Source: Escherichia phage vB_EcoM_WFH
Sequence record: NC_048194.1
Strand: one strand, 5' to 3'
Length of the DNA stretch: 64,000 bases
The position numbers and the translations under genes were made by a program. Under the pieces are notes generated by a model. The model made no database searches and was not told the DNA's origin. It saw only the letters and a list, made by a program, of their open reading frames with translations. Positions 1-64,000 of this stretch are shown here, piece after piece (positions within the stretch are counted from its first letter, which is position 1; the number at the start of each line of letters is the position of its first letter).

Positions 1-726
1 CAACCAAGCCTGCGCATTATCCCCTGATCCTGTGCCACCCATGGAAGTGGGAACGATATTTTGATCAGCGACTTGTCCGAATCCAAAAGCAGATTTCATG
101 CCCTGAATGGTAGTCTGGCCTGTACCACCATTTGTGACTGGGATTACATCTTTGTCGGTGTATATTCGCACCCAATTAGACCAAGCCGATGATGCAGCGG
201 TGTATCTTCTTTGGTGCAGCGTGTTATTGGAATAAGTTGTATATCTTTGGATGCAACTTTCTGTGGCAACGCCTGTTTGTAGCACCTCAAGAACTCCCGC
301 TTGTTCCACAGGGTAGTTAAGGGGTGCCGATGCGCCAGCATTTGCTGATTGGTGATATTGACCAAACCATGAACCAGTCAACGCATTAAGGTTGATGCCT
401 GAGGGAATCTCTCCAAAGTTTCGGACAGTACCCGTCAAAGTCGCAGCAGTTGTTCGAATGGAAAGTAAATCACCAGCCGCCCATGCACGCGCTGCAGTAC
501 CTTCCTGTGCACGCTGCACGGTCAGGACGTTTCCAACCACGGCTGTTACTGTGACTATTTCAAATTGTAGGCCTGTTGCAGCGTCGACGATTGTCGCCAC
601 TACACGCTCGTTTGCGCCCAAGGTCGGAAAGTCTGACCCTGAGCGAATTGTGATTGTGGTGTCTGAAGTTGTCGTTGGTTGAGCCAGCGCGACCTCAAAG
701 TTGTTTTTGAATATTAGCCTTGGCAT
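1..726 (-). CDS. tail fibre-like protein, N-terminal portion (partial; 3' end lies beyond window start)
   Basis: Hand translation of minus strand from ATG at 726-724 is open to position 1 (242 codons): MPRLIFKNNFEVALAQPTTT...; contains GGTG motifs (VTNGGTGQTT, SMGGTGSGD) and N-terminal pattern recalled from phage tail fibres. Not in ORF track because it is truncated. Confidence 0.5.
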   Translation of the reverse strand, partial: MPRLIFKNNFEVALAQPTTTSDTTITIRSGSDFPTLGANERVVATIVDAATGLQFEIVTVTAVVGNVLTVQRAQEGTAARAWAAGDLLSIRTTAATLTGTVRNFGEIPSGINLNALTGSWFGQYHQSANAGASAPLNYPVEQAGVLEVLQTGVATESCIQRYTTYSNNTLHQRRYTAASSAWSNWVRIYTDKDVIPVTNGGTGQTTIQGMKSAFGFGQVADQNIVPTSMGGTGSGDNAQAWL

Positions 727-764
727 TTTACGGTCCTCGTTTTGTCGACAACCGTATTATAGCC

Positions 765-1106
765 TTAATTTCTTTTGAGAGGAATATGACGGTTGCTGTC
801 ATTATTTGGTTTAATAATGAGCATAAAAACGATTAGAAAGATGATGGCTGATATACTTAATTCAATCAGCGCGGCCTGAGATATGGATTGATCTTCATGA
901 TACTGCTTTTGCATTTCTGCTTTCTTCTGAGCGCAAACTTCAGGCGATATATAATCACCTTTTGAGTTGCCATAATAAATCTCGCCATTTTCAGAAATAA
1001 GTCTGCCGCAAATATCCGTATCGGCCTTTGCACTCGACATCATAATAACGGTGCCGATGATAGCAGCAATTGTCCAGATTAGCAGTTGTGATAAAGTATT
1101 GTTCAT
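765..1106 (-). CDS. small membrane protein (two predicted TM segments)
   Basis: Internal ATG of track ORF 765..1313; product MNNTLSQLLIWTIAAIIGTVIMM... with hydrophobic N- and C-terminal stretches; upstream part of track ORF reads as non-coding and holds a stem-loop. Confidence 0.35.
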   Translation of the reverse strand: MNNTLSQLLIWTIAAIIGTVIMMSSAKADTDICGRLISENGEIYYGNSKGDYISPEVCAQKKAEMQKQYHEDQSISQAALIELSISAIIFLIVFMLIIKPNNDSNRHIPLKRN

Positions 1107-1123
1107 GATAACCTCTTTAAATT

Positions 1124-1144
1124 CCCTTCCCATATCGGGAAGGG
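1124..1144 (-). terminator. intergenic stem-loop (CCCTTCCC/GGGAAGGG), terminator or attenuator-like
   Basis: Inverted repeat cccttccc-atatcg-ggaaggg between minus-strand genes; A/T-rich flank on minus strand. Confidence 0.3.
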
Positions 1145-1302
1145 CGAATGTTATTTTAAGCGAAAGAATAGGCGAGTGCCACACAGAGAGTCCCAACGGC
1201 CTTCGCCGTCCCATATCGACCCAACACCAGCGGTGATTGGGCCAGCAGAATTGGCGGCATTGGCCCAGGCGAGACGTTTTAATTTCCAACTGCACCAACG
1301 AT

Positions 1303-1554
1303 TCACAGTTCATCTCCAGACTTCAAAATTAATCCCGCATAGATTATTGCCAAAGCTAAAGGCGCACCGCCGCCAGCCTCTCTATTCTCTTTGATTTGAA
1401 GAGTATCTTTTAGGAATTGAAGCTGAACGTTGAATTCATTTTCAATTCCAAGCACTCCAGCTAATTCTTTTACAGAATCTGCATATGCCTTGTCTATCAC
1501 TTCTTTTGGCACCGTTAAGGTTAATTCATTTGCCATTTTCTTTCCACTCCACAA
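1303..1554 (-). CDS. hypothetical protein (83 aa)
   Basis: Track ORF in co-directional minus-strand array; no recognisable motif. Confidence 0.35.
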   Translation of the reverse strand: MWSGKKMANELTLTVPKEVIDKAYADSVKELAGVLGIENEFNVQLQFLKDTLQIKENREAGGGAPLALAIIYAGLILKSGDEL

Positions 1555-1747
1555 ATGTACTGCTACTTGTTTCTCTATTTAGCAGGTATCTGCCGCGCAT
1601 TCCACGAAGGCTGAACTCAACCGTCGATGGATTAGATTTTGAAAGCCACATCACTTGACCGTCGAACGGTCCGCCAACGCATGTGTATTTGGCCTTTGGC
1701 TCACTCCTTTTGGGCCTCTTTGCCCGCTCTTTGATTGATAGTCTCAT
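1526..1747 (-). CDS. hypothetical protein (73 aa, basic)
   Basis: Track ORF, overlaps neighbours by few codons as in phage operons. Confidence 0.3.
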   Translation of the reverse strand: MRLSIKERAKRPKRSEPKAKYTCVGGPFDGQVMWLSKSNPSTVEFSLRGMRGRYLLNRETSSSTFVEWKENGK

Positions 1748-1962
1748 CAGTCTTCACCTTGAGATTCAAGACAAGTAAGAACAAGCCACGTCATCGGAAG
1801 AATCAAAACCAGAGAAATAAGTGACCAAATGGACCAACACAAGATGACAGACTTGAATGTATGAACGTCGCCAAACACAGCAGTGAAACAAAATCCCATC
1901 ACGAAAGCAAGCGCGGTGGAGTGGTTGTCAATGGCTTTGATGGCACGGTCGATGAGTTTCAT
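1747..1962 (-). CDS. small membrane protein (holin-like topology, function unproven)
   Basis: 71 aa, two hydrophobic segments (ALAFVMGFCFTAVFG and ILCWSIWSLISLVLILPMTWLVL), short charged C-terminus. Confidence 0.35.
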   Translation of the reverse strand: MKLIDRAIKAIDNHSTALAFVMGFCFTAVFGDVHTFKSVILCWSIWSLISLVLILPMTWLVLTCLESQGED

Positions 1963-2043
1963 ATTACCTCCGGTTTTGAGTTAATATGATTATAACGCAG
2001 AGTTTCAGAAAGGCAAACTTTTTGTGAATTTAAATTAAAAAAA

Positions 2044-2064
2044 TGGCCAGATTATTTCTGGCCA
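2044..2064. other. stem-loop TGGCCAG-n7-CTGGCCA flanked by A-run, in divergent intergenic region
   Basis: Perfect 7-bp inverted repeat with A7 upstream on plus strand (U-tract on minus-strand reading). Confidence 0.3.
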
Positions 2065-2109
2065 AAAGATCACCCTTTATCCACTACTAAGCTGGAATCA
2101 CAATTTTAC

Positions 2110-2139
2110 TTGATATAGCTGTCGCAAGCAAACTATAAT
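2110..2139 (+). promoter_or_regulatory. sigma70-like promoter (TTGATA-18-TATAAT)
   Basis: Near-consensus -35 and -10 hexamers with 18-bp spacer; the -10 abuts the annotated ATG at 2140, so the true terminase start may be the downstream Met at 2173. Confidence 0.45.
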
Positions 2140-3600
2140 ATGAATAAAATATTAACACATAATTGGAAAGTCATGTACCAGTTGAATCCTGCTTTAAGAG
2201 AAGTCTGGAAGACGAAAGCGCGATACAAAGTCATATACGGCGGTCGTGCATCTTCCAAATCGCACGATGCCGCTGGTTTTGCTATTTATTTGGCGGCAAA
2301 CTTCAAATTAAAATTCCTTTGCGTTCGACAATTCCAGAACAAGATTTCTGAATCAGTATATACGCTATTAAAAGATAAAATAGAGATTTCTGATTTTAAA
2401 GACGAGTTCAACTTATTAAAAAACTCTATTGAACACAAAAGAACAAAATCTGAATTTTTATTTTACGGTATCGCACGCAACGTTGACGAAATCAAATCAA
2501 CAGAAGGTGTTGATGTTCTTTGGCTTGAAGAAGCGCATGCACTGACTGAAGAGCAATGGGACATTATTGAGCCGACAATTCGTAAGGAAGGGTCCGAAAT
2601 ATGGATCATATTTAACCCTGATGAAGAGGCTGATTTCGTCTACCAGAACTTTGTTATGCGACCGCCGAAAAATGCCATCGTTAAGAAGATTAACTGGCAG
2701 GACAATCCATTCTTGTCGCAAACAATGCTGGATGTTATCGCTGGCATGTATGAGCGCGACCCGAAAAAGGCAGAACACGTTTATGGCGGAGTGCCGAAGA
2801 CAGGTGGCGATAAGTCGGTCATCAACCGTGCATTCGTCAAAGCCGCGCTAAACCTCCACAAACACCCTACGCTGGGATGGAGCTTGTCAGGGTCTAACCG
2901 TATAGGCTTCGACGTGGCGGACGACGGCGACGACTTAAACGCCACAGCGTTTGTCACAGGCAACGTATTACGTGGCATCAAGACATGGGAAGGTCTGGAA
3001 GATGAATTGCTTAAGTCCGCAAGCGGAGTCTGGAAAGACGCATTGACATTCGGCGCATCAATCACCTATGACGCCATCGGTGTTGGTGCATTTGCTGGTT
3101 CAAAATTTGATGAGCTTAATGAGTATGCAATCCATGAAAATCCAACATTCCCAAGAATCGAATTTAATGCGTTCAACGCGCAAGGTGCTGTTGATGATCC
3201 TGATGACGTCTTCCTTGAGTTACCACACGTTGAAATACTCAATAAAGACCATTTCGCAAACATAAAAGCGCAAAAATGGACTGAGATTGCCGAACGATTC
3301 AGAAAGACATATGAGTATGCGACAGGGCAAGCCGTATATCCGACCGATGAGTTGATTTCCATCGACACAGACGGCATCCCAGAACTTGGTATTCCCGCTT
3401 GGTCTGCGGAAGAAATTGAGACGTTTCTTTTTGAGATGTCAGCACCGCGCAAAGACACGTCTGTACTTGGCAAGTTCAAAGTTGAATCGAAAAAGGATAT
3501 GGCAAAGCGTGGAGTCAAATCGCCTAACAAAGCGGACGCAGCAATCATGGCATTGATGAAACCAATTGTTGCAGCATCCGGCTTCTTCTCTAACCTTTAA
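2140..3600 (+). CDS. terL: terminase large subunit
   Basis: 486 aa; N-terminal ATPase Walker A-like KVIYGGRASSKSHDAAGF, Walker B-like VDVLWLEEAH, C-terminal nuclease-like region; first large gene of the morphogenesis block. Confidence 0.85.
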   Translation: MNKILTHNWKVMYQLNPALREVWKTKARYKVIYGGRASSKSHDAAGFAIYLAANFKLKFLCVRQFQNKISESVYTLLKDKIEISDFKDEFNLLKNSIEHKRTKSEFLFYGIARNVDEIKSTEGVDVLWLEEAHALTEEQWDIIEPTIRKEGSEIWIIFNPDEEADFVYQNFVMRPPKNAIVKKINWQDNPFLSQTMLDVIAGMYERDPKKAEHVYGGVPKTGGDKSVINRAFVKAALNLHKHPTLGWSLSGSNRIGFDVADDGDDLNATAFVTGNVLRGIKTWEGLEDELLKSASGVWKDALTFGASITYDAIGVGAFAGSKFDELNEYAIHENPTFPRIEFNAFNAQGAVDDPDDVFLELPHVEILNKDHFANIKAQKWTEIAERFRKTYEYATGQAVYPTDELISIDTDGIPELGIPAWSAEEIETFLFEMSAPRKDTSVLGKFKVESKKDMAKRGVKSPNKADAAIMALMKPIVAASGFFSNL

Positions 3601-3603
3601 CAA

Positions 3604-3843
3604 TTAAAGCATTCCGTGCTGAAGGTCGAGCTTTCTTGCGGCAAACGACCTGGCACGGAATCGCTTACCCGCCCTTACTGCCTGTCGAATTTTCTTTTGC
3701 AAACACTTACGGTCAAAATCGTTGCGGTCGACGGCTTCGAGTAAATCGCGACGCAGTGCACCCAGTGTCGACTTTTCGGAGACTTCAACGCCCAGCGCGG
3801 CTGCAACATCTTTCAAAACATCGAGTTCGGTTAAAGTTCTCAT
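3604..3843 (-). CDS. hypothetical protein with Rho-N/SAP-like N-terminal helix motif
   Basis: 79 aa, MRTLTELDVLKDVAAALGVEV... resembles Rho_N-type helix-extended-helix; basic C-terminus; opposite strand to flanking terL/portal. Confidence 0.4.
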   Translation of the reverse strand: MRTLTELDVLKDVAAALGVEVSEKSTLGALRRDLLEAVDRNDFDRKCLQKKIRQAVRAGKRFRARSFAARKLDLQHGML

Positions 3844-4256
3844 TTGATAATCCCCTTGATGTCTGATTCTGCCATAAAGATTGGAGTGCCGCCGCCAGGA
3901 ACAATCGAGCGCGTGACCTTGTCAAACATATCGTTTTCTTCAACTTGAATACGATAAAATTTATTTTTGGATGAAGATGGGCACAATCCCATAAATTTGC
4001 CGATGCCGCGAACGCATTCATCTTCAAAGTATACTGTTTCACCTTGAATGGAGTCGATGTCGTCTACTGGATAGACCTTGCGACCCAATAGCCACTCATC
4101 CAAAGTCGCCTGCAAGACGTTGCGCGCATCTAAAATCCACGGGTCAATAGTAGCACCTTCATATCGCGCAGCAGTGGCCTTTGCCAGTTCTTCATATTCG
4201 CATACGTTAACGACTTCGCCGTTGTGCAAGACGACAAATACAATTGTTGTGCTCAT
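3840..4256 (-). CDS. hypothetical protein (138 aa)
   Basis: Track ORF with ATG start, overlapping stop of downstream gene (operon pair); no recognised motif. Confidence 0.4.
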   Translation of the reverse strand: MSTTIVFVVLHNGEVVNVCEYEELAKATAARYEGATIDPWILDARNVLQATLDEWLLGRKVYPVDDIDSIQGETVYFEDECVRGIGKFMGLCPSSSKNKFYRIQVEENDMFDKVTRSIVPGGGTPIFMAESDIKGIIK

Positions 4257-4418
4257 TTCAATCTCCTTTCGTTTGGTTAACTAAAATATAACTCAAAATG
4301 ATACAAAAGCAAAATATTTTATGAACTATTTATGATCACCATACATATCATTTGCTTACAAACACATGAATATTTATAATATAGATTGATTCCCTTTCAC
4401 TGTCAGGTGGCGTTAACA

Positions 4419-6794
4419 ATGAAAATTCTTGGCATAAAACTCTGGGAGAAGACGCAACCAGAAGCCGAACCAGCGGAGATGCCGCCAGGCGACCCATTGG
4501 CACCGTTTGAACGCCTTGAAAGGCGCGGCAGCGGTCAACGCTGGGAAAAGACTGAAAGCAATCGACCGACCTTTAAAACGGTTGATGACTTCCCTTTATA
4601 TGAGCCTGATATTAATGGCGATGGTGTTGCAATCATAAAAGGTCGTTCAGTCGATTCCGCAACAGTATCCAAAAAGGTTATGGATAATGCCTTAAAGAAC
4701 ATCAGTTCAGAAGGGCAAGTCAACCCATACACAGTACCTATTCAACTTCAAAACTGGTATTTGTCACAGTCATTCATCGGCTATCAAGCTTGTGCCATCA
4801 TCGCACAGCATTGGCTGGTGAACAAGGCATGTTCCATGGTAGGCCGCGATGCGGTCCGTAAAGGTTGGGAAGTCAAATCCAGTTCTGAGTCAGAATTGTC
4901 AGTACAGGCAAGCGAACGCCTAAAGCAAATTGATAAAGAATTTAATATCAAAGAGCACTTAGTTGAAGCCGAACGATTCAAAAATATTTTTGGTATCCGC
5001 GTCATCATATTTGATGTGCGTAGCGATGACCCAGAATATTACAGCAAGCCTTTTAACATTGATGGCGTGACAAAGGGGTCTTATAAGGGAATCATTCAGG
5101 TTGACCCTTATTGGATGATGCCGTTTCTGACGTCTGAAAACACCGCCGACCCTGCATCACAGCACTTCTATGATCCAGAATACTGGGTGATCAGCGGACA
5201 ACGTTATCATCGCAGCCACCTAATCATCTTGCGCAATGATGAGCCAGCTGATATTCTCAAGCCAACTTATATTTACGGCGGCATTCCTCTGACTCAGCAG
5301 ATTTATGAACGCATCTATGCCGCTGAACGTACCGCTAACGAAGCGCCATTGCTGGCAATGTCCAAGCGTACAACCACGCTGCGGACAGACGTTGACAAGG
5401 CGATTGCCAATGAGCGGTCTTTTGCAGAACGTCTGATGATGTGGATCAAGTACCGCGACAACTATGCAGTCAAAGTGCTTGGCCAAAAAGAAGAGATGGA
5501 CCAGTTTGACATTAACTTGTCAGACTTCGACAGCATCATCATGAACCAGTACCAGCTTGTGGCCGCAATCGCAAAAGTTCCGTCGACCAAACTGCTTGGG
5601 ACTTCGCCAAAAGGCTTTAACGCCACTGGTGAATTCGAGATGGTCAGCTATCACGAAGAGTTGGAAACGTGCCAGCAGCATGACCTGACAAAAATTCTCG
5701 ACCGCCATTACAAAATCCTTCTCAAATCAGAAGGGGTGGATGTCGATGTTAAGGTTGCATGGGAACCAGTTGGCTCACTTACTGCTACTCAACTTGCAGA
5801 AATCAATGATAAGCGAGCCAACACTGGCAAAACTCTTATTGATGCTGGCGTCATTTCTCCTGATGAAGAGCGCGACCGCATCAAAGACGACAAAAACAGC
5901 GGCTACAACCGTCTGCCGGAAGACGCAGCAGAAGAAACCCCAGGGATGTCTCCAGAGAATATGGCATTGCTTGGCAAGTCTGCTGGTGAAGTCCTGCAAG
6001 GTAAGGCCGATATTGAACAGGCGAAAGCTGATGTCGTTAAGATGGGCGGCCAGTTCTATAGCGAAACAGGTATTATGCCAGAGGGTGCCGCGCGTGGTGA
6101 GTTGGCGGAAAACCCTGACAAAGCGCCTGTCGAAATCAACATGGACGATACCGATGATGAATCAAGCCATCAGGTTGATGTCCTAACGCAGTTGAAAGAA
6201 GGGCTGGAGGGTATTGCGGATTACTACCTGAAAGAAGGTCAGGATGTGGATTTTGACCCTCAAAAAGATTCACGGTCGGTGCAACCGTCTACCCTTCCAA
6301 GCGTTAAAGGACACGTCGTCAACTTACGCCACAACGTGGGTAAAATGGACGCAGCATCATTACCTAAGATGAAGTTGCACGGAATGATTCTTGGCATTGA
6401 GAATCCGCGAAACAGCATTCGTAGAGGAAACAGCCTTGACGGTGAATGGGCCGTGAAGATGCCGCACCACTACGGATTCATCAAGGGCACCAAGGGCGCA
6501 GACGGTGATGAAGTCGACTGCTTTGTGGGTCCAAATCTGAAGTCGCCGAAAGTCTTTATCGTGAACCAAAACGATAACTACTCTGGCGAGTTTGATGAAC
6601 ACAAGTGTATGCTTGGATTCGATTCAGCAGAAGAAGCGAAAGAAGCTTATCAAGCATCATTTGGTAACGGTTGGAACGGATTCGACTCAATCCACGAATT
6701 AGATGTGAACTCATTCAAGGAGTGGTTGAAGGGTGATTGCTCTCAAGCATACGGAGCACTCAATAATCCTACTAATTCACCGAAGCAAGGTTGA
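4419..6794 (+). CDS. putative portal protein with C-terminal inorganic-pyrophosphatase-like domain
   Basis: ATG at 4419 with RBS aggtgg (track start 4386 is TTG). Position immediately after terL and size suggest portal; C-terminal ~120 aa carry DGDEVDC (PPase signature pattern) and GFDSAEEAKEAYQASF resembling E. coli Ppa C-terminus. Confidence 0.55.
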   Translation: MKILGIKLWEKTQPEAEPAEMPPGDPLAPFERLERRGSGQRWEKTESNRPTFKTVDDFPLYEPDINGDGVAIIKGRSVDSATVSKKVMDNALKNISSEGQVNPYTVPIQLQNWYLSQSFIGYQACAIIAQHWLVNKACSMVGRDAVRKGWEVKSSSESELSVQASERLKQIDKEFNIKEHLVEAERFKNIFGIRVIIFDVRSDDPEYYSKPFNIDGVTKGSYKGIIQVDPYWMMPFLTSENTADPASQHFYDPEYWVISGQRYHRSHLIILRNDEPADILKPTYIYGGIPLTQQIYERIYAAERTANEAPLLAMSKRTTTLRTDVDKAIANERSFAERLMMWIKYRDNYAVKVLGQKEEMDQFDINLSDFDSIIMNQYQLVAAIAKVPSTKLLGTSPKGFNATGEFEMVSYHEELETCQQHDLTKILDRHYKILLKSEGVDVDVKVAWEPVGSLTATQLAEINDKRANTGKTLIDAGVISPDEERDRIKDDKNSGYNRLPEDAAEETPGMSPENMALLGKSAGEVLQGKADIEQAKADVVKMGGQFYSETGIMPEGAARGELAENPDKAPVEINMDDTDDESSHQVDVLTQLKEGLEGIADYYLKEGQDVDFDPQKDSRSVQPSTLPSVKGHVVNLRHNVGKMDAASLPKMKLHGMILGIENPRNSIRRGNSLDGEWAVKMPHHYGFIKGTKGADGDEVDCFVGPNLKSPKVFIVNQNDNYSGEFDEHKCMLGFDSAEEAKEAYQASFGNGWNGFDSIHELDVNSFKEWLKGDCSQAYGALNNPTNSPKQG

Positions 6795-6795
6795 T

Positions 6796-7647
6796 ATGGC
6801 TTTTAAAGCTTCGAAAAAACGTGAACGCCGCTCACCCGATAGAATCGGGCGCGGCAGTCCGATAATCCCATCAAACGCTATTGCGATGGCCTACCGTCGT
6901 GAGATGAAAGGTCTTTGCTATGCGATGATTGATGACTATCAGGCAGGAATTTCAGAGTGGCTTGAAAAGAAGCAGGTGCAGAAGTTCTTTGCGCAAGACT
7001 CTGCTGATTCAACATTCCAAACTCTTATGAAACGTCTGCAGCTGAAATGGGCAAAGGCGTTTGCTCGTGTTGGGTCGAAGATTGCCGCTGATTTTATCAA
7101 GTCGGTTGAAAAGGGTGCTACTTCTGCTACATTCGCCAGCCTTAAGTCCGCAGGCATAGAAGCGCCAAAGGCCACATATAACAAATTCGTTGAGAACACT
7201 CTTAGAACAAGCGAGACGTTTAACACGACTCTAGTGACTAAGGTCGGCGAGGATATTCACAACAGAGTGTACGAAGCAGTCATGCTTTCGCTGACTTCGC
7301 CCGACCCAGCCCAGCAAGGCACGTCAGGCATTCAGGCGGCGCTGCGAAACGTAAAACACTTCTCTGCAAAGAGAGTCGACTTAATCGCTAAAGACCAGAC
7401 AAGCAAATTGTATTGCGTTCTAAGCGATGAAAGGATGCGCCAGAATGGAGTTGAAGAATTTGAATGGGCGCACTCAGGAGCAGGAAAGGAGCCGCGAATC
7501 TCTCATGAACATGTCGACGGAATGAGATTCAAACTTGATGACAAGCGTCTATGGGAAGTGGGCGGAGAGTTGAAGTTCAAAAAGGGTGACATCGGTCCTC
7601 CTGGATGGGCGATACACTGCAAGTGCAGAAAAATACCAATCATTTGA
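6796..7647 (+). CDS. head morphogenesis protein (Mu gpF / SPP1 gp7-like)
   Basis: ATG at 6796 directly after portal stop (track start 6733 is an upstream GTG overlapping portal); C-terminal ...GPPGWAIHCKCRK motif typical of MuF-like family. Confidence 0.6.
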   Translation: MAFKASKKRERRSPDRIGRGSPIIPSNAIAMAYRREMKGLCYAMIDDYQAGISEWLEKKQVQKFFAQDSADSTFQTLMKRLQLKWAKAFARVGSKIAADFIKSVEKGATSATFASLKSAGIEAPKATYNKFVENTLRTSETFNTTLVTKVGEDIHNRVYEAVMLSLTSPDPAQQGTSGIQAALRNVKHFSAKRVDLIAKDQTSKLYCVLSDERMRQNGVEEFEWAHSGAGKEPRISHEHVDGMRFKLDDKRLWEVGGELKFKKGDIGPPGWAIHCKCRKIPII

Positions 7648-7654
7648 GGTCATT

Positions 7655-8575
7655 ATGACGATACCAATCAGCACGTTTCCTCTATCTGGACAAACGCCAG
7701 TATTGCCTGCTGTATATGCTAACGGTTTGGCGATTGTTTCGGAATTCACATCCGATAAAAACCTGATTGTTCCATTGAGTCCGCCATTGGCGTCTGGATA
7801 CAATTCAGTTGGCCAGTTCTTTATGATCGGTAATGATGGCGATTCTACCAGCAAGCCGAATCTGACACTTTCAGTTCCCAAAATGAACATAACAGACGTG
7901 CAGACTGGTTTAACTGCATCTACGATCACCATCGCTTTTGGAGAAGCAGTGATTATAGGCATGGAGTCTGGAGGGTCCAATAATGCTGTCGCCGTTAAGG
8001 TAGTCAAATCCAGCAGCAACCAATACACACTACCAGCGGCAACGGCTTCTATTCTCGGCGGCGTCAAAATAGGAAGTGGCATAAGCGTTGCAGGTGACGG
8101 TACAATTAGTGTGACTCAATACTCATTACCGATTGCATCAGCATCAACCTTGGGTGGCATAAAGGTAGGAACGACACTATCAATTGATGGTTCTGGCGTC
8201 CTTAATGCTGCTGCAAGTACTGTGCAGAACGCAAGCAACAGCGTAAGCAATCCTCCGACAACTCTGGTGAATCTGGCAACCTTAAACCTGCCTGCAGGGA
8301 AATGGCTTGTGACAGCAAGTCAGTTGACTGTCGCGACAGCAGGAGTTCAAGCGAATACCGGAATTACAGTCAAACTGTCAACAAGTAATTCAGATATTAC
8401 GGATGATGCATTTACAATGTCAGCTGGAATTCGGGCTGCAGGTCGTTTCGGCGGCAATATTCCAACAAAGATAATTACCCTTGCCGCGCCTGGCAACGTG
8501 TATCTAAACTATCAATGCACAGACGCATTGACATCTACCGTTTACGGACAGATCACCGCAATTAAGTTGAACTAA
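7655..8575 (+). CDS. virion structural protein with fibre-like internal repeats
   Basis: ATG at 7655 with RBS gagg; repeated ...ASILGGVKIGSGISV.. / ..ASTLGGIKVGTTLSI.. units, Ser/Thr/Gly-rich. Confidence 0.45.
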   Translation: MTIPISTFPLSGQTPVLPAVYANGLAIVSEFTSDKNLIVPLSPPLASGYNSVGQFFMIGNDGDSTSKPNLTLSVPKMNITDVQTGLTASTITIAFGEAVIIGMESGGSNNAVAVKVVKSSSNQYTLPAATASILGGVKIGSGISVAGDGTISVTQYSLPIASASTLGGIKVGTTLSIDGSGVLNAAASTVQNASNSVSNPPTTLVNLATLNLPAGKWLVTASQLTVATAGVQANTGITVKLSTSNSDITDDAFTMSAGIRAAGRFGGNIPTKIITLAAPGNVYLNYQCTDALTSTVYGQITAIKLN

Positions 8576-8585
8576 AGAGGAAGTT

Positions 8586-8723
8586 ATGCAAAAGATTATT
8601 CAGTCACGTTACGTTAAAGTGCGAAATATTAATTGCAACTCTTTGCTTTCTTGGAAATGGGCTGTTTACGACTCGATGCTGATTGGCGTTTTAGTTGCTG
8701 GAGTGCTTTTTAATATTCACTGA
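8586..8723 (+). CDS. small hydrophobic ORF (45 aa)
   Basis: Good RBS aaagaggaa upstream of ATG; product MQKIIQSRYVKVRNINCNSLLSWKWAVYDSMLIGVLVAGVLFNIH; below track size cutoff. Confidence 0.25.
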   Translation: MQKIIQSRYVKVRNINCNSLLSWKWAVYDSMLIGVLVAGVLFNIH

Positions 8724-8756
8724 ATCGCCTGGCAATGGATTGCCGCAGGATTTTAC

Positions 8757-9040
8757 GCGTATAATGACGTATCATCCGTATCAAGTAAGTAGTTGTTTTC
8801 AAAAGAATCTTACGGATGATACGGATGATACGCGTTGCCGCGATACTTTATAGGAATTCAAATAAATTAATTTAAAATTATATATCTAATTTAATTTTAT
8901 TTTTTTATAAACTCTTATATATGAAAAGTATCCGTATCATCCGTATCATCCGTAGCACACCAGTGATAGCGCGGCTTATACACCGATACGGATAAAAATA
9001 CGCCTCATTTTATCCGTATCATCCGTATCACACTAATTAA
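8757..9040. repeat. iteron module copy A: tandem/inverted 9-mers (CCGTATCAT / TTATCCGTA) flanking an AT-rich spacer
   Basis: gcgtataatgacgta..., cttacggatgatacggatgatacgcg, ~90-bp AT-rich tract, then tccgtatcatccgtatcatccgta and ttatccgtatcatccgtatca; 45-bp core nearly identical (2 mismatches) to 60229-60273. Confidence 0.7.
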
Positions 9041-9145
9041 GGCGCGACTATATCGGTTGTTATACATATTCAAACCATAATTATTGTTTGCCTAAGTTTT
9101 TTTCATTAGATATAATACACAATACTTATTTGAGGGTGGATGCGA

Positions 9146-10558
9146 ATGCAAACGGCACGCGAAATTGACAAAAATGGATTCTTGACGATTGTGGGTTGTC
9201 CCATTTCGTCATTTGGCATTTTTGATTATTCTGCAGGTCAGGTTGGACTTGATGGTGATCCGAATCGCATCGTAAAAGTTTATCGCCCAGAGTCAGCGGT
9301 GAAAGACCCCGAAGCGATAGATTCATTCAAAAATATCCCTTTCATCGACAATCACGAAATGCTTTCTGGATTCGAAGGTGATGAGGATAACACAGCACCC
9401 GAAGAGTATGGCGTTGATGGCGTTCTAACTGGCAATGTTTATTATGACAAGCCATGGATGCGCGGCGACCTTAAAGTTTTTAGCCGTCGTCTGAAGAAGG
9501 CCATCGATTCTGGAAAGGTTGACTTGTCTTTGGGCTATGACTGTGAATTCATCATACAGTCTGGAGAGTTTGACGGGCAGCCGTATGAAGTGGTACAGAC
9601 AACTCTTCGCGGCAACCACATTGCTCTCGTGGACGTTGGTCGAGTACCAGGTGCACGGGTGCTGGATGGTCGTTGCTTTGACCATCTTTGTTTGACGACT
9701 GTAACACCATCCAACGAGGATTTAGACATGCCAAAACCGTTAAAAGGTAAAGCGCGTGATAATGCTGTTGAACAGCTGAAATCACTGATCCCTGCGCTCG
9801 AACAATTTCTGAATGAAGAGAGCACCGAAGCTGCTCATCAGGACGAAGTTGAAGTGAAAGCAGAAGAGAAGGATTCAACCGAAGAACGTGAAGAAGTGAT
9901 GGTTGATCCAGAAGTCAAAGCAGAAGCTGAAGAGACTCCAGAAGGTGAAGAGAAGTTTGAAGTTGAAACTGAATCTCACGCTGGCGGCGAGCTTCCGCAA
10001 CTGATCAGCCAAATCGAAGCACTTATTGCAAAACTGAAAGGTGGCGCGGTAGGTGATGAAGAAGAAGTTGAAGCCGAAGTCAAAGACGAAGAAGTTGAAG
10101 TCAAGGCTGAAGATGTATCACCTTGCGACAAAGCTGAAGATGTGGTTAGCGGCCTGCAAAACAGCAACGTAAAGGGGGCTTCGGTCGAAAAAGATGACAA
10201 ACCGACAAAAGCGGCGAAAGCGTCGCCAGGTCCAGCAAAAGGGGAACACTCAATGGCATCTGATTCAGCAGTTGCTGCTTTCTACGCTGATTCTGCTCGT
10301 AAGAATAGCCTCTACCAGCGCCTGTCTAAAGTTGTTGGTGCCTTTGATCATGCAACTATGGACTCCAAGTCCGTAGCGAAATATGGCGCTAAAAAGTTAG
10401 GCTTGAAGTGCGTTGATGGTGCTGAGTTTGACGTGGTGGATAATTATCTGCGCGGCGTTGAACACGGTCAAAAACAGCGTGTAGTCGCAAAACAAAAGGC
10501 CGCTGCGGATTCTGCAGCAACTGACGAAGCATTTGAAGCTTGGTTGAAAGGGGAATAA
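9146..10558 (+). CDS. putative scaffolding protein (possibly protease-scaffold fusion)
   Basis: Position between MuF-like and capsid genes; long highly acidic Glu-rich central region (EEREEVMVDPEVKAEAEETPEGEEKFEVETE...); RBS gagggtgg. Confidence 0.45.
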   Translation: MQTAREIDKNGFLTIVGCPISSFGIFDYSAGQVGLDGDPNRIVKVYRPESAVKDPEAIDSFKNIPFIDNHEMLSGFEGDEDNTAPEEYGVDGVLTGNVYYDKPWMRGDLKVFSRRLKKAIDSGKVDLSLGYDCEFIIQSGEFDGQPYEVVQTTLRGNHIALVDVGRVPGARVLDGRCFDHLCLTTVTPSNEDLDMPKPLKGKARDNAVEQLKSLIPALEQFLNEESTEAAHQDEVEVKAEEKDSTEEREEVMVDPEVKAEAEETPEGEEKFEVETESHAGGELPQLISQIEALIAKLKGGAVGDEEEVEAEVKDEEVEVKAEDVSPCDKAEDVVSGLQNSNVKGASVEKDDKPTKAAKASPGPAKGEHSMASDSAVAAFYADSARKNSLYQRLSKVVGAFDHATMDSKSVAKYGAKKLGLKCVDGAEFDVVDNYLRGVEHGQKQRVVAKQKAAADSAATDEAFEAWLKGE

Positions 10559-10560
10559 AT

Positions 10561-11178
10561 ATGACTTTCCAAACTAGTGTAGGCCGTCAATATACAACTG
10601 GCTTTCCTGGCGACATCGTTCGCGACGGCCCACAGCGTGGGAAGCCAGGCCGAATTGCCAACGCTAACGAAGGCGCAAACGTAAACGCCATCAGCCGTGT
10701 GTTCGGTTTTAAGACTGACGTATCCTTAATGGGTACTGGTCAAACCAAAACTTTGGGCGCGCAGGACTTTGAAGTTGAGCTGGGCGGCACCAACTACTAC
10801 GGCATCCTCGGCAATAGCAAGCGTTACGCGCTGTATGGCAACTCTACTGGTCCTTTGGGTGCCAGCATGGTTCTGCCTCAATATAGCGAAGGCGAGTTCT
10901 ATGATATGTGCACGGGCCTCGTAGTTGAAGTATTCAACCCAAGCACCAGTCCGCAGACGCTTAACTATGGCGACCTGCTTGCTTATGTACCTAAAGGCAT
11001 TTCCAGCGGTAACAACCCGAACAACTTGCCTATTGGTGCAATTATCGCCTATACTGGCTCATTGCCAACTGGCATGGTTGCCATCCCAGGCGGTATTGTG
11101 ATTGACCCGACGACTATTGCCCTTTCCGGCCCAAGCGTCCAGTCTTCCACTTATACCATTGTACAATTGACTCGTTAA
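10561..11178 (+). CDS. head protein (decoration or minor capsid candidate)
   Basis: ATG at 10561 with RBS aaagggga (track start 10540 is TTG); sits between scaffold and major capsid as decoration genes often do; Gly/Asn/Thr-rich. Confidence 0.35.
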   Translation: MTFQTSVGRQYTTGFPGDIVRDGPQRGKPGRIANANEGANVNAISRVFGFKTDVSLMGTGQTKTLGAQDFEVELGGTNYYGILGNSKRYALYGNSTGPLGASMVLPQYSEGEFYDMCTGLVVEVFNPSTSPQTLNYGDLLAYVPKGISSGNNPNNLPIGAIIAYTGSLPTGMVAIPGGIVIDPTTIALSGPSVQSSTYTIVQLTR

Positions 11179-11192
11179 TAGGCAGGTGAATA

Positions 11193-12332
11193 ATGACTCG
11201 CATTAGCCAAACACACTCTCGCCTCCCAGCGAGCAAGGTGCGCCCTTTTGATATGCAATCCGTGACCGACGCGGCTGTTTCCCAGCTTGCGCGTATCGGT
11301 ATTGTGTTTGATTCCGCGATTGTGCGTGATCAGATTGAGCACTTAAACCGTGCAGGTGCTTTCCGCGTAGGTGACGCCGCATTTACTGCGCCGCAAACCA
11401 CGCCATCAATCCCGACCCCGCTGCAGTTCCTGCAACAGTGGCTGCCTGGCTTCGTCAAAATCATGACCGCTGCCCGTAAAATTGACGAGCTGGTTGGTAT
11501 TGACACCGTTGGTCAGTGGGAAGATGCAGAAATCGTTCAGGGCATCGTTGAACCAGCTGGCACCGCAGTTGAATATGGTGATTTCACCTCTATTCCTCTG
11601 GCAAGCTGGAACGTGAACTTTGAACGCCGTTCCATCGTTCGCGGTGAAATGGGCATGGCAGTCGGCATGCTGGAAGAAGGCCGCGCGTCTGCGATGCGTC
11701 TGAACTCTGCAGAGACCAAGCGCCAGCAGGCTGCTGTATCTCTGGAAATCATGCGTAACGCAATCGGCTTCTATGGTTGGTATAACGGGAACAACCGCAC
11801 GTTCGGCTTCCTGAATGATCCAAACCTGCCAGCGGCAATGACTTCAAACACCACTTCCGGCTGGGCTACTGCGACCTTCCAACAGGTGACTGCAGACATC
11901 CGTTTGATGGTTCGTCAAATCCGTGTCAACTCTCAGGACCAGATTGATCCAGAGAAGGTTGATATGACTCTGGCGCTGCCGACCAACTCTATTGATTGGC
12001 TGTCAAACACCACCGACTTCGGTATTTCTGTACGTGACTGGATCACCCAGACTTATCCGAAGATGAAGATCAAATCTGCACCGGAACTCAACGGCGCACT
12101 TGGCAGTGACCCGACTTTCCTGAACGTGGCATATCTGTACGCTGATCACATCGATTCCTCAATTGATGGCTCAAGCGATGATGGTTCCGTATTCAGTCAG
12201 CTGGTCCAGACTAAGTTTATGACTCTGGGCGTTGAGAAACGCGCTAAGAGCTACGTTGAAGACTACGCAAACGCAACAGCAGGCGTTCTGCTCAAGCGTC
12301 CTTTCGCAGTCGTCCGTATGACTGGTATCTAA
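11193..12332 (+). CDS. major capsid protein (putative)
   Basis: 379 aa, RBS aggtga, follows scaffold, followed by strong stem-loop; size and position typical of HK97-fold capsid proteins. Confidence 0.55.
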
Positions 12333-12357
12333 TTGCTGTGATTACACAGTAAAACAC

Positions 12358-12387
12358 ATGGGGCGTGGTCGAAAGGCTTCGCCCCAT
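12358..12387 (+). terminator. stem-loop downstream of capsid gene (ATGGGGCG...CGCCCCAT)
   Basis: 8-bp GC-rich stem, 14-nt loop; lacks a clear U-tract, so may be attenuator or RNA-stabilising hairpin. Confidence 0.4.
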
Positions 12388-12447
12388 ATCAATAGACCTC
12401 AAGGGCTGTAGGGGCTTATCTGAGGCTTATATAAATAGGACTACAAA

Positions 12448-12912
12448 ATGCCAAAATACATCGTTTCAACTATGTCTATGTCAGTCAACTACACTTTCTA
12501 TACGGAAGTGAAAGAAAACCCGAATGCAAAAGCTGGTTCAGGCGCTCTTCCAAATATTCGCAAACAGATTCTGATCAAGGGCGGTGCTGGTCTTACTTCG
12601 GCAACTTCCGGCTTTGGTGAAATGGCAAAAGGCGCTGATGGTGCACCTTTGTGGACTCCTGAAGGAATCGTCACCGTTGTAAGCGATGCTGATTTTGAAC
12701 ATTTAAAAGATCATCACGTATTCAAGCAGCACCTTGAAAAAGGTCTGGTTAAAGTGGTTAACCACGACATCGTTGGCAATCATAAAGCTGTCGCCAAAGA
12801 AGTGCGCGGCATGTCAGATGACCCGTTCGCACCTATGACGCGTGAGACGGCTGACAAGCGCATCAAGGTTAAATTGAGCGGCGAACAAGAAGATGATTTG
12901 TTCCGCGTTTAA
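12448..12912 (+). CDS. hypothetical virion protein (154 aa)
   Basis: Track ORF with ATG in structural block. Confidence 0.4.
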   Translation: MPKYIVSTMSMSVNYTFYTEVKENPNAKAGSGALPNIRKQILIKGGAGLTSATSGFGEMAKGADGAPLWTPEGIVTVVSDADFEHLKDHHVFKQHLEKGLVKVVNHDIVGNHKAVAKEVRGMSDDPFAPMTRETADKRIKVKLSGEQEDDLFRV

Positions 12913-12926
12913 ATAAGGTGAATGCC

Positions 12927-13382
12927 ATGTCATTAGATTACGAAAAGTTCAGAATAAAATTTCCACAGTTTGCTGATCAGGTAAAATTCCCTGACACAAC
13001 GCTTCAAGTATTCTATGACATGGCATGTGAATTTATTGAATCACAAGACAGTCCTTGTCGTGTTTTAAATGGCAGTAAATTGGAGCTGGCATTGGAATAT
13101 ATGACGGCTCATCTTTTATGCATAGCCACAGACCAACAGGTGTCTGTGTCTTCTGGTGACGGAGTTGAACAAGGCGGCTTCGTGACTGGTGCAACAATCG
13201 GTGACATCACCGTGAATAAGGTAGCGCCGCCTGCAAGTGATGGTTGGGAATACTGGCTTTCAAGCACTCCTTATGGCATGGCGCTTTGGGCGCTTCTGCA
13301 AGCACTGGCTGTCGGCGGCTTGTCGTTTGGCGGTCTTCCAGAGCGCGAAGGATTTCGTAAAATTGGTGGGGTATTCTGGTGA
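12927..13382 (+). CDS. head-tail connector/adaptor-like protein
   Basis: ATG at 12927 with RBS aaggtgaa (track start is GTG 12918); MSLDYEKFRIKFPQF... N-terminus recalled from DUF4054-type head-tail joining proteins. Confidence 0.4.
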   Translation: MSLDYEKFRIKFPQFADQVKFPDTTLQVFYDMACEFIESQDSPCRVLNGSKLELALEYMTAHLLCIATDQQVSVSSGDGVEQGGFVTGATIGDITVNKVAPPASDGWEYWLSSTPYGMALWALLQALAVGGLSFGGLPEREGFRKIGGVFW

Positions 13383-13738
13383 GGATTCCTGGCGTAAACT
13401 TATATCGAGTTGCGACAAAGGTCATCGGTCGCCAACCGATTCAATATTACATGTACAAGGGGCGCACTCTTGATAAAATGCGCAACTACGTTACCACTTA
13501 TGAAGAACCAATCACGCTACTTGCTTCGGTGCAGGCTGTTCTTCGAAATCAATACGTCGAGCTTGGATTGGAGCTTCAAAAGAACTATGTCAAAATCTGG
13601 GTAGACAAAGACATTGTTGACCTTGACCGCGACGCTTCCGGCGACTATTTGTGTTTGGTGGGAAAACGTATAAAATGGAAGATGAAACGACATGGTTTGA
13701 CCAAGATGGTTGGACGACTTGCCTTGCCGTGGAAATAA
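13379..13738 (+). CDS. hypothetical head-tail joining protein (119 aa)
   Basis: GTG start overlapping upstream stop; co-directional structural array. Confidence 0.35.
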   Translation: MRIPGVNLYRVATKVIGRQPIQYYMYKGRTLDKMRNYVTTYEEPITLLASVQAVLRNQYVELGLELQKNYVKIWVDKDIVDLDRDASGDYLCLVGKRIKWKMKRHGLTKMVGRLALPWK

Positions 13739-13956
13739 AACAAAGCTTTCCAGTGTCTACTTGAGGTGTATATGACAGATGTCGACCTGATTGAACATGC
13801 TGGCAACGCGAATTGAAGAAGGTCTGGCGGCGTATAGTCGTGCAGACCTTTCTGCTGTTCCGGTCCAGAAAAAGTATCAACCGACTCAACAGGGTATTCC
13901 GACTGGTGACCAAATTTGGTTTAACCTTTTATTCTCAGTTCCGTTTTGGATGGTCC

Positions 13957-14349
13957 ATGAGGAAAAGTGAATTTGTCAATGATGAGTCTCAATTTGTAAA
14001 CGGAAAATTCAGAGATATTGAAGATCAAATATACGCTACACGTTTTCAAATCAGCGGCTTATTTCCAGAAGTTCCTGGCAATCCAGAAAAGCCTACTGCT
14101 AATGACGTATTGACTTATTTGGCAAGATTCATAACTCATAAAGCGAATTTGAGGGATTGGTTCAAAAAGCATCAGGCATCAGTATATCGAATCGACATGA
14201 ATAATAATGAAAAGTTTTATGATGACATGTCGCAATTTGAATCATTCCCTTCTTTTGATTTGGTAATACTTCACAGAAACGCAATTTCAATTGATACTCC
14301 TGCTGTTGCAAGAGCTGTTAATAATGATTTGGGTGATATTCCGGTGTAA
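13957..14349 (+). CDS. hypothetical protein; start uncertain
   Basis: Downstream, natural-looking part of track ORF 13813..14349 from ATG 13957; upstream part of that ORF looks out of frame, and a separate 57-codon ORF (13797-13970) in another frame overlaps. Confidence 0.3.
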   Translation: MRKSEFVNDESQFVNGKFRDIEDQIYATRFQISGLFPEVPGNPEKPTANDVLTYLARFITHKANLRDWFKKHQASVYRIDMNNNEKFYDDMSQFESFPSFDLVILHRNAISIDTPAVARAVNNDLGDIPV

Positions 14350-14350
14350 T

Positions 14351-14500
14351 ATGACAAAATCAAAAATGATAGAAAAACAGATTAAGGCGCTTCAGTCTAT
14401 GAAGGGGCTTACTGTTGAGGCAGGATGGTTTGATTCTACCAGATACCCTTCAGAAACTGGTGGAGAAGGAAATACTGGTGTCAGAAGTCGCGCGGCTTAA
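14351..14500 (+). CDS. small ORF, possibly N-terminal piece of a virion morphogenesis gene
   Basis: ATG at 14351 (track start 14291 upstream); product MTKSKMIEKQIKALQSMKGLTVEAGWFDSTRYPSETGGEGNTGVRSRAA. Confidence 0.3.
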   Translation: MTKSKMIEKQIKALQSMKGLTVEAGWFDSTRYPSETGGEGNTGVRSRAA

Positions 14501-14556
14501 CGAGTTTGGTCACATAGCCGTTTTGAAACTTTGGACAAGGACCAGTCAGGGTAGAA

Positions 14557-14799
14557 GTGCCACCCAGACCATTCATGAGATATGCCTATGAATTATTCGT
14601 TAGTGAGCGCAGTGAAATAGAGAATAAAATTGCTAAAAAGATTTTTTCCGGTAAAATAGACGCTAGACAGGCATTGGGTCAAATTGGGCTTGCGATGGAA
14701 GCAAAGATTGTCGAATCAATTAAAAACGGACCGTGGCAACCAAATGCCAGATATACTGTACGTGTGAAGGGGATTCGACAAGCCTTTGATTCACACTAG
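14557..14799 (+). CDS. virion morphogenesis-like protein (C-terminal part)
   Basis: GTG start; product begins MPPRPFMRYAYELF..., resembling the conserved PaRPF motif recalled from Mu gpG-type virion morphogenesis proteins. Confidence 0.4.
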   Translation: MPPRPFMRYAYELFVSERSEIENKIAKKIFSGKIDARQALGQIGLAMEAKIVESIKNGPWQPNARYTVRVKGIRQAFDSH

Positions 14800-14851
14800 C
14801 CTCATGTGGCAATCTGTCAGCAGCCAAGTCATTAAATAAGAGGACACCGAC

Positions 14852-16390
14852 GTGATCAGTCAATCTCGTTATATTAAAATTGTATCAGGGGTCGGAGCAG
14901 GCGCGGCTGTTGCAGTTCGCAAACTGTCGCTTCGCGTCATGACTTCTAATACAGTTCTGCCGCCGGGCATTGTAGCAGAATTTTCAACGGCTGATGCTGT
15001 TGGATCATATTTCGGTTATTCTTCCGAAGAATATAAGCGCGCAGCATTATATTTTGGATTCATCAGCAAGCAAATTAACTCGCCTGATTCAATCAGCTTC
15101 TCGCGTATTGTTTCAACTGCGATTCCAGCAATGGTCATCGGTGATACTGAGCCTAAAGTGCTTGCTACGTTTCAAGCATTCACTGGCGCTATTTTAAGCA
15201 TCACTTATGATGGCACAGACTACCTGACTGACGCAATTAACCTTTCAGCGGCAACAAGTCTGGCGAATGTGGCTGAACTTCTGGAAACGGCAATCAATAC
15301 TAAATTTGCAGCAGAAGGGGGCACGTCGGTGCCTGCACTTGCTGATGCAGAAGTGTATTGGAACGCTAATACTCAGCAGTTCACGCTGGAAGCAGCGCCG
15401 TCGACCGCTGGCGCAGGCAATCTGTCTATCAACGTCACAGGCCAACCGACCGACCCGTCTCAAGCATTAGGTTGGACCACCACTGGCACCGTAACCGTTG
15501 CAGGCCAGGGCGTTTCAAGTCCGGTAGAAGCCATCGCGGCATCTGTGGAAATCTCCAACAACTTTGGCTCATTCCTTTTTGCTGGGGCTGACCGAACTCT
15601 GGAAGAAATTACCGCTGTGGCAGCGTGGACTCATTCGCAGAATAATATGTACATGTATTTATTCTCGACTTCGTTCGCTAATATCGGGTCATACTACACC
15701 GCTCTGAAAGGGTACTCAGGCGTTGGCATGATGATTCGCGCAACTAACCTTGCAAACGATTACATCGACCAAGCACCTGCTGAAATCCTTGCGGCGACAA
15801 ACTATAATACTGTGAATGCGACTCAAAACTACATGTATTATCAGTTTGATACTCGCAACGTGACTGTTTCAACTGACTCTCGTGCAGACACTGCTGATCA
15901 AAACCGTGCTAACTACATCGGTGCAACTCAGCAGGCCGGACAAACCTTGGCATTCTTCCAGCGCGGCGTATTGATGGGCGGGTCTACCGCAGCAGTTGAC
16001 ATGAATACTTATGCCAACGAGATGTGGCTTAAATCTGCTATCACTTCTCAGCTGTTCAGCATGTTCTTGAATCTTGGTCGCGTGCCTGCAAACGAAGAAG
16101 GTAAAGCGACTGTACAAGCCATGATTCAAGTTGCTGTTGACAATGCGAAGGTTAACGGCACCATCTCTGTTGGTAAGGCGCTGACTGAGATTCAGAAACA
16201 ATACATCACGCAAACTTCCGGTGACAACACTGCTTGGCGGCAGGTTGAAACTATCGGTTACTGGCTGACTGTAGATTTTGATACTGAAACCACTTCAGAT
16301 GGGCGCACCGAATACTATGCAACATACACGCTAATCTACTCTAAAGATGATGCTGTGCGTCGCGTTGAAGGTCGTGACGTCCTTATCTAA
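14852..16390 (+). CDS. tail sheath-like structural protein
   Basis: 512 aa, GTG start with RBS aagagga; large protein immediately upstream of two tube-like paralogues; baseplate J/V-like genes downstream imply contractile tail. Confidence 0.45.
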   Translation: MISQSRYIKIVSGVGAGAAVAVRKLSLRVMTSNTVLPPGIVAEFSTADAVGSYFGYSSEEYKRAALYFGFISKQINSPDSISFSRIVSTAIPAMVIGDTEPKVLATFQAFTGAILSITYDGTDYLTDAINLSAATSLANVAELLETAINTKFAAEGGTSVPALADAEVYWNANTQQFTLEAAPSTAGAGNLSINVTGQPTDPSQALGWTTTGTVTVAGQGVSSPVEAIAASVEISNNFGSFLFAGADRTLEEITAVAAWTHSQNNMYMYLFSTSFANIGSYYTALKGYSGVGMMIRATNLANDYIDQAPAEILAATNYNTVNATQNYMYYQFDTRNVTVSTDSRADTADQNRANYIGATQQAGQTLAFFQRGVLMGGSTAAVDMNTYANEMWLKSAITSQLFSMFLNLGRVPANEEGKATVQAMIQVAVDNAKVNGTISVGKALTEIQKQYITQTSGDNTAWRQVETIGYWLTVDFDTETTSDGRTEYYATYTLIYSKDDAVRRVEGRDVLI

Positions 16391-16396
16391 ATAATT

Positions 16397-16414
16397 GCCG
16401 CCGTAACTGGCGGC
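16397..16414 (+). other. intergenic stem-loop (GCCGCC-GTAACT-GGCGGC) between sheath and tube genes
   Basis: Perfect 6-bp GC stem; no U-tract. Confidence 0.35.
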
Positions 16415-16437
16415 CATCTCTCTGAGAGGAATCTGTA

Positions 16438-16905
16438 ATGATTAACGTTTCCGGTTTTGGCGCTTCGATTCGTTTAGTGGCATCAAACACTTTTCCAAAT
16501 GGTGTAACTCTTTCTGATTTCGCAGATGATGCTGATCCGATTGACGCGCCTGATCTTCAAATCTCTGAAGCGGCAATGGGATTGAACGGTGACTTGGTAG
16601 TCTGGAACCGTGCCAACCCTCTTGAAGTAGGCGTCAACATCATCCCTACTTCTGAAAGCGATGTAAACTTAGATGTTCTGGCAGCGGCTAACCGTGTAGG
16701 CAAGCGCAAGAACTCTGCGAAAGACGTGATCACCCTTATTCTGACCTACCCTTCTGGCATGGTCATCACACTGAACAAGGGAACTTTGACGACTGGTTCA
16801 GTGATTCCTGGCATCCAGTCTCAGGGTCGTGTAAAAACACGTCAATATCGCTTTAAGTTTGAGAACGTAGTCAAAACTGGCGTGAGCAACCAAGAGATTT
16901 TATAA
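16438..16905 (+). CDS. tail tube-like protein (paralogue 1)
   Basis: 155 aa; MINVSGFGASIRLVA... N-terminus shared with 17856..18353 (MVNISGFGTSIRIVA...). Confidence 0.45.
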   Translation: MINVSGFGASIRLVASNTFPNGVTLSDFADDADPIDAPDLQISEAAMGLNGDLVVWNRANPLEVGVNIIPTSESDVNLDVLAAANRVGKRKNSAKDVITLILTYPSGMVITLNKGTLTTGSVIPGIQSQGRVKTRQYRFKFENVVKTGVSNQEIL

Positions 16906-17234
16906 TGTATCAAATACCACTTGACAGCGTACCTAACCAGAATATCAGCTTTAACGTTGACGGTGCTTATTGGCAGCTGCACATATTCGCCGCAATTGAG
17001 CACATGTGCGCAGATGTTTACCGCAATGGCGAATTGTTGATTCAGGGGGTACGTTGTTTTGGTGGTATACCAATGGTGCCTTATAAATATCTCATGATTG
17101 GGTACGGCAACTTTATTTTTGACAGCGTACCAGATTATGAGCATTTTAACTCTGGCGGCTGTAATTTATATTACATGTCAGAATCTGAGTTGGCTGAATT
17201 CCAGAAAACTGCTGAAGCGGAGTTTGCAATTTGA
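16905..17234 (+). CDS. hypothetical tail protein (109 aa)
   Basis: ATG overlapping upstream stop; structural array. Confidence 0.35.
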   Translation: MYQIPLDSVPNQNISFNVDGAYWQLHIFAAIEHMCADVYRNGELLIQGVRCFGGIPMVPYKYLMIGYGNFIFDSVPDYEHFNSGGCNLYYMSESELAEFQKTAEAEFAI

Positions 17235-17587
17235 CAACTCTAACGATTGAAGTTAATGATAACAATGACCTGTTTCTGCCTGATGGAAGAAATTTGAATA
17301 TCCTGTCAGGAGAAAAGGCCATGGTACAAGTTATCAAGGCGGCGCATCAAATGCGACTTGGTGAAGACTTGTACGATGTTGAAAACGGAGTCGATTATTT
17401 AGGCACTGTTTTCAAATCGCCCGTTGATGAAGACGGTGCGAGAAAGTCGATTGCAGATGCTATTCTGAAGAAAGCAGACGTTGCCGGAATCGACTCATTG
17501 ACTGTCACCATCCAAAACGGTATTCTTGGATTCACCGCTGAAGTGGTGACTATTTATGGCGAACGTATAAAGGTGAGTAATCAATAA
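17231..17587 (+). CDS. hypothetical tail protein (118 aa)
   Basis: TTG start overlapping upstream stop; alternative in-frame ATG lies 30 codons in. Confidence 0.3.
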   Translation: MTTLTIEVNDNNDLFLPDGRNLNILSGEKAMVQVIKAAHQMRLGEDLYDVENGVDYLGTVFKSPVDEDGARKSIADAILKKADVAGIDSLTVTIQNGILGFTAEVVTIYGERIKVSNQ

Positions 17588-17853
17588 TGGCACAAGTAAT
17601 TCATTTTGCTAATGGCGTCATGAAATTTGGCGAAAAATTTGAAGACGCATCGGAATTATTCAAAAAGACTTCAAACCCTGTTGCGGAGAAGAAAGAACAG
17701 GTTGAAGAGAAGGCAGTAGAATCGAAAGTTGATTTCGATTCAATGAGCGTCTCTGAATTGAAGGCTTATGCAAAGGAACATGAGATTGACATTAAAGGTC
17801 TTTCTTATAAGGATGAAATTCTTGCAGCAGTTAAATCTGCATCTGCGGAGTAA
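17587..17853 (+). CDS. hypothetical protein with C-terminal SAP/HeH-like motif
   Basis: 88 aa; ...SVSELKAYAKEHEIDIKGLSYKDEILAAV resembles helix-extended-helix DNA-binding motifs. Confidence 0.35.
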   Translation: MAQVIHFANGVMKFGEKFEDASELFKKTSNPVAEKKEQVEEKAVESKVDFDSMSVSELKAYAKEHEIDIKGLSYKDEILAAVKSASAE

Positions 17854-17855
17854 AC

Positions 17856-18353
17856 ATGGTCAATATTAGTGGATTTGGCACAAGCATTAGAATTGTCGCT
17901 CTCCAATCTTTTCCTGTTGGGCTGAATATCAGTTCTTTGTCTGATGACCAGGATTCGCTAATTATTGAGGAAGTTGAATCAGTAGGCTATCAACTTACTT
18001 ATGACGGCGGCATTTGTATTTATGACAAGGCCGCCGTCGTTCGCGTATCCATTGCAGTGATCCCAAACACTGAAGACGACATAAACCTAAAGCTTTTGCT
18101 TTCCGCTCGTAAAGGCGGATTCAAGTGGCTTCCTATACAGGATGTCACATCAATGCTTATTACATATCCTGATGGCGGCAGAGTAGCATTTTCGAACGGG
18201 ACCATCATCAGCGGTCCGCTTGGCGACTCCATTGAGCAATCAGGTCGTCGCAAGACAAACAGATACACATTCGTGTTTGCCAGCTACGGCGGCGCACAGA
18301 GTACATCGCAAATTGCAAAAGGCGTGGTGCAGAGCATATTGGGGTCAATTTAA
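17856..18353 (+). CDS. tail tube-like protein (paralogue 2)
   Basis: 165 aa, paralogous to 16438..16905 over N-terminus and overall length. Confidence 0.45.
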   Translation: MVNISGFGTSIRIVALQSFPVGLNISSLSDDQDSLIIEEVESVGYQLTYDGGICIYDKAAVVRVSIAVIPNTEDDINLKLLLSARKGGFKWLPIQDVTSMLITYPDGGRVAFSNGTIISGPLGDSIEQSGRRKTNRYTFVFASYGGAQSTSQIAKGVVQSILGSI

Positions 18354-18886
18354 TGGCTATCGATTTATTGTCATATAGTCTTTCAAACAGAAGCTTCAAA
18401 ATAAGAAGCTTCAACCTTGGGGAAGTGTCAACGCTTGGTTGGGCTATTGTTAACGTAAAAATAAGACTCCAAGCAAAGATATTCAAAAACCAAAGGGAAG
18501 ACGGAAGCTATATCGTCGATGGCAGAGTCAAAATGCCTAGAATATTGACTGTGACTGTAATAGCACAGACAAAAAGCGCGTCCGACGCAATCACAAAGAT
18601 GTTGCAGAACAGGTCCACGATATACACAATAAATTCTCGTGGGCTAATCTTTGAACGTATGGTGCTGCAAAATAACAATTTCAGCCAAGATGCTGACAAT
18701 ATAACCTCACAACCCATACAACTGGTCTTCCATGAGATATTAACACAGCAGGATGTGTCTATTCAAACAGCGCAAGCAGCCGACTCCACTGTCATTGAGC
18801 GCGGCATCGCTTATATAAAAGAGACTACTGCCAGCGTCACTGGCGTTGCAACAAAGGTGATGAATGGCATCAAGGGGATGTTCTGA
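18353..18886 (+). CDS. hypothetical tail protein (177 aa)
   Basis: ATG overlapping upstream stop. Confidence 0.35.
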   Translation: MAIDLLSYSLSNRSFKIRSFNLGEVSTLGWAIVNVKIRLQAKIFKNQREDGSYIVDGRVKMPRILTVTVIAQTKSASDAITKMLQNRSTIYTINSRGLIFERMVLQNNNFSQDADNITSQPIQLVFHEILTQQDVSIQTAQAADSTVIERGIAYIKETTASVTGVATKVMNGIKGMF

Positions 18887-19446
18887 TGGACTTTGTTTCG
18901 ATTCTGCTCTCTGGTCAATCTCTGACCATAACGAATGAGTCAACAGGGATTCCTGTATGGGCAAAGCTTTCTCCAGTGTCTGCAGAAATAACATCACCAG
19001 CAGAAACTACTCAATTTCCACTTGCTGGAACGGCGATGCAGGTTGTGGAAGTATCAAGCACATCCTCAGTAAGCAATTTACAGGCGGCAAAAGTAATAAT
19101 GCCAGCGCACATGGCGCTAAACGTAATTTGCAATGACCAATCGACTATTGAAAACATAATTAATACATTCGACAATGATGAAGTTACATTTTCAATAACT
19201 TCTCGAAGCATAATTGCAAGCAAAATGTCGATGTCTGATGTCGAAATAACTCAGTCAGAAGAAAACCTGAATGGAGTCTCAATTGTAATAACATTTGAAC
19301 AGACGTCATTTAGTATTCAGGGAAGCTTTGACCCTAAACAGTCCGCAGATGAATCGTCAAATGGCGTGGCTATTAAAGAGCCAGTCAGTTTGACTACAAC
19401 TGTGAGTTCGTTATATAATAAAATAAAATCAACAGTAGGAATATAA
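18886..19446 (+). CDS. hypothetical tail protein (186 aa)
   Basis: ATG overlapping upstream stop; Ser/Thr-rich. Confidence 0.35.
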   Translation: MDFVSILLSGQSLTITNESTGIPVWAKLSPVSAEITSPAETTQFPLAGTAMQVVEVSSTSSVSNLQAAKVIMPAHMALNVICNDQSTIENIINTFDNDEVTFSITSRSIIASKMSMSDVEITQSEENLNGVSIVITFEQTSFSIQGSFDPKQSADESSNGVAIKEPVSLTTTVSSLYNKIKSTVGI

Positions 19447-19447
19447 A

Positions 19448-19864
19448 ATGAAGATCACCAATAAACAAACTGGTCGCAAAGTAGAAATTAAAATCAGCAA
19501 AATGACTGCGATGGAAGGTTGGAACATACAGCGCCGATTCATCGAATTTGCAATGTCAAAAGACCCTGCATTTCGTTCAGAATATACAATGGAAGTATTA
19601 AGCTTTGCAAAGGTTGAACTTGATGTAGGGCAAGAAATTCCTCTGAGCACTGGCGCACTTATTGACAACCATCTTGGCGACTGGGAAAACTTGAAATTGG
19701 TTTTCGAAGCGGTGTTGATGGAAAACGGAATAAACCCAGAGACTCACGCTGAACGTGAAGGATACTGGGAACAGGCTGGCGGCGAAATGGCTGCAGCATT
19801 TATTGGCGAATCGATGCGATTAATCGCGCCATTCCTCAGCGGCGAGACTCCAAACAAGGGGTAA
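19448..19864 (+). CDS. putative tail assembly chaperone
   Basis: 138 aa acidic protein immediately upstream of tape measure gene; assignment by position only. Confidence 0.3.
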   Translation: MKITNKQTGRKVEIKISKMTAMEGWNIQRRFIEFAMSKDPAFRSEYTMEVLSFAKVELDVGQEIPLSTGALIDNHLGDWENLKLVFEAVLMENGINPETHAEREGYWEQAGGEMAAAFIGESMRLIAPFLSGETPNKG

Positions 19865-19867
19865 ACT

Positions 19868-22048
19868 GTGTCTGACTCATTAGAAAAATTTGTTCTTCAA
19901 TATACGGTGGACTTGAAAGAGTCCATCAATCGTCTTGAGCAATTGCAAGATAAGGTTGATCAGACAAACAAAAAGGCAAAGTCAGCTGGCAAAGACTTCA
20001 CTGGAGCATTCAAGGATGTGTTTGGGGAGTTGAAGCCTCTCACAGCTGAACTGGGGTCTATTGACGGAATCCTTGCGCGGCTTACTTATCGCTTTGCCGC
20101 GCTCGTCCCTGTTGTCGCAGGATTGGCTGTCGTAGTCAAATCTATCGTTGATGTTCGAAAAGAATACGAAGCGCAAAGGAAGCTTGGATTTGAAGCAGGT
20201 CTTTCACCAATTGGCGTAGAGCAATTACAGCGACAATTGAATGAAAGTTCAGGCGGAGTTCTTGGTGCGCAAGGGTCAAGGGATTTAATCAGCAAGGCTT
20301 CTAATCTCGCATTCAACGCATACACCAACCCCGATGTGATGAACAAGGATAACTTGCTGCTGAACAAGATGGGGACCAGTCCTTTCAACAGTAACGGCGG
20401 CATCAAAGACACAAACCAGCTGCTTGATGAAATTGGCACAAAGCTGAGAAGTGTGAATGAGCAAACCGCTCGTGCTATTGGTGCTCTGGCAGGTTTTACC
20501 GCCGATGAAGTCCGTGCGCTTCGTGAGCGAAATCAATCAGTCAAAGAAAGCACCCGTATAAGCGACGAAGAAACGGCGAAGCTGCAAAGACAGCAGGCTG
20601 CGCTTGAAACGATACGAAACAGCATGGGCCAAATTCAAGAAGACTGGCGACGCATTGAACTGGTAATCGGTGAGAACGTGATGCCTGCATTCTCGACGCT
20701 TGTCAGCAAGACTGCCGATACAGTCGAAGGATTCCAGATGATGTTCCAAAGGATGTCTGATGGATGGTCTGAATTTGTCGACAATTTCATCGCTGATTTG
20801 AAACACCCGTTCGATAAACAGGCAGCTGTTAACGAGCGTCACGAGCGTGCCGTTGATAGATGGATCACTCAGATGGCTGACGGCGATGTGAAACGCCAGA
20901 GGAACCAGGAGCAAAACGCGGCTGAGCAACGTTCTGCTCAAGCACTTTTCACTCGCGATATAAACCTGTTTTCAAGCGCCGTTTCAACCTTTGCTGGTGT
21001 TATTGATGAGCGACAAGCGTGGGCTGCATGGGCTGGTGAGATAGGACGAAGCGCAGGCCAATCCGCAATGCCTGGCACGCCAGCACTAAGCACTGGCGCG
21101 ACCGTAGGCAACAACTTGGGGTCAGGAAATCCGACTGCATATGACTCAATCTATGAGGAAGCCTCCAAGCGTTATGGAATCCCTGTTGCGATGATGAAGG
21201 CCGTCACAGAAGTCGAATCTGGATTCAACCCTAATGCCGTAAGCGGAGCAGGCGCGACCGGATTGATGCAAATAATGCCTTCCAACTTCAAGGGACTTGG
21301 CATCACAGACGGTAACGACCCAAGACAAAACATTATGGGCGGCGCTCAACTTCTCAAGGAATATTTAACTGCTGCCAATGGCGATTGGAATCTTGCGCTG
21401 ACTATGTATCACGGCGGATATGACCGCAGCGGATGGGGAAAGAACACCCGCGCATACCCTGGCAAGGTGATGGCCGCTCTCGAACGACAGGCGAATGGAG
21501 AATACGCCACGGGAGCGCCGCAAGGTGCACCAGTTACTCCAGTGCTTAGCGGTAGCGGAGCAGAAGCGCCGAAAGGAAGCTATGCACCAGTACAAGGCCA
21601 ATCCCGCCAAACGGTGCAATACAGACAGTTGCAAGAAGCCATTGCAGGATACCTAAACGTGCCAGTTGAGCAGCTGATGCAAGGGCAAGTTAACAAAGGT
21701 GATATTGACTTTGCTCAAACTTACCTTAAACTTGGAACGCAAAGGGATTATATTAAAAACATGCAGCTGGCTTCAACTCCAGGCGTAAGACCGAACATTC
21801 AGGCCGAAGCGATGAAGAATGCTCGTCTTGCGGCATTCCAGCTTGAGGCGTTCCAGAAATACGGCGGCGACCTCTCCGCGAATAGTCGACCTGGTGGGCG
21901 TGATATTACTGTGGGTCAGAAAAACGTTGTCATCAACGTCAACGGCGCTCAAGACCCACGAAGCACGGCTATTGAGACTAAGCGCGTGCTTGAACAAGAT
22001 GATATCAACGACATAAACAACCTTACTGCTACACCTTTGAAGTGGTGA
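19868..22048 (+). CDS. tape measure protein with lytic transglycosylase (SLT) domain
   Basis: 726 aa, coiled-coil-rich N-half; C-half contains AMMKAVTEVESGFNPNAVSGAGATGLMQIMPSNF, the classic SLT catalytic-region motif (E-S ... GLMQ). Confidence 0.6.
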   Translation: MSDSLEKFVLQYTVDLKESINRLEQLQDKVDQTNKKAKSAGKDFTGAFKDVFGELKPLTAELGSIDGILARLTYRFAALVPVVAGLAVVVKSIVDVRKEYEAQRKLGFEAGLSPIGVEQLQRQLNESSGGVLGAQGSRDLISKASNLAFNAYTNPDVMNKDNLLLNKMGTSPFNSNGGIKDTNQLLDEIGTKLRSVNEQTARAIGALAGFTADEVRALRERNQSVKESTRISDEETAKLQRQQAALETIRNSMGQIQEDWRRIELVIGENVMPAFSTLVSKTADTVEGFQMMFQRMSDGWSEFVDNFIADLKHPFDKQAAVNERHERAVDRWITQMADGDVKRQRNQEQNAAEQRSAQALFTRDINLFSSAVSTFAGVIDERQAWAAWAGEIGRSAGQSAMPGTPALSTGATVGNNLGSGNPTAYDSIYEEASKRYGIPVAMMKAVTEVESGFNPNAVSGAGATGLMQIMPSNFKGLGITDGNDPRQNIMGGAQLLKEYLTAANGDWNLALTMYHGGYDRSGWGKNTRAYPGKVMAALERQANGEYATGAPQGAPVTPVLSGSGAEAPKGSYAPVQGQSRQTVQYRQLQEAIAGYLNVPVEQLMQGQVNKGDIDFAQTYLKLGTQRDYIKNMQLASTPGVRPNIQAEAMKNARLAAFQLEAFQKYGGDLSANSRPGGRDITVGQKNVVINVNGAQDPRSTAIETKRVLEQDDINDINNLTATPLKW

Positions 22049-22052
22049 TCAT

Positions 22053-22925
22053 TTGAAAAAGAGAATCCTTAAAGTCACCTTATCCATGCCGGATGGCACA
22101 AGCCAAGTGCTTGACGAAGGATTGATGCTTAGATGCCGAATCAAAAAGGCAGCACTTTCCGTTCAGAATAAGGCCACGATTGAAGTCGCAGGATTAACAG
22201 GGTACTTGAGAGAGTACCTGCTTTCCAACTTCACGGCATTCAACAAACGTCTGCGTGATCAAGGCCAGCTGGCGGCGAACTACGTCAACGTGACTATTGA
22301 AGCTGGATACAGAGAAGGGAATGTAATCAGCAGCAACTTGGTATACAAGGGACAGGTGACGACAGTTGAGATAACAGCGCCGCCGCCGAATATTGTCATC
22401 AGAATCACTTGCTACACCAACCAAATAAACAGAACTAAGTTCATCACTCAAGCTGCGCCATCCAACCCGACTTTCAAAGAGTTTGTGGAATGGTCTGCAA
22501 AACAAATGGACATCGATACTGTTATTTGTGATACGTCGATTAACAATCAGCGACTTGTGAATCCAGGAAGGACGACATATGTTGCTGCTGCGCTGCTGCT
22601 TGAGATCCAGAACTATCAACGCAACTCCATCGCGGCATACATTGATGACGATACGTTAATTGTCAAGGATAAAGACAAAATTCTAAATCCAGACCAGATT
22701 ACGGTCATTGAGGAATTTGTCGGAATACCGATGTGGAATGAGTGGGGTGCAGACTTCACTTGTATGTATAACGCAGATTTGAAGCTTGCACAAGGTGTTA
22801 AATTCAAATCAGTCTTAAACCCAAGCTTGAACGACACTACATTTGTCATCATGCAACTTGAATATGATTTAGCAAGTCGTGATGATATATTTACGGTGAC
22901 GGGCGGCGTTGCACCATCGGCATAA
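22053..22925 (+). CDS. hypothetical tail/baseplate protein (290 aa)
   Basis: TTG start (first in-frame ATG at codon 12); follows tape measure. Confidence 0.35.
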   Translation: MKKRILKVTLSMPDGTSQVLDEGLMLRCRIKKAALSVQNKATIEVAGLTGYLREYLLSNFTAFNKRLRDQGQLAANYVNVTIEAGYREGNVISSNLVYKGQVTTVEITAPPPNIVIRITCYTNQINRTKFITQAAPSNPTFKEFVEWSAKQMDIDTVICDTSINNQRLVNPGRTTYVAAALLLEIQNYQRNSIAAYIDDDTLIVKDKDKILNPDQITVIEEFVGIPMWNEWGADFTCMYNADLKLAQGVKFKSVLNPSLNDTTFVIMQLEYDLASRDDIFTVTGGVAPSA

Positions 22926-22927
22926 AT

Positions 22928-23449
22928 ATGAGAAAGAATAAAGTAATTGACTTGTTTGGCGTTACTTATGAAATTCATCAATTCAGCGCAATAGATGCAT
23001 TCGAAATGGTGGACGACATAAGCATATTAACTCCACTTGAATTATTGAGTGAATGTTATGTCATCAAATATGACGGGTCCAAAGTAAGGCTTAATTCTGA
23101 AAAAGTAATTAGTGAGGAAGTGAAAAGCATACCTAATCACTTGCCGCCTAATCTTGTGTTGAAAGTATTAATGGAAGCCGTTAAAAAGCACAACTTTGGA
23201 TTCCTTAGCGATTGGAAAGGCACCAAGATTCCAAATAGATTCTTGGCGGATGCACCGACAGTAGAGCCTAATTATCTTGAGCCAATGGTTGCAAGTCTAA
23301 TAAATAACGGCCTTGCCTCTTTAAAGGAGTTGGAAGAATACTATTCATTGCGTGATGCATTTGCCATGTTTGATGGTTTAATAGCAAAATCACTTAATGA
23401 AGCCTACTCAAACGAAGCTGCCATTAAAGAATCAAAGTCAAATCGCTAA
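22928..23449 (+). CDS. hypothetical tail/baseplate protein (173 aa)
   Basis: ATG start; structural array. Confidence 0.35.
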   Translation: MRKNKVIDLFGVTYEIHQFSAIDAFEMVDDISILTPLELLSECYVIKYDGSKVRLNSEKVISEEVKSIPNHLPPNLVLKVLMEAVKKHNFGFLSDWKGTKIPNRFLADAPTVEPNYLEPMVASLINNGLASLKELEEYYSLRDAFAMFDGLIAKSLNEAYSNEAAIKESKSNR

Positions 23450-23459
23450 AATATTGCTT

Positions 23460-23508
23460 ATAGACTCCTTATAGATTATAATTTGTTGATCAGATATAAG
23501 GAGTCTAT
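23460..23508 (+). promoter_or_regulatory. perfect 14-bp inverted repeat enclosing the RBS and start of the next gene
   Basis: ATAGACTCCTTATA (23460-23473) and TATAAGGAGTCTAT (23495-23508), loop contains TATAAT; 3' arm contains AGGAG and first bases of ATG 23507. Confidence 0.5.
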
Positions 23509-24235
23509 GATGGCAGAAAAGTTAACCCAACTTACAAGCCCCAACCAAACTGACAAATCAAGTATGTTTGCCGCGCTTCAGGGAATGCTGGACCGTGGCA
23601 AGTATACCACTGATGGCATGATTCCTGCGCAAGTAATATCTTATGACCGCAAGAAAAATTTAGCAGTCATAAAACCTGTTATTCATTTCGTAAGTCTTGA
23701 TGATAAGCCAGTGGAGCGTCAACCTTTGGTGTCAATTCCGGTACTGGCAATCGGCGGCGGCGGATTCGTGATCAACTTCCCTTTGAAGGAAGGCGACTTG
23801 GGCTGGATATTCGCTGGCGACCGCGAGTTGTCGACATTCCTTGAAGAATTGAAGCCGACCGCGCCTACCAATGGCCGTGTAAAAACTTTCGCTGATGGAC
23901 TGTTCATACCGGATGTATTCCGAAAATACACCATAAGCGGAGAGGATGCAGGGTCAATGGTAATTCAATCCCTCAGCGGCGCTGTGAGAATTGCACTAAG
24001 CGATGACTCAATAAACATAACTGCGTCTGCTGGAGTAAACGTCAAGACCCCGATAACCACTATCGATCAACAATTGATAGTAAATGGAAAGGCAACATTC
24101 AATGGTGGGATAGAAGGCAAAGAAGGAACGACGGCAACGCTTCCGACTGGCACAACGGTCGGCGGCATTGATGTATCCACTCACGGGCATATCGGTAACG
24201 GGCCTGGAAACAGAACTGGGAATATGATAGAATGA
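23507..24235 (+). CDS. baseplate spike / gpV-like protein (putative)
   Basis: ATG at 23507 after RBS aggag (track start 23483 is TTG); OB-fold-like N-region pattern and Gly-rich C-terminus recalled from baseplate assembly protein V family. Confidence 0.4.
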   Translation: MMAEKLTQLTSPNQTDKSSMFAALQGMLDRGKYTTDGMIPAQVISYDRKKNLAVIKPVIHFVSLDDKPVERQPLVSIPVLAIGGGGFVINFPLKEGDLGWIFAGDRELSTFLEELKPTAPTNGRVKTFADGLFIPDVFRKYTISGEDAGSMVIQSLSGAVRIALSDDSINITASAGVNVKTPITTIDQQLIVNGKATFNGGIEGKEGTTATLPTGTTVGGIDVSTHGHIGNGPGNRTGNMIE

Positions 24236-25503
24236 GTGCACAATATTCTTACATAGTAAGCACTGGTGTGATCACCATTGACACGGCAGATTTATTGGCT
24301 GATGTTCAAGATGAATGGATTGAGTCTTTAGGGGTCGGGCTTGATGTTGATGCTTCGACGCCGCAAGGCACGCTAATCGCAACAGAAACGTTGGCAAGAA
24401 CTTCAGTGATGAAGAACAATGCCGAATTGGGAAGTCTCATCAACCCTAACTACTCATATGGAGTATATCTTGATGCAATCGCGGCGCTTCTTGGTATCGA
24501 GCGCACAAAGAACGTAAGCACGATGTTGAAAGGTGTGACTGCAGAGGGAGTGCCGCTGCTGGAAATTCCTGCTGGAAGTCTTCTTACTGATTCAAATGGT
24601 ACATACTGGTATGTTCTGGAAGACGTTCAAATCACTTCGACTGGCAAGACAAGCAATATGACTCTTGCGTCAAAAGATTATGGATCATTCACTGTTGCGC
24701 CTGATGAAGAGTTTACAGTGGTGCAAGGTTATGATGTCATCGGATGGTCAAGAACTTATTCAACGTCGGCAACAACGACCGTGCCAGGAACACAATACAT
24801 GAGCGACGGAGCATTAAAGGCCGCTCGTGTTAAGCGTCTTTACCAGCAGGGCATTGCATCGCTTGGTGCCATTCGCGCTCGCGCCATGTCGGTCGACGGT
24901 GTAGAATCTGTGATGGTCGTTGAGAACGACACAGGAGCGCCTGGAACGGTGCGCGGCATCACCTTCTCAACGCCTAACGGTGTTTGGGTGTGCGCAAGCG
25001 GAACATTTGACAAGCAAGTGTTTGCGGAGACGATATTCAAGGCGAAGATGGGCGGTCAACCTTGGGACTTTGGCGCTGCTAATCAAGGTGATCCGGTAAA
25101 CTCGCCTGATGGAATCGAAGTGGTCGATGCAGAATCACAACTGTCTTATTTCGTCAAATTCAACACTGCAGTGATATATGATTTGTATGTTGATATAACC
25201 GTTTCAAGAGGAACGGCTACCGCTGATGCTGAGTCTATTATTGCCGCTGTACTGAATTACGGCAATGGCAATTTTAACGGTGAGCAGGGGTATACAGTAG
25301 GGCAATCTCAATCTTCTTTTGAAATTGCTTCAGCAGTATCCTGCGAATATCCAGGACTTTACATCAAAGATTGCAAAATTGCAGCAGTCAAAAGCGGACA
25401 GGCAGCGCCAACTTATCCTTCCGATTATGGCAGCGAGTGGATTGCCAATCCATGGGATAAGGCCAATACCATGCGCGGCTTCATCAACGTTAAATTTGTG
25501 TGA
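24232..25503 (+). CDS. baseplate J-like protein
   Basis: 423 aa, ATG overlapping upstream stop; N-terminal pattern recalled from baseplate_J family; position after V-like gene. Confidence 0.45.
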   Translation: MSAQYSYIVSTGVITIDTADLLADVQDEWIESLGVGLDVDASTPQGTLIATETLARTSVMKNNAELGSLINPNYSYGVYLDAIAALLGIERTKNVSTMLKGVTAEGVPLLEIPAGSLLTDSNGTYWYVLEDVQITSTGKTSNMTLASKDYGSFTVAPDEEFTVVQGYDVIGWSRTYSTSATTTVPGTQYMSDGALKAARVKRLYQQGIASLGAIRARAMSVDGVESVMVVENDTGAPGTVRGITFSTPNGVWVCASGTFDKQVFAETIFKAKMGGQPWDFGAANQGDPVNSPDGIEVVDAESQLSYFVKFNTAVIYDLYVDITVSRGTATADAESIIAAVLNYGNGNFNGEQGYTVGQSQSSFEIASAVSCEYPGLYIKDCKIAAVKSGQAAPTYPSDYGSEWIANPWDKANTMRGFINVKFV

Positions 25504-25509
25504 GGAACT

Positions 25510-28248
25510 ATGCAAAAGTTTGACACAAACCTGTTGCAAAACCTTAAGTGGATGCAGAACAACGCGCCAAACATCACATCTTTGGTTCAGAAGAAGAGCG
25601 ACTGGTATGAGCGATATCAAGATCAGTTTTGGATTGACTGGTACAAGAACATATTCAACATTGATACTTGTGATGCAATGGGCATCTATATTTGGTGTGA
25701 CATCCTATGCATACCAAGGGATTTTGTTGACTTAAGCAACTATGAGCACAACTGGGCGTTTGGACCCACACGCGACAACTTCGAAGGGCCGGACAATATC
25801 GGCGGCAACTTCTTTGGTGCTGGCGGAAAGGTTGTGAAAAACATCGAAGAAGCCCGCATCCTTCTGAAGCTTCGTTATCTGACGCTTACAAGTGATGGCC
25901 GCATAGAAAGCATCAACCGTATGCTTAAGTGGATTTTCAACCGTGGAGAAGATTGGGATTACTCTTCATCGCGCTACGCATATGTGACAGATAATACTCA
26001 AGGCGCGGTGTCTTCTTCTGAAGCCACAAACGGCTCATTCCTTCTGTACGACTGGCAGGGGTCAACTGAGATTCAGCACGATTATAAACAAGTTCTTTTG
26101 AGCCACGGCAACAACGCAGGACTTACCATAAGTGGGGTGGCAGGGACCGTTTCGCGAATGGCACACCCAGACTGGTATTCATGGGGCAATGGTTCCGGCG
26201 CTGGTATTGTCGGCGGCGATACACGACAATATGGCGGCCCTGACTATTACGGCCAACTGTGCGGTGACTACCCAGGAGAGGCCATAGAGAATTTCGCCAA
26301 CGCAGTACGGGTCATCAAGACCGCTTCCAGCGGCGAGCCTGTGTATTCTTTGGCCAATAATCCAAGCGCCCAATCTATTGCGCTTCCTTCTCAGGCTGGT
26401 GTCAACGTTTGCTATAGCTTCTACATAAAAGTGCTTTCTGAAAACGTGGCTTCTGTTTCCGTAACAGAGAACAGTGATGCATCGAGTAATGGAAAACTTT
26501 TCGACCCAGTGACTGGGCAGTTCAATCTTGACTCTTCTTTGAGTTATTTCATCACAGGCAAGTTCGACGGTGTGAGAAGGGAATCAAACCGTGGTGGCAT
26601 CAAGGCAATCGGCGGCGATTGGTACAGAATCTGGATTGTAGAGCAAACTGCAAACGCGACGGCTGGGGTGAAAACAAGCTTTTCAATTGAGTTGAAAGCA
26701 ACTGCCGCTGGATCAACCCAGACTCGCGAATTGCCTGAAGGGTCTGATGCGCTTCTTTTTGGATACTCCATTTGTGTTTGCGACCCTGTTCAAAATCCTA
26801 ATGGGCCTGAGCCTTATTTCTATGGGACTCAAAATCCTCCTGCAGATGGAACGGCAATCCTGTCTGTTACGGCAGGAACGCTCAACAACATATCTTGCGC
26901 AAACGGTCCGTTGACCACAAGGGATGGCGTGGTAGGTGAATCATTCATGCAGCCTGGTTCATCGCTTGCATACTCTGGTTCAATCGGCGGCTACCCGTAC
27001 CCAGGAAACGCAACATTGATTGCAGAGACAGATGGAATCAGACGCTCATGGAACGTTAGCCGACTGGACGGCGTACCGCCGCCGCCGACCGCTGACTATT
27101 ACATGGAATATGTCATCGGGCCTTATTTCGCCAACAACTTATCCGACAACTTTAAGACGCTAGTTGGCGACAGGAATGAAGGATTCTTGCCAGCAAATGC
27201 CGGAATACGTTGGCAGCTTTACCAAGAAGTCGCAGACTTATCTGATATTGATTTGACCGTCAGCAACATAACAGACACGCGAGTAGGATTCGAAACGGAA
27301 GGTGTCGCATGGATTAACACTGACGGCATCATCAGAGTTGGCGGCATAAACGAGTGGCCGTTAAACAACTTCAAAGGTGTTATACGACAGCTTGAATCTT
27401 TGAAAGGTGTGAACCAAGTTATCGACGGCGCACTTGTCAACGACTATTCAATCTCAAAAGCATCAAGAGATGACTTTGGTCGTGAAATCCCACGTGCTGC
27501 GATCACAAACTACTGGCGATACACACAGCCCAATGACGGCACATCTTTTGGAAATATCGTCAAGGACGGAGATAACACGGTAACGGCGACGCCAATCAGC
27601 GGTGTGCCCAACCAGTTCCCATCATTCAAGCTTTCCGCTACAATAGGGACTGTGCCAGCGTCCGGCTATGCACGTGCTGTACTTGCTACTAAATACACTG
27701 GCAACCTGACTGGTCCTTTGTCATTTATCGCAATAGTTAAAAACAACACGGTAAACGGTCAAAAACTTTTCGTAACCGTACCGGATGGTATGGGCGGCTA
27801 TATCCCTAAATTCTACAGCATAGGCGCAGGTGATTTGCAACGCATCGAAATTGACCTTGCCGCTGAGATTGTTGCAGGAACGACTTGGGATGGTTCGACA
27901 GGTGGAATCAGCATTGGTTTGATATCAGGGAAAGACTTGCCGACCGAAGTCGGTACGACTCTTGAACTTGATATTTTAAGCTTGATGCTTGTTTCTGGTA
28001 ATACGATGAATGCGCTTGCGATTTCAACAAGCGAAGACTTTGCAAAGAAAACTGCAACTTCTATATACATCAAAAACCCAGGGTCACTGGCGACTGGAGT
28101 TCAATTGATAGCTTCGAATGGGGATGTTGTAGCGACAGTAAACTTTCCAAGAAGTGCTGCTGGCGGTTATGTCTCAAGCATGAATATAACTGACTTAACT
28201 GGTGATTGGGCATCAACCCTTTTATCAAAAATTAAATACATCGTGTAG
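25510..28248 (+). CDS. large tail fibre / baseplate wedge protein
   Basis: 912 aa, Gly/Ser/Thr/Asn-rich with repetitive beta-rich character; located between baseplate J-like and distal fibre genes. Confidence 0.45.
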   Translation: MQKFDTNLLQNLKWMQNNAPNITSLVQKKSDWYERYQDQFWIDWYKNIFNIDTCDAMGIYIWCDILCIPRDFVDLSNYEHNWAFGPTRDNFEGPDNIGGNFFGAGGKVVKNIEEARILLKLRYLTLTSDGRIESINRMLKWIFNRGEDWDYSSSRYAYVTDNTQGAVSSSEATNGSFLLYDWQGSTEIQHDYKQVLLSHGNNAGLTISGVAGTVSRMAHPDWYSWGNGSGAGIVGGDTRQYGGPDYYGQLCGDYPGEAIENFANAVRVIKTASSGEPVYSLANNPSAQSIALPSQAGVNVCYSFYIKVLSENVASVSVTENSDASSNGKLFDPVTGQFNLDSSLSYFITGKFDGVRRESNRGGIKAIGGDWYRIWIVEQTANATAGVKTSFSIELKATAAGSTQTRELPEGSDALLFGYSICVCDPVQNPNGPEPYFYGTQNPPADGTAILSVTAGTLNNISCANGPLTTRDGVVGESFMQPGSSLAYSGSIGGYPYPGNATLIAETDGIRRSWNVSRLDGVPPPPTADYYMEYVIGPYFANNLSDNFKTLVGDRNEGFLPANAGIRWQLYQEVADLSDIDLTVSNITDTRVGFETEGVAWINTDGIIRVGGINEWPLNNFKGVIRQLESLKGVNQVIDGALVNDYSISKASRDDFGREIPRAAITNYWRYTQPNDGTSFGNIVKDGDNTVTATPISGVPNQFPSFKLSATIGTVPASGYARAVLATKYTGNLTGPLSFIAIVKNNTVNGQKLFVTVPDGMGGYIPKFYSIGAGDLQRIEIDLAAEIVAGTTWDGSTGGISIGLISGKDLPTEVGTTLELDILSLMLVSGNTMNALAISTSEDFAKKTATSIYIKNPGSLATGVQLIASNGDVVATVNFPRSAAGGYVSSMNITDLTGDWASTLLSKIKYIV

Positions 28249-28258
28249 AGGAACGGCA

Positions 28259-30043
28259 ATGCCAACACTTATTAACAGACCTTTCGCGCAAAGCGGTGAT
28301 GTATCCGTGGTGCCGGATGCAAGCCCAAGCGGTTATGTGAACTTCCAGCGCGGCTACACACCTGACTATGCGCTTGCCCTGGAGGCTGGAAACGTCGCCG
28401 CGAAAGCTGTTGAGCGCGAATCCATGAACTGGTTGCTGAATTTGATTACAGACAACCTTATGTTTATTCAAGATCATGGCGCTCAACAATATTTCTCTTC
28501 TGACTTGAAGCCGGATGGATACCCGAAAAACGCCATCGTAGTAAGCAACTCTGGAACGCCTTCAGCGCCTGAGTGGCGCATCTTTCAAAGCGTGGTCGAC
28601 GGCAACACAAGCGCCGTACCAGCCAACGGAGAAACGGAATCTTGGCAGGAATTAACGCTGCCCAGCGAAGCGCGAAAATACATTCCGATGCCTGCTGGCG
28701 GCGATGCGCAAAACCCGTACTTTGTTCGTGGATTGATTTCAAGTTTTGTGGACTTCGATAATATCACGACTTCCACAACTATCGTGATTCAATCCGATTC
28801 CGTCGCCGCTCTGTGCTCTAACATCCCGAATGCGGTTGGCGCAACGAAGGTTGCAGGTCGGCTGCAGGTCTGCGCTTGGCAGGTCGATGCGCAGACCTTT
28901 GCCTTGCAGCAATATACATCAATGAATGGCTATTTGTTTACTCGCTCTTATGCTTCTGGTGCTTGGAGTGCTTGGATTCAAAATGCCACTGTTCAAGACG
29001 TGCAAATTGGAACGCCGAATCTTGCATCAGGTAAAGGAGCGCAAGACATAATCCTTACCGTCCCAGCAGGTTATTCATGGCCTCCGTCAGCAGGTAGTCG
29101 CCTGACAATCGTCAATGATGTAACGACTACCGGACCTGTCACAGTGACCATTGGTGTAAACAAAGTTGCCGTTCTTGGATTCGACGGCAGCGAGTTGCCA
29201 GCTGGCGCTATCGTAGGCCTGTTGCCATTCACCATCATCTATGACGGCACTGTTTGGCGTCTTCTTCAGGCATTCGGCGCGGCGCAAATCGGCGTTGATG
29301 CTACGGAGCCGCAGCAGTTTGTTACCAAAAGGCAACTTGACGCGCTTGCCGCGAAGTTGATTACCATGGGCGACGTATTCGAAGTTGGTGAGACTCGATT
29401 CCTTACCAACGGTACTAACCCAAACACTAAACTGGGCGCTTACGGTCAGGTATGGACAAGGTTGCCTGATAACATGGTGATTCGCACGTCTGGCACGGCG
29501 CGAAACGGTCTTGATACAGGCGGTGCAGACTCTGTTACTCTTACCGCTGCAATGCTTCCACTCCACAATCACAGTGTGAACATTACCACGCGACAAAGTG
29601 GTCCATGGTCAAATACCACTGGAGACGCAGGCAACCATAACCATATAGGTGATACAAGCCAAAACGGTGCTCACTCTCACGGTATGGATGCGGCTGGCAA
29701 CCACCATCACGACAGTGGATGGGGCGAGGCGTTTGCCGACCAAGCTCGATACGGAGTTTATGATGGAACAAACAACAACATTGGAAGCAGAAAGACGGAT
29801 TATGATAACTACAAGTTCAACACTTCAACTAACGGCAACCATGTCCACAATATTCAATCTTCTGGTTCACACACCCATGGCTTGAATATTCAATTTTCCG
29901 GCAATCACAGCCACAGCTATACACTTCCCGCTCACACTCACGATGTGGTCGGTAACACTGGCGATGCAGGACAGTCCGTGCCGACGGCTGTTGCTACTTT
30001 GCCGCGATACGTTGTTTTGAATGGCTGGTACAGAAGCGCATAA
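28259..30043 (+). CDS. tail fibre protein with His-rich HxH repeat tip
   Basis: ATG at 28259 with RBS gaggaa; N-terminus MPTLINRPFAQSGD..VPD typical of fibre proteins; C-terminal region has repeated HNH/HSH/HTH/HVH triplets as in T4 gp12/gp37 metal-binding tips. Confidence 0.6.
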   Translation: MPTLINRPFAQSGDVSVVPDASPSGYVNFQRGYTPDYALALEAGNVAAKAVERESMNWLLNLITDNLMFIQDHGAQQYFSSDLKPDGYPKNAIVVSNSGTPSAPEWRIFQSVVDGNTSAVPANGETESWQELTLPSEARKYIPMPAGGDAQNPYFVRGLISSFVDFDNITTSTTIVIQSDSVAALCSNIPNAVGATKVAGRLQVCAWQVDAQTFALQQYTSMNGYLFTRSYASGAWSAWIQNATVQDVQIGTPNLASGKGAQDIILTVPAGYSWPPSAGSRLTIVNDVTTTGPVTVTIGVNKVAVLGFDGSELPAGAIVGLLPFTIIYDGTVWRLLQAFGAAQIGVDATEPQQFVTKRQLDALAAKLITMGDVFEVGETRFLTNGTNPNTKLGAYGQVWTRLPDNMVIRTSGTARNGLDTGGADSVTLTAAMLPLHNHSVNITTRQSGPWSNTTGDAGNHNHIGDTSQNGAHSHGMDAAGNHHHDSGWGEAFADQARYGVYDGTNNNIGSRKTDYDNYKFNTSTNGNHVHNIQSSGSHTHGLNIQFSGNHSHSYTLPAHTHDVVGNTGDAGQSVPTAVATLPRYVVLNGWYRSA

Positions 30044-30051
30044 GGTGATTT

Positions 30052-30696
30052 ATGATTAATGCAAACGTAATATCTAAAGGGACCGGATGCAGCATGGATG
30101 TTGCAGAGAAATGGGTGGACCATTTCAAGCAGGCTTGTGAGCACTACGGAATCAAAAGCAAGAATGCCATCGCGGCATTCCTTGCAAACGTAGGAGTAGA
30201 GACGGGCAGCTTGAAGACCTTTGTGGAAAATCTCAACTACTCTGCTCAAGGTCTTGCCAATACATGGCCTAGTCGTTACAGCGTCAACGGTCGCTCTGGA
30301 AGTGCCCCGAACTCATTGGCCCTGTCGATTGCCCGTAAACATGTGGAAATCGCCAATAATACATATGCAAACCGCATGGGCAACGGTTCAGTAGCATCTG
30401 GCGACGGTTGGAAGTACCGTGGCCGTGGTGCCATTCAGCTGACTGGAAAGGCCAACTATGCGGAATATACGCGTCAATCAGGCTATGATGCATTGAACAA
30501 TCCTGATATTCTGACTGAACCAAAATACATTGCTGACAGCGCGGCATGGTTCTTTAAGAATAGCGGCTGTATTCCTCTTGCGGATGCAGGAAATTTTGAT
30601 TCAACCGTTAAGCGGATTAACGGGGCCGCGCCGAACGCAGCAAACCACGGCGAGTTGCGAAGAAAGCGTTACAAGGATGCATTAGCAGTTATGTAA
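30052..30696 (+). CDS. endolysin, glycoside hydrolase family 19 (chitinase class I-like)
   Basis: 214 aa; motifs ...FLANVGVETG..., ...YRGRGAIQLTGKANY... match GH19 signature regions; no signal peptide. Confidence 0.8.
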   Translation: MINANVISKGTGCSMDVAEKWVDHFKQACEHYGIKSKNAIAAFLANVGVETGSLKTFVENLNYSAQGLANTWPSRYSVNGRSGSAPNSLALSIARKHVEIANNTYANRMGNGSVASGDGWKYRGRGAIQLTGKANYAEYTRQSGYDALNNPDILTEPKYIADSAAWFFKNSGCIPLADAGNFDSTVKRINGAAPNAANHGELRRKRYKDALAVM

Positions 30697-30699
30697 GAA

Positions 30700-30719
30700 A
30701 AAGGCCCATATGGGCCTTT
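30700..30719. terminator. bidirectional intrinsic terminator (perfect 20-bp palindrome AAAGGCCCATATGGGCCTTT)
   Basis: GC-rich stem flanked by A-run upstream and T-run downstream; sits where plus-strand late block and minus-strand block converge. Confidence 0.7.
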
Positions 30720-30721
30720 GT

Positions 30722-30934
30722 TTATTTTACGGCTTCAACTTGGACGGGCGGAGCGGAACTTGTATCAATGTCTGGCAAGTCGAAGTAATACCCCGCCATA
30801 CCAATTGCACCCACAATCGCGGCCCGTGCCACCTTGTTGCTAATTGACTCCCCAATAAGCTTTACCAACAGGGATAAGATTTGAGACGTCAAAGCCTTTT
30901 TCAGCCTTTTGTTTTCTTCCAAATCTTTCTGCAT
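30722..30934 (-). CDS. small single-TM protein (70 aa)
   Basis: ATG at codon 7 of track ORF with RBS gggtgg; hydrophobic segment AAIVGAIGMAGYYF. Confidence 0.3.
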   Translation of the reverse strand: MQKDLEENKRLKKALTSQILSLLVKLIGESISNKVARAAIVGAIGMAGYYFDLPDIDTSSAPPVQVEAVK

Positions 30935-30948
30935 AACTACCACCCATG

Positions 30949-31491
30949 TCAACGCACTTCCTGTGTCTTAACATTACCTGAAGCATCTCTCAAGGGCAGT
31001 GGATAGTAGGCCATTTGGTAGTCTGATACGCCTTCAATGTGATAAAACACGATTACGTCTTTGCTGTTGATGAGCATGTTAACGACATCTGATTTATCTT
31101 CTGGAGTGAGTATTAGTGCGCCGCCTGTCCTGCTGTCTACTGCAACAGGGTATGTCTTGTCGACAAGGCCGCTGTCCAATGTATTATACCTGACAACGAT
31201 TTCAGGGGCATCAACTTTTGCCATTGACATTCCGAACACAAACGACACGACCTGCCGACCGCGATCATTCATTACGCACATCTTTTCTTTGTCAAATCTT
31301 TCTTTTATTACGTCGTATTTATTCCAGCAAAACTCAAATGACTGCCCATTGTTAAAATATCTTGTCAAAACTTTTGCACTTCCATTCGGCGGCGTAAACA
31401 TATTTTCAGCCGATGCAGTCTTGGTGAAGAATATAACTGTCAGCATAGCCATGATGATGATCAAAACAATCTTTAATTTGTTCGCTTTCAT
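30949..31491 (-). CDS. secreted/periplasmic protein with N-terminal signal peptide
   Basis: 180 aa; MKANKLKIVLIIIMAMLTVIFFTKTASA-EN signal-peptide-like N-terminus. Confidence 0.45.
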   Translation of the reverse strand: MKANKLKIVLIIIMAMLTVIFFTKTASAENMFTPPNGSAKVLTRYFNNGQSFEFCWNKYDVIKERFDKEKMCVMNDRGRQVVSFVFGMSMAKVDAPEIVVRYNTLDSGLVDKTYPVAVDSRTGGALILTPEDKSDVVNMLINSKDVIVFYHIEGVSDYQMAYYPLPLRDASGNVKTQEVR

Positions 31492-31573
31492 TATAATTCA
31501 CCTTTTGATTATGAATATTAATAGTATAGGCTTAAGGTTTTGAAAGTAAATACGCCGAAAGTAAATAAAAGAA

Positions 31574-31593
31574 AAGCCGGAAATTTCCGGCTT
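31574..31593 (-). terminator. intrinsic terminator (perfect 20-bp palindrome AAGCCGGAAATTTCCGGCTT)
   Basis: On minus strand the stem is followed by TTTTCTTTTATTT; located just downstream of the ligase gene. Confidence 0.65.
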
Positions 31594-31666
31594 TATGTAT
31601 ACACTGTATATTAAATTCTAGAAAACGGCGCGATAGATTATACGCAACAATTATTTATCCAGTGTG

Positions 31667-32641
31667 TTAAAAATACTCCATATCGGTAATATCACGGAAG
31701 CACTTATACAAGGCAGAGCGCGGCACGTCAACTATGCCAAAGTTAAAGAATTTATATGTCAAATACTTGTTTCGATAATTCTCGCGATTCTCCCAAAGCA
31801 TTTTTCTCTCTGCCATAGGCATTGAACCAGCGGAGACGCGGAAGGGAATCATTTCACCTTTCTCATCAACATATTTTGGATTGACAACCACAAATGATCC
31901 AAGGTATCCTTTTGCAACTAAGCCTTCAGCCTCTTTCGAACGCTTAGTGCGACCCAACTCATCAATGAATGCTTCGTTGTTATTCTCCATCATCTCAACG
32001 AAGTCTATGATCAGTCCTTCTTCATCGGTCCACGGCTTGTCCTTCCACACATCACGTGACTTTGGCGTCGCGCGGCCATGCTTGTATTTGCCCGTCCAAG
32101 ACTTGCCATACAAGCCTTCATAGCCAAGCTGGTCTGCTTCGATTTGCATCGCCGCGTACTGTTCCATATTTTCGATGTTTCGATATTCGAGAGCGCGAAG
32201 GAATGGGCGTCGACCATGGTTGATGAGGTGCTGATTGACTTCAGCAACTCTAGCGCGATAGTTTGCATAACGCTTTTCAAAAGGCAAATCAGGGTCGCTG
32301 AAGTCATCAAACACCCACCATGTAAAGTTAGTGATTGCATCAGTGTTCATGCATGCAGTATAGGCCTGTTGCATGACGTTCTTGTCATTCGGATTACCGT
32401 CAATTAGCTCTCCATCAAGTCCGTGAATCAATTCACCCAAGAATAGGAACTCTTTTTTGATTTGAATGTTGCGCAGTGCCATGCCGGATGTGCCCATTGG
32501 CAAGTTGTCATACGCCATCGCGCGTATTCCATCGACCTTGAAGGATAATCCGCAAGGCAGCGGCACATCTTCGCCGCGCTCGATGATTTGTTTACGCTGG
32601 CAACCTTTCATTGGTTTTAATGCTTTGATTTCTCCTGCCAT
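31667..32641 (-). CDS. ATP-dependent DNA ligase
   Basis: ATG at 32641 overlapping upstream stop (track start is GTG one codon earlier); nucleotidyltransferase motif I KVDGIR near N-terminus, further DG/ELDGE-type motifs; size as T7-type ligases. Confidence 0.6.
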   Translation of the reverse strand: MAGEIKALKPMKGCQRKQIIERGEDVPLPCGLSFKVDGIRAMAYDNLPMGTSGMALRNIQIKKEFLFLGELIHGLDGELIDGNPNDKNVMQQAYTACMNTDAITNFTWWVFDDFSDPDLPFEKRYANYRARVAEVNQHLINHGRRPFLRALEYRNIENMEQYAAMQIEADQLGYEGLYGKSWTGKYKHGRATPKSRDVWKDKPWTDEEGLIIDFVEMMENNNEAFIDELGRTKRSKEAEGLVAKGYLGSFVVVNPKYVDEKGEMIPFRVSAGSMPMAERKMLWENRENYRNKYLTYKFFNFGIVDVPRSALYKCFRDITDMEYF

Positions 32642-33234
32642 CACTCAAACTCCTTATTCATCACTTGTTCCAGCGCATAGGCATAAGCCTGATCAGTCGA
32701 TTTAATAAACGTTCCGTTGTACATCACACCTTTACGGTCCTTGATGTCTTCATAGGCGGCTTGAGCGCAATCAGACAGTCGAAGTCCATAATCATGCGCT
32801 ACGCCGGAAAGATAATCGACTGCGGCCATGATAGTGACATCAATATCCATGCTTTGATTTTTAGCAATGGCGTCACCAAGCCGTCCGAGAGTCTTCGCCA
32901 AGCGAAGGATAAAGGAATGAGGGTGAGCGCCTTTGTCAGCGCAACCGCCTCCGTTGATGTCTTCGATTTTTGCACCATTTTGCGCGGCAAGAATAGTTAA
33001 CACAACAAGGCAATCACCGATGTCGTCCTTGATTGCGGCTTGCAAATCACAAATGGCCTGCTCTGTATATCCGATTTCAGGGTCAAAGAACACAAGGTCA
33101 TGGAGTTGATCCACGTGGTCGGTCAACTCCCCAAACTCGCTAATAAGCTTCGGGTATTGGTCTTTAAGGCCGCAACCTTTGATGATGTTACGGTCAGAAG
33201 CCCATTGGCGAATGTTTGCATAAATCTGGTTCAT
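32641..33234 (-). CDS. MazG-like nucleoside triphosphate pyrophosphohydrolase
   Basis: 197 aa; EFGELTDH ... DDIGDCLVVLTILAAQNGAKIED pattern matches MazG/HisE-type EExxE...D motifs. Confidence 0.5.
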   Translation of the reverse strand: MNQIYANIRQWASDRNIIKGCGLKDQYPKLISEFGELTDHVDQLHDLVFFDPEIGYTEQAICDLQAAIKDDIGDCLVVLTILAAQNGAKIEDINGGGCADKGAHPHSFILRLAKTLGRLGDAIAKNQSMDIDVTIMAAVDYLSGVAHDYGLRLSDCAQAAYEDIKDRKGVMYNGTFIKSTDQAYAYALEQVMNKEFE

Positions 33235-33749
33235 TTATTTTCCTTTGATGCGTTGAATTGGTCGATTTTAATTTTAGCCTGATTATAAGTATCAATCAAG
33301 CTATTAACTTTCTCTTTTAATCGGTTCGTTTCTGCGGCGAACTGAACAAGAAATCGGACATCCTCTTCTGATAGTCCACAGTTTCCTTCTGGGATAGAGA
33401 GGCGTCCAGTGGTCGCAGAGTAGGGCACACTCCTGAGTAATTCACGGGAACAGCTGAGTTGCTCGCGCAGCTTGATATTCCCAGACTTGTAACGAGCAAT
33501 AGTGTCATCAGCAACCAGTTGCGCTTCCTGGCGACCCTTCTCATATGCCGATGCCGATTCAACCTGTAAAGATGCAATTTGCTCTTCGAGTGCATTTATC
33601 TTGTCCTTACGCTCATTAAGCGATGTCAGATATTGATTGTCCTTGGCCAGTGATGCGTTGGTTTGCTGAAGGTCTTCAACGTATGATCCAGCGGCGAACG
33701 CGCCAACAAGGGCCAGAATCTTCAGTAGCGGTACAATTCTTTCTATCAT
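33231..33749 (-). CDS. i-spanin (Rz-like): N-terminal TM anchor plus coiled coil
   Basis: 172 aa; IVPLLKILALVGAFAAGSYV TM segment then heptad-rich region; contains an embedded out-of-frame lipoprotein ORF. Confidence 0.55.
   Translation of the reverse strand: MIERIVPLLKILALVGAFAAGSYVEDLQQTNASLAKDNQYLTSLNERKDKINALEEQIASLQVESASAYEKGRQEAQLVADDTIARYKSGNIKLREQLSCSRELLRSVPYSATTGRLSIPEGNCGLSEEDVRFLVQFAAETNRLKEKVNSLIDTYNQAKIKIDQFNASKENK
33317..33544 (-). CDS. o-spanin (Rz1-like) lipoprotein embedded in the Rz-like gene in another frame
   Basis: From internal ATG: MRRVARKRNWLLMTLLLVTSLGISSC-ASNSAVPVNYSGVCPTLRPLD...; positive n-region, hydrophobic core, lipobox ISSC, Pro-rich mature part. Confidence 0.5.
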   Translation of the reverse strand: MRRVARKRNWLLMTLLLVTSLGISSCASNSAVPVNYSGVCPTLRPLDASLSQKETVDYQKRMSDFLFSSPQKRTD

Positions 33750-33806
33750 GATGCACCAGATAAATAAAAGGCCGCCAATCGGCAGCCTTGTTGATTTGAT
33801 TGTCGA

Positions 33807-34667
33807 TTAAAACTCTTCTGCGTCGGTCGGAGTTTCATTGACAGGACCAGCGGCACCACTTGCTTCTTCCTGCTTGCTGCGGTCAATGTTAACGTTGCCG
33901 CCAACCACGTCGTTGTGGAATGCTTTGGCGACTTCGTACAGGCCTTTGTCCTGCACCAGACCTTCCAGCTCAAACTTCAGGACGGACCAGGTGTTGCCGT
34001 CTTTGGACTGAGACGCAGTACCCATGCGAACGATGTTCATGAAGGTCGGCGGCGTTTTCAGGCCCTGCGGAGTCTGAACTTTCTTCTGCTGCAGAGCGGT
34101 CATCAGCATGCGAGACGGCTTGATCATGGAAGAAGTCAGAGACAGCATTGCACTACCAAATTCACCAGTTTCTTCGTTCAACAGAATCACGAAGTGGTTA
34201 CGTGTATCTGCGTAGTAAGGTGATTTCTTCTCGTGCACCTTGCCGTTTTCGTCTGGCACAAACACCTTACCGTTGATCTCAACAGCGCGGCCTGCCGCGA
34301 CTTCTGCATCAACGTGCTCTTTGGTGAATTCACCTTTAAAGCCTTTATCGTCGGACTCGCGACCGCCCCAAAGGATGAAGGTGCGTTTGAATGCGCAAGG
34401 GATGATCTGCACGCCCTTCTTGCCGTCATACAATTCACCAGTAACGGTGTTGTACAGCATACCAGCTTTTGCGCCAGGAACGTGTTTTGGATCATCTTCG
34501 TCGACCATCGGAGACATCTTTTGCAGTACGACGATAAAAGGAATGGCATAAGCGTCGGCATCGGCACCTTCAAAACCAGCGCCAAAATCGGTCATATCGA
34601 CAAAATCAGCCATAGCGGACATCTGGGTGTTTTTTGCTGCAACTTCGGTAGTTTCTTTCTTAGACAT
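33807..34667 (-). CDS. single-stranded DNA-binding protein (T7 gp2.5-like)
   Basis: 286 aa; acidic C-terminal tail ending ...ETPTDAEEF (acidic tail with terminal Phe as in gp2.5-type SSBs); position in replication block. Confidence 0.45.
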   Translation of the reverse strand: MSKKETTEVAAKNTQMSAMADFVDMTDFGAGFEGADADAYAIPFIVVLQKMSPMVDEDDPKHVPGAKAGMLYNTVTGELYDGKKGVQIIPCAFKRTFILWGGRESDDKGFKGEFTKEHVDAEVAAGRAVEINGKVFVPDENGKVHEKKSPYYADTRNHFVILLNEETGEFGSAMLSLTSSMIKPSRMLMTALQQKKVQTPQGLKTPPTFMNIVRMGTASQSKDGNTWSVLKFELEGLVQDKGLYEVAKAFHNDVVGGNVNIDRSKQEEASGAAGPVNETPTDAEEF

Positions 34668-34726
34668 TTGGTGTTTTCCTATAGTATCAAGTTTCGTGGC
34701 AACCTGATTTCAAGATAAAGGTTAAA

Positions 34727-35284
34727 TTACTTTTTGCTTTTAGGCAAGGTTATTTTAGCTTCTTTATACTCAAAAACGCTAATATCTTCACTAACTGGAT
34801 TACCCGCTTCCAGCTGTTCTTTAACAAATGACTTCAGTGTAGCAGAATGAACGCCTTGTTTCAACGTGGCTTCAACACCGTCTTCACGCAGCGCGGCAAC
34901 AATCTCTTGCGCTTGCTCGATTTCTTCGCGACCGAACTCAGCCGTGACGCTGGACTTGATCAAGCCGCCGTAACCGTTGTTGACGAGCCAATCGAATACC
35001 TTCAATTCATTTTCTTTCTTGATTGAAGCATTTACTTTTGACTCGACCTTGATTTTGGTCTTGTCTTCAAGCTTGATTTCGGACACGCCAAGCTCATCCA
35101 TGACGCCAGGAAGCAGAACAGTTTTGATTTCACTGATGCGCTGCTTTTGCATATCAGCTTCATCTTCAAGCTCTGTCAAAGCTTCTTGGCGTTCTGCCAA
35201 TTCCGATACTAAGCGCGCAAGGCGCTCTTGAATGCTCTCAGGAGCGACCTGCGGCAAATCATCTTCCCAATTAATATTGCTCAT
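34727..35284 (-). CDS. hypothetical protein (185 aa, acidic, coiled-coil N-region)
   Basis: ATG overlapping upstream stop; no recognised motif. Confidence 0.4.
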   Translation of the reverse strand: MSNINWEDDLPQVAPESIQERLARLVSELAERQEALTELEDEADMQKQRISEIKTVLLPGVMDELGVSEIKLEDKTKIKVESKVNASIKKENELKVFDWLVNNGYGGLIKSSVTAEFGREEIEQAQEIVAALREDGVEATLKQGVHSATLKSFVKEQLEAGNPVSEDISVFEYKEAKITLPKSKK

Positions 35285-35544
35285 ATTTTACCTTCTTGCA
35301 TTAGCCCTTCAACACGGGTCATTTGATAACGTTCAGGTTTCCAAGCCGCCAAAGCCTTCTCAGCGCCTTTTAAAGTCTTATATGCCTTGATGCCAGGCAT
35401 AATTACGGTATTCACCCCAGCACCGTTGCCATAATCAAACTCTTTTACAACGCGGAACATGCCGTCAATTTCTTTGACCAAAAGACGTTTGAACGCGATT
35501 GCGCCAGTAGCTTCATTTTTGTAACGTTCAAGGATGCGTACCAT
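35281..35544 (-). CDS. hypothetical protein (87 aa)
   Basis: ATG start, operon context. Confidence 0.35.
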   Translation of the reverse strand: MVRILERYKNEATGAIAFKRLLVKEIDGMFRVVKEFDYGNGAGVNTVIMPGIKAYKTLKGAEKALAAWKPERYQMTRVEGLMQEGKI

Positions 35545-35618
35545 TTTGTATTCCTCTATTTCGTTTCGATGAAGTAATTATGACTCATCTTCCGTGACAA
35601 GTCAAATTATTTTTGATA

Positions 35619-37142
35619 TTAATTCATCTTTTTGCCGTCGAGGATGTGATCAGCAAGCATTGACTTCATACTGAGTGAACGCTGAATTTCTTCGTCGATG
35701 GTATCAACACCAATAAAATCAACATACAACACGCTTGATTTGGTGCCGATGCGGTGATTTCGGTCTTCGGATTGTTTGCGCAGCTCGTTGTCGTAGTTGC
35801 AAGAATAATAAATTGCCAAGTCAGCGGCGGTAAGCGTGATGCCGATGCCTGCCGCTGCAGCGTGGCAAACCAATACCTGTGTTCCACCATTCGCGACTGT
35901 GTTCTTCTGGAAGTCATCAATTAAGAACTCGCGCTGCTCTTTGGACGTTTCACCGTTGTATACACCAGTGACCACGCCTTCAGACTCAAGCCAGTCCTTA
36001 ATCTGGTTCATCTCTTCCTTAAAGATGGCCCAAACGATGAATTTGCGCTCTGGGTCGTCTTCCAGCACCCCTTCCACATAATCCTTAAAGGCCGTGAATC
36101 GTGGGTTGTCTTCCATGTAGACCATCTCATCATACACCTTAACAAAACCGGATGTCACCTGCTTCATCTTAGTGCGCGACGCGATCATCTCAAACTTGAC
36201 GTTTTCTTCTTCGCCCTTGTATTCCATCAAATAGTTGTACTCATTCTTGAGTTCATCGTAAACATCGCGTTGTTTAGGCGACAACTCGAAGTCAATAAAC
36301 TTGTACACCTTCTCTGGAAGGTCAGGCAAGTATTCTGCTTTTGTTGCACGAAAATAGTGCGGTTCCATCAGCCGGATAAGCTTGTCAAGGTTCTTGTACA
36401 TCGGTCGGCCAAACTGGTCTTTGCGCGGCACTTGCGGAATCCCATAGCCATTGCCGCCGATTTTCTTGAGGATGGCTTGCATCTCTGGGTCGTGCGCTTC
36501 AAGCAGCACAGTGAATTCAGAGTTAAAGGCACGGAATGATTTGGTGCCGAGCAATCCTGCTTCAAGGAAGTGGTATTGCATGTAAATATCCGCAGGCGAG
36601 CGCGGCAACGGCGTGCCAGAAAGGATTCGACGGGCCTTTGCCAGCCGTCCCAATTCCACAACCTTGATGGAGCGTTTGGCTGTGTTATTCTTGATGCGCG
36701 TTGATTCGTCGATGATCATCAGGCAGCGGTACTTCTTCAAGACCGACTCGATGTGTTGATAACCGACTGGTGTGTTGACAGTATCGATGTTGAATGAGAA
36801 GATGCGCGCAGGCACTTCGCCTTCGGGGTAGTGATCAGCAAACATCTTCTCCCAAAGCGCCTTGCCCTTTTTAGTTTTCATCTTGTCGTTGCCGCGCCAG
36901 TAGTGCCCAATCCACTTGATGGAAAGGTGCTCTGGCGCTTCACGACGAATCCAGTTTGAGTGGACACCGTTTGGAGCGATGACTACCATGGCATCGAACG
37001 CGCCAGCGTTGAAGTGCTTTTCAAACTCTGCCAAAGCGGTCCAAGTTTTACCAAGACCCTGTTCCATGAAATAGGCAAAGTATTTTCTGCGGCCTGCTTT
37101 ATCAAGCGCCAGAAGCTGGTGGCGCATCCCTTGTGTTTTCAT
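35619..37142 (-). CDS. SNF2-family (SF2) DNA helicase
   Basis: 507 aa; N-terminal ATPase region with GLGKT-type P-loop context (FMEQGLGKTWTAL), DEAH-like box (IIDESTRIKN), SNF2 motif ILSGTPL, C-terminal helicase domain. Confidence 0.75.
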   Translation of the reverse strand: MKTQGMRHQLLALDKAGRRKYFAYFMEQGLGKTWTALAEFEKHFNAGAFDAMVVIAPNGVHSNWIRREAPEHLSIKWIGHYWRGNDKMKTKKGKALWEKMFADHYPEGEVPARIFSFNIDTVNTPVGYQHIESVLKKYRCLMIIDESTRIKNNTAKRSIKVVELGRLAKARRILSGTPLPRSPADIYMQYHFLEAGLLGTKSFRAFNSEFTVLLEAHDPEMQAILKKIGGNGYGIPQVPRKDQFGRPMYKNLDKLIRLMEPHYFRATKAEYLPDLPEKVYKFIDFELSPKQRDVYDELKNEYNYLMEYKGEEENVKFEMIASRTKMKQVTSGFVKVYDEMVYMEDNPRFTAFKDYVEGVLEDDPERKFIVWAIFKEEMNQIKDWLESEGVVTGVYNGETSKEQREFLIDDFQKNTVANGGTQVLVCHAAAAGIGITLTAADLAIYYSCNYDNELRKQSEDRNHRIGTKSSVLYVDFIGVDTIDEEIQRSLSMKSMLADHILDGKKMN

Positions 37143-37561
37143 GACAATTCCTCTAAATACTTGATGATGTGATGAATAGTGCCCTTCACGATTATCTCAC
37201 GTTGAACGTCTGCAATATTATAACGCTTTAATTCAATCGAAGGGTGGACTAAATAAAACATCTTCTCAGAATCGACTTTAAGCAAAACAAATGATGGGTA
37301 TTTCCAATCATTCCACGAAGAAAGAAAGCTGCACTGACCTTTCTCAAATGCATTTCTGAAAGGTGCAGTGGTGGCCCTTGCAGGCCACGATTCAAAGAAC
37401 TTCATTTCAAGCCAAAAGCCGCGCCCTTTCCGGTTGGTGCCGATTACGTCCGGCACACCATCACCCGTCATTGATTCGATTCTTTGAAGCTTCAAGATTG
37501 ATTCTGAATGCTTCTTCAAAGGCACGAATATGTATTTCTGTTCACGGTTATTTGTTGCCAT
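37139..37561 (-). CDS. VRR-NUC domain nuclease
   Basis: 140 aa; GVPDVIG...GRGFWLEMK core resembles the VRR-NUC PD-(D/E)xK pattern; gene immediately precedes and overlaps the SNF2 helicase gene, a common pairing. Confidence 0.5.
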   Translation of the reverse strand: MATNNREQKYIFVPLKKHSESILKLQRIESMTGDGVPDVIGTNRKGRGFWLEMKFFESWPARATTAPFRNAFEKGQCSFLSSWNDWKYPSFVLLKVDSEKMFYLVHPSIELKRYNIADVQREIIVKGTIHHIIKYLEELS

Positions 37562-40445
37562 CTGGATACACCTGTTTGATCACGTCGACGATAAACATGT
37601 CAATACCTTCAAGCTTGCGGCCTTTCATCAGAAAGAATGCGCCGTTCCCGACGTTCTCTGCAATGTACTTACCGTATTTCTGGAACTTCTCTGGGCGAAT
37701 CCTGAAGCGCATTGGCGAGTCGGTCGAATCGTCCTTGCACATAAGGTCAATGAACTGAGTCTCAAGCTTGTTTCCATACTGGTCAAACTCTGCGTAGCGG
37801 CCATCAGCTTGAAGACCCTTTTTAAGTTTGCCGTGCTTTGTATAAATGCCGCGCTCAAGACGTTTACGGATGCGTGTCGCTTCGTTCTCGTCAGCCAGCA
37901 CTTTCTTGGTCAACTTGCCGATTACTATTGCACGCTCGTCATCGCCGACTTCCTTCATCTGGCGTATTGAAGCACCGGAAGTAACGCCAATCAGATAGGG
38001 GTCATTATACGCCCAGCCAAACTTGGTGTGCATCTCTGTAAGGTCGCCGTATTTGACTTCAGCATTGGCCAATGCATCCTTTTGTTTTTGCGTTAAGGTT
38101 CCGGCTTCACGCGCTTCGATGTACTTCATCGCCTTCACCATTCCGTACCCTTTGGCGTTCATTATGCCGCCGATTAGCTTTCCGTTAGCGATGGTCCAGT
38201 TCATTGAAGAGTGATCAGGGTCGATTGGCACATAATCCACGCCTTCCTTTGCAAGTTCACGTAATATCGCAATCGTCTGGTCTTCGTCCTTAGCAGCGCG
38301 TAAGCAAGCAGCGGCAAATTCCAACGGGTAGTGTCGTTTAAGCCACAAGGTCCAGTAAGTCACGACCGCGTATGACACGGAGTGTGACTTGTTAAAGCCC
38401 CATGACCCGAACGTCGCCATCGCCTGCCAAAGCTTTCTTGCATCCGCTTCCGGTACGCCGTTATTTATTGCGCCTGCAACGAAGTCTTCGCCAAGCTTGT
38501 TAAAGTATTCCTCACCCTTACGACCTGACATCGCCTTACGCACAGCTGACGTTTTCGCCCAGTCGAATGAACCAATCTCTTTAACCACGGCCATGATTTG
38601 CTCTTGGTAAAGAAACACGCCATAAGTCTCTTTTAAGTACGGCTCAAGCTGCGGCACGTCGTACTCAATCGGCGCACGTCCTGCCGCGCGTTCAATGTAT
38701 TTCTGGGCCATACCGGACGACAACGGGCCAGGTCGGCCAAGTGCTGTCAGGTTATCGATTTTGTTAAAGTTATCAACGTGCACAAAGTTGGTCACTGAGC
38801 GTACAGCGTCGCCTTCAAACTGGAAGATGCCTGACATCTTGTTTTCGTTAAGGATGTCAAGGACGCTTTGGTCATCAAGCTTGATTCCGTACAGCGTTTC
38901 AGCATCTATCACGCCAGTATCAGAAATGATTCCGAGGGTGCGAAGACCCAATGCATCAAGCTTCAAAAGGTTAAGGTATTCGCTGTCAGGCTTATCAATT
39001 TGTGCAATCCCTTCCGCCGTTACCGTACAGTAATCAGAGATTGGGTCATTACAAACGATGATTCCCGCTGCGTGAACGCCAGTGTGGGAAGGGTGAATCT
39101 CAAGGTCACCCATGCATCGCGCGGCATCGGGATATTTAGCCACAAACTCTTGGCCCGTGGTCGTTGTTGCAAAGGTGTCCTCCAGGCCGTGGCCATAACG
39201 GGCGTCACCGGATGAGTATTCAAGCAATGCGTTTTTAATGTTGGCCGTTTCGTGATATCCAATGTTGAATTTCTTACCAACCTGAGCCATTACTGAGTTG
39301 GCCTTAAGCGTGTTGATGTTGCCAAGTTTTGCAACGTTCATTTCGCCGTATTTTTCTTTAAGGTAATCAAAAACCATATAGCGTTTGGTATCCTCAAAGT
39401 CAATATCAATATCAGGAAGGTCTGCGCGGCTTACGTCAATGAATCGGGCAAACAGTAGCTTATACGGGATTGGGTCAACCTCCGTGATGCCGAGGCAATA
39501 ACAAACCAGTGAACCAGCCGATGAGCCGCGAGCGGGTCCGACGAGCATTTTTGTTTTTGCGAATCGTACAAGGTCCGCTACCACCAGAAAGTATGAGTCG
39601 AAATCTTTCAGCTGAATCTGGTGAATCTCTTCGTTGAATCGGTCCTCATATTCCTGAGTCCATTCTTTGATGTGACCTGCCTTAAGGCGGTACTCCATCC
39701 CCTCACGAGCAAGCTTTACCATGTCACCAGCAAGGTGGATAATCGGTGCCTTGCGCAGCTTCAGGTCAAGCCCAACGATTCCATTTGCAATATCAACCGC
39801 ATTGGCCGTTGCTTGATTCAACTCGTCTTCGGTCAGGATTCCTTTAAGCTGTTTGCGCAAGTCTTCCGCGTCAACGATGCAGTGCGGCTTAACCGTGTCT
39901 CGAACTTCCCATGCATAAGCAAAGTCAACGTGCTCAGGTGAAGGCATGTGGTTGTATCCGGTTAAAACCAGCGGCCTTCCGTTGCTGCGGTGAGCCAATA
40001 CCTGGCGCTTGGCCAAAAGGAACGATGATGGGTTGACGTCTATATAATCATAGTCCTCTGGCCGCAGCAGCTCCACGGCCCCGCCACAGAATTTAACGAC
40101 GCCATCGAGCGCCCCGAACTCTGCACGGGTCAGTCCGCCGCGCTGTGTTGCAAGCGTGGTCGCGTTGTAAAAGGATTTCAGGTCAAGCGCCAATATCCAA
40201 GCCTTCGGTTTGAATCCCTTTTTCGGGTCCGCATCAGGGTCAATGATTGGAATCTCCATACCGAACATAGGCTTGATATCATTCTTCTGACATTCCTTTT
40301 CCCATCGAACGTGACCCCATGTATTGTTATCAACTAATGCCGCGACTTCGCAGCCCAACTCTTTGAGCCGTGCTATAATTTCAGGATGCCGTCCATATAC
40401 TTCTTTGAACGTGTAACCGCTGCGAACTCTCAATTGTGGAAACAT
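37548..40445 (-). CDS. dnaE: DNA polymerase III alpha subunit (DnaE-type replicative polymerase)
   Basis: 965 aa; N-terminal PHP-domain pattern; hallmark motif GFNKSHSVSYAVVTYWTLWLKRHYPLEFAAACL matching DnaE palm region. Confidence 0.9.
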   Translation of the reverse strand: MFPQLRVRSGYTFKEVYGRHPEIIARLKELGCEVAALVDNNTWGHVRWEKECQKNDIKPMFGMEIPIIDPDADPKKGFKPKAWILALDLKSFYNATTLATQRGGLTRAEFGALDGVVKFCGGAVELLRPEDYDYIDVNPSSFLLAKRQVLAHRSNGRPLVLTGYNHMPSPEHVDFAYAWEVRDTVKPHCIVDAEDLRKQLKGILTEDELNQATANAVDIANGIVGLDLKLRKAPIIHLAGDMVKLAREGMEYRLKAGHIKEWTQEYEDRFNEEIHQIQLKDFDSYFLVVADLVRFAKTKMLVGPARGSSAGSLVCYCLGITEVDPIPYKLLFARFIDVSRADLPDIDIDFEDTKRYMVFDYLKEKYGEMNVAKLGNINTLKANSVMAQVGKKFNIGYHETANIKNALLEYSSGDARYGHGLEDTFATTTTGQEFVAKYPDAARCMGDLEIHPSHTGVHAAGIIVCNDPISDYCTVTAEGIAQIDKPDSEYLNLLKLDALGLRTLGIISDTGVIDAETLYGIKLDDQSVLDILNENKMSGIFQFEGDAVRSVTNFVHVDNFNKIDNLTALGRPGPLSSGMAQKYIERAAGRAPIEYDVPQLEPYLKETYGVFLYQEQIMAVVKEIGSFDWAKTSAVRKAMSGRKGEEYFNKLGEDFVAGAINNGVPEADARKLWQAMATFGSWGFNKSHSVSYAVVTYWTLWLKRHYPLEFAAACLRAAKDEDQTIAILRELAKEGVDYVPIDPDHSSMNWTIANGKLIGGIMNAKGYGMVKAMKYIEAREAGTLTQKQKDALANAEVKYGDLTEMHTKFGWAYNDPYLIGVTSGASIRQMKEVGDDERAIVIGKLTKKVLADENEATRIRKRLERGIYTKHGKLKKGLQADGRYAEFDQYGNKLETQFIDLMCKDDSTDSPMRFRIRPEKFQKYGKYIAENVGNGAFFLMKGRKLEGIDMFIVDVIKQVYPDGNK

Positions 40446-40987
40446 TATTTACTCCAGATGTCATATACGCCAATTTGTTGGCAGACTTTGTGCAGTAATA
40501 TTACGTCGTCTAATGCACGGTGTTTCTGTTCATATTTTCCGAAATATAATTCATACAGCTCTTGAAGCTTAACTCTTCGGCCAAAAATAGGCAAGGTTTG
40601 CTCGACTGTACAAATGTTTATTTCTGGAAAATTAACATCACCAAGTGTAAGACCTTCGCGCTGTAGTGCATAATCAAGAATGTTCTTATCGAACGCATGG
40701 TTGTGCGCGATAGTTGCATCAGTCTTCTTGAAGATTTCTTTTAGCTGCGGAACGAAATTGATGAATGGTGGATTGCACTCAAGGTCTTCATTTGTTAATC
40801 CGGTAATCTTTGTGATGATTTCTTCAATCACAATTTCAGGATTAATTATGAACTCGAAAGTTTCAAGAATCTCTTTTCCATCCGTCAACAGGCCTGCAAA
40901 TTCAATAGGGCGCGGCTGCATCCCAAGCGGCGCTTTCGGGTGCACGGTTAATCCGGTTGTTTCGAAGTCATAAGGGAGAAATAACAC
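40445..40987 (-). CDS. DnaQ-like 3'-5' exonuclease (DEDD family)
   Basis: 180 aa, GTG start with RBS aggagg; Exo I motif YDFETTGL; gene directly upstream of dnaE. Confidence 0.75.
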   Translation of the reverse strand: MLFLPYDFETTGLTVHPKAPLGMQPRPIEFAGLLTDGKEILETFEFIINPEIVIEEIITKITGLTNEDLECNPPFINFVPQLKEIFKKTDATIAHNHAFDKNILDYALQREGLTLGDVNFPEINICTVEQTLPIFGRRVKLQELYELYFGKYEQKHRALDDVILLHKVCQQIGVYDIWSK

Positions 40988-40998
40988 ATTAGCCTCCT

Positions 40999-41025
40999 AC
41001 AAAAAGGCCGCCCATTAGGACGGCC
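40999..41025 (-). terminator. intrinsic terminator downstream of the enzyme cassette
   Basis: GGCCG..CGGCC stem; on minus strand followed by TTTTTGT. Confidence 0.45.
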
Positions 41026-41041
41026 ACAGATTCACGATTCG

Positions 41042-41593
41042 TTATACAGTGTACGGAGTACCGTCTTGATTCAACCGCACGATGAACTTAAGGTCGACAC
41101 CAATGATTTCACGCGTATCAAAGATCACATAGTTGTAACGACGCTGACCAGCAATGTTTGGGTTGGTGTGAGAGTCGGTCACAACTTCCTGCGCAACCTG
41201 AATGCCTTCTTCTTTAAAGAACTTGCGCCATTCAGCAAGTTCAGCGGCAGTCACGTGCATACCAAGATGGCTAACCTGATTGTCGTGCGCATCGATGTAT
41301 TCGATGTTTTCGTGAATCCAGTTGCAACCTTTTGTATAGTCAAGAATTTCAAGCTCAAGAGGCTTACCAGCTCCGCCATCGGTGCCGTTGCCAGCCTGAT
41401 AGTTGAAGCGCAAGTCAGCTTCGTTGGTGCAATCGCCGCGCTGACCCTTAAAGACATCAGCTTCAAATACGCGACCAGTAGCAACAACGTGATCATGGAA
41501 CCATTCTGTCAGGCCGATTTTAGCCAGGAAATTCTGTGCGCGCTGAGCACCTGGAATTGACAGGGCGATTTGTTCAATTTTAAAATGTGGCAT
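41042..41593 (-). CDS. VOC (glyoxalase/bleomycin-resistance-like) family protein, putative
   Basis: 183 aa; two-module hydrophobic beta-alpha-beta pattern (KIEQIALSIP...FLAKIGL and VSHLGMHVT...EEGIQV) suggestive of VOC fold; weak. Confidence 0.3.
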   Translation of the reverse strand: MPHFKIEQIALSIPGAQRAQNFLAKIGLTEWFHDHVVATGRVFEADVFKGQRGDCTNEADLRFNYQAGNGTDGGAGKPLELEILDYTKGCNWIHENIEYIDAHDNQVSHLGMHVTAAELAEWRKFFKEEGIQVAQEVVTDSHTNPNIAGQRRYNYVIFDTREIIGVDLKFIVRLNQDGTPYTV

Positions 41594-41683
41594 TTTGTTT
41601 CCTTAATTAAATATTATTGATTAATTACTGTGTTGTCTTCGTCCTGTTTTTCAGGAGCAGCGACAACTTCAAATGTTCTTGAT

Positions 41684-42367
41684 TTATTTACCAAATGGAA
41701 TATCAGTACCAGACATAAAGCGCCATGCGCCCGTAATTAAGATATGGCGAATGAAGTCAGCAATTACTTGCGGCTCAGTCTCCAATCCATTCATCAGCGC
41801 CTTTTTCTGGTATTCAGCAGCATACTCAGGAGTCCAGCCGCGAGTCGCGCAAACAGCATCTTCAATCTGTTTGGACATGCCAGTACCACGTAGCTTGTTA
41901 GGACTAATAGAGAATACCGTGATCCCGTATTTAGGCGTAAGCTCGTGAGCCATCTGCTTGCTAATCATGAGCGCAGCAGCCTTGGAAGCATTATAACACA
42001 AGCTGGACGTCATAGGAATATGCGCAGCGTTGGAAACGATGTTGATCACAAAACCTTTGTTGTCAATAAGACTTTTCAGCGCGGCCTGAGTCGTGTTGAC
42101 GAAAGAGAAGGCGTTGGTGTGCATAACGCGATTGAACTCTTCGTAGTTAACATCTTCGAACCAGTTGTTGGAGTTGACGCCAGCGCAGTTGATCAAGCCT
42201 TCTACGTCGTATTGAGAGAGAAGCTCTTTCATCTGTTTCGCGTTACGGATGTCATAGCCGTTCTCCAAATCAATACCGACAACTTCATGACCGTAAGCGC
42301 CAAGGGTGTCAAAAATGGATTTACCAAGACCGGAATTGCAGCCAGTTACAACAATTACTTTTTTCAT
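41684..42367 (-). CDS. short-chain dehydrogenase/reductase (classical SDR)
   Basis: 227 aa; Rossmann motif VTGCNSGLG, NCAG, catalytic Y-x3-K (YNASKAA). Confidence 0.85.
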   Translation of the reverse strand: MKKVIVVTGCNSGLGKSIFDTLGAYGHEVVGIDLENGYDIRNAKQMKELLSQYDVEGLINCAGVNSNNWFEDVNYEEFNRVMHTNAFSFVNTTQAALKSLIDNKGFVINIVSNAAHIPMTSSLCYNASKAAALMISKQMAHELTPKYGITVFSISPNKLRGTGMSKQIEDAVCATRGWTPEYAAEYQKKALMNGLETEPQVIADFIRHILITGAWRFMSGTDIPFGK

Positions 42368-42432
42368 TTATTTATCCTTTTTGGACTTCGTTTCGATGAG
42401 ATAAATATAACTCATCGAAACGCACAAGTAAA

Positions 42433-43305
42433 CTATTTATTGAAATTAATATTATGGGTGTTGACAAGACGTTCACACATGGCGCTGTAAACACCATCAT
42501 CGTGTATTGAGTCTTCGTGCTTCAGGCCGCTGATTGCGAAGCGTGTAAGCTTGACAATCTTAAGCTCGAACAGATGCCACATGTGGTAGTCTTCCGGCGT
42601 TTTCAACGTCACGCCATTAGGGAAAAGCACCTGCATAACCTGACCTACCATCACAGCGTTATCGCCATAGACAGCGTTGCGCTCACGGAAGGTTGCTGCC
42701 ATCGCATCAAGAATATCGGCGGCAGTTGCCGGAGATTGTTCAACTTCCACAGCCTTAGTCTCTTCTTGCCCTGTTGCACTTGGATCAATTGCTAATTGTT
42801 GCACCACTTCACCTGCCTTGCAAAGATTAAATGTAAAAGCGATTTTATTTTGAGCAACGGAATTATAATACAATGCTTCATCTTGCATCCGCGCGAGTAC
42901 GTCTTGTCGGTCGTCGAATACATTGATGATTCGATAATCGCCGTGCCGCAATGCGTGCGACAGCCATGCAGATTTCATAATAGTTGATGGACGTTTGTCG
43001 CCATAGTCTCTCATCTTGATTGTAAATTCATCAAAAGGGAAAACATTGTCCAGACGTTCAAAAGTCACTTGTCTGTATTTTTCTGGCCTTGCAGTCCAAT
43101 ATTCAACCGCCTCACCGCGAAGAGATGCCGACTCTACTGCTGATGCAATGTGAGGATAGAACTGATCATAACCAATACCGCTGTGATAATCATCATAGTC
43201 TGACAACGGACCTGCCACCTTGATGCGGTCTAAGCGCCAACGGTCATCAAACAGCGTTCCGTCAAGGTCGAATACGTTTAAGATTTCGCTGTTTTTAATG
43301 CTCAT
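42433..43305 (-). CDS. HAD-superfamily phosphatase fused to a C-terminal domain of unknown function
   Basis: 290 aa; HAD motif I FDLDGTLFDD at N-terminus; C-terminal ~120 aa unrelated. Confidence 0.55.
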   Translation of the reverse strand: MSIKNSEILNVFDLDGTLFDDRWRLDRIKVAGPLSDYDDYHSGIGYDQFYPHIASAVESASLRGEAVEYWTARPEKYRQVTFERLDNVFPFDEFTIKMRDYGDKRPSTIMKSAWLSHALRHGDYRIINVFDDRQDVLARMQDEALYYNSVAQNKIAFTFNLCKAGEVVQQLAIDPSATGQEETKAVEVEQSPATAADILDAMAATFRERNAVYGDNAVMVGQVMQVLFPNGVTLKTPEDYHMWHLFELKIVKLTRFAISGLKHEDSIHDDGVYSAMCERLVNTHNINFNK

Positions 43306-44105
43306 CCTTTTGATACTCCATCTTTAGCAACTGGATTGTTGGTGATTGGCATCGCACTCCAAAACTGGATGCGCAACTCTTCTTGCTGTGCCGTGGTATC
43401 CATCCAATCACGATACCAAGGGCAATGGGCTTTACCGTGACGAGGAAATGCGCACTTACCCATACCAATGCATTGCGGCTGCAGTAATGGATTCGCCCAA
43501 GGGTGCACCTTGAGGACTTCCGCAACCATTGCGCGGAATACTTCTTGATACTCTCCTTGCGTGCGCGTGCACAAGCGGTTTGACGCCATCTGCTGCAGCG
43601 TGCGCAAGTTGAACTTTGCCATGATATGCGTTTGCATATTAGAAGGCAACACGGCACGTGCATCTTGAATCTCTGCGCCAGCCGCGCGAAGCTCTTGATA
43701 CAAAGCGTCGATAGTCGCCATCGCATCATCCCACTTCTCTGCCAGTTCAGCTGCCTTCTCGTCATGGCGAGTCCATCCCTTTGGATCATCCTCTGGGTAA
43801 GTGAATTTAGCAGGACGAATCGCATCAAATGCAGACGACTCCTGAGCGCGGCTGGTGCGTTCTTGATATGCGCCTGTGCGTGTGCGTACCATCTGATGGG
43901 TCATGTTCTTTGATACAGCTGTGATATCAAAGATATAGTCCACAAAGTCAAAAGGCGACTTGATTGTATCAAGCATGTAGCGCCAATGCTCTTGCTTCTC
44001 TGATTCCGTCATCTCAGAGACAGGCTTACCAGTCATGCGCGTGTTCTTTGTTTCCAGCAAAAGGTCAAGTGCATCTTGGGTGTATCGAATTAATTCAACT
44101 TTCAT
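43302..44105 (-). CDS. ThyX-like (flavin-dependent thymidylate synthase family) protein with non-canonical motif
   Basis: 267 aa; segment QMVRTRTGAYQERTSR aligns to ThyX RHR-x7-S signature but with Thr in place of His; Cys/His cluster near C-terminus (CIGMGKCAFPRHGKAHCPWY). Confidence 0.5.
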   Translation of the reverse strand: MKVELIRYTQDALDLLLETKNTRMTGKPVSEMTESEKQEHWRYMLDTIKSPFDFVDYIFDITAVSKNMTHQMVRTRTGAYQERTSRAQESSAFDAIRPAKFTYPEDDPKGWTRHDEKAAELAEKWDDAMATIDALYQELRAAGAEIQDARAVLPSNMQTHIMAKFNLRTLQQMASNRLCTRTQGEYQEVFRAMVAEVLKVHPWANPLLQPQCIGMGKCAFPRHGKAHCPWYRDWMDTTAQQEELRIQFWSAMPITNNPVAKDGVSKG

Positions 44106-44118
44106 TTTAATTGTCCTA

Positions 44119-44565
44119 TTAACGGTAATTCACTAGTTGCTGATCACCAGAGAAGGTGCAATGATAAACGAATTGTGCGTTATAAAGCAACTGAAAACTT
44201 TTCTTTGGTTCATTATTAGAACTCATTGATGTAAAGATTTCTGCACCAGAACGGTTTTCACCAATCAGATTGATAAAGCCGCCAGTTGAACGAGGTTGAA
44301 CGAAAGTGAAACGTTGCATCCACGGAGTCCGGTTGACACCTTTTCCGGTGAATCCTTGAATCTGAATATTCAGACCTTCTTGCTCATTCACACCGATGTA
44401 AGTGGTAATCTTCGCACCAGTCGTTGCTGCGGTCTTACCGTCCATCGCTTCGCAATCGTAAACAGCGATTGAATCGGAAGTACGGATGGCGGCTTCAGTC
44501 GCTTCCATATACATGGTGCCGAGAATAGCAGTTGCGGCAAGCGCGATTCCAGTGATTCGTTTCAT
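44119..44565 (-). CDS. secreted protein with signal peptide (148 aa)
   Basis: MKRITGIALAATAILGTMYMEA... N-terminal signal-peptide-like sequence. Confidence 0.45.
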   Translation of the reverse strand: MKRITGIALAATAILGTMYMEATEAAIRTSDSIAVYDCEAMDGKTAATTGAKITTYIGVNEQEGLNIQIQGFTGKGVNRTPWMQRFTFVQPRSTGGFINLIGENRSGAEIFTSMSSNNEPKKSFQLLYNAQFVYHCTFSGDQQLVNYR

Positions 44566-44585
44566 TTTCGTTTCCTCTATGAGTT

Positions 44586-44622
44586 CTGCTTCAATGATTA
44601 AAGTATACGCCCATTGAAGCAG
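44586..44622 (-). other. intergenic stem-loop (11-bp inverted repeat CTGCTTCAATG / CATTGAAGCAG)
   Basis: Between FAD-oxidoreductase stop and next gene's RBS; possible processing or regulatory hairpin. Confidence 0.35.
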
Positions 44623-44630
44623 AAAGCAAA

Positions 44631-45626
44631 TTATTTATTAGCAATATAAGCAAATTTTTGATAGTTATTTGCTTTGATGAGTTTTTCGACTTCAACAAGG
44701 TCATGAGCGACGTCATCAAGCAAGATATTGCGCCAGGTCGCGAATCGACCGACACTAAACACGTTTAAATCCATAGTCAGCTGCAGGAGTAGGGCGTGTC
44801 GCAAGTCTTTCGGAATGTCGACAATCTTGCCATATTTCTGGTCGACCTTTTCAACTTCTTCAAGAGCAATGTCACTCCATGAAAGGCCAAAGGCCGTCAA
44901 CACTTCGTCGACTTCTGCGCGCAGCTTCATGTCACGGTAACGAGTGATGCCGCCTGCGGCTTCAACTGCAGCTTCACTCACGCTGACCAAAGGAATTGTT
45001 TCAATGATAAGCGTGTCACCAGTAATTGATGCGCGGTAAGTTCTGACGGAGTAGTCAGGGAAGTAAATTGTCTGATACAAATCACACTTACGTTTAATCT
45101 TAAAGCGGTAAACGCGAATGTTTGCTTTATCAAATGAGAAATCAAGCTTTTGATCAATTCCAGCAAGCTTCATCATGACTGGCAGCGGCGACGTGTTGAT
45201 GATTGGCGTCTCGCTATAGCCGCAAAGAGTATCAACCGGAGTATTAAAGAATATGCGGTCACCCAGTTTGTCGACAAGCTGATCATAAAAGTCATCAGGC
45301 GCAATATAACGCGTTGCAGTCTTAAGCTTCATGATTGAACGGCTGCCAAATTGATTGGTGACCTTCATGGAATACATATTGGCAAGGTTGATTGGGCAAT
45401 GGTCGTGATAGTAGTTGCCGCGAAAATACACAGCCTTGTCAACTGTCACGGCCTTAAAAGGGATTCCGGTAATACGGCTTACTTCTTCGCCGCGAAAGCG
45501 TAGCAGCGCCTTGTGCTGTTGCGCTCGTTCCCCTGCTTCGTACACAATAGAGTTCGGGAAGTGACACGCGGTGATAAGTCCTGCCAATCCGCCGCCGATA
45601 ATCATTACAGGTTGTTTCATGTTCAT
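44631..45626 (-). CDS. FAD/NAD(P)-binding oxidoreductase
   Basis: 331 aa; N-terminal dinucleotide-binding fold MIIGGGLAGLITA; C-terminal GRFATWRN...DD reminiscent of flavoenzymes such as UDP-galactopyranose mutase or amine oxidases. Confidence 0.55.
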   Translation of the reverse strand: MNMKQPVMIIGGGLAGLITACHFPNSIVYEAGERAQQHKALLRFRGEEVSRITGIPFKAVTVDKAVYFRGNYYHDHCPINLANMYSMKVTNQFGSRSIMKLKTATRYIAPDDFYDQLVDKLGDRIFFNTPVDTLCGYSETPIINTSPLPVMMKLAGIDQKLDFSFDKANIRVYRFKIKRKCDLYQTIYFPDYSVRTYRASITGDTLIIETIPLVSVSEAAVEAAGGITRYRDMKLRAEVDEVLTAFGLSWSDIALEEVEKVDQKYGKIVDIPKDLRHALLLQLTMDLNVFSVGRFATWRNILLDDVAHDLVEVEKLIKANNYQKFAYIANK

Positions 45627-45711
45627 TTGTCCTTTGTGGGTGATATGAGAAGTATAATAGCTAAATTATTTTACAGCAACAAGTCATTTTATTTAGTACA
45701 GATGAAAAAAA

Positions 45712-45732
45712 GACCCACAACAAGTGTGGGTC
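45712..45732 (-). terminator. intrinsic terminator (GACCCACA-n5-TGTGGGTC)
   Basis: On minus strand the 8-bp stem is followed by TTTTTTTCATC; directly downstream of the K/A/E-rich gene. Confidence 0.65.
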
Positions 45733-45759
45733 AATTACCGCTGCATAACCGTCCTAAGG

Positions 45760-46599
45760 TTATTCCGCTTGATCACCGTCTTCGGCATCTTCGTTGGGTT
45801 CAACATCGACAAACTCGATGTGGCCCATCTCTTCCAGCTTGCTCAGGTAGGAGCGAACGGAAGCGCCAAACAGTTGATCTTTAACTTTTTCGCCCAGCTC
45901 ATCGATAGACTGCGCCACGCCAACTTCGCCTTCTTTGATCGCCGCCAGAACGCGTCCACGGGTGGAATGCTCTTGCGGCTGGCTCAGGCCATTGCCAGTG
46001 TAGATGAAGTGAGTAGCTTTTGCACGACGTTGACCGTTTGCCTTTTTAGCGGCCTTACGTTCTGCGATGGCTTTGCGACGTTCTTCAGCTTCTTTCTTAC
46101 GCTGTTCTTTCTGTTGTTCTGCAGCTTCTTTCGCCGCAATCTTAGCAGCTTCACGCTCTGCCTTGCGTTTCGCTTTAGCTTCTTCTTTGGCCTTCTCTTT
46201 TTCGGCCTTCGCTGCAGCACGGGCTTGATCACGCTCTGCTTTCTTAGCAGCAGCTTGTTCAGCTTTCAGGCGCTTGGCTTCTTCTTTAGCCTTTGCCTTT
46301 TCGATTTCTTTTGCTGCTTTAGCGGCTTCACGCTCTGCTTTCTTAGCAGCAGCCTTTTCTGCACGCTCTTTAGCTTTCTTAGCTGCTTCTTCAGCACGCT
46401 TCTGAGCCTTCTCATCAGCAGCCTGCTTGCGTTTCAGGGCAGCTTCTTCACGCTTGGCTTGTTTTTCCTGCTCACGCTTCTGGCGTTTTTCTTCGGCTTC
46501 TTTCTTTTTAGCCAGACGTTTTTCTTCAGCCACGCGACGGCGTTCTGCTGCAGCTGCTTGCTTTTCTTCTTTAGATAATACTTTGATTGCTTCGGCCAT
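45760..46599 (-). CDS. K/A/E/R-rich coiled-coil protein with C-terminal globular domain
   Basis: ATG at 46599 (track start is GTG two codons earlier); ~200 aa of low-complexity charged helix (AEEKRQKREQEKQAKREEAALKRK...), then ~80-aa domain (..GRVLAAIKEGEVGVAQSIDELGEKVKDQLFGASVRSYLSKLEEMGHIEF..). Confidence 0.6.
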   Translation of the reverse strand: MAEAIKVLSKEEKQAAAAERRRVAEEKRLAKKKEAEEKRQKREQEKQAKREEAALKRKQAADEKAQKRAEEAAKKAKERAEKAAAKKAEREAAKAAKEIEKAKAKEEAKRLKAEQAAAKKAERDQARAAAKAEKEKAKEEAKAKRKAEREAAKIAAKEAAEQQKEQRKKEAEERRKAIAERKAAKKANGQRRAKATHFIYTGNGLSQPQEHSTRGRVLAAIKEGEVGVAQSIDELGEKVKDQLFGASVRSYLSKLEEMGHIEFVDVEPNEDAEDGDQAE

Positions 46600-46758
46600 A
46601 TTCACAGTCCTTAAATAAATTAGTTTATTTTATATTCCCCTTTTGGGATAACTTAATTATGCCTTCAGTCGCCGCCAGTAGCAACTAAAAACTCTGGCGG
46701 CAATGCCACTTTAATTAAACTGATTTTCAGTTTTATTTTTCGTAAATTTACGTCAACA

Positions 46759-47943
46759 TTAACGCGCTTTCAAATCACGGTACACGGTCAGATTCTTCTT
46801 AGCGCGGGTGATGGCTGTGTACATCATCTTGGCATACGGAACGCCGCGCAAGATTTCTTCTAGCACGCACACATTGTCCCACTCGCTGCCTTGCGATTTG
46901 TGCACCGTTATGACATAGCCATAGTCCATGCCTCCAACAGCGCGTTGAGCCTCTTTGCGCACTTCCTGATCAGTAGAGAAGGAAAGAGGATTTATCTTCA
47001 CCTTTATATCTTTGCCATCGGTAAGCGAGCGCAAATTGACATACATGATTTCATTAGACTCGTCTTCATCCCTTTCAAAGTCCGGTACTGGCTCATAACT
47101 AATAACAATCCCTTGCTCGCCATTACAGAATCCTGGACCGTGTTGATTGAATGTGCAAATAACTTTCTCGCCGATTCCTGGCATTGGCGTTATACGTCCG
47201 CTCACTTGGCGCAATAATGAATTCCATTTATCTTTGGTGCTATTATAAGAGCAAATAATTTGATCATCTTCGCCCATGAATTTCTTCAGTGCGGTAACGC
47301 GCGGCGATTCAGCCAACACCTTTACGTCATCGTATTCACGCGGAGGAAGTCGGTTGCCCTGTCGCACGAAGAAGGAAGCGCGGATTATGTTTGACTCTTT
47401 CCCCTGCCGCATGATTTCGGTTAACAGTACGTCAACGGCATCTTCAGTGAAGTAGGCGGCGGCTTTTACCGGAGGGACTTGTCCAATGTCGCCTAATGCC
47501 AGGACAGGGATGCGGTGATCAAGAAGGCGCTCTGTGTCCCACTCACCGACCATTGAAGCTTCATCAAGGACGACAAGGTGCGGCCTTTCATCAAGCGTTG
47601 ACTTTCTTGCGAAGATTGGTTCATTGTCATCGTTAACGCCGCGCACGTTATAGATGAACTGGTGAAGGGTCTTAGCGCCACGACAACCTTTTTGCTTTAA
47701 TCGGCTGGCGGCCTTTCCGGTCGGCGCAATATAAATGGCACCGTACTCACCGACACAACGGCGCACAATCTCACGCGCAATAGAGGTTTTACCTGTTCCT
47801 GCATAGCCAGCGATGAAAAACACGCGCTTCGTCGTTTTACCGTCCTGCAATCGCTTGTACCATGCAACGGCCTTTTCGATGGCATCAATCTGTTGCGCGT
47901 TGAACTGAATCACTGGCTCATTATTAAATTCTGGAATGTTCAT
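46759..47943 (-). CDS. Dda/RecD-like SF1 DNA helicase
   Basis: 394 aa; Walker A GYAGTGKTS, Walker B VVLDEASMV, C-terminal TVHKSQGSEWDNV motif. Confidence 0.75.
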   Translation of the reverse strand: MNIPEFNNEPVIQFNAQQIDAIEKAVAWYKRLQDGKTTKRVFFIAGYAGTGKTSIAREIVRRCVGEYGAIYIAPTGKAASRLKQKGCRGAKTLHQFIYNVRGVNDDNEPIFARKSTLDERPHLVVLDEASMVGEWDTERLLDHRIPVLALGDIGQVPPVKAAAYFTEDAVDVLLTEIMRQGKESNIIRASFFVRQGNRLPPREYDDVKVLAESPRVTALKKFMGEDDQIICSYNSTKDKWNSLLRQVSGRITPMPGIGEKVICTFNQHGPGFCNGEQGIVISYEPVPDFERDEDESNEIMYVNLRSLTDGKDIKVKINPLSFSTDQEVRKEAQRAVGGMDYGYVITVHKSQGSEWDNVCVLEEILRGVPYAKMMYTAITRAKKNLTVYRDLKAR

Positions 47944-48269
47944 TATAACTCCACTACGCTTTCAAGGTCCAGATATACTGGAATAAAATGGCAATCTTCT
48001 TTTCGTTCAAACATCTCACCGTCAACGTGACTGAAGAAAACAGTCGTGTTTGGTATCTTCCACCCTTTCTCGTCGCGCACCAGGTACGCCATGGATTCAA
48101 CAGGGATGTAAAGCGATACCGGATTTGCGGCAAAGATGAATTTGATTCTGTCTGGTTGACCCAGGAATCGCATAATTGTAAGACTTGAATTCAGTCTTGT
48201 ATTAAGAAAGGACTCAACGATTCCGACGTGTGTCGCACGTTCGCGTTGCTTCGTATCTTTTTCGTTCAT
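47943..48269 (-). CDS. hypothetical protein (108 aa)
   Basis: ATG start; first gene of the minus-strand block next to divergent promoter region. Confidence 0.4.
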   Translation of the reverse strand: MNEKDTKQRERATHVGIVESFLNTRLNSSLTIMRFLGQPDRIKFIFAANPVSLYIPVESMAYLVRDEKGWKIPNTTVFFSHVDGEMFERKEDCHFIPVYLDLESVVEL

Positions 48270-48372
48270 TTCAGGCGACCTTTGTTAGTGCGGAAATATT
48301 TTCTGATAGTATAATTGCAGATATAGTATAAAGCAAAGTAAATCGAAATTGTGAACTAAATGGTAAATATTG

Positions 48373-48400
48373 TTGACTTTGTATCACTCAATATTATACT
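48373..48400 (+). promoter_or_regulatory. sigma70-like promoter (TTGACT-16-TATACT)
   Basis: In AT-rich divergent intergenic region about 30 bp upstream of primase-polymerase ATG. Confidence 0.45.
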
Positions 48401-48429
48401 GCAGGTATTGATCACCGAAGGAAAGAAAG

Positions 48430-49512
48430 ATGGCTAGTTTAAGAGAAGAAGCAAAAATAATCGAAGAGTTTTTGACGGAACTCCAAAGAGGCATTCCAGA
48501 AGATGAACGCGTCATGACCGTGTTTGCTCCTGAAGCAACAGTGCAGACTGACGAGCGCGGCAAAAAGATTAACAGCAGCTTCTGGCCTAAGCCTTGGAAG
48601 CTTGGCAAGCCGCTGATGCAACATCAGAACGGTTACGCCTGCATAAGTTCAATGCGTAAGTCTCCCAACCCAAAGACAGGCGAGATGCGATACTGGCGCA
48701 CGGAATCGGCTTTCGGTCATGGCATGGCGATGATGGTCGACGACATCGGACACGGTAAAGGGTCCAAAGGCGATTTGGATTTGGAGTTCTTTTTCGAGCG
48801 CCTAAAACCAACCGTCATTGTCGAGACTTCGCCGAACAACCACCAGCTGTGGTACTTCTTTAAAGACCCGATTGACCATCTTATCCAGTTCAAGGCATTT
48901 CTTGGGTCTTTCGTAAACATGGTACTCAAGAAGGGCGGCGACAACACGATTAAAGATGTGACGCGCGTTGGCCGTGTTCCTGGGTGTATCAACAACAAAC
49001 GTGTGACTCACGACGGACCTTACAAATATGTCGATGAGAACGGCGACCCGTTCCGCTGCCGACTTGTTCATGCAGACTACTCTTTGCGCTACACAATCGA
49101 AGAGATTTGCCAAGCCTTCGGTTTCCACGTCGTTATGCCGCAAAAGCGTGAAATTCAAATCGACGTTGACGAATACAAATATGACGCTGTTTGGTATAAG
49201 ATAGCCCAGCAAATCCTTGCGCGCAATAAGATGGGCGAAGGGTCCGATGGCGATGTGGTTGAAAACATGTCAGGTAAATGCCGCATCATCTGTCCTTGGG
49301 GTGAAGAGCACACCAACGGCGACCCATACGGCGCTTATTTTCGCGGCCCAATCCCTGGCGCTGAACATGAATTCGTTTTCGGTTGCGCTCACGACTGCCA
49401 CCGGAAAGGGGAAGGCAAGAAAGGATGGACCGCTTTTGTTGAAGCAGTAGTTATGCCTTATATTGAGAATCAACTTGATATGATAAATCGTCGCGCAGGT
49501 GGCATAAAATAG
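48430..49512 (+). CDS. primase-polymerase (archaeo-eukaryotic primase superfamily) with C-terminal zinc-binding region
   Basis: 360 aa; AEP-like motifs MVDDIGHG (DxD), ETSPNNHQLWYFF (His motif), TRVGRVPGCINNKR (motif III-like); C-terminal CRIICPWGEEH...FGCAHDCH cysteine/histidine cluster. Confidence 0.55.
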   Translation: MASLREEAKIIEEFLTELQRGIPEDERVMTVFAPEATVQTDERGKKINSSFWPKPWKLGKPLMQHQNGYACISSMRKSPNPKTGEMRYWRTESAFGHGMAMMVDDIGHGKGSKGDLDLEFFFERLKPTVIVETSPNNHQLWYFFKDPIDHLIQFKAFLGSFVNMVLKKGGDNTIKDVTRVGRVPGCINNKRVTHDGPYKYVDENGDPFRCRLVHADYSLRYTIEEICQAFGFHVVMPQKREIQIDVDEYKYDAVWYKIAQQILARNKMGEGSDGDVVENMSGKCRIICPWGEEHTNGDPYGAYFRGPIPGAEHEFVFGCAHDCHRKGEGKKGWTAFVEAVVMPYIENQLDMINRRAGGIK

Positions 49513-49570
49513 TTTGCTTTTATTTTTCTAGCAACTATAATCATTTTATGAACTGAAGCAGAGGTGATTT

Positions 49571-49716
49571 ATGCAAAGCGAAGAATTGAACATCGAGCTT
49601 GAAGGTCTGTTAAATTCGTTAGAACCTAAGCACGTAGAGCTTCCCACCCTTGAAGGTGTCATGGCTCACCACCAATCGGCTGCGGCCAAACACTACTCTG
49701 AATTTGTTAAGGAATA
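49571..49716 (+). CDS. small ORF (48 aa)
   Basis: ATG with RBS gaggtga; below track cutoff. Confidence 0.3.
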
Positions 49717-49718
49717 AA

Positions 49719-50009
49719 ATGAACGAACCAAAAATGATGACCACTGAAGAAGCACAAAAACTTCGCGTGGAGAACGAGCTGAAGCTTGTCAATGAAATTC
49801 TTCCTCTGTTTAAAGGCTATGCGGTTGAAGAAGTCGTTGGCGCAATCCTTAATGTGTCGACTCACGTGGCGATGAATCTGAATGCAGAGCGTTTCAATAC
49901 TTTGCTGACGATCAACAACTTTACTGTCAGTGCGACATTTACCGTTGAGCCAGTCAATTTTGAAGAGGCTGCAGCCGCGATTCAACAACAGAGAAATCAA
50001 GAGGTGTAG
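49719..50009 (+). CDS. hypothetical protein (96 aa)
   Basis: ATG at 49719 with RBS aaggaa (track start 49650 upstream in frame). Confidence 0.4.
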   Translation: MNEPKMMTTEEAQKLRVENELKLVNEILPLFKGYAVEEVVGAILNVSTHVAMNLNAERFNTLLTINNFTVSATFTVEPVNFEEAAAAIQQQRNQEV

Positions 50010-50274
50010 CATTGGCGCTTTCCGCAACGAGTTCATTTGGAACGTTACAAGCAGTCTTTCGACTTGTCCTAACTGTACGAGCGATGTTATCAAGGTGCGG
50101 CAGCATCGCAATGCAGAGGAAGGTGCCTGGGAGGACGGCGACCTTGTAGAGTGCCAGTGCTGCTCTCACGAAGGCGTGGTGGAGCTTTACGCCGGAGAAG
50201 GTTGCCCACCAGCAGACCGTTCAGCACGCGTTGAATGGGATGCGACAGACTCCATCGGTGATACTCAACAGTAA
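49930..50274 (+). CDS. cysteine-rich (zinc-ribbon-like) protein; start uncertain
   Basis: C-terminal part CPNC...CQCCSHEG suggests a Zn ribbon; annotated start overlaps the preceding gene by about 80 nt. Confidence 0.3.
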   Translation: MRHLPLSQSILKRLQPRFNNREIKRCSIGAFRNEFIWNVTSSLSTCPNCTSDVIKVRQHRNAEEGAWEDGDLVECQCCSHEGVVELYAGEGCPPADRSARVEWDATDSIGDTQQ

Positions 50275-50292
50275 ATTTAGGTATAGATACAT

Positions 50293-50397
50293 ATGAAAGC
50301 CGTAAAGAAATACACATTAATCATTTCCCTTGTAATCATCCTGGGGCTATTATATGTATTGGATATGGCATATTATTTGGCAGGGGTGAGTAAATGA
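50293..50397 (+). CDS. small hydrophobic peptide ORF (34 aa)
   Basis: MKAVKKYTLIISLVIILGLLYVLDMAYYLAGVSK; stop overlaps next ATG (ATGA). Confidence 0.25.
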   Translation: MKAVKKYTLIISLVIILGLLYVLDMAYYLAGVSK

Positions 50398-50684
50398 ATA
50401 TTGTAATTCTTTATGGTGAGAATATCAGCGATGACGACATCGAAGTTGCCGTTGATGTTTACGGTATCGATGAGGTGAAACGTGTTGAAGAAATTAATGG
50501 CTCAAATCTTAATGAGATTGCCAAAGAAGCTGGTTGCCCTTCTGAAGAGATTCTGGTGGTTACTAACGATGACCTGTCTTCTATGGATTGTTTGCGCCGC
50601 ATCTTCACCGATTGCCAATACCTTCATTCTGTTCAGTCAGTAAACAAATTGAGAAAGGCATACGCTGACCAATTTCCTTGCTGA
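50394..50684 (+). CDS. hypothetical protein (96 aa, acidic)
   Basis: ATG with RBS gggtgag. Confidence 0.4.
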   Translation: MNIVILYGENISDDDIEVAVDVYGIDEVKRVEEINGSNLNEIAKEAGCPSEEILVVTNDDLSSMDCLRRIFTDCQYLHSVQSVNKLRKAYADQFPC

Positions 50685-50820
50685 TAGTTCACCAGTTATA
50701 TTGCTTTAAACTGAGTTTTACTATATTAATATACAACGCCAGATTTCTGGCGTTTATTTACCGCACCCTGAAAGGATATATCCATGCAACAATATAACAA
50801 AGCCGTATCAGGAGGATTAA

Positions 50821-52491
50821 ATGTCAATTGAACATGACAATCTTCCAGAGGATACAGGTGATGAATTTGGTGCAATCTTTGACGAAATTCAAGACGCTGG
50901 TGTTTCAGAAGAAATGCAAGCGGCAGAGCAGCAAGGCACCAGAGCTAAAATCAGCCTACAGCACAAGGCTGTTGAGAAAGATGCAGAGCGCATGGAATGC
51001 TACGGTGAAGAAGACTTGGTTGAAAGAGCACGTTTGCTCGCCTCACTTCAGGTAATCAAGTTCCCTCATTATAAACCGACGAAAGATGATTTTGTTCTTC
51101 AGGCGGACCGGACGAGTGACATGAACCGTTATGCGGTTTTCGACGCGTTGTTTGATAAGGGAAGCGGCATCGTCCCATTCCCTCACAAAGATACTTTTCG
51201 TGGACGCTTAGTCGACCATCGCGGCGAAACATTCACCGACCGGACGTTGGAAGTCACAGAGATAGTTGCCGCTGTCGATGCAGCAGGCCTGTCCAACCCA
51301 AACTCACGTCAGGTCGCTCAATCCTATAAGGAATGGGCCATGCGTTATCAGCGCGACGACCTGATGGACTTCTTCTACAAGAAGCTTCCTGAATGGGACG
51401 GTACTGCGCGCATTGAGAAATACCTTATCGAGCTATTCCGACCGTTCGATACAGAGTTAAACCGACAAATCGGTGTGTATTTTTGGCTATCGCTCTATAA
51501 CCGCCTGACCAACCCTGGCTGTCAAGCGCCAATCTCCATCGCGCTCATCGGCGGCCAGAACGCAGGGAAGAGTTATTTTAGTAAGCTGCTTTGCGAAGCT
51601 ATTATGAACGACCGCCACGCAACACCGATTCCGTTGAACTTGGCCGCGCAGAACTTCAACCCGTTCTTGCGAGCTATTACGGGTCGCTCAATTATCGCGA
51701 ACGTTGGCGAGATGACGGGCTTTAAAAAGGCCGACATCGAAAACATGAAGGCATTCCTGACTAAGACGGAAGATGACCTGGACTTCAAATTTGAAGACAC
51801 GCAGGTCAAACCACGCCAGTGGATTGCTATCATGGACGGCAACGAATACGCAGGCATGCAGCGTGACGATACGGGCAACCGTCGTGTGTATCCTATCTTT
51901 GTTGGCCAACTCGCCGACAAGGACGGGCAACCGAACTGGTCAAAAGACTTCCAAGCTGACCTTTCCACTTTGAAAGAAGACGTTTGGCAACTGATGGCTG
52001 AGTGTGCTGCGTGGATGGAGAAGCACGGCGAAGCAGGTTACAACGCGTTTGTCGGTGAAACGTCTCGCATGCTTACTGAGTTCAGTAAGAACGAAATGGA
52101 ACGCGCTCGCGGCGTTATCCGTGATGAGATGGTCGACAACGACCTTGTTGAAGTCGTCATTACCGCGCCTTATGACCGACATCACAGCGGACGCTGGCAC
52201 ATCACCAGTGGTGCAATCGCTATGGGATTCAGAGCTAAGTGCGGCAAGTCGCCTTTCTCACGTACCCTTGCGCCGCACATGTCGAAGCTTGGATTTGAGC
52301 CTGCAACCTATCGCAACCAGCGCGGCTACTTTACGCCGCTGATTAAGAATGAAGCAGGGGAATACATTTCTGACTTGATGACTATCTTAGCGTATCTTAT
52401 TCGCGACGAGTCTGACCCTGAAGATATTGAATTCTTGAAGAAGGTTATTGAACGCAAACGTTCTTTAGGAAGAGATAAGGATGAATTCTGA
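50821..52491 (+). CDS. P-loop NTPase, primase-associated helicase-like (D5/VirE-type)
   Basis: 556 aa; Walker A IALIGGQNAGKSYFSKLL in central region with upstream primase-C-terminal-like segment; RBS ggagga. Confidence 0.45.
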   Translation: MSIEHDNLPEDTGDEFGAIFDEIQDAGVSEEMQAAEQQGTRAKISLQHKAVEKDAERMECYGEEDLVERARLLASLQVIKFPHYKPTKDDFVLQADRTSDMNRYAVFDALFDKGSGIVPFPHKDTFRGRLVDHRGETFTDRTLEVTEIVAAVDAAGLSNPNSRQVAQSYKEWAMRYQRDDLMDFFYKKLPEWDGTARIEKYLIELFRPFDTELNRQIGVYFWLSLYNRLTNPGCQAPISIALIGGQNAGKSYFSKLLCEAIMNDRHATPIPLNLAAQNFNPFLRAITGRSIIANVGEMTGFKKADIENMKAFLTKTEDDLDFKFEDTQVKPRQWIAIMDGNEYAGMQRDDTGNRRVYPIFVGQLADKDGQPNWSKDFQADLSTLKEDVWQLMAECAAWMEKHGEAGYNAFVGETSRMLTEFSKNEMERARGVIRDEMVDNDLVEVVITAPYDRHHSGRWHITSGAIAMGFRAKCGKSPFSRTLAPHMSKLGFEPATYRNQRGYFTPLIKNEAGEYISDLMTILAYLIRDESDPEDIEFLKKVIERKRSLGRDKDEF

Positions 52492-53138
52492 TGAATAAAG
52501 CAATCAACATCGCTAAATTCTTTCAACATCTCGGTGAACTGAACAAAGAGAGTGACGTTCACGGAGAAGAAATGAACCGGATGATTTCAACCGTGTTGCG
52601 TGGTTTTGGTTACGATAAGGACTCAATCACCTGTAAGCGCACGAAGCTTGTCGATGAGACATACCTTTACTACGTTGAATTGCGCGTAGGCAAAGATTTG
52701 ATGATCATCGACCCTAAATTGGAAGGGGCGCACTGTTTTGGCGCTCACCCTCGTGCGAGTGAATTCAAGGGTCGCGGTCGCAACCGACTCCAGAAGCTTG
52801 ATGATGCAGGCGACCTGAACATCTCGATGTTCCTCAAAGAGTTCCTTGCTCTGCCGAAGGTTGCATCTTCAACGGGCCGTGATGACCTGTGCAAGATTGG
52901 ATTCAGAACTAAAGATTTGCGCAATGCGCTACGCAAGAAGGGATTTGTGCCTTCTTATGATAACGTCGCCGCGCTGATGGCTTCCATGGAGGAAGCTGAA
53001 GCAATGGACAAGGTGCGCGGCTATTTCCTGAATACAGGCTACACAATGTATGAGTGGCACACCAAAGGATTGACGGTCGCCGACTTCATCTATTCATTAG
53101 AGCAGAAGTATGTACGCAATATGCAGGCCACAGGATAA
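52491..53138 (+). CDS. hypothetical protein (215 aa)
   Basis: ATG overlapping upstream stop. Confidence 0.4.
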   Translation: MNKAINIAKFFQHLGELNKESDVHGEEMNRMISTVLRGFGYDKDSITCKRTKLVDETYLYYVELRVGKDLMIIDPKLEGAHCFGAHPRASEFKGRGRNRLQKLDDAGDLNISMFLKEFLALPKVASSTGRDDLCKIGFRTKDLRNALRKKGFVPSYDNVAALMASMEEAEAMDKVRGYFLNTGYTMYEWHTKGLTVADFIYSLEQKYVRNMQATG

Positions 53139-53177
53139 TTATCATCAAAATATTTGCTTTTCTGACGAGGTGATATT

Positions 53178-53402
53178 ATGATTAATTTAGACAGGATTGA
53201 GTTAGCACTTAGTACCTTAATCAAATATTACCAGTTTGCTTTTAAGGCTAGTTTATTTGGCTTGTTCAATCCTCATCAAGCAGCAAAGGCGCGAAGCAAT
53301 GCCAACCGCCTGCGCTGCACTGGTATAGTCATCCACGACCGGATATTGACAGAGGGTAGATTCAGCCATGAATACACAAGGGAGAATAACAAAGCAACGT
53401 AG
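53178..53402 (+). CDS. hypothetical protein (74 aa)
   Basis: ATG with RBS gaggtga. Confidence 0.35.
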   Translation: MINLDRIELALSTLIKYYQFAFKASLFGLFNPHQAAKARSNANRLRCTGIVIHDRILTEGRFSHEYTRENNKAT

Positions 53403-53577
53403 GGCTTTACAAGTCCTCACCCACTACCTGACACGCCTTTATCCTACGGCGCACGAGCAGAATCCATCAACTGGTCACCTGTTTAAGCGCCGTAACCTTT
53501 CGTTGAAAACATTCGCTTTAATCCAATACGACCGATACCTGGACGGGCGCTACTGCGGCCCGAAGGACTCACTATGA
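53368..53577 (+). CDS. hypothetical protein (69 aa)
   Basis: Track ORF overlapping neighbours; basic. Confidence 0.3.
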   Translation: MNTQGRITKQRRALQVLTHYLTRLYPTAHEQNPSTGHLFKRRNLSLKTFALIQYDRYLDGRYCGPKDSL

Positions 53578-53852
53578 TTTCTACATACAAAGTGTTCTTT
53601 GTCAAGTGCACGTCATCGATTGATGACCAGTTTACTGCTGGAAAGAATTATCCCGTGATTTCTGAGTCAAGACTAGATATAATCTTGAACGATCATGAAA
53701 TCTATGAGCCGATGCCGGCAACTGCGTTTGATGTTATCGGTCACGTTCGGATTAAGACGAATGTTGGAACGATGCATGACCCGTTGTTCAAGAAGCAAAT
53801 TAAGAATGCCATGCAAGACTTTTGCTCGGCTATGTTTAAATACTATAAGTGA
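53574..53852 (+). CDS. hypothetical protein (92 aa)
   Basis: ATGA overlap with upstream gene. Confidence 0.4.
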   Translation: MISTYKVFFVKCTSSIDDQFTAGKNYPVISESRLDIILNDHEIYEPMPATAFDVIGHVRIKTNVGTMHDPLFKKQIKNAMQDFCSAMFKYYK

Positions 53853-53859
53853 GTTGAAG

Positions 53860-54081
53860 ATGAGAAAGAAAACTCTTAAGGCTGGGGACCGCATCCGTTG
53901 GATGTCAGGACAGAATATGCGAGCAGGCACCATCCTTGAGCTGGATCAATACCTTACTGATTCGCGTGGTCGCAATCACTATCGCGTTCGAATCGATACG
54001 GTAAAAGAAGATGACAAGTCACTGGTTGGTGAAGTGGTCATCGTTACTCCACGTCAAATTAAGGCGGCTTGTGAAGCATGA
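53860..54081 (+). CDS. hypothetical protein (73 aa)
   Basis: ATG at 53860 (track ORF 53695 starts upstream in frame). Confidence 0.4.
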   Translation: MRKKTLKAGDRIRWMSGQNMRAGTILELDQYLTDSRGRNHYRVRIDTVKEDDKSLVGEVVIVTPRQIKAACEA

Positions 54082-54233
54082 ATAAATTTCAGTTTAACGA
54101 TAACAAAATCAATAAGGCAGATGCAATCAAGCAGCTTCGGCGCGTACTTGAAGCCAGCGGCCACACGAAAGAGCGTGCACGCGTCTTAGCCAAAGAACAT
54201 TATAAACGTTTTGTGTCACAAATCAGAGGTTGA
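54078..54233 (+). CDS. small ORF (51 aa)
   Basis: ATGA overlap with upstream gene; MNKFQFNDNKINKADAIKQLRRVLEASGHTKERARVLAKEHYKRFVSQIRG. Confidence 0.3.
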   Translation: MNKFQFNDNKINKADAIKQLRRVLEASGHTKERARVLAKEHYKRFVSQIRG

Positions 54234-54235
54234 CC

Positions 54236-54583
54236 ATGGCTCATGTTAAAGACGAAGTGTTGTTTGGCGCAGAGATTAAGAAGCGTGTCAGAGAAATGGC
54301 AGGAGAAGAAAGAATGAAACCGCTGCGAAAAGGTTTTGATCACATCAATGGCGTATCCGGCACGAAGGAGATGGGCGTGTTGGTAAAAGACATTCGCATT
54401 GGGGATGTCATGGTCATCGACCGACAAGCGCGAGTTGTTATCCAGGTGCAACCGAACGATGATGAAGGATGTGTCCTATTGAAGCTGAAGAAGCTTTCAT
54501 CCAGCCCAGCAAAGGCCGTCATTAAGAAGGTCTGGCCCGAAGGATTACGCAAACTCATTCGTCGACCCGTGGAGAATGTATGA
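54236..54583 (+). CDS. hypothetical protein (115 aa)
   Basis: ATG at 54236 (track start 54230 is TTG). Confidence 0.4.
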   Translation: MAHVKDEVLFGAEIKKRVREMAGEERMKPLRKGFDHINGVSGTKEMGVLVKDIRIGDVMVIDRQARVVIQVQPNDDEGCVLLKLKKLSSSPAKAVIKKVWPEGLRKLIRRPVENV

Positions 54584-54819
54584 TGGAAGATTATATCAAC
54601 GCAATGTACATGGCATTCTATGTCGTACAACTTCCCAATGGCGCGGTATTTTATGGCGAGTATACCTTTGACGTTCAATATGACGTCTCAGAGCGTACAG
54701 TGTTAACAAGGGAGTTGATTGCGGACCTTAAGGACGACATCAAGCGCGTCGCGCGGCAGCAGTTCAATTTGGATGACACCGTCATCGTTCGAATTACCGG
54801 AATAACAGAGGTGCAGTGA
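54580..54819 (+). CDS. hypothetical protein (79 aa)
   Basis: ATGA overlap. Confidence 0.4.
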   Translation: MMEDYINAMYMAFYVVQLPNGAVFYGEYTFDVQYDVSERTVLTRELIADLKDDIKRVARQQFNLDDTVIVRITGITEVQ

Positions 54820-55148
54820 TGACCCGTGATCAGATACTCGCCGCGCATGAGCGTGGGTTGATAAAGGAAGTGTGGAAGAAGGCCAATGCCTTTGCTGATT
54901 CTTATTACTTCTTAAAGAAGTGCATCAAGCAAAACGCAAAGATGGATAACACTGTATTGACATTCAACCTTTTGTCTAACGGAGCGAAGCTTGATGCAAT
55001 ATGCGGTTGCAGAATTGCCAGTGTGATGTTTGAACGAGGTGCTCACAAAGACTCTTTCTTCTATCAATTCTCTCACCGGACGGGTGATACAAAGATAACA
55101 AGGACGCGTGAAGAGCTGGAGATTGACCTACTCCACTATGTAAAATGA
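54816..55148 (+). CDS. hypothetical protein (110 aa)
   Basis: GTG/ATG start overlapping upstream stop. Confidence 0.4.
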   Translation: MMTRDQILAAHERGLIKEVWKKANAFADSYYFLKKCIKQNAKMDNTVLTFNLLSNGAKLDAICGCRIASVMFERGAHKDSFFYQFSHRTGDTKITRTREELEIDLLHYVK

Positions 55149-55153
55149 ATATC

Positions 55154-55185
55154 AAAAAGGTGAGCTAAATGCTTGCCTTTTCTTT
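55154..55185 (+). terminator. intrinsic terminator, copy 1 of a duplicated element (AAAAAGGTGAGC-TAAAT-GCTTGCCTTTT)
   Basis: Hairpin with G:U-tolerant stem followed by TTTTCTTTT; near-identical copy at 56692-56725. Confidence 0.55.
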
Positions 55186-55233
55186 TATCAATACTTATAC
55201 TCTTTTCATCAAGACTAACAAGTGAGGTGAATT

Positions 55234-55551
55234 ATGATTTACTTAGGCATCGACAAGGAACAAGACGAGCGGTTAGGAAGCGTGTTAAACGTAGACTTGA
55301 ACACAGCTGTACATATCAAGCCTTGGCCAGATGGCCACCCCGACGTAGTTGTACCCGTTGCACCTTGGACGCGTTACGTGGCCATTGACGATGATGGCCT
55401 TGTCCATTGTTATTCAGAAAGGCCAACGTATTTCGAGCTTCACCGCGAATGGCTGATGACTGGATGGGCAAAGGTGCGCTGTTGCGGCGAAGTCGGTCTG
55501 GAATGCTGGGGATTCAAGGCTAGTGAATCGTGTGTCGAGGTGCAATTATGA
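55234..55551 (+). CDS. hypothetical protein (105 aa)
   Basis: ATG with RBS gaggtga after terminator-promoter spacer. Confidence 0.4.
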   Translation: MIYLGIDKEQDERLGSVLNVDLNTAVHIKPWPDGHPDVVVPVAPWTRYVAIDDDGLVHCYSERPTYFELHREWLMTGWAKVRCCGEVGLECWGFKASESCVEVQL

Positions 55552-55766
55552 ATGCCGCGCTGGGTAAGCTGTCTTTCAACAAGCGCAATGAGCTGCGCAT
55601 GGTGTCGCGCTTTCAACAAACGTATTCATCACTAATAAAGATTGCAAATAAGGCCGACTCTAGAGCTTGCCATAAAGAAGAATGGGAAGCATTGAACGAG
55701 CGTCGTAAACAATTACAACATGCTGCATTCAAGCTGCAGCAATATGCTATGGAGTATGCAAAATGA
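55548..55766 (+). CDS. hypothetical protein (72 aa)
   Basis: ATGA overlap (track start 55530 upstream). Confidence 0.35.
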   Translation: MNAALGKLSFNKRNELRMVSRFQQTYSSLIKIANKADSRACHKEEWEALNERRKQLQHAAFKLQQYAMEYAK

Positions 55767-56047
55767 AGGTGCAACGCTGCCCACATTGCTTGTCAACTAT
55801 GCGACTTCCTGTTGAAGAATATTTACATCACGTTAACGTTTGTGAAGCTAATCCTGAAAATTCGACGCGTTACTATTATCACTATCACGCAGAAGCGGAA
55901 GATGGATCAGGCGCAACAGGAATCGTTACCACGAAAGAAATGGTGATCACCAAAAAGGCGTATGAAAGCCTGCTGGATACAATAAAGGAAGTATCTGGAA
56001 AAGAAATAATCTGCATTAAATCTTTGTCTTTCTTACACGAGGTGTAA
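55763..56047 (+). CDS. zinc-finger-like small protein (paralogue 1)
   Basis: MKVQRCPHCLSTMRLPVEEYLHHVNVCEANPEN; C-x2-C...H-x3-C pattern; paralogous to next gene. Confidence 0.45.
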   Translation: MKVQRCPHCLSTMRLPVEEYLHHVNVCEANPENSTRYYYHYHAEAEDGSGATGIVTTKEMVITKKAYESLLDTIKEVSGKEIICIKSLSFLHEV

Positions 56048-56048
56048 A

Positions 56049-56432
56049 ATGAGAATGAAACGTTGTCCGTATTGCCACGATGTGATGCATCTTCCACATG
56101 AAGAGTTTGTGCAGCACATGACTAACTGTGATAAGAATCCTAATAGCGAAAGCCAACTTGAAGAAAGAATGTTCTTGGTGTCATTCAAAGCTTCTGCTTA
56201 TGAAGTGCAACGTTCTTACGGCGCACCAAGTACGATTTACTGTCCAACGACATTGAGAAGCGACATCGACTCAATTCAGCTTGCGGCCTGGATTAACGTT
56301 AAGGAAGGAATCACGCCGCACTTTATCGCGCGCATCCAATCCCAGATTCTACAAATCAAGCGCGAATACAACCGTGACATCACTGAAGTGAAGGTGTTGT
56401 CTATCACACCGATGAATAAGGAGTTGCCGTGA
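56049..56432 (+). CDS. zinc-finger-like small protein (paralogue 2)
   Basis: MRMKRCPYCHDVMHLPHEEFVQHMTNCDKNPNS; same motif as 55763..56047, with extra C-terminal region. Confidence 0.45.
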   Translation: MRMKRCPYCHDVMHLPHEEFVQHMTNCDKNPNSESQLEERMFLVSFKASAYEVQRSYGAPSTIYCPTTLRSDIDSIQLAAWINVKEGITPHFIARIQSQILQIKREYNRDITEVKVLSITPMNKELP

Positions 56433-56689
56433 ACAAGGGTCCGATGACTAAGTTAGCCGTTGCCGCGCGGAAGCTTCGACAAGCCGTTAATGGGTCGCGG
56501 CCCGTGGTGTTAACACTCGACGATGCAAAGGCACTGGTAGAGCTACTCGACGAGCACAACCGACGCAAGAATCTGGAGAACACATTACGCTGGCGCGTTA
56601 CTCCGAAAGGGCGGGAGAGCGAGAAGAAAGCTTACTTGCGACGCAAACTAAGGTCAGTCGGCCTCCACGAAGAGGCGAAGAATATTTAA
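56429..56689 (+). CDS. hypothetical protein (86 aa, basic)
   Basis: GTG start overlapping upstream stop. Confidence 0.35.
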   Translation: MNKGPMTKLAVAARKLRQAVNGSRPVVLTLDDAKALVELLDEHNRRKNLENTLRWRVTPKGRESEKKAYLRRKLRSVGLHEEAKNI

Positions 56690-56691
56690 TT

Positions 56692-56725
56692 CAAAAAGGT
56701 GAGCTAAATGCTTGCCTTTTTATTT
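56692..56725 (+). terminator. intrinsic terminator, copy 2 of duplicated element
   Basis: caaaaaggtgagctaaatgcttgccttttt followed by T-rich tract; near-identical to 55154-55185. Confidence 0.55.
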
Positions 56726-56766
56726 GCCTGTATTATACTTAGTTCATCAAGCAAAGGAGAATGATT

Positions 56767-57069
56767 ATGAGTTACGACGAAAGGTTTGGCAGAAGCGGAT
56801 TATTTCATGACGCTGTACACAAAGACAGCAAAGATGTTGTCTGCGCATTCAAGGTTGATTCTTACGGTACACTGAAACCTTTTAAGGTCGGCGAAACATA
56901 CAAGCTGTTTCACGGCTGGTTGACGCGTCGCAACAACTTGCCTGACATGGAAGTCTGGTGGATAGAATACAAGGGTCAGGCTCATCGTTGCAAGGTTGTA
57001 GAGGTGCGCGGCGTGGAATACTATCAATCTGTTATCAGCGGCTTTGTTTTTAAAGAGGGTGAGCTATGA
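56767..57069 (+). CDS. hypothetical protein (100 aa)
   Basis: Second ATG chosen for RBS spacing (aaaggaga); track start 56761. Confidence 0.4.
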   Translation: MSYDERFGRSGLFHDAVHKDSKDVVCAFKVDSYGTLKPFKVGETYKLFHGWLTRRNNLPDMEVWWIEYKGQAHRCKVVEVRGVEYYQSVISGFVFKEGEL

Positions 57070-57371
57070 GTACAGAAGCGATGAAGAAAAAGATTTTGAA
57101 CGCTTTGCAAGAAGCCGTGAACTGTGGTGCAATTAAAACCTTTACTGAAAGGCAAGTCGGTGAGGTGACGGTGCACGGATTCAATAATAACAAAAACGGA
57201 ATTGCTGCCATAATGCTGTTGAAGAACAGCGATGACACATTCATCCTTTACGTCGGCGGATATGAGCTTATCGTTGATGATTTGTTCATCACTTGCGCTG
57301 ACGGCCTTAACCCAATGTTAACGTTCGAGCGGCGCGGCATCCGTGTTGCAACGTTTGGAGGGAAGTTATGA
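57066..57371 (+). CDS. hypothetical protein (101 aa)
   Basis: ATGA overlap. Confidence 0.4.
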   Translation: MSTEAMKKKILNALQEAVNCGAIKTFTERQVGEVTVHGFNNNKNGIAAIMLLKNSDDTFILYVGGYELIVDDLFITCADGLNPMLTFERRGIRVATFGGKL

Positions 57372-57532
57372 CATCAAATCTTAAAGCCCGTTTATTATTC
57401 ATCAAGCCGCATGTGCCGTATAAGATTAGTAAGCGCACCTGGCTTAACATTTACAACCGCAGCGGCGACCGTTGCTTGTACAAGGCAAAGCGACGAAAGA
57501 AGGTTTATTCTTACACGGCATCCATCAAATAA
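57368..57532 (+). CDS. small basic ORF (54 aa)
   Basis: ATGA overlap; MTSNLKARLLFIKPHVPYKISKRTWLNIYNRSGDRCLYKAKRRKKVYSYTASIK. Confidence 0.3.
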   Translation: MTSNLKARLLFIKPHVPYKISKRTWLNIYNRSGDRCLYKAKRRKKVYSYTASIK

Positions 57533-57550
57533 GATTAGGAGAAGACTAAA

Positions 57551-58054
57551 ATGAAAATTGAACAACTCGAAGCAGTATTGGAAATGGCCGTAAAGGCAGG
57601 CGCAATCAAAAGCTATCGTCGCGAGAAGTCAGACGATGATGCGAACTTTTGCCGCAACTTCTATATCGTCGGCAACCTTAACGACCACTACACCATCGAG
57701 TGGTATATCAATATCATGACACTTAAGTCGCGCACAATGGAGCTTTGGTGCGATGACATCTGCTTATCTAACACCCATCCATCCTACGACGTTGCGTTGG
57801 CATTCTATTACGGAAGCCGTCAACCTGTCGCCCACATCGGAGAGAAGCATGAGCACCTTAAGGCACGACCAGAGGAATCAATGGAAGGCTGGATTGAATG
57901 GGCTGGAGGAAAGAATCCGGTGCCTGGTAAGAAGGTCATGTTGATGTGGAGGAATGAAGAAAAGTCGTCGTATTCGTCCAATTCGGAGGGATGGCTATGG
58001 CACCACAACGGAAGCGTTTATGACATCATCGCTTATCGCGTCGTGGAGGAATAA
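57551..58054 (+). CDS. hypothetical protein with C-terminal GGxNPVPGK module (paralogue 1)
   Basis: 167 aa; C-terminal WIEWAGGKNPVPGKKVMLMWRNEEKSSYSSNSEGWLWHHNGSVYDIIAYRVVEE shared with 58938..59369. Confidence 0.45.
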   Translation: MKIEQLEAVLEMAVKAGAIKSYRREKSDDDANFCRNFYIVGNLNDHYTIEWYINIMTLKSRTMELWCDDICLSNTHPSYDVALAFYYGSRQPVAHIGEKHEHLKARPEESMEGWIEWAGGKNPVPGKKVMLMWRNEEKSSYSSNSEGWLWHHNGSVYDIIAYRVVEE

Positions 58055-58395
58055 TGGAAGAGCAAGAAGGCCGTGAGCTAAAGTTCGACGAGCAAATGAA
58101 AGAGCTTCAGCGCACATCGCCGCTGCGCGGTAAGGTTGTTGACATCGAGGCGAGCGATTCCAATCTCACCCAGTGGCGGCTCAAGTGCACCAGCACAAGC
58201 AAGGACATGTTAAGCTTCAAAGTCGGTCAGACTTATTTGCTTTATGAGGCAAAAGGACTTATTATTGATGGAAGGCAAATTGTCTTCACCGTCGTCAACG
58301 GCATGCGTTGGTTTGTGAAGCGTGATGTCGAGGGTCGTGACATGTTTGTCGCAGGCTTTCCAGAAACAAGATTCGAATTGGAGAAGGTTAAATGA
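58054..58395 (+). CDS. hypothetical protein (113 aa)
   Basis: ATG overlapping upstream stop. Confidence 0.4.
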   Translation: MEEQEGRELKFDEQMKELQRTSPLRGKVVDIEASDSNLTQWRLKCTSTSKDMLSFKVGQTYLLYEAKGLIIDGRQIVFTVVNGMRWFVKRDVEGRDMFVAGFPETRFELEKVK

Positions 58396-58724
58396 AATTG
58401 AAATGGTACGTGGACCCTGAGCCAACAGGCCAATACAGGTCATTCCAACGTCGCGGCTGGCCGACTTGTTACAGCGGCAATCCCGATAAAGAAGATTGCG
58501 AGCTGCTTGCCGCTATCGTAAGCCTCGACCATCACGGCTATGAAGGCCACTACGCGAGAGCGACCAACCTTCGGCTCAAGGTGCGCATCCATTTCAAGGT
58601 CGCAGGCGAGGACCGCACCGGACTCTCCAAGGAAGAGTTCAGCAGCATTGCCGACGCAAAGGCATGGCTCAAGGCATTCTATAAGAACAACCCTAAATTC
58701 TATCCAACTAAGGATGCATCATGA
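58392..58724 (+). CDS. hypothetical protein (110 aa)
   Basis: ATGA overlap. Confidence 0.4.
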   Translation: MKLKWYVDPEPTGQYRSFQRRGWPTCYSGNPDKEDCELLAAIVSLDHHGYEGHYARATNLRLKVRIHFKVAGEDRTGLSKEEFSSIADAKAWLKAFYKNNPKFYPTKDAS

Positions 58725-58954
58725 CTGATAAACAATACGCAGTCGGACAACGTGACATCGAGCAACTCGACGAAGGCGGCTATTATACGCGCCACATCCA
58801 TGCCATGACGCATGAAGGACTTTACAGCAAGTCAGACATCGCCGCTGAACTGGCCCACCGTGACTTGCAAATTGACATGTTGCATCTTGCTCTTGAGAAG
58901 CAAACGCAAATCGCTATTGAAATTTTGGAGAAGTTAAATGATACAACGTTATGA
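58721..58954 (+). CDS. hypothetical protein (77 aa)
   Basis: ATGA overlap. Confidence 0.4.
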   Translation: MTDKQYAVGQRDIEQLDEGGYYTRHIHAMTHEGLYSKSDIAAELAHRDLQIDMLHLALEKQTQIAIEILEKLNDTTL

Positions 58955-59369
58955 TTTGACATACGATGTGGCGACAGAAGATTTCGACATCACTCCTGTT
59001 CCAGAAAGTCACGAAGGACGTTTTGTTGCATATGAGGACTACGCCGCGCTGGAAGCGAAATATAGTGAAGCGCAACGCGAGTTGGTTGCATTACGCTCAC
59101 AGGTCCGTGATGCGTCTGCGCTCGTTAAGCAGTTGCATGACGTCGTTGCTACTATAGGCGTGGATGCTGATGCGCCGAAGGAGGAAGCGTGGACCGTGTG
59201 GCATGGTGGAGAGAATCCGGTGCCTGGTAAGATGGTGGTGTTTGAATTGCGTTTCGGATATAAATCTAAATCGCCTGCTCTTTCAGATGATTTGAGATGG
59301 AAACGTAAGATGATTGATTGCCCTTCTGCATCAGACATCATAAAGTATCGCGTTGTTAAGGAGGGGTGA
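58938..59369 (+). CDS. hypothetical protein with C-terminal GGxNPVPGK module (paralogue 2)
   Basis: 143 aa; C-terminal WTVWHGGENPVPGKMVVFELRFGYKSKSPALSDDLRWKRKMIDCPSASDIIKYRVVKEG. Confidence 0.45.
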   Translation: MIQRYDLTYDVATEDFDITPVPESHEGRFVAYEDYAALEAKYSEAQRELVALRSQVRDASALVKQLHDVVATIGVDADAPKEEAWTVWHGGENPVPGKMVVFELRFGYKSKSPALSDDLRWKRKMIDCPSASDIIKYRVVKEG

Positions 59370-59818
59370 TGGGTAAACGCCTTATCGCCGCTGGTTGGGC
59401 CATACCGAAGTGGGGTCATCGTGCGCATTACTTTGACGAAGGAGAAGTGCAAAGCCTTTGTGGTCGCGCAACGTATTTCGGTGATGAGCGCGTCAGCGGT
59501 GATTATATCGACTCGCTTTTAGGTAAAGGTGATTGCAAGAAGTGTCAGAATATATTAAGAGATATTCTTACGCAAAAAGGATTGCTTGAGCTTGATGAAT
59601 CGGAAGAAGTAATTGAACTTAAGCTGGAAGCAAATTACCTTATTTATACGTTCAAGAACTATTACGCAACTAATATGCGCTCAAAAATGAGCGAGGAAGT
59701 AATAGAAAATGTGTTCACCTACAATCCGCTAAGGATGAATAAAACCAAATTGAAGAAGTTTAATATAATGTTAAGGAAAGAATTTAAAAGGCTAGGAGTG
59801 AAGAATTTTATATTTTAA
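59369..59818 (+). CDS. hypothetical protein with CxxC...CxxC pairs and Lys-rich C-terminus
   Basis: ATG at 59369 with RBS aggaggggtg (track GTG 59366); ...SLCGRATYF...GDCKKCQNIL...; last gene before strong terminator. Confidence 0.4.
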   Translation: MGKRLIAAGWAIPKWGHRAHYFDEGEVQSLCGRATYFGDERVSGDYIDSLLGKGDCKKCQNILRDILTQKGLLELDESEEVIELKLEANYLIYTFKNYYATNMRSKMSEEVIENVFTYNPLRMNKTKLKKFNIMLRKEFKRLGVKNFIF

Positions 59819-59834
59819 TAGTGATTAATGTTAA

Positions 59835-59859
59835 GAGGGCCGATTGGCCCTTTTTGTTT
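59835..59859 (+). terminator. intrinsic terminator (AGGGCC-GATT-GGCCCT + TTTTTGTTTG)
   Basis: GC-rich hairpin followed by U-tract, ends the long plus-strand small-gene array. Confidence 0.7.
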
Positions 59860-60115
59860 GTCCATGTGGTGTGAGTCTTTATTATCGGATAAAGCGATTG
59901 ATTTGTGTAAATCTATTAGAGGATTGTGGGAAGTGAGTATTGTGACGTGAATTTTGTGCCTTGGATATGTGTGCGAATTTGGAAGAATATTGTACTGTGG
60001 TGTTGTGGGATTGGAGAGGGAATCACTAGGTTTTGGGGCGTGTACCGTGGTGTGTGGGCCTGTAGGCTGCGCCGTCTCTGGGATTGCCGCTTGAAATTAA
60101 AAAGGAGATATAGTT
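59860..60115 (+). other. strand-asymmetric G+T-rich non-coding tract
   Basis: About 250 bp dominated by GTG/TGG/GGG runs on plus strand (C-rich, G-poor on minus strand); the only ORF is a Cys/Trp-rich artefact. Confidence 0.5.
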
Positions 60116-60143
60116 AGCTGGCTAACCTTACGCATAGAATTTA

Positions 60144-60440
60144 AGCGTATAATGACGTAAGATTTGGACCTATCCGTAGTTCACTCCACACACTTCTATG
60201 GTGCGCCGCGACTGGGTTCAGTGGTACATCTTACGGATGATACGGATGATACGCGTCGCCGCTATACTTTATACAACTTTGAAAAAAACAATTAACTCCA
60301 TTTTGAATTAATTTAAATTAATTTTTTTCTACATCCTCATACTTATACTAAACTTATATTTATACGTATTATCCGTAAGATATAAGTAAAAACAAAGACT
60401 TGCGGCAATACGGATGATACGTCATGATACGCTTCAACCA
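60144..60440. repeat. iteron module copy B (homologous to 8757-9040)
   Basis: gcgtataatgacgta...; tcttacggatgatacggatgatacgcgtcgccgctatactttata (45-bp core, 2 mismatches vs copy A); AT-rich spacer; ttatccgtaag and caatacggatgatacgtcatgatacgc. Confidence 0.7.
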
Positions 60441-60578
60441 GCCAGCAGCGGCTAAGTCATTGATTTGCATAACAAGCGGCGAAAGGGATGGATTTCTTTT
60501 ATGCGTATCAAACAGTACACCACGCACCACGGTCCGATATTCATTCAGCACTATGATTTATGTACTTTTACAGCCAAT

Positions 60579-60605
60579 TTGAACATCAATCTGCACTTGA
60601 ATATA
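60579..60605 (+). promoter_or_regulatory. promoter-like element (TTGAAC ... TGnAATAAT) upstream of TerS-like gene
   Basis: -35-like TTGAAC and extended -10-like TGAATAAT about 50 bp upstream of ATG 60658, followed by two tandem ATTTGCACTATG repeats. Confidence 0.35.
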
Positions 60606-60657
60606 ATGTTCAATCATTGTATAATTCACACTATTAATTTGCACTATGGGATTTGCA

Positions 60658-61133
60658 CTATGAGTCAAGATTATGTAGCAATGCCTGAAGACTTTGAAGA
60701 CCCGCGATTTGCAGAGCATAATCAGGCATTATTCGATGAGTTCATTGACCTTGTTATTCAGGGCCATGACATGCGCGCAGCTTTTGCACTAGTATTTGGC
60801 ATGGAGGTTGCGACCGATAACTACACTGGCCAGCGAATCCTGTGCACTCAGCGCAACCCGTACTACAAGATGCGCTACAAAAAGCGCATGGAAGAAATGC
60901 CATTGAAGGAATTGTGGAGCGTAAAAAGTTCCATCCACAATTTAGTGAAGCTTGTGCGTGATCCAGAAGTCGCGGCGTCAGCCAAGCTTAATGCCATTCG
61001 TGAACTGAATATCATCTACGGCATCACGATGATTGATGAAAATGGCAATAGTAAAATGGGCCGTTCCATGGACGATTTCTACAAGGATTTTGGAGAGGCA
61101 GCCAAAGAGGGTGAGCAATTCTCCCGCCACTAG
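60658..61133 (+). CDS. terminase small subunit-like DNA-binding protein (tentative)
   Basis: ATG at 60658 (track ORF 60465 starts upstream in AT-rich non-coding DNA); 158 aa; ...NQALFDEFIDLVIQGHDMRAAFALVFG...RILCTQRNPYYKMRYKK... resembles TerS N-terminal HTH pattern; start codon overlaps a repeat copy. Confidence 0.3.
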
Positions 61134-61150
61134 CCAATTTGCACTATAAA

Positions 61151-61188
61151 ACGGCCCTAGAACACATTTTCTCCACTTCTAGGGCCGT
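61151..61188 (+). terminator. stem-loop (ACGGCCCTAGAA-n14-TTCTAGGGCCGT) downstream of TerS-like gene
   Basis: 12-bp stem; no strong U-tract. Confidence 0.45.
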
Positions 61189-61561
61189 TGGTAATACGAC
61201 GGGGAAGGCTGCAACCATGAACGCGTTAGAAAGTGTATTATTATAAGTCATCTTTTAGTCACTTTACGTAACAATTTACGACCTTCCGCCGTCCAGTCGA
61301 ACGACTCCACCAGCAGATTTGCACTATAACCTAAGACGATGCGCCCCTTCTCGTTATCGACCCGCCAACAAGTCTCGAATAGCATTCGATTTGCACTATT
61401 AACTATCGCCGCAACGCGCGTTGGGTAAGCGCAATTTGCACTATGGTCGTAAAGGGATAAGGTGCGACCACTGCCGATGGACAACGTAGCGATGAGAATA
61501 AGCGTATTCATAAGCCACCAATTTGCACTATGAAAAGCGACCCCGAAGGGCCGCCATTCGA

Positions 61562-62188
61562 TTAGATAATCTGGAAGGTGTAGGACTTGTTGCCGAACTC
61601 GAAGTTCAAGCGCCCAGCTTCCTTAAGCTTCATGCGGAAGCGAATATGTTTGCTATCCGGTAAGCCCAGCGCGGCGAACGCTACGCGGACCGATTTGAAC
61701 TCGCCTACACCCTCGACCATAACGGCGTTACGGGTGAGACGCTTTTGCGCCACTTCCTTGTTATCCCAACTTTTTGCAATACCTTCGCTATTAGAACGGC
61801 GATGGGAAGGAGTTCCATTTTGCACTACGCAATTTGCACTATCGTTTAGGCCGCTCTTAACGAAGGCTTCATACTCTTCGTCGGTCATCGCGTCGAGTTC
61901 TTCCTGAGTCGGCTCGGCCTTTTTAACGACCGCACGCGCCTTATGCGTTTTTACATCGCTGGACACTTCCTCGCGCGGCTTCGCGTCGGGGATGGGCAAT
62001 TCGTTGGACGGCTCATCGAGCGCGTTTAAGGACTCGATTAACGCGATGACGCGAGTCTCAGCGGTGCGACGGTCCACAAACTTCTTAATCGGTTTTGAGC
62101 CGGAGTTGGCATTATAGAATGCAACGAGGTCGGCGGTCTTAGTTGCGATAACGTCGCCGCTAGTAGAAAAGCGATTTAAGCTAACCAT
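61562..62188 (-). CDS. hypothetical protein (208 aa)
   Basis: Track ORF in CpG-rich block; contains two ATTTGCACTAT-type motifs within its coding sequence (61817-61842); no recognised domain. Confidence 0.4.
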   Translation of the reverse strand: MVSLNRFSTSGDVIATKTADLVAFYNANSGSKPIKKFVDRRTAETRVIALIESLNALDEPSNELPIPDAKPREEVSSDVKTHKARAVVKKAEPTQEELDAMTDEEYEAFVKSGLNDSANCVVQNGTPSHRRSNSEGIAKSWDNKEVAQKRLTRNAVMVEGVGEFKSVRVAFAALGLPDSKHIRFRMKLKEAGRLNFEFGNKSYTFQII

Positions 62189-62268
62189 AATAAACTCCTA
62201 TTTGTTAGGGCGCTAGGCGCGAAAGAATTTTATTAAAGCGCCGCGCACGACGCTCTAAAAATCCTCTC

Positions 62269-62583
62269 TTACTCTTCGTCGTCTTCGATTAATTCGAAGG
62301 CGAAGGCATAAGCTTTGCTATCGTAATTAACTAAAACGGCGAGTTCGAACTCGTTAATAAACGCCGTTTTACCGCATAAATTTAATTCCGCATCGACTTC
62401 GAAGAATCCGTTTTCGTCGCGCTCTAAGCGAGAAGCAGCGAGTTGCTCGATTACCGTCGCGTCGTTAATTTCTTCGCCTAAGCGAACGCCGGAGAATTTC
62501 GCGAGAATTTCGCCGTAAGTAAGCGTAACACCCTGGACTTCGGCGGTTGCGTTTTCGAGGGTGAAGCGGGTAACGATAGCCAT
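62269..62583 (-). CDS. small acidic protein, paralogue C (104 aa)
   Basis: RBS aggag; very acidic (ends ...FELIEDDEE); similar size and charge to 62808..63110 and 63217..63507; driven by minus-strand copy of shared promoter module. Confidence 0.45.
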   Translation of the reverse strand: MAIVTRFTLENATAEVQGVTLTYGEILAKFSGVRLGEEINDATVIEQLAASRLERDENGFFEVDAELNLCGKTAFINEFELAVLVNYDSKAYAFAFELIEDDEE

Positions 62584-62651
62584 TTTAAACTCCTAGTTGG
62601 GAGAGGCGTTAACGACCTATTCGTTAACTCATCCCGTCCCGATATGAGTAC

Positions 62652-62679
62652 ATTATAATATAGTGTAGAAAAAAGTAAA
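62652..62679 (-). promoter_or_regulatory. sigma70-like promoter, minus-strand copy of shared module (TTTACT-16-TATAAT)
   Basis: Reverse complement of 62634-62686 reads AAAGTGCTTTACT...TTATAAT...ATATCGGGACGGG, matching the two plus-strand copies. Confidence 0.45.
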
Positions 62680-62723
62680 GCACTTTTTCGATAAAAATGC
62701 GATAAATTATTTTATCTTTTTTC

Positions 62724-62751
62724 TTTACTTCTTCGTACACTCGCGTATACT
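62724..62751 (+). promoter_or_regulatory. sigma70-like promoter, plus-strand copy 1 (TTTACT-16-TATACT)
   Basis: CTTTACTTCTTCGTACACT core shared with 63121-63149; followed by ATATCGAGACGGG. Confidence 0.45.
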
Positions 62752-62807
62752 TGTTTATATCGAGACGGGCGATGGCCCTTTCTTCTACTAGCATCGGGAG
62801 CTTTATT

Positions 62808-63110
62808 ATGACTACTTTAATCTCTTCCATCCTTACTTACGACGAAGACCGCTTAACCGTTCGCTCTCTTATCGCCGCCGTTAACGCGGAACTAGAATCT
62901 AGCGCCATCAAGGTCCGTGCCGTTGCCTTCGTCGGCCTTTCCTTCGACGATATTAAGTATGCAGAGTATAGCGCCATTCGCGTTGTTACTACCGACGATA
63001 ACGCCGTTACCCTTATCGAGACGGTTACGCCGCGCGGCGAAGCGTTAATTATCGTCGAGTATATCGACGTAGAAGGCGATAAAGCTTATAAATATTTTAT
63101 CGCAGAATAA
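62808..63110 (+). CDS. small acidic protein, paralogue A (100 aa)
   Basis: ATG at 62808 with RBS gggag (track start 62751 upstream); MTTLISSILTYDEDRLTVRSL... Confidence 0.45.
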   Translation: MTTLISSILTYDEDRLTVRSLIAAVNAELESSAIKVRAVAFVGLSFDDIKYAEYSAIRVVTTDDNAVTLIETVTPRGEALIIVEYIDVEGDKAYKYFIAE

Positions 63111-63120
63111 CGAAAAGTGC

Positions 63121-63149
63121 TTTACTTCTTCGTACACTAAGACTATAAT
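63121..63149 (+). promoter_or_regulatory. sigma70-like promoter, plus-strand copy 2 (TTTACT-17-TATAAT)
   Basis: AAAGTGCTTTACTTCTTCGTACACT...TATAAT...ATATCGAGAGGGG. Confidence 0.5.
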
Positions 63150-63216
63150 GTTTTATATCGAGAGGGGATGAGGTAGCGAATAGGTCGCTACCCTCCCGAC
63201 TAACTAGGAGAATATT

Positions 63217-63507
63217 ATGATTACTTTAGCCGCTATCCGTTCCGCTCGCGTCGAAACTTCCGAAAACTCTAACGTATTTGGCGAAAAACTTAAAAACGTT
63301 TATCTCTTTAACGTAGATGCGACTATCGAAGAGCTTCATAGTCCTATCGATTTTAGCGAATTTACGGAACTCGAAGAGGAAGATATTACTACCTTCCGCG
63401 TTACTATCGAAGGTAAGGTTTATTTTGCTACGGAGTTCGGCGGCGAATATCTCGCGGTATCCGAAGGCGAAGGCCGTTACTCTTTCTTTAAAATCGTCTC
63501 CTTATAA
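63217..63507 (+). CDS. small acidic protein, paralogue B (96 aa)
   Basis: ATG with RBS aggag; MITLAAIRSARVETSENSNVFGEKLKNVYLFNVDATIEELHSPIDFSEFTELEEEDITTF... Confidence 0.45.
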   Translation: MITLAAIRSARVETSENSNVFGEKLKNVYLFNVDATIEELHSPIDFSEFTELEEEDITTFRVTIEGKVYFATEFGGEYLAVSEGEGRYSFFKIVSL

Positions 63508-63527
63508 TACCCTTCCGTTACTAATAG

Positions 63528-63553
63528 GCCGCGCTTAGTCGCGGCTTTTCTTC
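63528..63553 (+). terminator. intrinsic terminator (GCCGCG-CTTAGT-CGCGGC + TTTTCTTCG)
   Basis: GC stem plus U-tract directly after paralogue B. Confidence 0.6.
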
Positions 63554-63960
63554 GTCCCTATCTCGATGCGCTTCTCCGCGAAAACTCCTTTATCCTTCCC
63601 TTCGTCGTCGCATAATCTTCGTCGAGATGCGCCTTAGTTCGCATAACAGGTATTACGTTAAATGGAGAACATCGCGTAAGTCCTTGTTTTATATAGACAC
63701 CTATATCGGACCGTTAGGGAGGGTCGCGCAAGTCGTTGTTTTATAAAGGCGCAAAACTTTCCCTTCGTTCCGAACTAAAACGAGAAATATGCCGACCCTT
63801 CGCCCGAAAATAGTACGCATGCGAAATTACATGTATCTAGAATAATCCCCACCGATATTATCCTACACGCAATCATTAGCTTTCGAATCATTATGCTTCA
63901 TACTATTATGCGTCGAATCATTCGCTTTCTAATTGTAACGCTGGAAACTGTAACGGCGAT
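63554..63960. repeat. ORF-free tract rich in short direct repeats at window end
   Basis: No ORF of 60 aa or more; recurring short motifs (AATCATT x3, TTCGAATCATT x2, TTGTTTTATA x2, GATGCGC x2, CGCATAA x2, TGTAACG x2); window ends inside it. Confidence 0.4.
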
Positions 63961-64000
63961 TGATTATTGCGTTCGTGTGGTTTTTAGGGCATGGGTCTTT

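What the first reader, a model, noticed from the sequence alone, without database searches (positions are those of the whole stretch)
13770..14800. Coding-frame ambiguities in the head-tail joining region (possible frameshifts or split genes)
Between 13770 and 13970 three frames carry plausible short reading frames (a 14-codon ORF after a good RBS at 13772, a 57-codon ORF from 13797, and the track ORF whose upstream part looks non-natural). Between 14350 and 14600 a morphogenesis-like product appears spread across frames: one frame ends ...GEGNTGVRSRAA, another reads ...ARLNEFGHIAV..., a third begins ...VPPRPFMRYAYELF.... This could reflect sequencing indels, genuine programmed frameshifting, or pseudogenisation.
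Basis: seen in the sequence. Interest (0 to 1): 0.35.

Follow-up and report, generated by a model that had tools for sequence, protein, structure and literature searches.

The report
Sequencing indels break three neck genes
Three ordinary head-to-tail "neck" genes of an E. coli phage look fragmented because this one database record carries six single-base length errors, which are almost certainly sequencing or assembly mistakes and not biology.

Summary
Between 13,648 and 14,772 the reading frame breaks six times. The window is Escherichia phage vB_EcoM_WFH (genus Wifcevirus, 71,283 bp): the truncated ORF products are exactly its annotated proteins WFH_00029, WFH_00030 and WFH_00031.

Eleven independent relatives, 93-99.5% identical in DNA, were aligned. 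Against all of them the window has six private 1-nt run-length changes: T4 to T3 at 13648-50, A to AA at 13794, T3 to T4 at 13944, A2 to A3 at 14470, A2 to A3 at 14526-8, and G3 to G4 at 14769.

Undoing these changes gives three continuous genes of 128, 191 and 161 aa. Their products are 100%, 99.5% and 100% identical to those of phages Ro157lw and OZ035737. They are the neck collar (Pfam E217_gp28), the gateway (E217_gp29) and a "tail completion/Neck1" protein (PHROG 222).

The only other record sharing the indels, PQ604604.1, is a consensus built on the WFH coordinates, so it is not independent evidence.

WFH is a viable plaque-forming phage. Six uncompensated frameshifts in single-copy neck-module genes are therefore best explained as errors in the deposit. 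Programmed frameshifting, pseudogenisation and "independent small genes" are all rejected or unlikely.

Biological interest is low. The practical value is in correcting databases.

The parts
13379..13764 (+). Neck collar gene (homologue of E217 gp28 / Pa193 gp29). It is 386 nt here and 387 nt in relatives. The frame is broken at 13648-13650, so as written it reads on to a false stop at 13736-13738 (the 119-aa product annotated as WFH_00029).
   Evidence: The corrected 128-aa product matches Pfam PF22755 E217_gp28 at 2.9e-46 and PHROG 4475. It matches PDB chains 9b42_A and 8fvh_C at 3e-34 and 3e-32. It is 100% identical to the Ro157lw and OZ035737 products. tblastn splits it into two frames in the window but gives a single match in Ro157lw.
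13648..13650 (+). Indel 1: a run of 3 T where all 11 relatives have 4 T (1-nt deletion).
   Evidence: Alignments.
13772..14349 (+). Neck gateway gene (homologue of E217 gp29 / Pa193 gp30). It is 578 nt here and 576 nt in relatives, and is broken by two 1-nt insertions. The fragments are the 14-codon ORF 13772-13816, the 57-codon ORF 13797-13970, and ORF 13813-14349. The 130-aa annotated WFH_00030 is the tail of the last fragment.
   Evidence: The corrected 191-aa product matches Pfam PF22756 E217_gp29 at 2.8e-38 and PHROG 4414 at 1.4e-66. It matches PDB chains 8fvh_M and 9b42_J at 3e-16. It is 99.5% identical to relatives, differing only at R80K.
13794..13795 (+). Indel 2: AA where all relatives have a single A (1-nt insertion). 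The WFH-based consensus PQ604604.1 has N at 13794.
13944..13947 (+). Indel 3: TTTT where all relatives have TTT (1-nt insertion).
14351..14839 (+). 'Tail completion / Neck1' gene lying between the gateway and sheath genes. It is 489 nt here and 486 nt in relatives. Three 1-nt insertions break it into four frame pieces: 14351-14469, 14471-14527, 14529-14768 and 14770-14839. The annotated 80-aa WFH_00031 is ORF 14557-14799.
   Evidence: The corrected 161-aa product matches PHROG 222 at 2.7e-43. It is 100% identical to the Ro157lw and OZ035737 products, and this exact sequence is seen on 91 contigs. tblastn finds a match in 640 phage records, 613 of them covering at least 80% of the query in one place; every listed row is a single uninterrupted piece.
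14470..14472 (+). Indel 4: AAA where all relatives have AA (1-nt insertion). It leads to a false stop at 14498-14500.
14526..14528 (+). Indel 5: AAA where all relatives have AA (1-nt insertion). PQ604604.1 has N at 14528.
14769..14772 (+). Indel 6: GGGG where all relatives have GGG (1-nt insertion). It leads to a false stop at 14797-14799, while the true C-terminus continues in the next frame to 14839.
12918..13382 (+). Context: intact upstream gene, annotated in relatives as a virion structural protein, DUF4054 or head-to-tail connector.
14852..16390 (+). Context: intact tail sheath gene (512 aa) immediately downstream.

Best explanation
The window is positions 7,284-71,283 of the deposited genome of Escherichia phage vB_EcoM_WFH (Wifcevirus). 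Positions 13379-14839 hold three ordinary, single-copy neck-module genes in the conserved order collar, gateway, 'tail completion/Neck1', followed by the sheath gene.

In this one record a 1.1-kb stretch carries six single-base run-length errors, five insertions and one deletion, all in runs of 1-4 identical bases. The real phage most likely encodes the uninterrupted 128-, 191- and 161-aa proteins.

Shown here: the six indels, their privacy to this record, and the restoration of full-length conserved proteins when they are undone.

Inferred: that the indels arose in sequencing, consensus calling or assembly and not in the phage. A locally under-polished or low-quality stretch is one possibility. 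The publication used either PacBio RS II with HGAP3 or MiSeq with SPAdes, and does not say which was used for WFH.
For: 1. Identity of the source.
- The truncated ORF products are exact matches to WFH_00029, WFH_00030 and WFH_00031 (QBQ77317, QBQ77318 and QBQ77319). Each is seen on a single contig of 71,283 bp.
- Korf et al. 2019 give WFH as 71,283 bp with a 3.7-kb terminal repeat, 46.12% GC and 416x coverage. The window's GC is 46.2%.

2. The six 1-nt indels are absent from all 11 independent relatives that were aligned. Those relatives have no indels among themselves in this region. All 26 other Wifcevirus records cover the window's 1,701 nt with 1,697 or 1,694 nt.

3. Undoing the six changes gives products 100%, 99.5% and 100% identical to those of Ro157lw and OZ035737. 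They match E217_gp28, E217_gp29 and PHROG 222 over full length.

4. The exact corrected collar sequence is on 62 contigs and the exact corrected Neck1 sequence is on 91 contigs. The truncated forms are on one contig each. Exact 20-23-mers spanning two of the insertions have 0 hits in IMG/VR.

5. All six changes extend or shorten a run of identical bases. The chance of this for random indels is about 0.007. Five of the six are insertions.

6. The only record sharing them, PQ604604.1, is flagged 'UNVERIFIED' and has no annotation.
- It has exactly the WFH length, and its N blocks keep the WFH coordinates throughout. It never differs from WFH in length, so it is a reference-guided consensus that inherited the indels.
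- Its only two N's in a 27-kb stretch fall on two of the inserted bases.

7. Viability.
- WFH forms plaques on more than 25 strains and shows complete myovirus particles by EM.
- The three genes are single-copy in the window.
- Collar and gateway are structural parts of the neck in Pa193 and E217 (PDB 8fvh, 9b42).
Against: - No reads are available, so the error has not been observed directly.
- The mean coverage reported for WFH is high (416x). That makes residual consensus errors unexpected unless there was a local problem.
- The tight clustering (six in 1.1 kb, none in the neighbouring 27 kb) has no identified technical cause.
- The affected runs are short (1-4 nt), while longer runs in the same stretch are untouched. 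This is not the classic pattern in which the error rate rises with run length.
Confidence: 0.88

Rival explanations
1. The indels are real mutations in the DNA that was sequenced. For example, a defective sub-population or a passaged stock in which these neck genes had just been hit by polymerase slippage.
For: - Run-length changes are also what replication slippage produces.
- The reported coverage is high, so a consensus error needs a special local cause.
- The clustering is unexplained.
Against: - This needs six independent, uncompensated frameshifts in three single-copy neck-module genes of a phage that plaques and makes complete virions.
- There is no other sign of decay. The corrected proteins are 100%, 99.5% and 100% identical to relatives, and window-private substitutions are not enriched in the stretch (2 of 10 within 7 kb).
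- The truncated alleles are seen on no other contig.
Confidence: 0.08
2. The breaks are programmed recoding sites, either ribosomal +1/-1 frameshifting or transcriptional slippage, and full-length proteins are made despite the frame breaks.
For: - Phage morphogenesis genes are a classic place for programmed frameshifts; the lambda G/GT tail chaperone is an example (general knowledge).
- The three insertions in the last gene add up to +3.
Against: - Recoding sites are conserved among homologues. Here none of the 11 aligned relatives has any of the six breaks, not even those 99.4-99.5% identical in DNA. In the wider family, 613 of 640 phage records cover at least 80% of the query in one place, and every listed row is a single uninterrupted piece.
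- It would require six efficient events, in both directions, in three genes needed in stoichiometric amounts.
- The sites are plain 2-4-nt runs with no shared motif.
Confidence: 0.01
3. The short ORFs are genuine independent small genes or overlapping genes.
For: A Shine-Dalgarno-like GAGGTG precedes the ATG at 13772, and some fragments have start codons.
Against: - The GAGGTG and ATG at 13772 are simply the start of the 191-aa gateway gene in all relatives.
- The fragments join into full-length matches to curated families.
- Homologues have three genes with fixed boundaries.
Confidence: 0.01

Closest known systems
Orthologous genes of other Wifcevirus phages, for example ECML-117 gp43, gp44 and gp45 (YP_009101044, YP_009101045, YP_009101046) and Ro157lw _00029, _00030 and _00031
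   Same: The order, boundaries and DNA are the same (93-99.5% identity). The proteins are identical or differ by one residue once the six bases are corrected.
   Different: In those records each gene is one continuous ORF of 387, 576 or 486 nt. The window has one base fewer, two more and three more, respectively.
Neck of Pseudomonas Pbunavirus phages E217 and Pa193: collar (E217 gp28 / Pa193 gp29) and gateway (E217 gp29 / Pa193 gp30), PDB 8fvh and 9b42
   Same: - There is clear sequence homology: Pfam PF22755 and PF22756, and PDB matches at 3e-34 and 3e-16.
[quoted passage not shown]
- In Pa193 the hexameric collar and gateway extend the portal/adapter channel, and the gateway contacts the sheath.
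   Different: The host genus differs, and the protein identity is only moderate (the aligned stretches are shown). The frame breaks are not part of that system.
PHROG 222 'tail completion or Neck1 protein' (Pbunavirus LBL3 gp26, and the same gene slot as Pa193 gp31)
   Same: The HMM match is 2.7e-43. Identity to the Pbunavirus homologues is 40.9%, and the gene sits in the same slot between gateway and sheath.
   Different: - There is no Pfam, NCBIfam or PDB sequence match.
- A confident AlphaFold model has no PDB fold match.
- The protein in the same slot of Pa193 was detected in virions by LC-MS but was not located in the maps. The name is therefore an annotation and not a demonstrated role.
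Programmed translational frameshifts in phage morphogenesis genes (for example the lambda G/GT tail assembly chaperone)
   Same: There are overlapping frames in a morphogenesis module.
   Different: Those sites are conserved across relatives and yield two defined products. Here the breaks are private to one database record, there are six of them, and they interrupt proteins that are continuous everywhere else.

Membership tests
Sequencing / assembly indel artefact | The indels change the length of runs of identical bases. | tested here: met
   Six of six do so: T4 to T3, A1 to A2, T3 to T4, A2 to A3, A2 to A3, G3 to G4. The chance for random indels is about 0.007.
Sequencing / assembly indel artefact | The indels are private to one record and absent from close independent relatives. 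| tested here: met
   They are absent from the 11 aligned relatives and from all 26 other Wifcevirus records. The truncated proteins occur on one contig only. PQ604604.1 shares them only because it is a consensus built on the WFH coordinates.
Sequencing / assembly indel artefact | Undoing the indels restores full-length, conserved proteins with no other damage. | tested here: met
   The restored proteins are 128, 191 and 161 aa and are 100%, 99.5% and 100% identical to relatives.
Sequencing / assembly indel artefact | Raw reads or independent re-sequencing of the same stock disagree with the deposited consensus. | not testable with these tools
   No reads are available. The paper does not state which platform was used for WFH.
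Programmed ribosomal frameshift / recoding site | The frame break and slippery site are conserved in homologues. | tested here: not met
   No relative has any of the breaks.
Programmed ribosomal frameshift / recoding site | A slippery motif together with a downstream stimulatory structure. | not tested
   The sites are short runs with no common motif by eye. No folding was run because the conservation test had already failed.
Pseudogene (decaying gene) | Disabling mutations are present. | tested here: met
   There are six frameshifts with premature stops.
Pseudogene (decaying gene) | Relaxed constraint, seen as extra substitutions, and a dispensable gene or a defective element. | tested here: not met
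   The corrected proteins are essentially identical to relatives. The genes are single-copy, and the source is a plaque-forming lytic phage.
E217 collar protein gp28 family (Pfam PF22755) | A full-length match above Pfam's gathering score. | tested here: met
   156.6 bits against a cut-off of 27, covering profile positions 1-110 of 110, on the corrected protein. PDB 9b42_A matches at 3.1e-34.
E217 gateway protein gp29 family (Pfam PF22756) | A full-length match above Pfam's gathering score. | tested here: met
   131.8 bits against a cut-off of 27, covering profile positions 1-163 of 163, on the corrected protein. PDB 8fvh_M matches at 3e-16.
PHROG 222 'tail completion or Neck1 protein' | An HMM match and the conserved position between gateway and sheath. 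| tested here: met
   2.7e-43. The synteny is the same in Wifcevirus and in Pbunavirus LBL3.
PHROG 222 'tail completion or Neck1 protein' | A demonstrated structural role in the neck. | not testable with these tools
   There is no PDB match by sequence or fold. Pa193 gp31, in the same slot, was detected by LC-MS but not placed in the maps.

The most novel reading that the evidence does not exclude
The six frame breaks are really present in the WFH genome, and the phage still makes functional collar, gateway and Neck1 proteins by efficient recoding at short homopolymers, through transcriptional slippage or ribosomal frameshifting. This would be an unprecedented density of recoding events in structural genes.
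Probability: 0.01. Interest if true: 0.7.

Novelty: not a real feature. Interest (0 to 1): 0.05.

Why it matters
There is nothing new biologically. The genes are the known collar, gateway and Neck1 trio of PB1/E217-like myophages.

The practical point is about database quality. The record is the RefSeq and species exemplar of Wifcevirus WFH. Its three truncated proteins have been carried into RefSeq, UniProt (A0A482MTD4, A0A482MUC8, A0A482MV11) and BFVD, where the 80-aa fragment has its own predicted structure. At least one later submission, PQ604604.1, used the record as a mapping reference and inherited all six indels.

Correcting six bases would restore three full-length neck-module proteins.

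Tried and rejected
- **Programmed frameshifting.** Rejected because no relative shares any of the breaks.
- **Independent small genes.** Rejected because homologues have three continuous genes and the fragments concatenate into full-length family matches.
- **PQ604604.1 as independent confirmation of the indels.** Rejected. It has the same total length, its N blocks preserve the reference coordinates, it never changes length, and it shows isolated N's at places where other relatives differ by indels.
- **A second intact copy of the genes elsewhere.** None was found in the window.
- **Search for the frameshifted alleles elsewhere.** There were 0 exact matches in IMG/VR for two junction patterns, and no match at all in E. 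coli complete genomes or in plasmids.
- **A local cause for the clustering.** GC is unremarkable to slightly low, and there are no significant repeats. Runs of 4 nt or more are about twice as dense as the window average, but the longest runs are not the ones affected. No cause was identified.
- **Naming the third protein through Pfam, NCBIfam, PDB sequence search or PDB fold search.** There were no significant matches. Only PHROG 222 and BFVD models matched. My initial recollection that it resembles the HK97 gp10 family was not confirmed by any profile search.
- **Finding which platform sequenced WFH.** Neither the paper nor its supplement says.

Full report
**What is in the sequence.**
- ATG at 13772, behind GAGGTG, opens a 14-codon ORF.
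- ATG at 13797 opens a 57-codon ORF ending at 13970.
- ORF 13813-14349 has an odd N-terminal third.
- Further on, ORF 14351-14500 ends ...GEGNTGVRSRAA*.
- ORF 14415-14591 contains ...ARLNEFGHIAV....
- ORF 14557-14799 begins (V)PPRPFMRYAYELF.

Two things were missed. First, the last gene continues in a fourth frame after 14769 (...KGFDKPLIHTSLMWQSVSSQVIK*, stop at 14837-14839). Second, the gene just upstream of the stated range (13379-13764) is also frame-broken.

**Where the window comes from.** The region is 93-99.8% identical to Escherichia and Shigella phages of the genus Wifcevirus. The window is collinear, base for base, with PQ604604.1 at an offset of 7,283 up to that record's last base, 71,283.

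The truncated ORF products of 119, 130 and 80 aa are exact matches to WFH_00029, WFH_00030 and WFH_00031 of Escherichia phage vB_EcoM_WFH. Each is seen on a single 71,283-bp contig. Korf et al. 2019 (PMC6563267) report the following for WFH:
- a genome of 71,283 bp with a terminal repeat of about 3.7 kb;
- 46.12% GC;
- 416.5x coverage;
- accession MK373776.

The window's GC is 46.2%. Its last 3,701 bases match the start of the WFH-coordinate record PQ604604.1. The window is therefore WFH positions 7,284-71,283.

**The six indels.** I aligned the window with 11 independent relatives: ECML-117, OZ035737 'Wifcevirus WFH', Ro157lw, Bas100, Mansfield, WFC, EC150, TH35, CWP003, TH32 and Eco4M-7. The alignment shows exactly six length differences, and all of them are private to the window.

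| Window position | Window | All relatives | Change |
|---|---|---|---|
| 13648-13650 | TTT | TTTT | deletion |
| 13794-13795 | AA | A | insertion |
| 13944-13947 | TTTT | TTT | insertion |
| 14470-14472 | AAA | AA | insertion |
| 14526-14528 | AAA | AA | insertion |
| 14769-14772 | GGGG | GGG | insertion |

The relatives have no indels among themselves in this stretch. Each carries three long ORFs, annotated as CDS of 387, 576 and 486 nt.

Against Ro157lw there is no other frame-breaking indel anywhere between window 2,100 and 29,300. The six are therefore tightly clustered: the span is 1,122 bp, and the probability of this for uniformly placed events in 27.2 kb is about 7e-7. All six extend or shorten a run of identical bases, which has a chance of about 0.007 for random indels.

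**What the genes are.** Undoing the six changes gives proteins of 128, 191 and 161 aa. They are 100%, 99.5% (one private change, R80K) and 100% identical to those of Ro157lw and OZ035737.
- The first is the neck collar. It matches Pfam PF22755 E217_gp28 at 2.9e-46 and PDB 9b42_A and 8fvh_C.
- The second is the gateway protein. It matches PF22756 E217_gp29 at 2.8e-38 and PDB 8fvh_M and 9b42_J.
- The third matches only PHROG 222, 'tail completion or Neck1 protein', at 2.7e-43.

The third protein has no Pfam, NCBIfam or PDB sequence match. A confident AlphaFold2 model (pLDDT 87.8) has no PDB fold match. It does match BFVD models called neck or virion-morphogenesis proteins. Homologues occur in 640 phage records, 613 of which cover at least 80% of the query in one place; every listed row is a single uninterrupted piece.

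The gene order adapter, collar, gateway, this protein, sheath is the same in Pbunavirus LBL3. In Pa193 the collar and gateway form hexamers that extend the portal/adapter channel, and the gateway contacts the sheath. The protein in the slot between gateway and sheath, gp31, was found in virions by LC-MS but was not located in the maps (PMC11456595).

**Error or biology?**
- *Programmed frameshifting* is excluded in practice. Recoding sites are conserved, and none of the breaks exists in any relative, not even at 99.4-99.5% DNA identity.
- *Independent small genes* are excluded for the same reason.
- *Real mutations* would mean six uncompensated frameshifts in three single-copy neck-module genes. 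Yet WFH plaques on more than 25 strains and shows complete particles by EM. There is also no other sign of decay.
- *Uniqueness of the truncated alleles.* They exist on one contig only, whereas the exact corrected collar and Neck1 sequences are found on 62 and 91 contigs. Junction patterns have no match in IMG/VR.

The one record that shares the indels, PQ604604.1, is flagged 'UNVERIFIED' and has no annotation. It has exactly the WFH length, keeps the WFH coordinates through every N block, and never differs from WFH in length. It is therefore a reference-guided consensus that applied substitutions and N masking but not indels. Its only two N's between record positions 9,340 and 36,608 sit exactly on two of the inserted bases, which suggests that its reads did not support those bases.

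I therefore conclude, at about 0.88, that the six indels are sequencing, consensus or assembly errors in the deposit.

**What remains unexplained.** I could not find out why the errors cluster in 1.1 kb of an assembly reported at 416x coverage. I also could not find out which platform was used for WFH; the paper used either PacBio RS II with HGAP3 or MiSeq with SPAdes. The excess of insertions that duplicate a neighbouring base would fit an under-polished single-molecule long-read stretch, but this rests on my own knowledge of error profiles and was not tested here. Composition and repeats give no clue.

**Verdict.** The underlying genes are ordinary and already known. Biological interest is very low. 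The practical consequence is that a RefSeq and species exemplar genome carries three broken neck genes whose fragments have spread to UniProt and BFVD, and whose indels have been inherited by a later reference-guided submission.

Noticed in passing
window 60300-64000: The last 3,701 bases of the window match the first 3,701 bases of PQ604604.1, the record built on the WFH coordinates. This fits the direct terminal repeat of about 3.7 kb reported for WFH.
   Followed up: partly
whole window compared with PQ604604.1 (L005/L006): PQ604604.1 (Escherichia phage ECP_WGS_SA1, 'UNVERIFIED', 71,283 bp, 4,091 N) is a reference-guided consensus built on the WFH record. It has the same length, its N blocks preserve the coordinates, it has substitutions but never an indel, and it inherits all six WFH indels.
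   Followed up: yes
window 38061-38192 (inside the 965-aa ORF 37548-40445, minus strand): This 132-nt stretch aligns twice, in tandem, to Ro157lw (MH051335.1 about 45167-45298 and 45293-45424), and Ro157lw has an extra G. Ro157lw therefore seems to carry a tandem duplication of about 127 nt. This would explain why its DNA polymerase III alpha gene is annotated as two CDS, while the window's gene is intact.
   Followed up: partly
window 14351-14839 (corrected product) and its homologues: This widespread 'tail completion/Neck1' family (PHROG 222; tblastn match in 640 phage records) has no Pfam or NCBIfam model. A confident AlphaFold2 model has no PDB match by sequence or fold. The protein in the same slot of Pa193 is in the virion by LC-MS but is not placed in the cryo-EM maps. 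Its location and role in the particle appear to be open.
   Followed up: partly
homologues of window 14351-14839 in other phage records: Several records annotate members of this family as 'RNA polymerase' or 'putative RNA polymerase' (PaP1, Acinetobacter phage P711, NCVTCBPA170, phiK7A1). Given the family's place in the neck module, this looks like a propagated mis-annotation.
   Followed up: no
window 14012: The window has a private G where all 11 relatives have A. This gives R80 instead of K80 in the gateway protein. The exact corrected 191-aa sequence with R80 is not found among about 15 billion proteins. It could be a real strain difference or a seventh (substitution) error.
   Followed up: partly
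protein clusters: Full-length collar, gateway and Neck1 proteins identical to Wifcevirus ones occur on dozens of contigs of about 68-69 kb that are labelled Escherichia coli or Salmonella enterica in NCBI, ENA and Logan assemblies. So genomes of this lytic phage genus often turn up inside bacterial isolate sequencing projects.
   Followed up: no
P0025 (Logan contig of 1,271 nt): This is another frame-broken fragment of the same Neck1-like gene. Its two ends are out of frame at positions different from the WFH breaks, and it comes from an unrelated short assembly. It shows that such artefacts recur in low-quality assemblies.
   Followed up: no

What the first reader, a model, noticed from the sequence alone, without database searches (positions are those of the whole stretch)
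23460..23508. Perfect 14-bp inverted repeat that would sequester the Shine-Dalgarno and start codon of a baseplate gene
ATAGACTCCTTATA and TATAAGGAGTCTAT are exact reverse complements separated by a 21-nt loop containing TATAAT. The 3' arm includes AGGAG and the first bases of the ATG at 23507. As RNA this forms a stable hairpin occluding the ribosome-binding site, which could throttle or time translation of the spike-like protein; as DNA it is a palindromic operator candidate. It may also act as the terminator of the upstream gene.
Basis: seen in the sequence. Interest (0 to 1): 0.45.

Follow-up and report, generated by a model that had tools for sequence, protein, structure and literature searches.

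The report
Promoter-embedded hairpin locking spike gene's ribosome site

Summary
Arms 23460-23473 and 23495-23508 are a perfect 14-bp inverted repeat. The 21-nt loop holds TATAAT, and the 3' arm holds AGGAG. The RNA folds at -26.7 kcal/mol (z -5).

The window is a Wifcevirus, a PB1-like E. coli myophage. The repeat lies in the only sizeable gap of the baseplate module, upstream of the central spike gene.

In the relative Pseudomonas phage 14-1, the same gap holds a published, reporter-validated promoter (P018). Its mapped start site lies in the hairpin loop, downstream of the 5' arm.

Across 23 divergent lineages the promoter and a hairpin persist while the arm sequences change completely:
- Cognate pairing beats non-cognate pairing (z -9.4).
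- One pair of relatives differs by five compensatory pairs.
- G-U-tolerant changes and a sense-strand bias point to RNA.

Best reading (about 0.55): read-through mRNA has its ribosome site locked, and promoter-derived mRNA is open. This is the logic of T4 genes e, soc, 49 and I-TevI. The terminator and operator readings are not supported. It is a new member of a known kind, of moderate interest.

The parts
22928..23449 (+). Upstream gene: 173-aa conserved hypothetical protein. Its stop codon ends 10 nt before the 5' arm.
   Evidence: ORF list. It is annotated in all relatives and keeps the same synteny. It has no Pfam or PDB hit.
23418..23425 (+). Distal 5' strand (CUGCCAUU), inside the upstream coding sequence. 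In long RNA it pairs with 23509-23516, which includes the AUG at 23510.
   Evidence: Fold of 23400-23560: -34.4 kcal/mol, z -4.4. It lies in a stretch (23405 to about 23487) that is invariant in 12 Wifcevirus genomes.
23454..23459 (+). -35-like hexamer TTGCTT, 17 nt upstream of the -10 and preceded by an A/T-rich run.
   Evidence: Direct reading. Relatives have tTTAC-type hexamers in the aligned column.
23460..23473 (+). 5' arm of the hairpin (ATAGACTCCTTATA). It fills the promoter spacer and is absent from promoter-derived RNA.
23477..23482 (+). -10 hexamer TATAAT, in the hairpin loop.
   Evidence: A TATAAT-like hexamer is conserved at this place in 23 lineages. The ortholog, 14-1 P018, is a mapped and reporter-validated sigma-70 promoter.
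23489..23490 (+). Predicted transcription start, 7-8 nt after the -10. This is inferred, not mapped in this phage.
   Evidence: By analogy with the 14-1 start site at 28318, which is 8 nt after TATACT.
23495..23508 (+). 3' arm of the hairpin (TATAAGGAGTCTAT). It contains the Shine-Dalgarno AGGAG (23499-23503) and the first two bases of the ATG at 23507.
23510..24235 (+). Central baseplate spike gene, a phi92 gp138-type puncturing protein. The likely start is the ATG at 23510.
   Evidence: Pfam N-terminal spike domain. PDB homologs are E217 gp43 (8eon), Pa193 gp44 (9b45), SN gp41 (4ru3) and phi92 gp138 (3pqi). The N-terminus is conserved.
19390..19419 (+). Candidate upstream promoter (TTGACT-18-TATAAT, 11 of 12 matches). 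It is the likely source of read-through RNA that contains both arms.
   Evidence: Promoter scan. Its position is equivalent to the mapped 14-1 P017. No terminator signal above chance lies between it and 23460.

Best explanation
The gap between the 173-aa gene and the central spike gene holds a host sigma-70 promoter (TTGCTT-17-TATAAT). The hairpin is built around that promoter.

- The 5' arm occupies the promoter spacer.
- The -10 sits in the loop.
- The 3' arm is essentially the whole 21-nt leader, including AGGAG and the start region.

**Long RNA.** RNA that arrives from upstream promoters contains both arms. It folds into a helix of about -25 kcal/mol, extended by a second helix over the AUG at 23510. 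Ribosomes therefore cannot initiate on the spike gene.

**Short RNA.** RNA started at the internal promoter begins at about 23489, downstream of the 5' arm. It cannot form the helix and has an open ribosome-binding site.

Spike translation is thus tied to its own promoter and uncoupled from read-through transcription. This is the same logic as T4 genes e, soc, 49 and I-TevI.

**Shown:** the repeat, its stability, its conservation, co-evolution of the arms, and a mapped start site in the ortholog.

**Inferred:** promoter activity and start site in this phage, the existence of read-through RNA, and the actual block of translation.
For: 1. **Structure.** RNA fold of -26.7 kcal/mol, z -5. With upstream context it is -34.4 kcal/mol, z -4.4, with the Shine-Dalgarno sequence and both AUGs paired. 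The predicted promoter-derived RNA (23489-23560) folds at only -6.1 kcal/mol, z +0.55, with that region open. The probability that -13..+3 is unpaired is 0.10 in long RNA and 0.71 in short RNA.

2. **Promoter.** The gap with the same synteny in Pbunavirus 14-1 holds promoter P018. Its start site, 28318, was mapped by ONT-cappable-seq. It is classed sigma-70, it drives msfGFP in E. coli and P. aeruginosa, and its transcription unit is spike plus wedge. That start site lies in the loop, 3' of the 5' arm.

3. **Conservation within the genus.** Positions 23400-23600 are the least variable part of 22000-26000 in 12 genomes: 3-4 variable columns per 100, against a mean of 14.7.

4. **Conservation of structure, not sequence.**
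   - A gap with a TATAAT-like -10 and a hairpin onto the start region recurs in relatives from Pantoea, Serratia, Pseudomonas, Xanthomonas and metagenomes, with unrelated arm sequences.
   - Pairing between the 45 nt upstream of the start site and the leader is far stronger for cognate than for swapped partners. The sum is -424.8 against -269 +/- 16.6 (z -9.4; 0 of 50,000 permutations; 23 lineages).
   - L029 and L083 share an identical 19-nt promoter core but differ by five consecutive double, pair-preserving substitutions in the stem (read from the sequences).

5. **RNA rather than DNA.**
   - The three arm differences between MTx and its relative L023 all keep pairing through G-U.
   - The sense duplex is more stable than the antisense duplex in 20 of 24 lineages (p = 0.0002), with 55 against 38 G-U pairs.

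6. **Specificity.**
   - Of 99 promoter-like sites in the window, this one has the strongest upstream-to-leader pairing: -25.1 against -10.1 +/- 4.3.
   - Other mapped 14-1 structural promoters score -9 to -15, against -24.2 for P018.

7. **Precedent.** Uzan and Miller 2010 (PMC3014915) describe the T4 cases.
Against: - No transcript or translation data exist for any Wifcevirus. The start site and the read-through RNA are inferred.
- The leader is only about 20 nt and the gap is filled by the promoter. Any hairpin placed in this gap would almost unavoidably overlap the Shine-Dalgarno sequence. The overlap could therefore be a geometric by-product of a hairpin selected for another reason.
- Several lineages have only weak pairing (L025, L034, L042, FoX7, L052, L069). 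The hairpin is frequent, not universal.
- Unlike T4, the upstream and internal promoters appear to belong to the same host sigma-70 class. No temporal rationale is evident.
- Within Wifcevirus there is no covariation. The single arm change, in Eco4M-7, breaks a pair.
- A second promoter-like site in the window (44566-44630, minus strand) has a similar inverted repeat around its -10 that does not cover the Shine-Dalgarno sequence.
Confidence: 0.55

Rival explanations
1. The hairpin is an intercistronic RNA element acting on read-through transcripts. It could be a 3'-exonuclease barrier that stabilises the upstream tape-measure, hub and 173-aa message. Or it could be a processing site, for example for RNase III, that separates the two halves. 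On this reading the overlap with the ribosome site is incidental to the cramped gap.
For: - It shares the RNA-level, sense-strand and co-evolution evidence of the main explanation.
- In long RNA the helix reaches about 20-24 stacked pairs, which is within the range of RNase III substrates (general knowledge).
- The second site at 44.6 kb has a hairpin around a promoter that leaves the Shine-Dalgarno sequence free.
- The geometric argument holds: the spacer and the leader are the only freely evolvable segments of the gap.
Against: - In many lineages the helix is only 9-13 bp, for example 10 bp in PB1-like phages. That is short for RNase III.
- The helix consistently runs up to or across the start codon. 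In the L040 lineage, where the mRNA is predicted to be leaderless, the arm pairs with the AUG itself.
- Whatever the selected purpose, the ribosome site is physically sequestered in the long RNA.
- The 44.6-kb hairpin is not conserved in 14-1, unlike the spike hairpin.
Confidence: 0.2
2. The element acts at the DNA level. The inverted repeat flanking the -10 would be an operator for a dimeric regulator, or a cruciform sensitive to supercoiling or replication, that tunes the spike promoter.
For: - The arms bracket the -10 precisely, one in the spacer and one in the initial transcribed region.
- A second promoter-like site with the same TTGCTT -35 has the same geometry.
Against: - The arm sequences are unrelated between lineages and between the two sites in this window. 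No other copy exists in the window.
- The half-sites are 35 bp apart centre to centre, which is atypical for a single dimer.
- Substitutions are tolerated as G-U. The structure is more stable on the sense strand in 20 of 24 lineages. A symmetric DNA element does not predict this.
Confidence: 0.07
3. The hairpin is a transcription terminator or attenuator for the upstream gene.
For: It is a stable stem-loop beginning 10 nt after the stop codon.
Against: - No U-tract follows the stem; the sequence is GATGGCAGAAAAG. The stem is A/T-rich.
- The terminator scan does not detect it.
- In 14-1 no termination site was mapped anywhere in the structural module. The terminator list jumps from 6661 to 35525.
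Confidence: 0.03
4. The repeat is a chance palindrome with no function, conserved only because the genus is young.
For: No covariation is seen within Wifcevirus. The relatives are 90-99% identical.
Against: - The expected number per window is 0.04.
- It lies in the most conserved 200 nt of a 4-kb region.
- Equivalent hairpins with different sequences occur in many genera, with a cognate-pairing z of -9.4.
Confidence: 0.03

Closest known systems
Phage T4 gene e (lysozyme), soc, 49 and I-TevI: an inhibitory hairpin with a promoter inside it
   Same: - Long upstream-initiated transcripts fold a helix that sequesters the Shine-Dalgarno sequence and/or the AUG.
- A promoter lies in or next to the 5' strand of the helix, so its transcripts lack that strand and are translated (PMC3014915).
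- The geometry here is identical. It is backed by a mapped start site in the ortholog.
   Different: - The T4 promoters are phage late promoters (TATAAATA, gp55-dependent), and the gate is temporal, early against late.
- Here the promoter is host sigma-70 type and active without phage factors in reporters. The upstream promoters look like the same class.
- The role is therefore more likely insulation or dosage control than timing.
- The gene is a virion spike, not a lysis or homing gene. No experiment exists for this phage.
Promoter P018 of Pseudomonas phage 14-1 (Putzeys et al. 2024)
   Same: - It sits in the orthologous intergenic gap, between the 173-aa-type gene and the spike gene.
- It has a sigma-70 motif and a short leader (about 19 nt).
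- Its hairpin, GGGAAGGCU / AGGCUUUCCC, ends at the AUG.
   Different: - The paper reports the promoter and its transcription unit only. The term search of its text found no mention of a ribosome-site hairpin.
- The arm sequences share nothing with those of the window phage.
Aeh1 mobE hairpin (Gibb and Edgell 2009), cited in PMC3014915
   Same: [quoted passage not shown]
   Different: It concerns a homing-endonuclease gene in a T4-like phage. I did not read the primary paper.
Intercistronic stabiliser hairpins and RNase III sites in polycistronic phage and bacterial mRNAs (general knowledge)
   Same: A stable stem-loop lies between cistrons of a long operon transcript.
   Different: Those elements normally leave the downstream ribosome site free or activate it. 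This helix buries it.

Membership tests
T4 gene e-type promoter-in-hairpin translational gate | A stable helix sequesters the Shine-Dalgarno sequence and/or the start codon in upstream-initiated RNA. | tested here: met
   - Fold energies are -26.7 and -34.4 kcal/mol, with z of -5.0 and -4.4.
- AGGAG and both AUGs are paired.
- The probability that the start region is unpaired is 0.10.
T4 gene e-type promoter-in-hairpin translational gate | A promoter is placed so that its start site lies 3' of the 5' strand of the helix. | tested here: met
   - TTGCTT-17-TATAAT, with the -10 in the loop.
- The orthologous 14-1 P018 start site, 28318, is mapped in the loop and reporter-validated.
- The start site is not mapped in this phage itself.
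T4 gene e-type promoter-in-hairpin translational gate | The promoter-derived RNA has an open translation initiation region. | tested here: met
   - 23489-23560 folds at -6.1 kcal/mol, z +0.55, with the Shine-Dalgarno sequence and AUG unpaired.
- The probability of being unpaired is 0.71.
T4 gene e-type promoter-in-hairpin translational gate | Read-through transcripts from upstream promoters actually cross the element. | not testable with these tools
   The support is indirect only. There is a strong promoter-like site at 19390-19419, and no terminator signal above chance before 23460.
T4 gene e-type promoter-in-hairpin translational gate | Translation from long RNA is strongly reduced relative to short RNA. 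| not testable with these tools
   This needs reporter fusions, toeprinting or Ribo-seq.
Intrinsic (Rho-independent) terminator | A G+C-rich stem is followed by a U-tract. | tested here: not met
   - The stem has 4 G-C pairs out of 14.
- The tail is GATGGCAGAAAAG.
- The terminator scans give no hit.
Palindromic operator of a sequence-specific regulator | The half-site sequence is conserved among relatives and/or repeated at other regulated promoters. | tested here: not met
   - The arms are unrelated across lineages.
- No other copy with 2 or fewer mismatches occurs in the window, apart from one hit at 63493 with 2 mismatches and no partner.
RNase III processing site | A double-stranded helix of roughly two turns is cleaved in vivo. 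| tested here: inconclusive
   The helix has about 20-24 stacked pairs here but only 9-13 in several lineages. Cleavage is not testable.
Any curated RNA family (Rfam 15) | A match at or above the gathering score. | tested here: not met
   The only hit is a sub-threshold chance hit to a miRNA model: 17.7 bits against a gathering score of 100, E 0.7.

The most novel reading that the evidence does not exclude
The inverted repeat may be a DNA-level switch as well as, or instead of, an RNA lock. Its arms sit in the promoter spacer and the initial transcribed region. They would allow cruciform or single-strand hairpin extrusion, making the spike promoter respond to supercoiling or to passage of the replication fork.

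On this reading a host-type promoter would be coupled to phage DNA replication without a phage sigma factor.

The second site in this window points the same way. It lies at 44566-44630 on the minus strand, has the same TTGCTT -35 and the same geometry, and its hairpin leaves the Shine-Dalgarno sequence free.
Probability: 0.07. Interest if true: 0.7.

Novelty: new member of a known kind. Interest (0 to 1): 0.4.

Why it matters
- **Wider distribution of a classic mechanism.** It would show that the T4 device of a promoter inside an inhibitory hairpin is not a T4 peculiarity. It would be maintained by co-evolution of the arms across a whole supergroup of PB1-like myophages (Wifcevirus, Pbunavirus, Kylevirus, Myosmarvirus, Carpasinavirus, Tabernariusvirus and uncultured relatives), and with a plain host sigma-70 promoter.
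- **Annotation.** Promoter-embedded hairpins in tight phage operons should not be called terminators.
- **Engineering.** Many of these phages are therapeutic candidates. Moving or refactoring the spike or baseplate module without its own promoter would silence the spike gene.
- **A clean test.** It offers an experiment on why a virion-assembly operon insulates one gene from read-through translation.

Tried and rejected
- **RNAalifold.** A MAFFT alignment of 20 lineages gave no consensus pairs, because the stems sit in different registers. The alignment only displays the conserved -35 and -10 columns. I used a cognate versus non-cognate pairing permutation test instead.
- **Automatic pairwise mapping of stem pairs.** It mis-registered L029 against L083. 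I re-read the five compensatory pairs by hand, anchoring on the identical promoter core.
- **Rfam.** Nothing meaningful.
- **Literature.** No paper on Wifcevirus promoters or transcripts was found. The PMC copy of the 14-1 paper holds no supplements. The bioRxiv copy supplied the start-site table.
- **Upstream 173-aa protein.** The Pfam and PDB searches returned nothing.
- **Automatic -10 picking.** It chose wrong hexamers for PB1-like phages and for L035. I overrode it using the mapped 14-1 promoter.
- **RNA thermometer.** Considered and rejected, because the perfect helix of about -25 kcal/mol is far too stable.
- **Small ORF in the gap.** Considered and rejected. The TTG at 23483 is merely in frame with the spike ORF.
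- **Generic hairpin at every promoter.** Considered and rejected.

Full report
**What the window is.** Positions 22000-26000 match 27 phage records at 90-99% identity. All are Wifcevirus: E. coli and Shigella myophages of about 68 kb, PB1-like, family Lindbergviridae. The finding lies in the plus-strand tail and baseplate module. The genes there are, in order:
- a lytic tail or tape-measure-type protein (19868-22048);
- a baseplate hub (Pfam E217_GP41; about 22086-22925);
- a 173-aa hypothetical protein (22928-23449);
- a 60-nt gap;
- a 241-aa protein (23510-24235);
- a Baseplate_J wedge protein (24232-25503), and further genes.

The 241-aa protein is a central puncturing spike. It matches solved spikes E217 gp43 (8eon), Pa193 gp44 (9b45), SN gp41 (4ru3) and phi92 gp138 (3pqi).

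**Check of the observation.**
- Arms at 23460-23473 and 23495-23508 are perfect 14-nt reverse complements.
- The 21-nt loop contains TATAAT at 23477-23482.
- AGGAG lies at 23499-23503, and the arm ends on 'AT' of the ATG at 23507.
- The repeat finder confirms 100% complementarity.
- Perfect inverted repeats of 14 bp or more with short loops occur at two loci in the window, against 0.04 expected.
- As RNA, 23440-23530 folds at -26.7 kcal/mol, z -5.0.

One refinement concerns the start codon. The second ATG (23510) gives the 'MA..' N-terminus shared with all relatives and a 6-nt spacing from AGGAG. It is the start most annotators chose.

TTGCTT (23454-23459) lies exactly 17 nt upstream of the perfect TATAAT. 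The 5' arm fills the spacer. The generic scan omitted the site only because its -35 matches 3 of 6 positions.

The same gene order, with a 53-67-nt gap at the same place, is kept in distant relatives:
- Pantoea phage Kyle;
- Serratia phage MTx;
- Pseudomonas Pbunavirus Pa193 and 14-1;
- Xanthomonas phage FoX7;
- P. syringae phage tabernarius.

Their spike proteins are only 34-58% identical to this one.

For 14-1 there is experimental data. ONT-cappable-seq mapped a start site at 28318 on the plus strand. It belongs to promoter P018, class sigma-70, whose transcription unit is spike plus wedge. [quoted passage not shown] 2024, PMC10914365, and the supplement of bioRxiv 10.1101/2023.10.13.562163). 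In 14-1 the upstream gene ends at 28281 and the spike gene starts at 28337. The start site therefore lies in the loop of that phage's own hairpin (GGGAAGGCU / AGGCUUUCCC), downstream of the 5' arm.

**The hairpin is conserved as a structure, not as a sequence.**

Within Wifcevirus the gap is almost invariant. Positions 23400-23600 are the least variable part of the 4-kb region: 3-4 variable columns per 100, against a mean of 14.7. There is no covariation, and one pair-breaking change occurs in Eco4M-7.

Beyond the genus I collected 23 lineages with the gap, from phage records, IMG/VR and metagenomes.
- Nearly all have a TATAAT-like hexamer. It lies 22-32 nt before the start codon in 20 of the 23.
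- Most fold a hairpin whose 3' strand runs up to or over the start codon. The arm sequences are unrelated between lineages.

I tested co-evolution by comparing two segments: the 45 nt upstream of the predicted start site, and the leader through +6.
- Cognate pairs sum to -424.8 kcal/mol, against -269 +/- 16.6 for permuted partners (z -9.4; 0 of 50,000 permutations).
- The cognate partner is the best of all 23 in 10 lineages (the earlier 17-lineage version is).

Two metagenomic relatives, L029 and L083, share an identical 19-nt promoter core (CCGGTGTTAAGGCTATAAT). They differ by five consecutive stem pairs changed on both sides with pairing kept. I read this from the sequences.

**RNA or DNA?**
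- The three arm differences between MTx and its relative L023 all keep pairing through G-U, as does an A-to-G change between Kyle and L063.
- The sense-strand duplex is more stable than the antisense one in 20 of 24 lineages (Wilcoxon p = 0.0002), with 55 against 38 G-U pairs (the MFE-based version is).
- The arms share no sequence between lineages, or with any other place in the window.

This favours a structure in the mRNA over a protein-binding palindrome.

**The switch.**
- Long RNA (23400-23560) folds at -34.4 kcal/mol (z -4.4). The main hairpin buries AGGAG and the first AUG. An extension helix (23418-23425 with 23509-23516) buries the AUG at 23510.
- RNA starting at the predicted start site (23489-23560) folds at -6.1 kcal/mol (z +0.55) and leaves the initiation region open.
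- The mean probability that -13..+3 is unpaired is 0.10 in long RNA and 0.71 in short RNA here. Across lineages it is 0.31 and 0.63.
- The stop codon of the upstream gene ends 10 nt before the stem. By my inference, a terminating ribosome would not melt it.

A strong promoter-like site (TTGACT-18-TATAAT, 19390-19419) sits where 14-1 has its mapped P017. No terminator signal above chance lies between it and the hairpin. Read-through RNA is therefore plausible but unproven.

**Specificity.**
- Among 99 promoter-like sites in the window, this one has the strongest pairing between the upstream segment and the leader: -25.1 against -10.1 +/- 4.3.
- The other structural promoters score much lower. 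In 14-1, the mapped P016, P017 and P019 give -9.4, -14.7 and -14.5, against -24.2 for P018. In the window, the candidates at 19.4 kb and 9.1 kb give -7.3 and -9.9.
- A second promoter-like site (44566-44630, minus strand) has a perfect 13-bp repeat around its -10, but that repeat leaves the Shine-Dalgarno sequence free. Its homologous gap in 14-1 has a mapped start site (P028, 49234) but no comparable hairpin. That repeat is therefore genus-specific, unlike the spike hairpin.

**Interpretation.** The best-supported mechanism is a promoter-embedded lock on the ribosome-binding site. Upstream-initiated RNA cannot initiate spike translation. RNA from the internal sigma-70 promoter can. This is the mechanism documented for T4 genes e, soc, 49 and I-TevI (Uzan and Miller 2010, PMC3014915).

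It differs from T4 in three ways. The promoter is of host type. There is no evident early-versus-late rationale. The gene is a virion spike. I put this reading at about 0.55.

The main caveat is geometric. The gap is fully occupied by the promoter and a leader of about 20 nt. A hairpin selected for another reason, such as RNA stability or processing, would overlap the ribosome site anyway. I give that rival about 0.2.

The other readings fare worse:
- Terminator: there is no U-tract, no scan hit, and no mapped 3' end in the 14-1 structural module.
- Operator or cruciform: disfavoured by the strand bias and by non-conserved arms.
- Chance: excluded by the comparative data.

**Verdict.** The element is a new, comparatively well-supported member of a known kind of translational control. 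It was apparently not described for these phages. The term search of the 14-1 paper found no mention of the hairpin, and no paper on Wifcevirus transcription was found. Interest is moderate.

Noticed in passing
window 8575-9140: A 565-bp non-coding stretch inside the head module. It carries direct and inverted copies of a GATACGGATGATACG-type repeat: a perfect 16-bp inverted repeat at 8768-8783 / 8817-8832, and a 13-bp one at 8985-8997 / 9008-9020. These flank a very A/T-rich core (about 8845-8900). A promoter-like TTGCCT-17-TATAAT follows at 9088-9116, before the gene at 9140. It could be an origin, a packaging site or a regulatory region.
   Followed up: no
window 44566-44630 (minus strand): A second promoter-like site with the same -35 (TTGCTT-16-TATACT). 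A perfect 13-bp inverted repeat (44584-44596 / 44612-44624) brackets the -10, but the Shine-Dalgarno GAGGA lies 8 nt past the hairpin. The site is 95-100% conserved in 27 Wifcevirus genomes. The homologous gap in 14-1 has a mapped start site (P028, 49234) but no such hairpin.
   Followed up: partly
L040 1300-1400 and L074 600-700 (metagenomic relatives): In this lineage TATAAT ends only 6 nt before the spike ATG. That predicts a leaderless spike mRNA. In L040 an upstream strand (CCATCCGTG) pairs with CGACGGATGG, which contains the AUG itself.
   Followed up: partly
window 19390-19419: The best sigma-70 match in the tail module (TTGACT-18-TATAAT, 11 of 12). It lies about 30 nt before the gene at 19448. 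This is the position equivalent to the mapped promoter P017 of 14-1. It has no hairpin onto its leader (-7.3 kcal/mol).
   Followed up: partly
window 12355-12395: A G+C-rich hairpin (CATGGGGCG...CGCCCCATATC) lies just after the major head gene (11193-12332). It is a likely partial terminator or stabiliser after the most abundant structural gene.
   Followed up: no
window 61150-61190: A perfect 13-bp inverted repeat with a 14-nt loop lies after the plus-strand gene 60465-61133 and faces a minus-strand gene (61562-62188). It is probably a bidirectional terminator.
   Followed up: no
window 22928-23449: The 173-aa protein between the hub and the spike is conserved in synteny from E. coli to Xanthomonas phages. 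It has no Pfam hit and no counterpart among solved E217 or Pa193 virion chains. It may be a non-virion assembly factor.
   Followed up: partly

What the first reader, a model, noticed from the sequence alone, without database searches (positions are those of the whole stretch)
33231..33749. Embedded Rz/Rz1-type spanin pair located inside the replication operon
The 172-aa product has an N-terminal TM helix followed by coiled coil (i-spanin features). Entirely inside it, in another frame, is an ORF encoding MRRVARKRNWLLMTLLLVTSLGISSC followed by a Pro-rich 49-aa mature region: a textbook lipoprotein signal with lipobox and o-spanin-like composition. The endolysin (GH19) is on the other strand about 2.5 kb away across the convergent terminator, and no canonical holin sits next to either. 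The lysis functions are therefore split between transcription units of different timing.
Basis: partly seen in the sequence, partly recalled or inferred. Interest (0 to 1): 0.45.

Follow-up and report, generated by a model that had tools for sequence, protein, structure and literature searches.

The report
Known embedded spanin pair in Wifcevirus
This is a real pair of overlapping phage genes (an Rz/Rz1-type spanin) that breaks the host's outer membrane at the end of infection, but it was catalogued in 2018 and is annotated in near-identical phages, so it is ordinary.

Summary
The window is a Wifcevirus genome, 100% identical over the 2.1-3.0 kb compared to Shigella phage CWP003 and Wifcevirus WFH. 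The 172-aa ORF (33231-33749, minus strand) and the lipoprotein ORF embedded in its +1 frame (33317-33595 or 33317-33544) are both present as described.

Evidence that it is a two-component spanin:
- The outer protein matches PHROG 1327 "Rz-like spanin" (E=1e-26).
- Its relatives sit in classical holin-endolysin-Rz cassettes in phages PY54 and Mica.
- The model shows the Rz layout: N-terminal membrane helix, long helix, linker, second helix.
- The embedded ORF is kept in all nine homologues examined (23-65% identity). The lipobox Cys, a second Cys-Pro and an FLF motif are invariant.
- Wobble positions of the outer gene vary less inside the overlap (p=3e-5), as expected for dual coding.

The pair does lie in the replication gene cluster, with a 4-nt overlap onto the MazG-like gene. 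It is 2.5 kb from the GH19 endolysin, and no holin was found.

Two details fail. The mature o-spanin is not Pro-rich (8%), and "different timing" is untested.

It is already known. Kongari et al. 2018 list the ECML-117 pair (one residue different), and GenBank records for Mansfield and Bas98-101 annotate it.

The parts
33231..33749 (-). i-spanin gene (172 aa): N-terminal membrane helix (about residues 5-23), long periplasmic helix to residue 106, linker 107-127, second helix 128-170. Periplasmic Cys100 and Cys124.
   Evidence: ORF. Hydropathy. PHROG 1327 Rz-like spanin E=1e-26. tblastn to PY54 (1e-13), LIET2 (6e-12) and Mica (1e-6) Rz genes. AF2 secondary structure. Cys100 is invariant in 9/9 and Cys124 in 8/9.
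33317..33595 (-). o-spanin ORF embedded in the +1 frame, long form (92 aa, start ATG 33595). This start is the one used in GenBank for Mansfield and Bas100.
   Evidence: The frame is intact at 91-100% identity in 27 Wifcevirus records. ATG(-42) is kept in five diverged relatives while the overlapping i-spanin codon varies N/Y/H/D.
Kongari 2018 gives the same length (75 aa) for the ECML-117 o-spanin. The signal peptide is 25 aa and the mature lipoprotein 50 aa.
33467..33478 (-). Lipobox I-S-S-C. The Cys codon is 33467-33469 (the predicted lipidated Cys), followed by Ala at +2.
   Evidence: The Cys is invariant in 9/9 homologues.
33604..33608 (-). AAGGA Shine-Dalgarno-like motif 8 nt upstream of ATG 33595. 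It is present in all five Wifcevirus-like sequences. It also lies in the conserved RKD codons of the i-spanin, so its conservation is ambiguous.
   Evidence: Mansfield annotates an RBS at this position.
33758..33789 (-). Terminator-like hairpin (9-bp stem, 6 G-C pairs) plus a T-run, directly upstream of the i-spanin start, between the Pam3_Gp34-like gene and the spanin.
   Evidence: Annotated as a terminator in Mansfield. Present at the same place in four diverged relatives, with no compensatory changes.
33231..33234 (-). ATGA overlap of the i-spanin stop (TGA) with the MazG-like start (ATG). This suggests co-transcription and translational coupling.
   Evidence: The same 4-nt overlap occurs in L010-L013.
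32641..33234 (-). MazG-like pyrophosphatase gene, immediately downstream (context).
   Evidence: PHROG 1992 E=5e-63.
31667..32644 (-). ATP-dependent DNA ligase gene (context).
   Evidence: PHROG 114 E=5e-42. Annotation.
33807..34667 (-). Pam3_Gp34-like gene, immediately upstream (context).
   Evidence: PF23977 E=4e-86.
30052..30696 (+). GH19 endolysin with no N-terminal membrane or SAR segment. It is the last gene of the plus-strand structural cluster.
   Evidence: PF00182 32.8 bits. PHROG 181 endolysin E=2e-69. Hydropathy maximum 1.04.
30700..30719 (+). Hairpin at the convergence point between the endolysin and the minus-strand cluster.
   Evidence: Annotated as a terminator on both strands in Mansfield.

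Best explanation
The locus encodes a two-component spanin of the embedded (lambda Rz/Rz1) architecture.

How it is expected to work, taken from the lambda model and inferred here rather than shown:
- The 172-aa i-spanin is anchored in the inner membrane by its N-terminal helix. It projects two helical segments joined by a linker into the periplasm.
- The o-spanin is translated from an internal start in the +1 frame. It is exported, lipidated on the lipobox Cys, and sorted to the inner leaflet of the outer membrane.
- The two proteins join by their C-terminal ends. Homodimers are probably held together by disulfides through the conserved periplasmic cysteines. The complex spans the periplasm through the peptidoglycan mesh.
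- The complex stays inert until a holin releases the soluble GH19 endolysin and the wall is degraded. It then collapses and fuses or disrupts the inner and outer membranes, completing lysis.

Because spanins are harmless before wall degradation, they can be made with the replication genes. Here they are co-transcribed with, and translationally coupled to, the MazG-like and ligase genes, away from the endolysin.

Shown: ORFs, topology signals, homology, conservation of both frames, gene order. Inferred: lipidation, complex formation, membrane fusion, timing of expression.
For: - PHROG 1327 'Rz-like spanin', E=1e-26 over residues 6-160.
- tblastn finds PY54 ORF63 (1e-13), LIET2 gp065 (6e-12), P744 (2e-8) and Mica gp32 (1e-6).
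- PY54 and Mica carry these genes in holin-endolysin-Rz cassettes.
- Mica gp32 is a bona fide PF03245 member at 62 bits.
- A profile of the family aligns to lambda Rz with E=4.7e-5, placing Cys100 on the lambda Cys99 region.
- AF2 gives the membrane helix, helix, linker, helix layout.
- The +1 embedded lipoprotein ORF is present in 9/9 homologues, with invariant lipobox Cys, second Cys-Pro and M(S/R)xFLF.
- The o-spanin alone finds the +1 frame of Rz genes in LIET2, PY54, P840, P744 and Acinetobacter phage Alexa.
- Wobble variation is suppressed in the overlap (p=3e-5).
- Both frames are intact in 27 Wifcevirus genomes and in four metagenomic relatives with the same synteny.
- Independent prior identification: Kongari et al. 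2018, PMC6139136, Tables 3-4 and S1, and GenBank records for Mansfield and Bas100.
- Weak experimental hint: HiBiT-tagging the i-spanin of synthetic vB_Eco4M-7 gave 0 plaques against 332 untagged (PMC11074155).
Against: - The window protein itself gets no Pfam PF03245 hit at E<=0.1.
- The link to lambda Rz is only 68% probability.
- No LipoP or SignalP run was possible, and no spanin structure is in the PDB by sequence.
- There is no functional test in any Wifcevirus. The HiBiT result is confounded, because how and where the tag was inserted was not checked, and an insertion at the 3' end would disturb the ATGA overlap with the MazG-like gene.
- The o-spanin start is unresolved. From ATG(-42) the signal peptide would be 42 aa, which is unusually long.
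- The holin needed for the scheme was not found.
Confidence: 0.93

Rival explanations
1. The 172-aa protein is a membrane-anchored replication organiser (like phi29 p16.7: N-terminal membrane helix plus coiled coil). It would belong functionally to the replication operon, and the embedded ORF would be incidental.
For: - Location among the Pol III alpha, helicase, MazG-like and ligase genes, with translational coupling to the MazG-like gene.
- A weak PHROG 6682 'GP16.7-like replication protein' hit, E=0.055.
Against: - That hit is not significant and covers only the membrane-helix and coiled-coil part.
- The Rz-like hit is E=1e-26.
- Homologues lie in classical lysis cassettes.
- The embedded lipoprotein is conserved and under constraint.
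Confidence: 0.02
2. Only the outer protein is functional, and the embedded lipoprotein-like ORF is a chance open frame. The basic n-region could be a by-product of Glu-rich coiled-coil codons read in the +1 frame.
For: - The -42 to -25 segment shows no wobble suppression (15 of 17 columns variable).
- Its basic composition can arise from GAR codons read in +1 (my reasoning from the sequence).
Against: - From the signal peptide onward the frame is open in 9/9 homologues down to 23% i-spanin identity, with invariant Cys, Cys-Pro and FLF.
- It is independently detectable by tblastn.
- Wobble variation is suppressed (44/76 against 63/71, p=3e-5).
Confidence: 0.02
3. The pair is a real spanin by descent but is dispensable or vestigial in Wifcevirus, with outer-membrane disruption achieved in another way.
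For: - It is separated from the endolysin, and no holin was found.
- Pbunavirus and Myosmarvirus relatives carry a different protein in this slot.
Against: - Both frames are intact and constrained across 27 isolates and four relatives at 52-65% identity.
- Tagging the i-spanin abolished plaque formation in vB_Eco4M-7, although this result is confounded.
Confidence: 0.03

Closest known systems
Escherichia phage ECML-117 embedded i-spanin/o-spanin (Kongari et al. 2018, BMC Bioinformatics 19:326, Tables 3-4 and S1)
   Same: Same genus and same locus. The i-spanin is 172 aa and differs by one residue (Y110D). The o-spanin is 75 aa, embedded, in the same +1 frame.
   Different: Essentially nothing. 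In 2018 it was a singleton family. The database now also holds relatives at 52-65% identity.
Escherichia phage Mansfield gp57/gp58, and BASEL phages Bas98-101 'Rz-like spanin' / 'o-spanin' (GenBank MK903282, PQ850605 and others)
   Same: Orthologous genes at the same position, annotated as i-spanin and o-spanin.
   Different: These records start the o-spanin at the upstream ATG (92 aa).
Yersinia phage PY54 ORF63 and Burkholderia phage Mica gp32/gp31, with their embedded o-spanins
   Same: - Homologous i-spanins at 27% identity, with the shared GNxRLR...C motif; the CGLSxxDVxFLV motif with its second Cys is in PY54 only (Mica has G at that Cys).
- Homologous embedded o-spanins with the same Cys, Cys-Pro and FLF pattern.
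   Different: Those sit in classical holin-endolysin-spanin cassettes. Here the pair is in the replication cluster, 2.5 kb from the endolysin and on the other strand.
Lambda Rz/Rz1 (Pfam PF03245 Phage_lysis)
   Same: - Embedded +1 architecture.
- Membrane helix, then helix-linker-helix in the i-spanin.
- Lipoprotein o-spanin with a periplasmic Cys.
- Profile alignment E=4.7e-5.
   Different: - No direct Pfam hit for the window protein.
- The o-spanin is 8% Pro, against about 24% in Rz1.
- It is not adjacent to a holin or endolysin.
T4 PseT.3/PseT.2
   Same: A two-component spanin encoded away from the holin (t) and endolysin (e) genes (Kongari 2018). This is the precedent for unlinked spanin genes.
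   Different: The T4 genes are separated rather than embedded, and no sequence similarity was detected.
PB1-family unimolecular spanins of Pbunavirus (AWAC lipobox; Kongari 2018)
   Same: Same functional step in the sister genus.
   Different: - A different solution: a single protein of about 132-144 aa.
- No AWAC ORF is present in the corresponding 14-1 locus, and the only AWAC match in the window is an off-frame ORF inside the 25510-28248 gene.
- In Pbunavirus the syntenic slot holds a 201-aa membrane protein (PHROG 1544) instead.

Membership tests
Two-component spanin, embedded architecture (Summer 2007 / Kongari 2018 criteria) | i-spanin: single N-terminal transmembrane helix, with a largely helical or coiled-coil periplasmic domain | tested here: met
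   Hydropathy maximum over residues 1-23. AF2 helices 5-106 and 128-170 with a linker. Kongari Table S3 lists one coiled-coil segment for ECML-117.
Two-component spanin, embedded architecture (Summer 2007 / Kongari 2018 criteria) | o-spanin: signal peptidase II signal with lipobox and Cys, and no Asp at +2 (outer-membrane sorting) | tested here: met
   ISSC lipobox. A PROSITE-style lipoprotein pattern (written from memory) matches the 75-aa form and all 7 homologues tested; P744 was not run. The +2 residue is A, V or K. LipoP and SignalP themselves were not available.
Two-component spanin, embedded architecture (Summer 2007 / Kongari 2018 criteria) | o-spanin gene lies wholly inside the i-spanin gene in the +1 frame | tested here: met
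   nt 155 (or 206) to 433 of 519, frame +1. The same holds in 9/9 homologues.
Two-component spanin, embedded architecture (Summer 2007 / Kongari 2018 criteria) | Periplasmic cysteines available for intermolecular disulfides | tested here: met
   i-spanin Cys100 (9/9) and Cys124 (8/9). The o-spanin second Cys is invariant. Disulfide formation itself was not tested.
Two-component spanin, embedded architecture (Summer 2007 / Kongari 2018 criteria) | Function: required for outer-membrane disruption; complements lambda Rz/Rz1 mutants | not testable with these tools
   The only data are indirect: the HiBiT-tagged i-spanin phage was not recovered (PMC11074155).
Two-component spanin, embedded architecture (Summer 2007 / Kongari 2018 criteria) | Location in a lysis cassette next to holin and endolysin (typical but not defining; T4 is an exception) | tested here: not met
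   The neighbours are the Pam3_Gp34-like, MazG-like and ligase genes. The endolysin is 2535 bp away on the other strand.
Pfam PF03245 Phage_lysis (lambda Rz family) | Score at or above the gathering threshold (25.4 bits) | tested here: not met
   No hit at E<=0.1 for the window protein. Homologue scores are Mica 62.4 bits, LIET2 22.3 and PY54 17.1, with PY54 also matching DUF2514 at 34 bits. hhalign of the family against lambda Rz gives E=4.7e-5 and probability 68%. It is therefore probably a distant relative, not a Pfam member by score.
PHROG 1327 (Rz-like spanin) | Significant profile match over most of the protein | tested here: met
   E=1e-26, 94.7 bits, residues 6-160 against profile positions 9-156 of 158.

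The most novel reading that the evidence does not exclude
Across the PB1-like supergroup, the position between the Pam3_Gp34-like gene and the MazG-like gene could be a conserved, exchangeable 'envelope/lysis slot' inside the replication operon. It always sits upstream of the MazG-like gene and overlaps its start (4 nt in the Wifcevirus-like genomes and 14-1, 8-17 nt in PCSE1 and Hera); a terminator-like hairpin precedes it in the five Wifcevirus-like sequences checked. Wifcevirus fills it with Rz/Rz1. Pbunavirus, Myosmarvirus and Salmonella phage PCSE1 fill it with an uncharacterised 201-aa membrane protein (PHROG 1544: Gly-zipper N-terminus, coiled coil, C-terminal membrane helices). That protein would then be an undescribed lysis or envelope-disruption factor. 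Early pre-loading of spanins from this slot might also contribute to the very short latent period reported for Wifcevirus.
Probability: 0.12. Interest if true: 0.45.

Novelty: already known. Interest (0 to 1): 0.1.

Why it matters
It matters little beyond annotation. The CWP003 record, which matches the 2.1-3.0 kb compared at 100%, annotates only 13 features and the WFH record none, so the spanin pair can be transferred to them.

The comparative data give three small additions:
- A singleton spanin family of 2018 now has diverged members, with clear dual-coding constraint.
- The o-spanin start codon is annotated inconsistently in public records (92 aa against 75 aa).
- The holin of Wifcevirus remains unidentified.

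The unlinked placement of spanin genes is a known phenomenon (T4).

Tried and rejected
- **Pfam and NCBIfam on both products.** No significant family for either. The weak GvpL/GvpF, MreC and PspB hits are coiled-coil noise.
- **PDB sequence search with the family profile.** Nothing relevant; TatA at E=0.018 is membrane-helix plus amphipathic-helix composition.
- **Structure prediction with the 9-sequence alignment.** No fold search was run, because a two-helix model would not discriminate.
- **Holin hunt.** Bas100 annotates none.
- **A PB1-type u-spanin (AWAC lipobox) in the window or in the 14-1 locus.** The 14-1 locus has none, and the single AWAC match in the window is an off-frame ORF inside the 25510-28248 gene. 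The 138-aa ORF at 3840-4256 has no lipobox or hydrophobic segment on reading and was not flagged in the hydropathy scan.
- **The 'U-spanin' label for JJ01 ORF85 (PMC9583000).** Its 14-1 and window counterparts (34727-35284, DUF7307) have no lipobox or membrane helix, so I treat the label as a likely misannotation.
- **Covariation in the upstream hairpin.** None was found; the hairpin is conserved only.
- **Genome announcements and related papers.** Neither the Mansfield nor the MyoSmar paper mentions lysis genes, and the BASEL paper contains no mention of spanins or holins. The 14-1 ONT-cappable-seq paper gives no data on this slot.
Full report
**Identity of the window**

The region 32600-34700 is 100% identical to Shigella phage CWP003 (OL856099) and to Wifcevirus WFH (OZ035737). 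It is 92-98% identical to about 25 other Wifcevirus genomes, including ECML-117, Mansfield, WFC, vB_Eco4M-7 and Bas98-101. These are PB1-like E. coli and Shigella myoviruses.

**Observation**

On the minus strand there is a 172-aa ORF at 33231-33749. Wholly inside it, in the +1 frame, lies an ORF at 33317-33595 (92 aa from the first ATG, 75 aa from ATG 33544).

- The outer protein has its hydropathy maximum over residues 1-23.
- An AlphaFold2 model built on six sequences (mean pLDDT 80) gives one helix from 5 to 106, an unstructured linker 107-127, and a second helix 128-170.
- The inner product carries a basic n-region, a hydrophobic core and the lipobox I-S-S-C, with the Cys codon at 33467-33469.
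- The 75-aa form satisfies a lipoprotein signal pattern that I wrote from memory of the PROSITE rule: Cys at position 26, four K/R in the first seven residues, and Ala rather than Asp at +2.
It holds only four prolines (8%), whereas lambda Rz1, read from NC_001416, has 10 in 41. 'Pro-rich' is therefore not correct.

**Is it more than chance?**

I collected homologues of the outer protein at three distances:
- 27 Wifcevirus records at 96-100% identity;
- four metagenomic contigs at 52-65%;
- phages LIET2, PY54, P744 and Mica at 23-29%.

In all nine distinct sequences examined, the +1 frame holds an ORF with a signal peptide, a lipobox Cys, a second Cys followed by Pro, and a C-terminal M(S/R)xFLF motif.

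Used alone as a tblastn query, the o-spanin recovers the +1 frame of annotated Rz genes in LIET2, Nafs113, PY54, P840, P744 and Acinetobacter phage Alexa. All 27 Wifcevirus records keep the 92-aa frame open at 91-100% identity.

In a codon alignment of the five Wifcevirus-like i-spanins, third positions vary in 63 of 71 columns outside the overlap but in only 44 of 76 inside it (Fisher p=3e-5). Mean pairwise third-position difference is 0.29 in the overlap, against 0.50-0.61 in the non-overlapping parts and 0.53-0.59 in the two flanking genes. That is the expected signature of dual coding, because i-spanin wobble positions are o-spanin second positions.

**What it is**

The outer protein matches PHROG 1327 'Rz-like spanin' at E=1e-26 over nearly its full length.

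Its relatives PY54 ORF63 and Mica gp32 are the last genes of classical holin-endolysin-Rz cassettes. Mica gp32 is a Pfam PF03245 (lambda Rz family) member at 62 bits.

The window protein itself gets no PF03245 hit. A profile of the nine sequences aligns to lambda Rz at E=4.7e-5 with probability 68%, placing the invariant GNxRLR...Cys100 on the lambda AGRRRL...Cys99 segment. I therefore call it a distant relative of lambda Rz and a clear member of the Rz-like spanin class, but not a Pfam family member by score.

No significant evidence supports a replication role. The only hint is a non-significant hit to phi29 p16.7-like proteins (E=0.055), which share the membrane-helix plus coiled-coil composition.

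**How it most likely works**

This follows the lambda model (Young and co-workers, as summarised in PMC6139136) and is inferred here, not shown.

1. The i-spanin sits in the inner membrane, and the lipidated o-spanin in the inner leaflet of the outer membrane.
2. The conserved periplasmic cysteines (Cys100 and Cys124 in the i-spanin, the second Cys in the o-spanin) allow covalent homodimers.
3. The C-terminal ends join to form a bridge threaded through the murein.
4. The bridge is released to fuse or break the two membranes only after the endolysin has removed the wall.

The endolysin here (30052-30696, plus strand, GH19) has no N-terminal hydrophobic segment. A conventional holin is therefore expected. 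None was found with Pfam or PHROGs, and none is annotated in Bas100.

**Genomic context**

The pair is inside the minus-strand replication and nucleotide-metabolism cluster. The gene order is:
- Pol III alpha gene, helicase, DUF7307 gene, Pam3_Gp34-like gene;
- the spanin pair;
- the MazG-like gene and the ATP-dependent ligase gene;
- a 180-aa secreted protein and a 70-aa small protein;
- then the convergent terminator and the endolysin.

The i-spanin stop overlaps the MazG-like start (ATGA, 33231-33234), and the MazG-like gene overlaps the ligase gene in the same way. Co-transcription and translational coupling are therefore likely. This order is kept in the four relatives at 52-65% identity.

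A strong terminator-like hairpin (33768-33789) lies directly upstream of the i-spanin start, separated from the start only by its T-run and the Shine-Dalgarno region. It is annotated as a terminator in Mansfield and is present in all five diverged sequences, though without compensatory changes. The spanin, MazG-like and ligase genes may therefore be expressed by read-through at a reduced level. I found no Wifcevirus transcriptome, and the 14-1 ONT-cappable-seq paper says nothing about this slot.

Unlinked spanin genes are not new. T4 pseT.3/pseT.2 are the textbook case.

**Start codon**

Public records disagree.
- The upstream ATG has an AAGGA motif 8 nt before it. It is conserved in five diverged sequences even though the overlapping i-spanin codon varies through all four NAT codons (N, Y, H, D).
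- The downstream ATG has no Shine-Dalgarno motif and coincides with a conserved Tyr-Glu of the i-spanin, but it gives a signal peptide of normal length.
- The segment between the two starts shows no wobble suppression.

The start is unresolved.

**Comparison with the sister genera**

Pbunavirus 14-1, Serratia phage Hera and Salmonella phage PCSE1 have a different gene at exactly this slot, between the Pam3_Gp34-like and MazG-like genes. It encodes a 201-aa protein of PHROG 1544 (unknown function) with a Gly-rich N-terminus, a coiled coil and C-terminal membrane helices. It is not an Rz homologue and has no embedded lipoprotein. Kongari 2018 assigns Pbunavirus a unimolecular spanin with an AWAC lipobox. 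The corresponding 14-1 locus has no AWAC ORF, and the only AWAC match in the window is an off-frame ORF inside a large plus-strand gene.

**Novelty**

The finding is already known.
- Kongari et al. 2018 (PMC6139136) list ECML-117 among embedded two-component spanins, as a singleton i-spanin family and a singleton o-spanin family. Table S1 gives the 172-aa sequence (one residue different from the window), and Tables S3-S4 a 75-aa embedded o-spanin.
- GenBank annotates the orthologues in Mansfield (i-spanin gp57, o-spanin gp58), in Bas98-101, and in RefSeq ECML-117, WFC and FEC19.
- A 2024 study of synthetic vB_Eco4M-7 lists gp69 as 'lysis system i-spanin'. It obtained no plaques when the protein was HiBiT-tagged, against 332 untagged (PMC11074155). 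This is a weak and confounded hint of essentiality.
- The spanin is unannotated in the CWP003 record only because that record carries 13 features in all.

**Verdict**

The feature is ordinary and already described.

Noticed in passing
window 33758-33789 (-): Strong terminator-like hairpin plus T-run directly upstream of the i-spanin start, inside what otherwise looks like one operon. It is present at the same place in four relatives at 52-65% protein identity, with no compensatory changes. This suggests attenuated read-through into the spanin, MazG-like and ligase genes.
   Followed up: partly
window 33544 and 33595 (-): Two conserved in-frame ATGs for the o-spanin, 25 and 42 codons before the lipobox Cys. 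Public records disagree on which is the start. The upstream one has an AAGGA motif and is kept while the overlapping i-spanin codon varies N/Y/H/D.
   Followed up: partly
L003 3704-4309 (14-1 gp51); L008 4764-5369 (Hera gp67); L005 4467-5075 (PCSE1): In Pbunavirus, Myosmarvirus and Salmonella phage PCSE1, the syntenic slot before the MazG-like gene holds a 201-aa membrane protein (PHROG 1544, unknown function) instead of Rz/Rz1. It has a Gly-zipper-like N-terminus and C-terminal membrane helices. Only sub-threshold Pfam hits were found, including GTA_holin_3TM at E=0.014. It may be a lysis or envelope factor.
   Followed up: partly
window 30722-30934 (-): A 70-aa protein (PHROG 5165, unknown function) with two short hydrophobic or amphipathic helices separated by GESxxxK. 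It is the last gene of the minus-strand cluster and abuts the endolysin across the terminator. It is conserved in Wifcevirus relatives, in 14-1 (gp48, a monocistronic unit in PMC10914365) and in Hera gp73. It is the best positional holin candidate, with no supporting family hit.
   Followed up: partly
window 30949-31491 (-): A 180-aa protein with a typical cleavable signal peptide (…TASA/EN). It has no Pfam or PHROG match and is conserved in the metagenomic relatives. It is presumably periplasmic, and its function is unknown.
   Followed up: partly
window 1747-1962 (-) and 765-1106 (-): Small predicted membrane proteins: one of 71 aa with two membrane helices, and one of 113 aa with an N-terminal signal or membrane helix plus a C-terminal membrane helix. 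Judged from the orthologous Bas100 genes (0106, 0110) and the coordinate offset, they lie in a minus-strand cluster that also contains a second tail-fibre gene. Neither has a significant family match. They are alternative holin candidates.
   Followed up: partly
L010 9065-9520 and L011 9078-9530: Two of the diverged relatives have, at the endolysin position, an unrelated 150-aa protein with no Pfam hit in place of the GH19 enzyme. The spanin pair is unchanged. The endolysin has been exchanged independently of the spanin.
   Followed up: no
window 34727-35284 (-); L003 5351-5971: The DUF7307 / Pam3 gp33-like protein is soluble and acidic, with no lipobox or membrane helix. Its Pbunavirus counterpart is labelled 'U-spanin' in the JJ01 paper (PMC9583000, via PHASTER). 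That label looks like a misannotation.
   Followed up: partly
OL856099.1 (CWP003) and OZ035737.1 (WFH): The two public records identical to the window over the 2.1-3.0 kb compared carry almost no annotation (13 features and none, respectively). The spanin pair is not annotated there, although it is in close relatives.
   Followed up: yes
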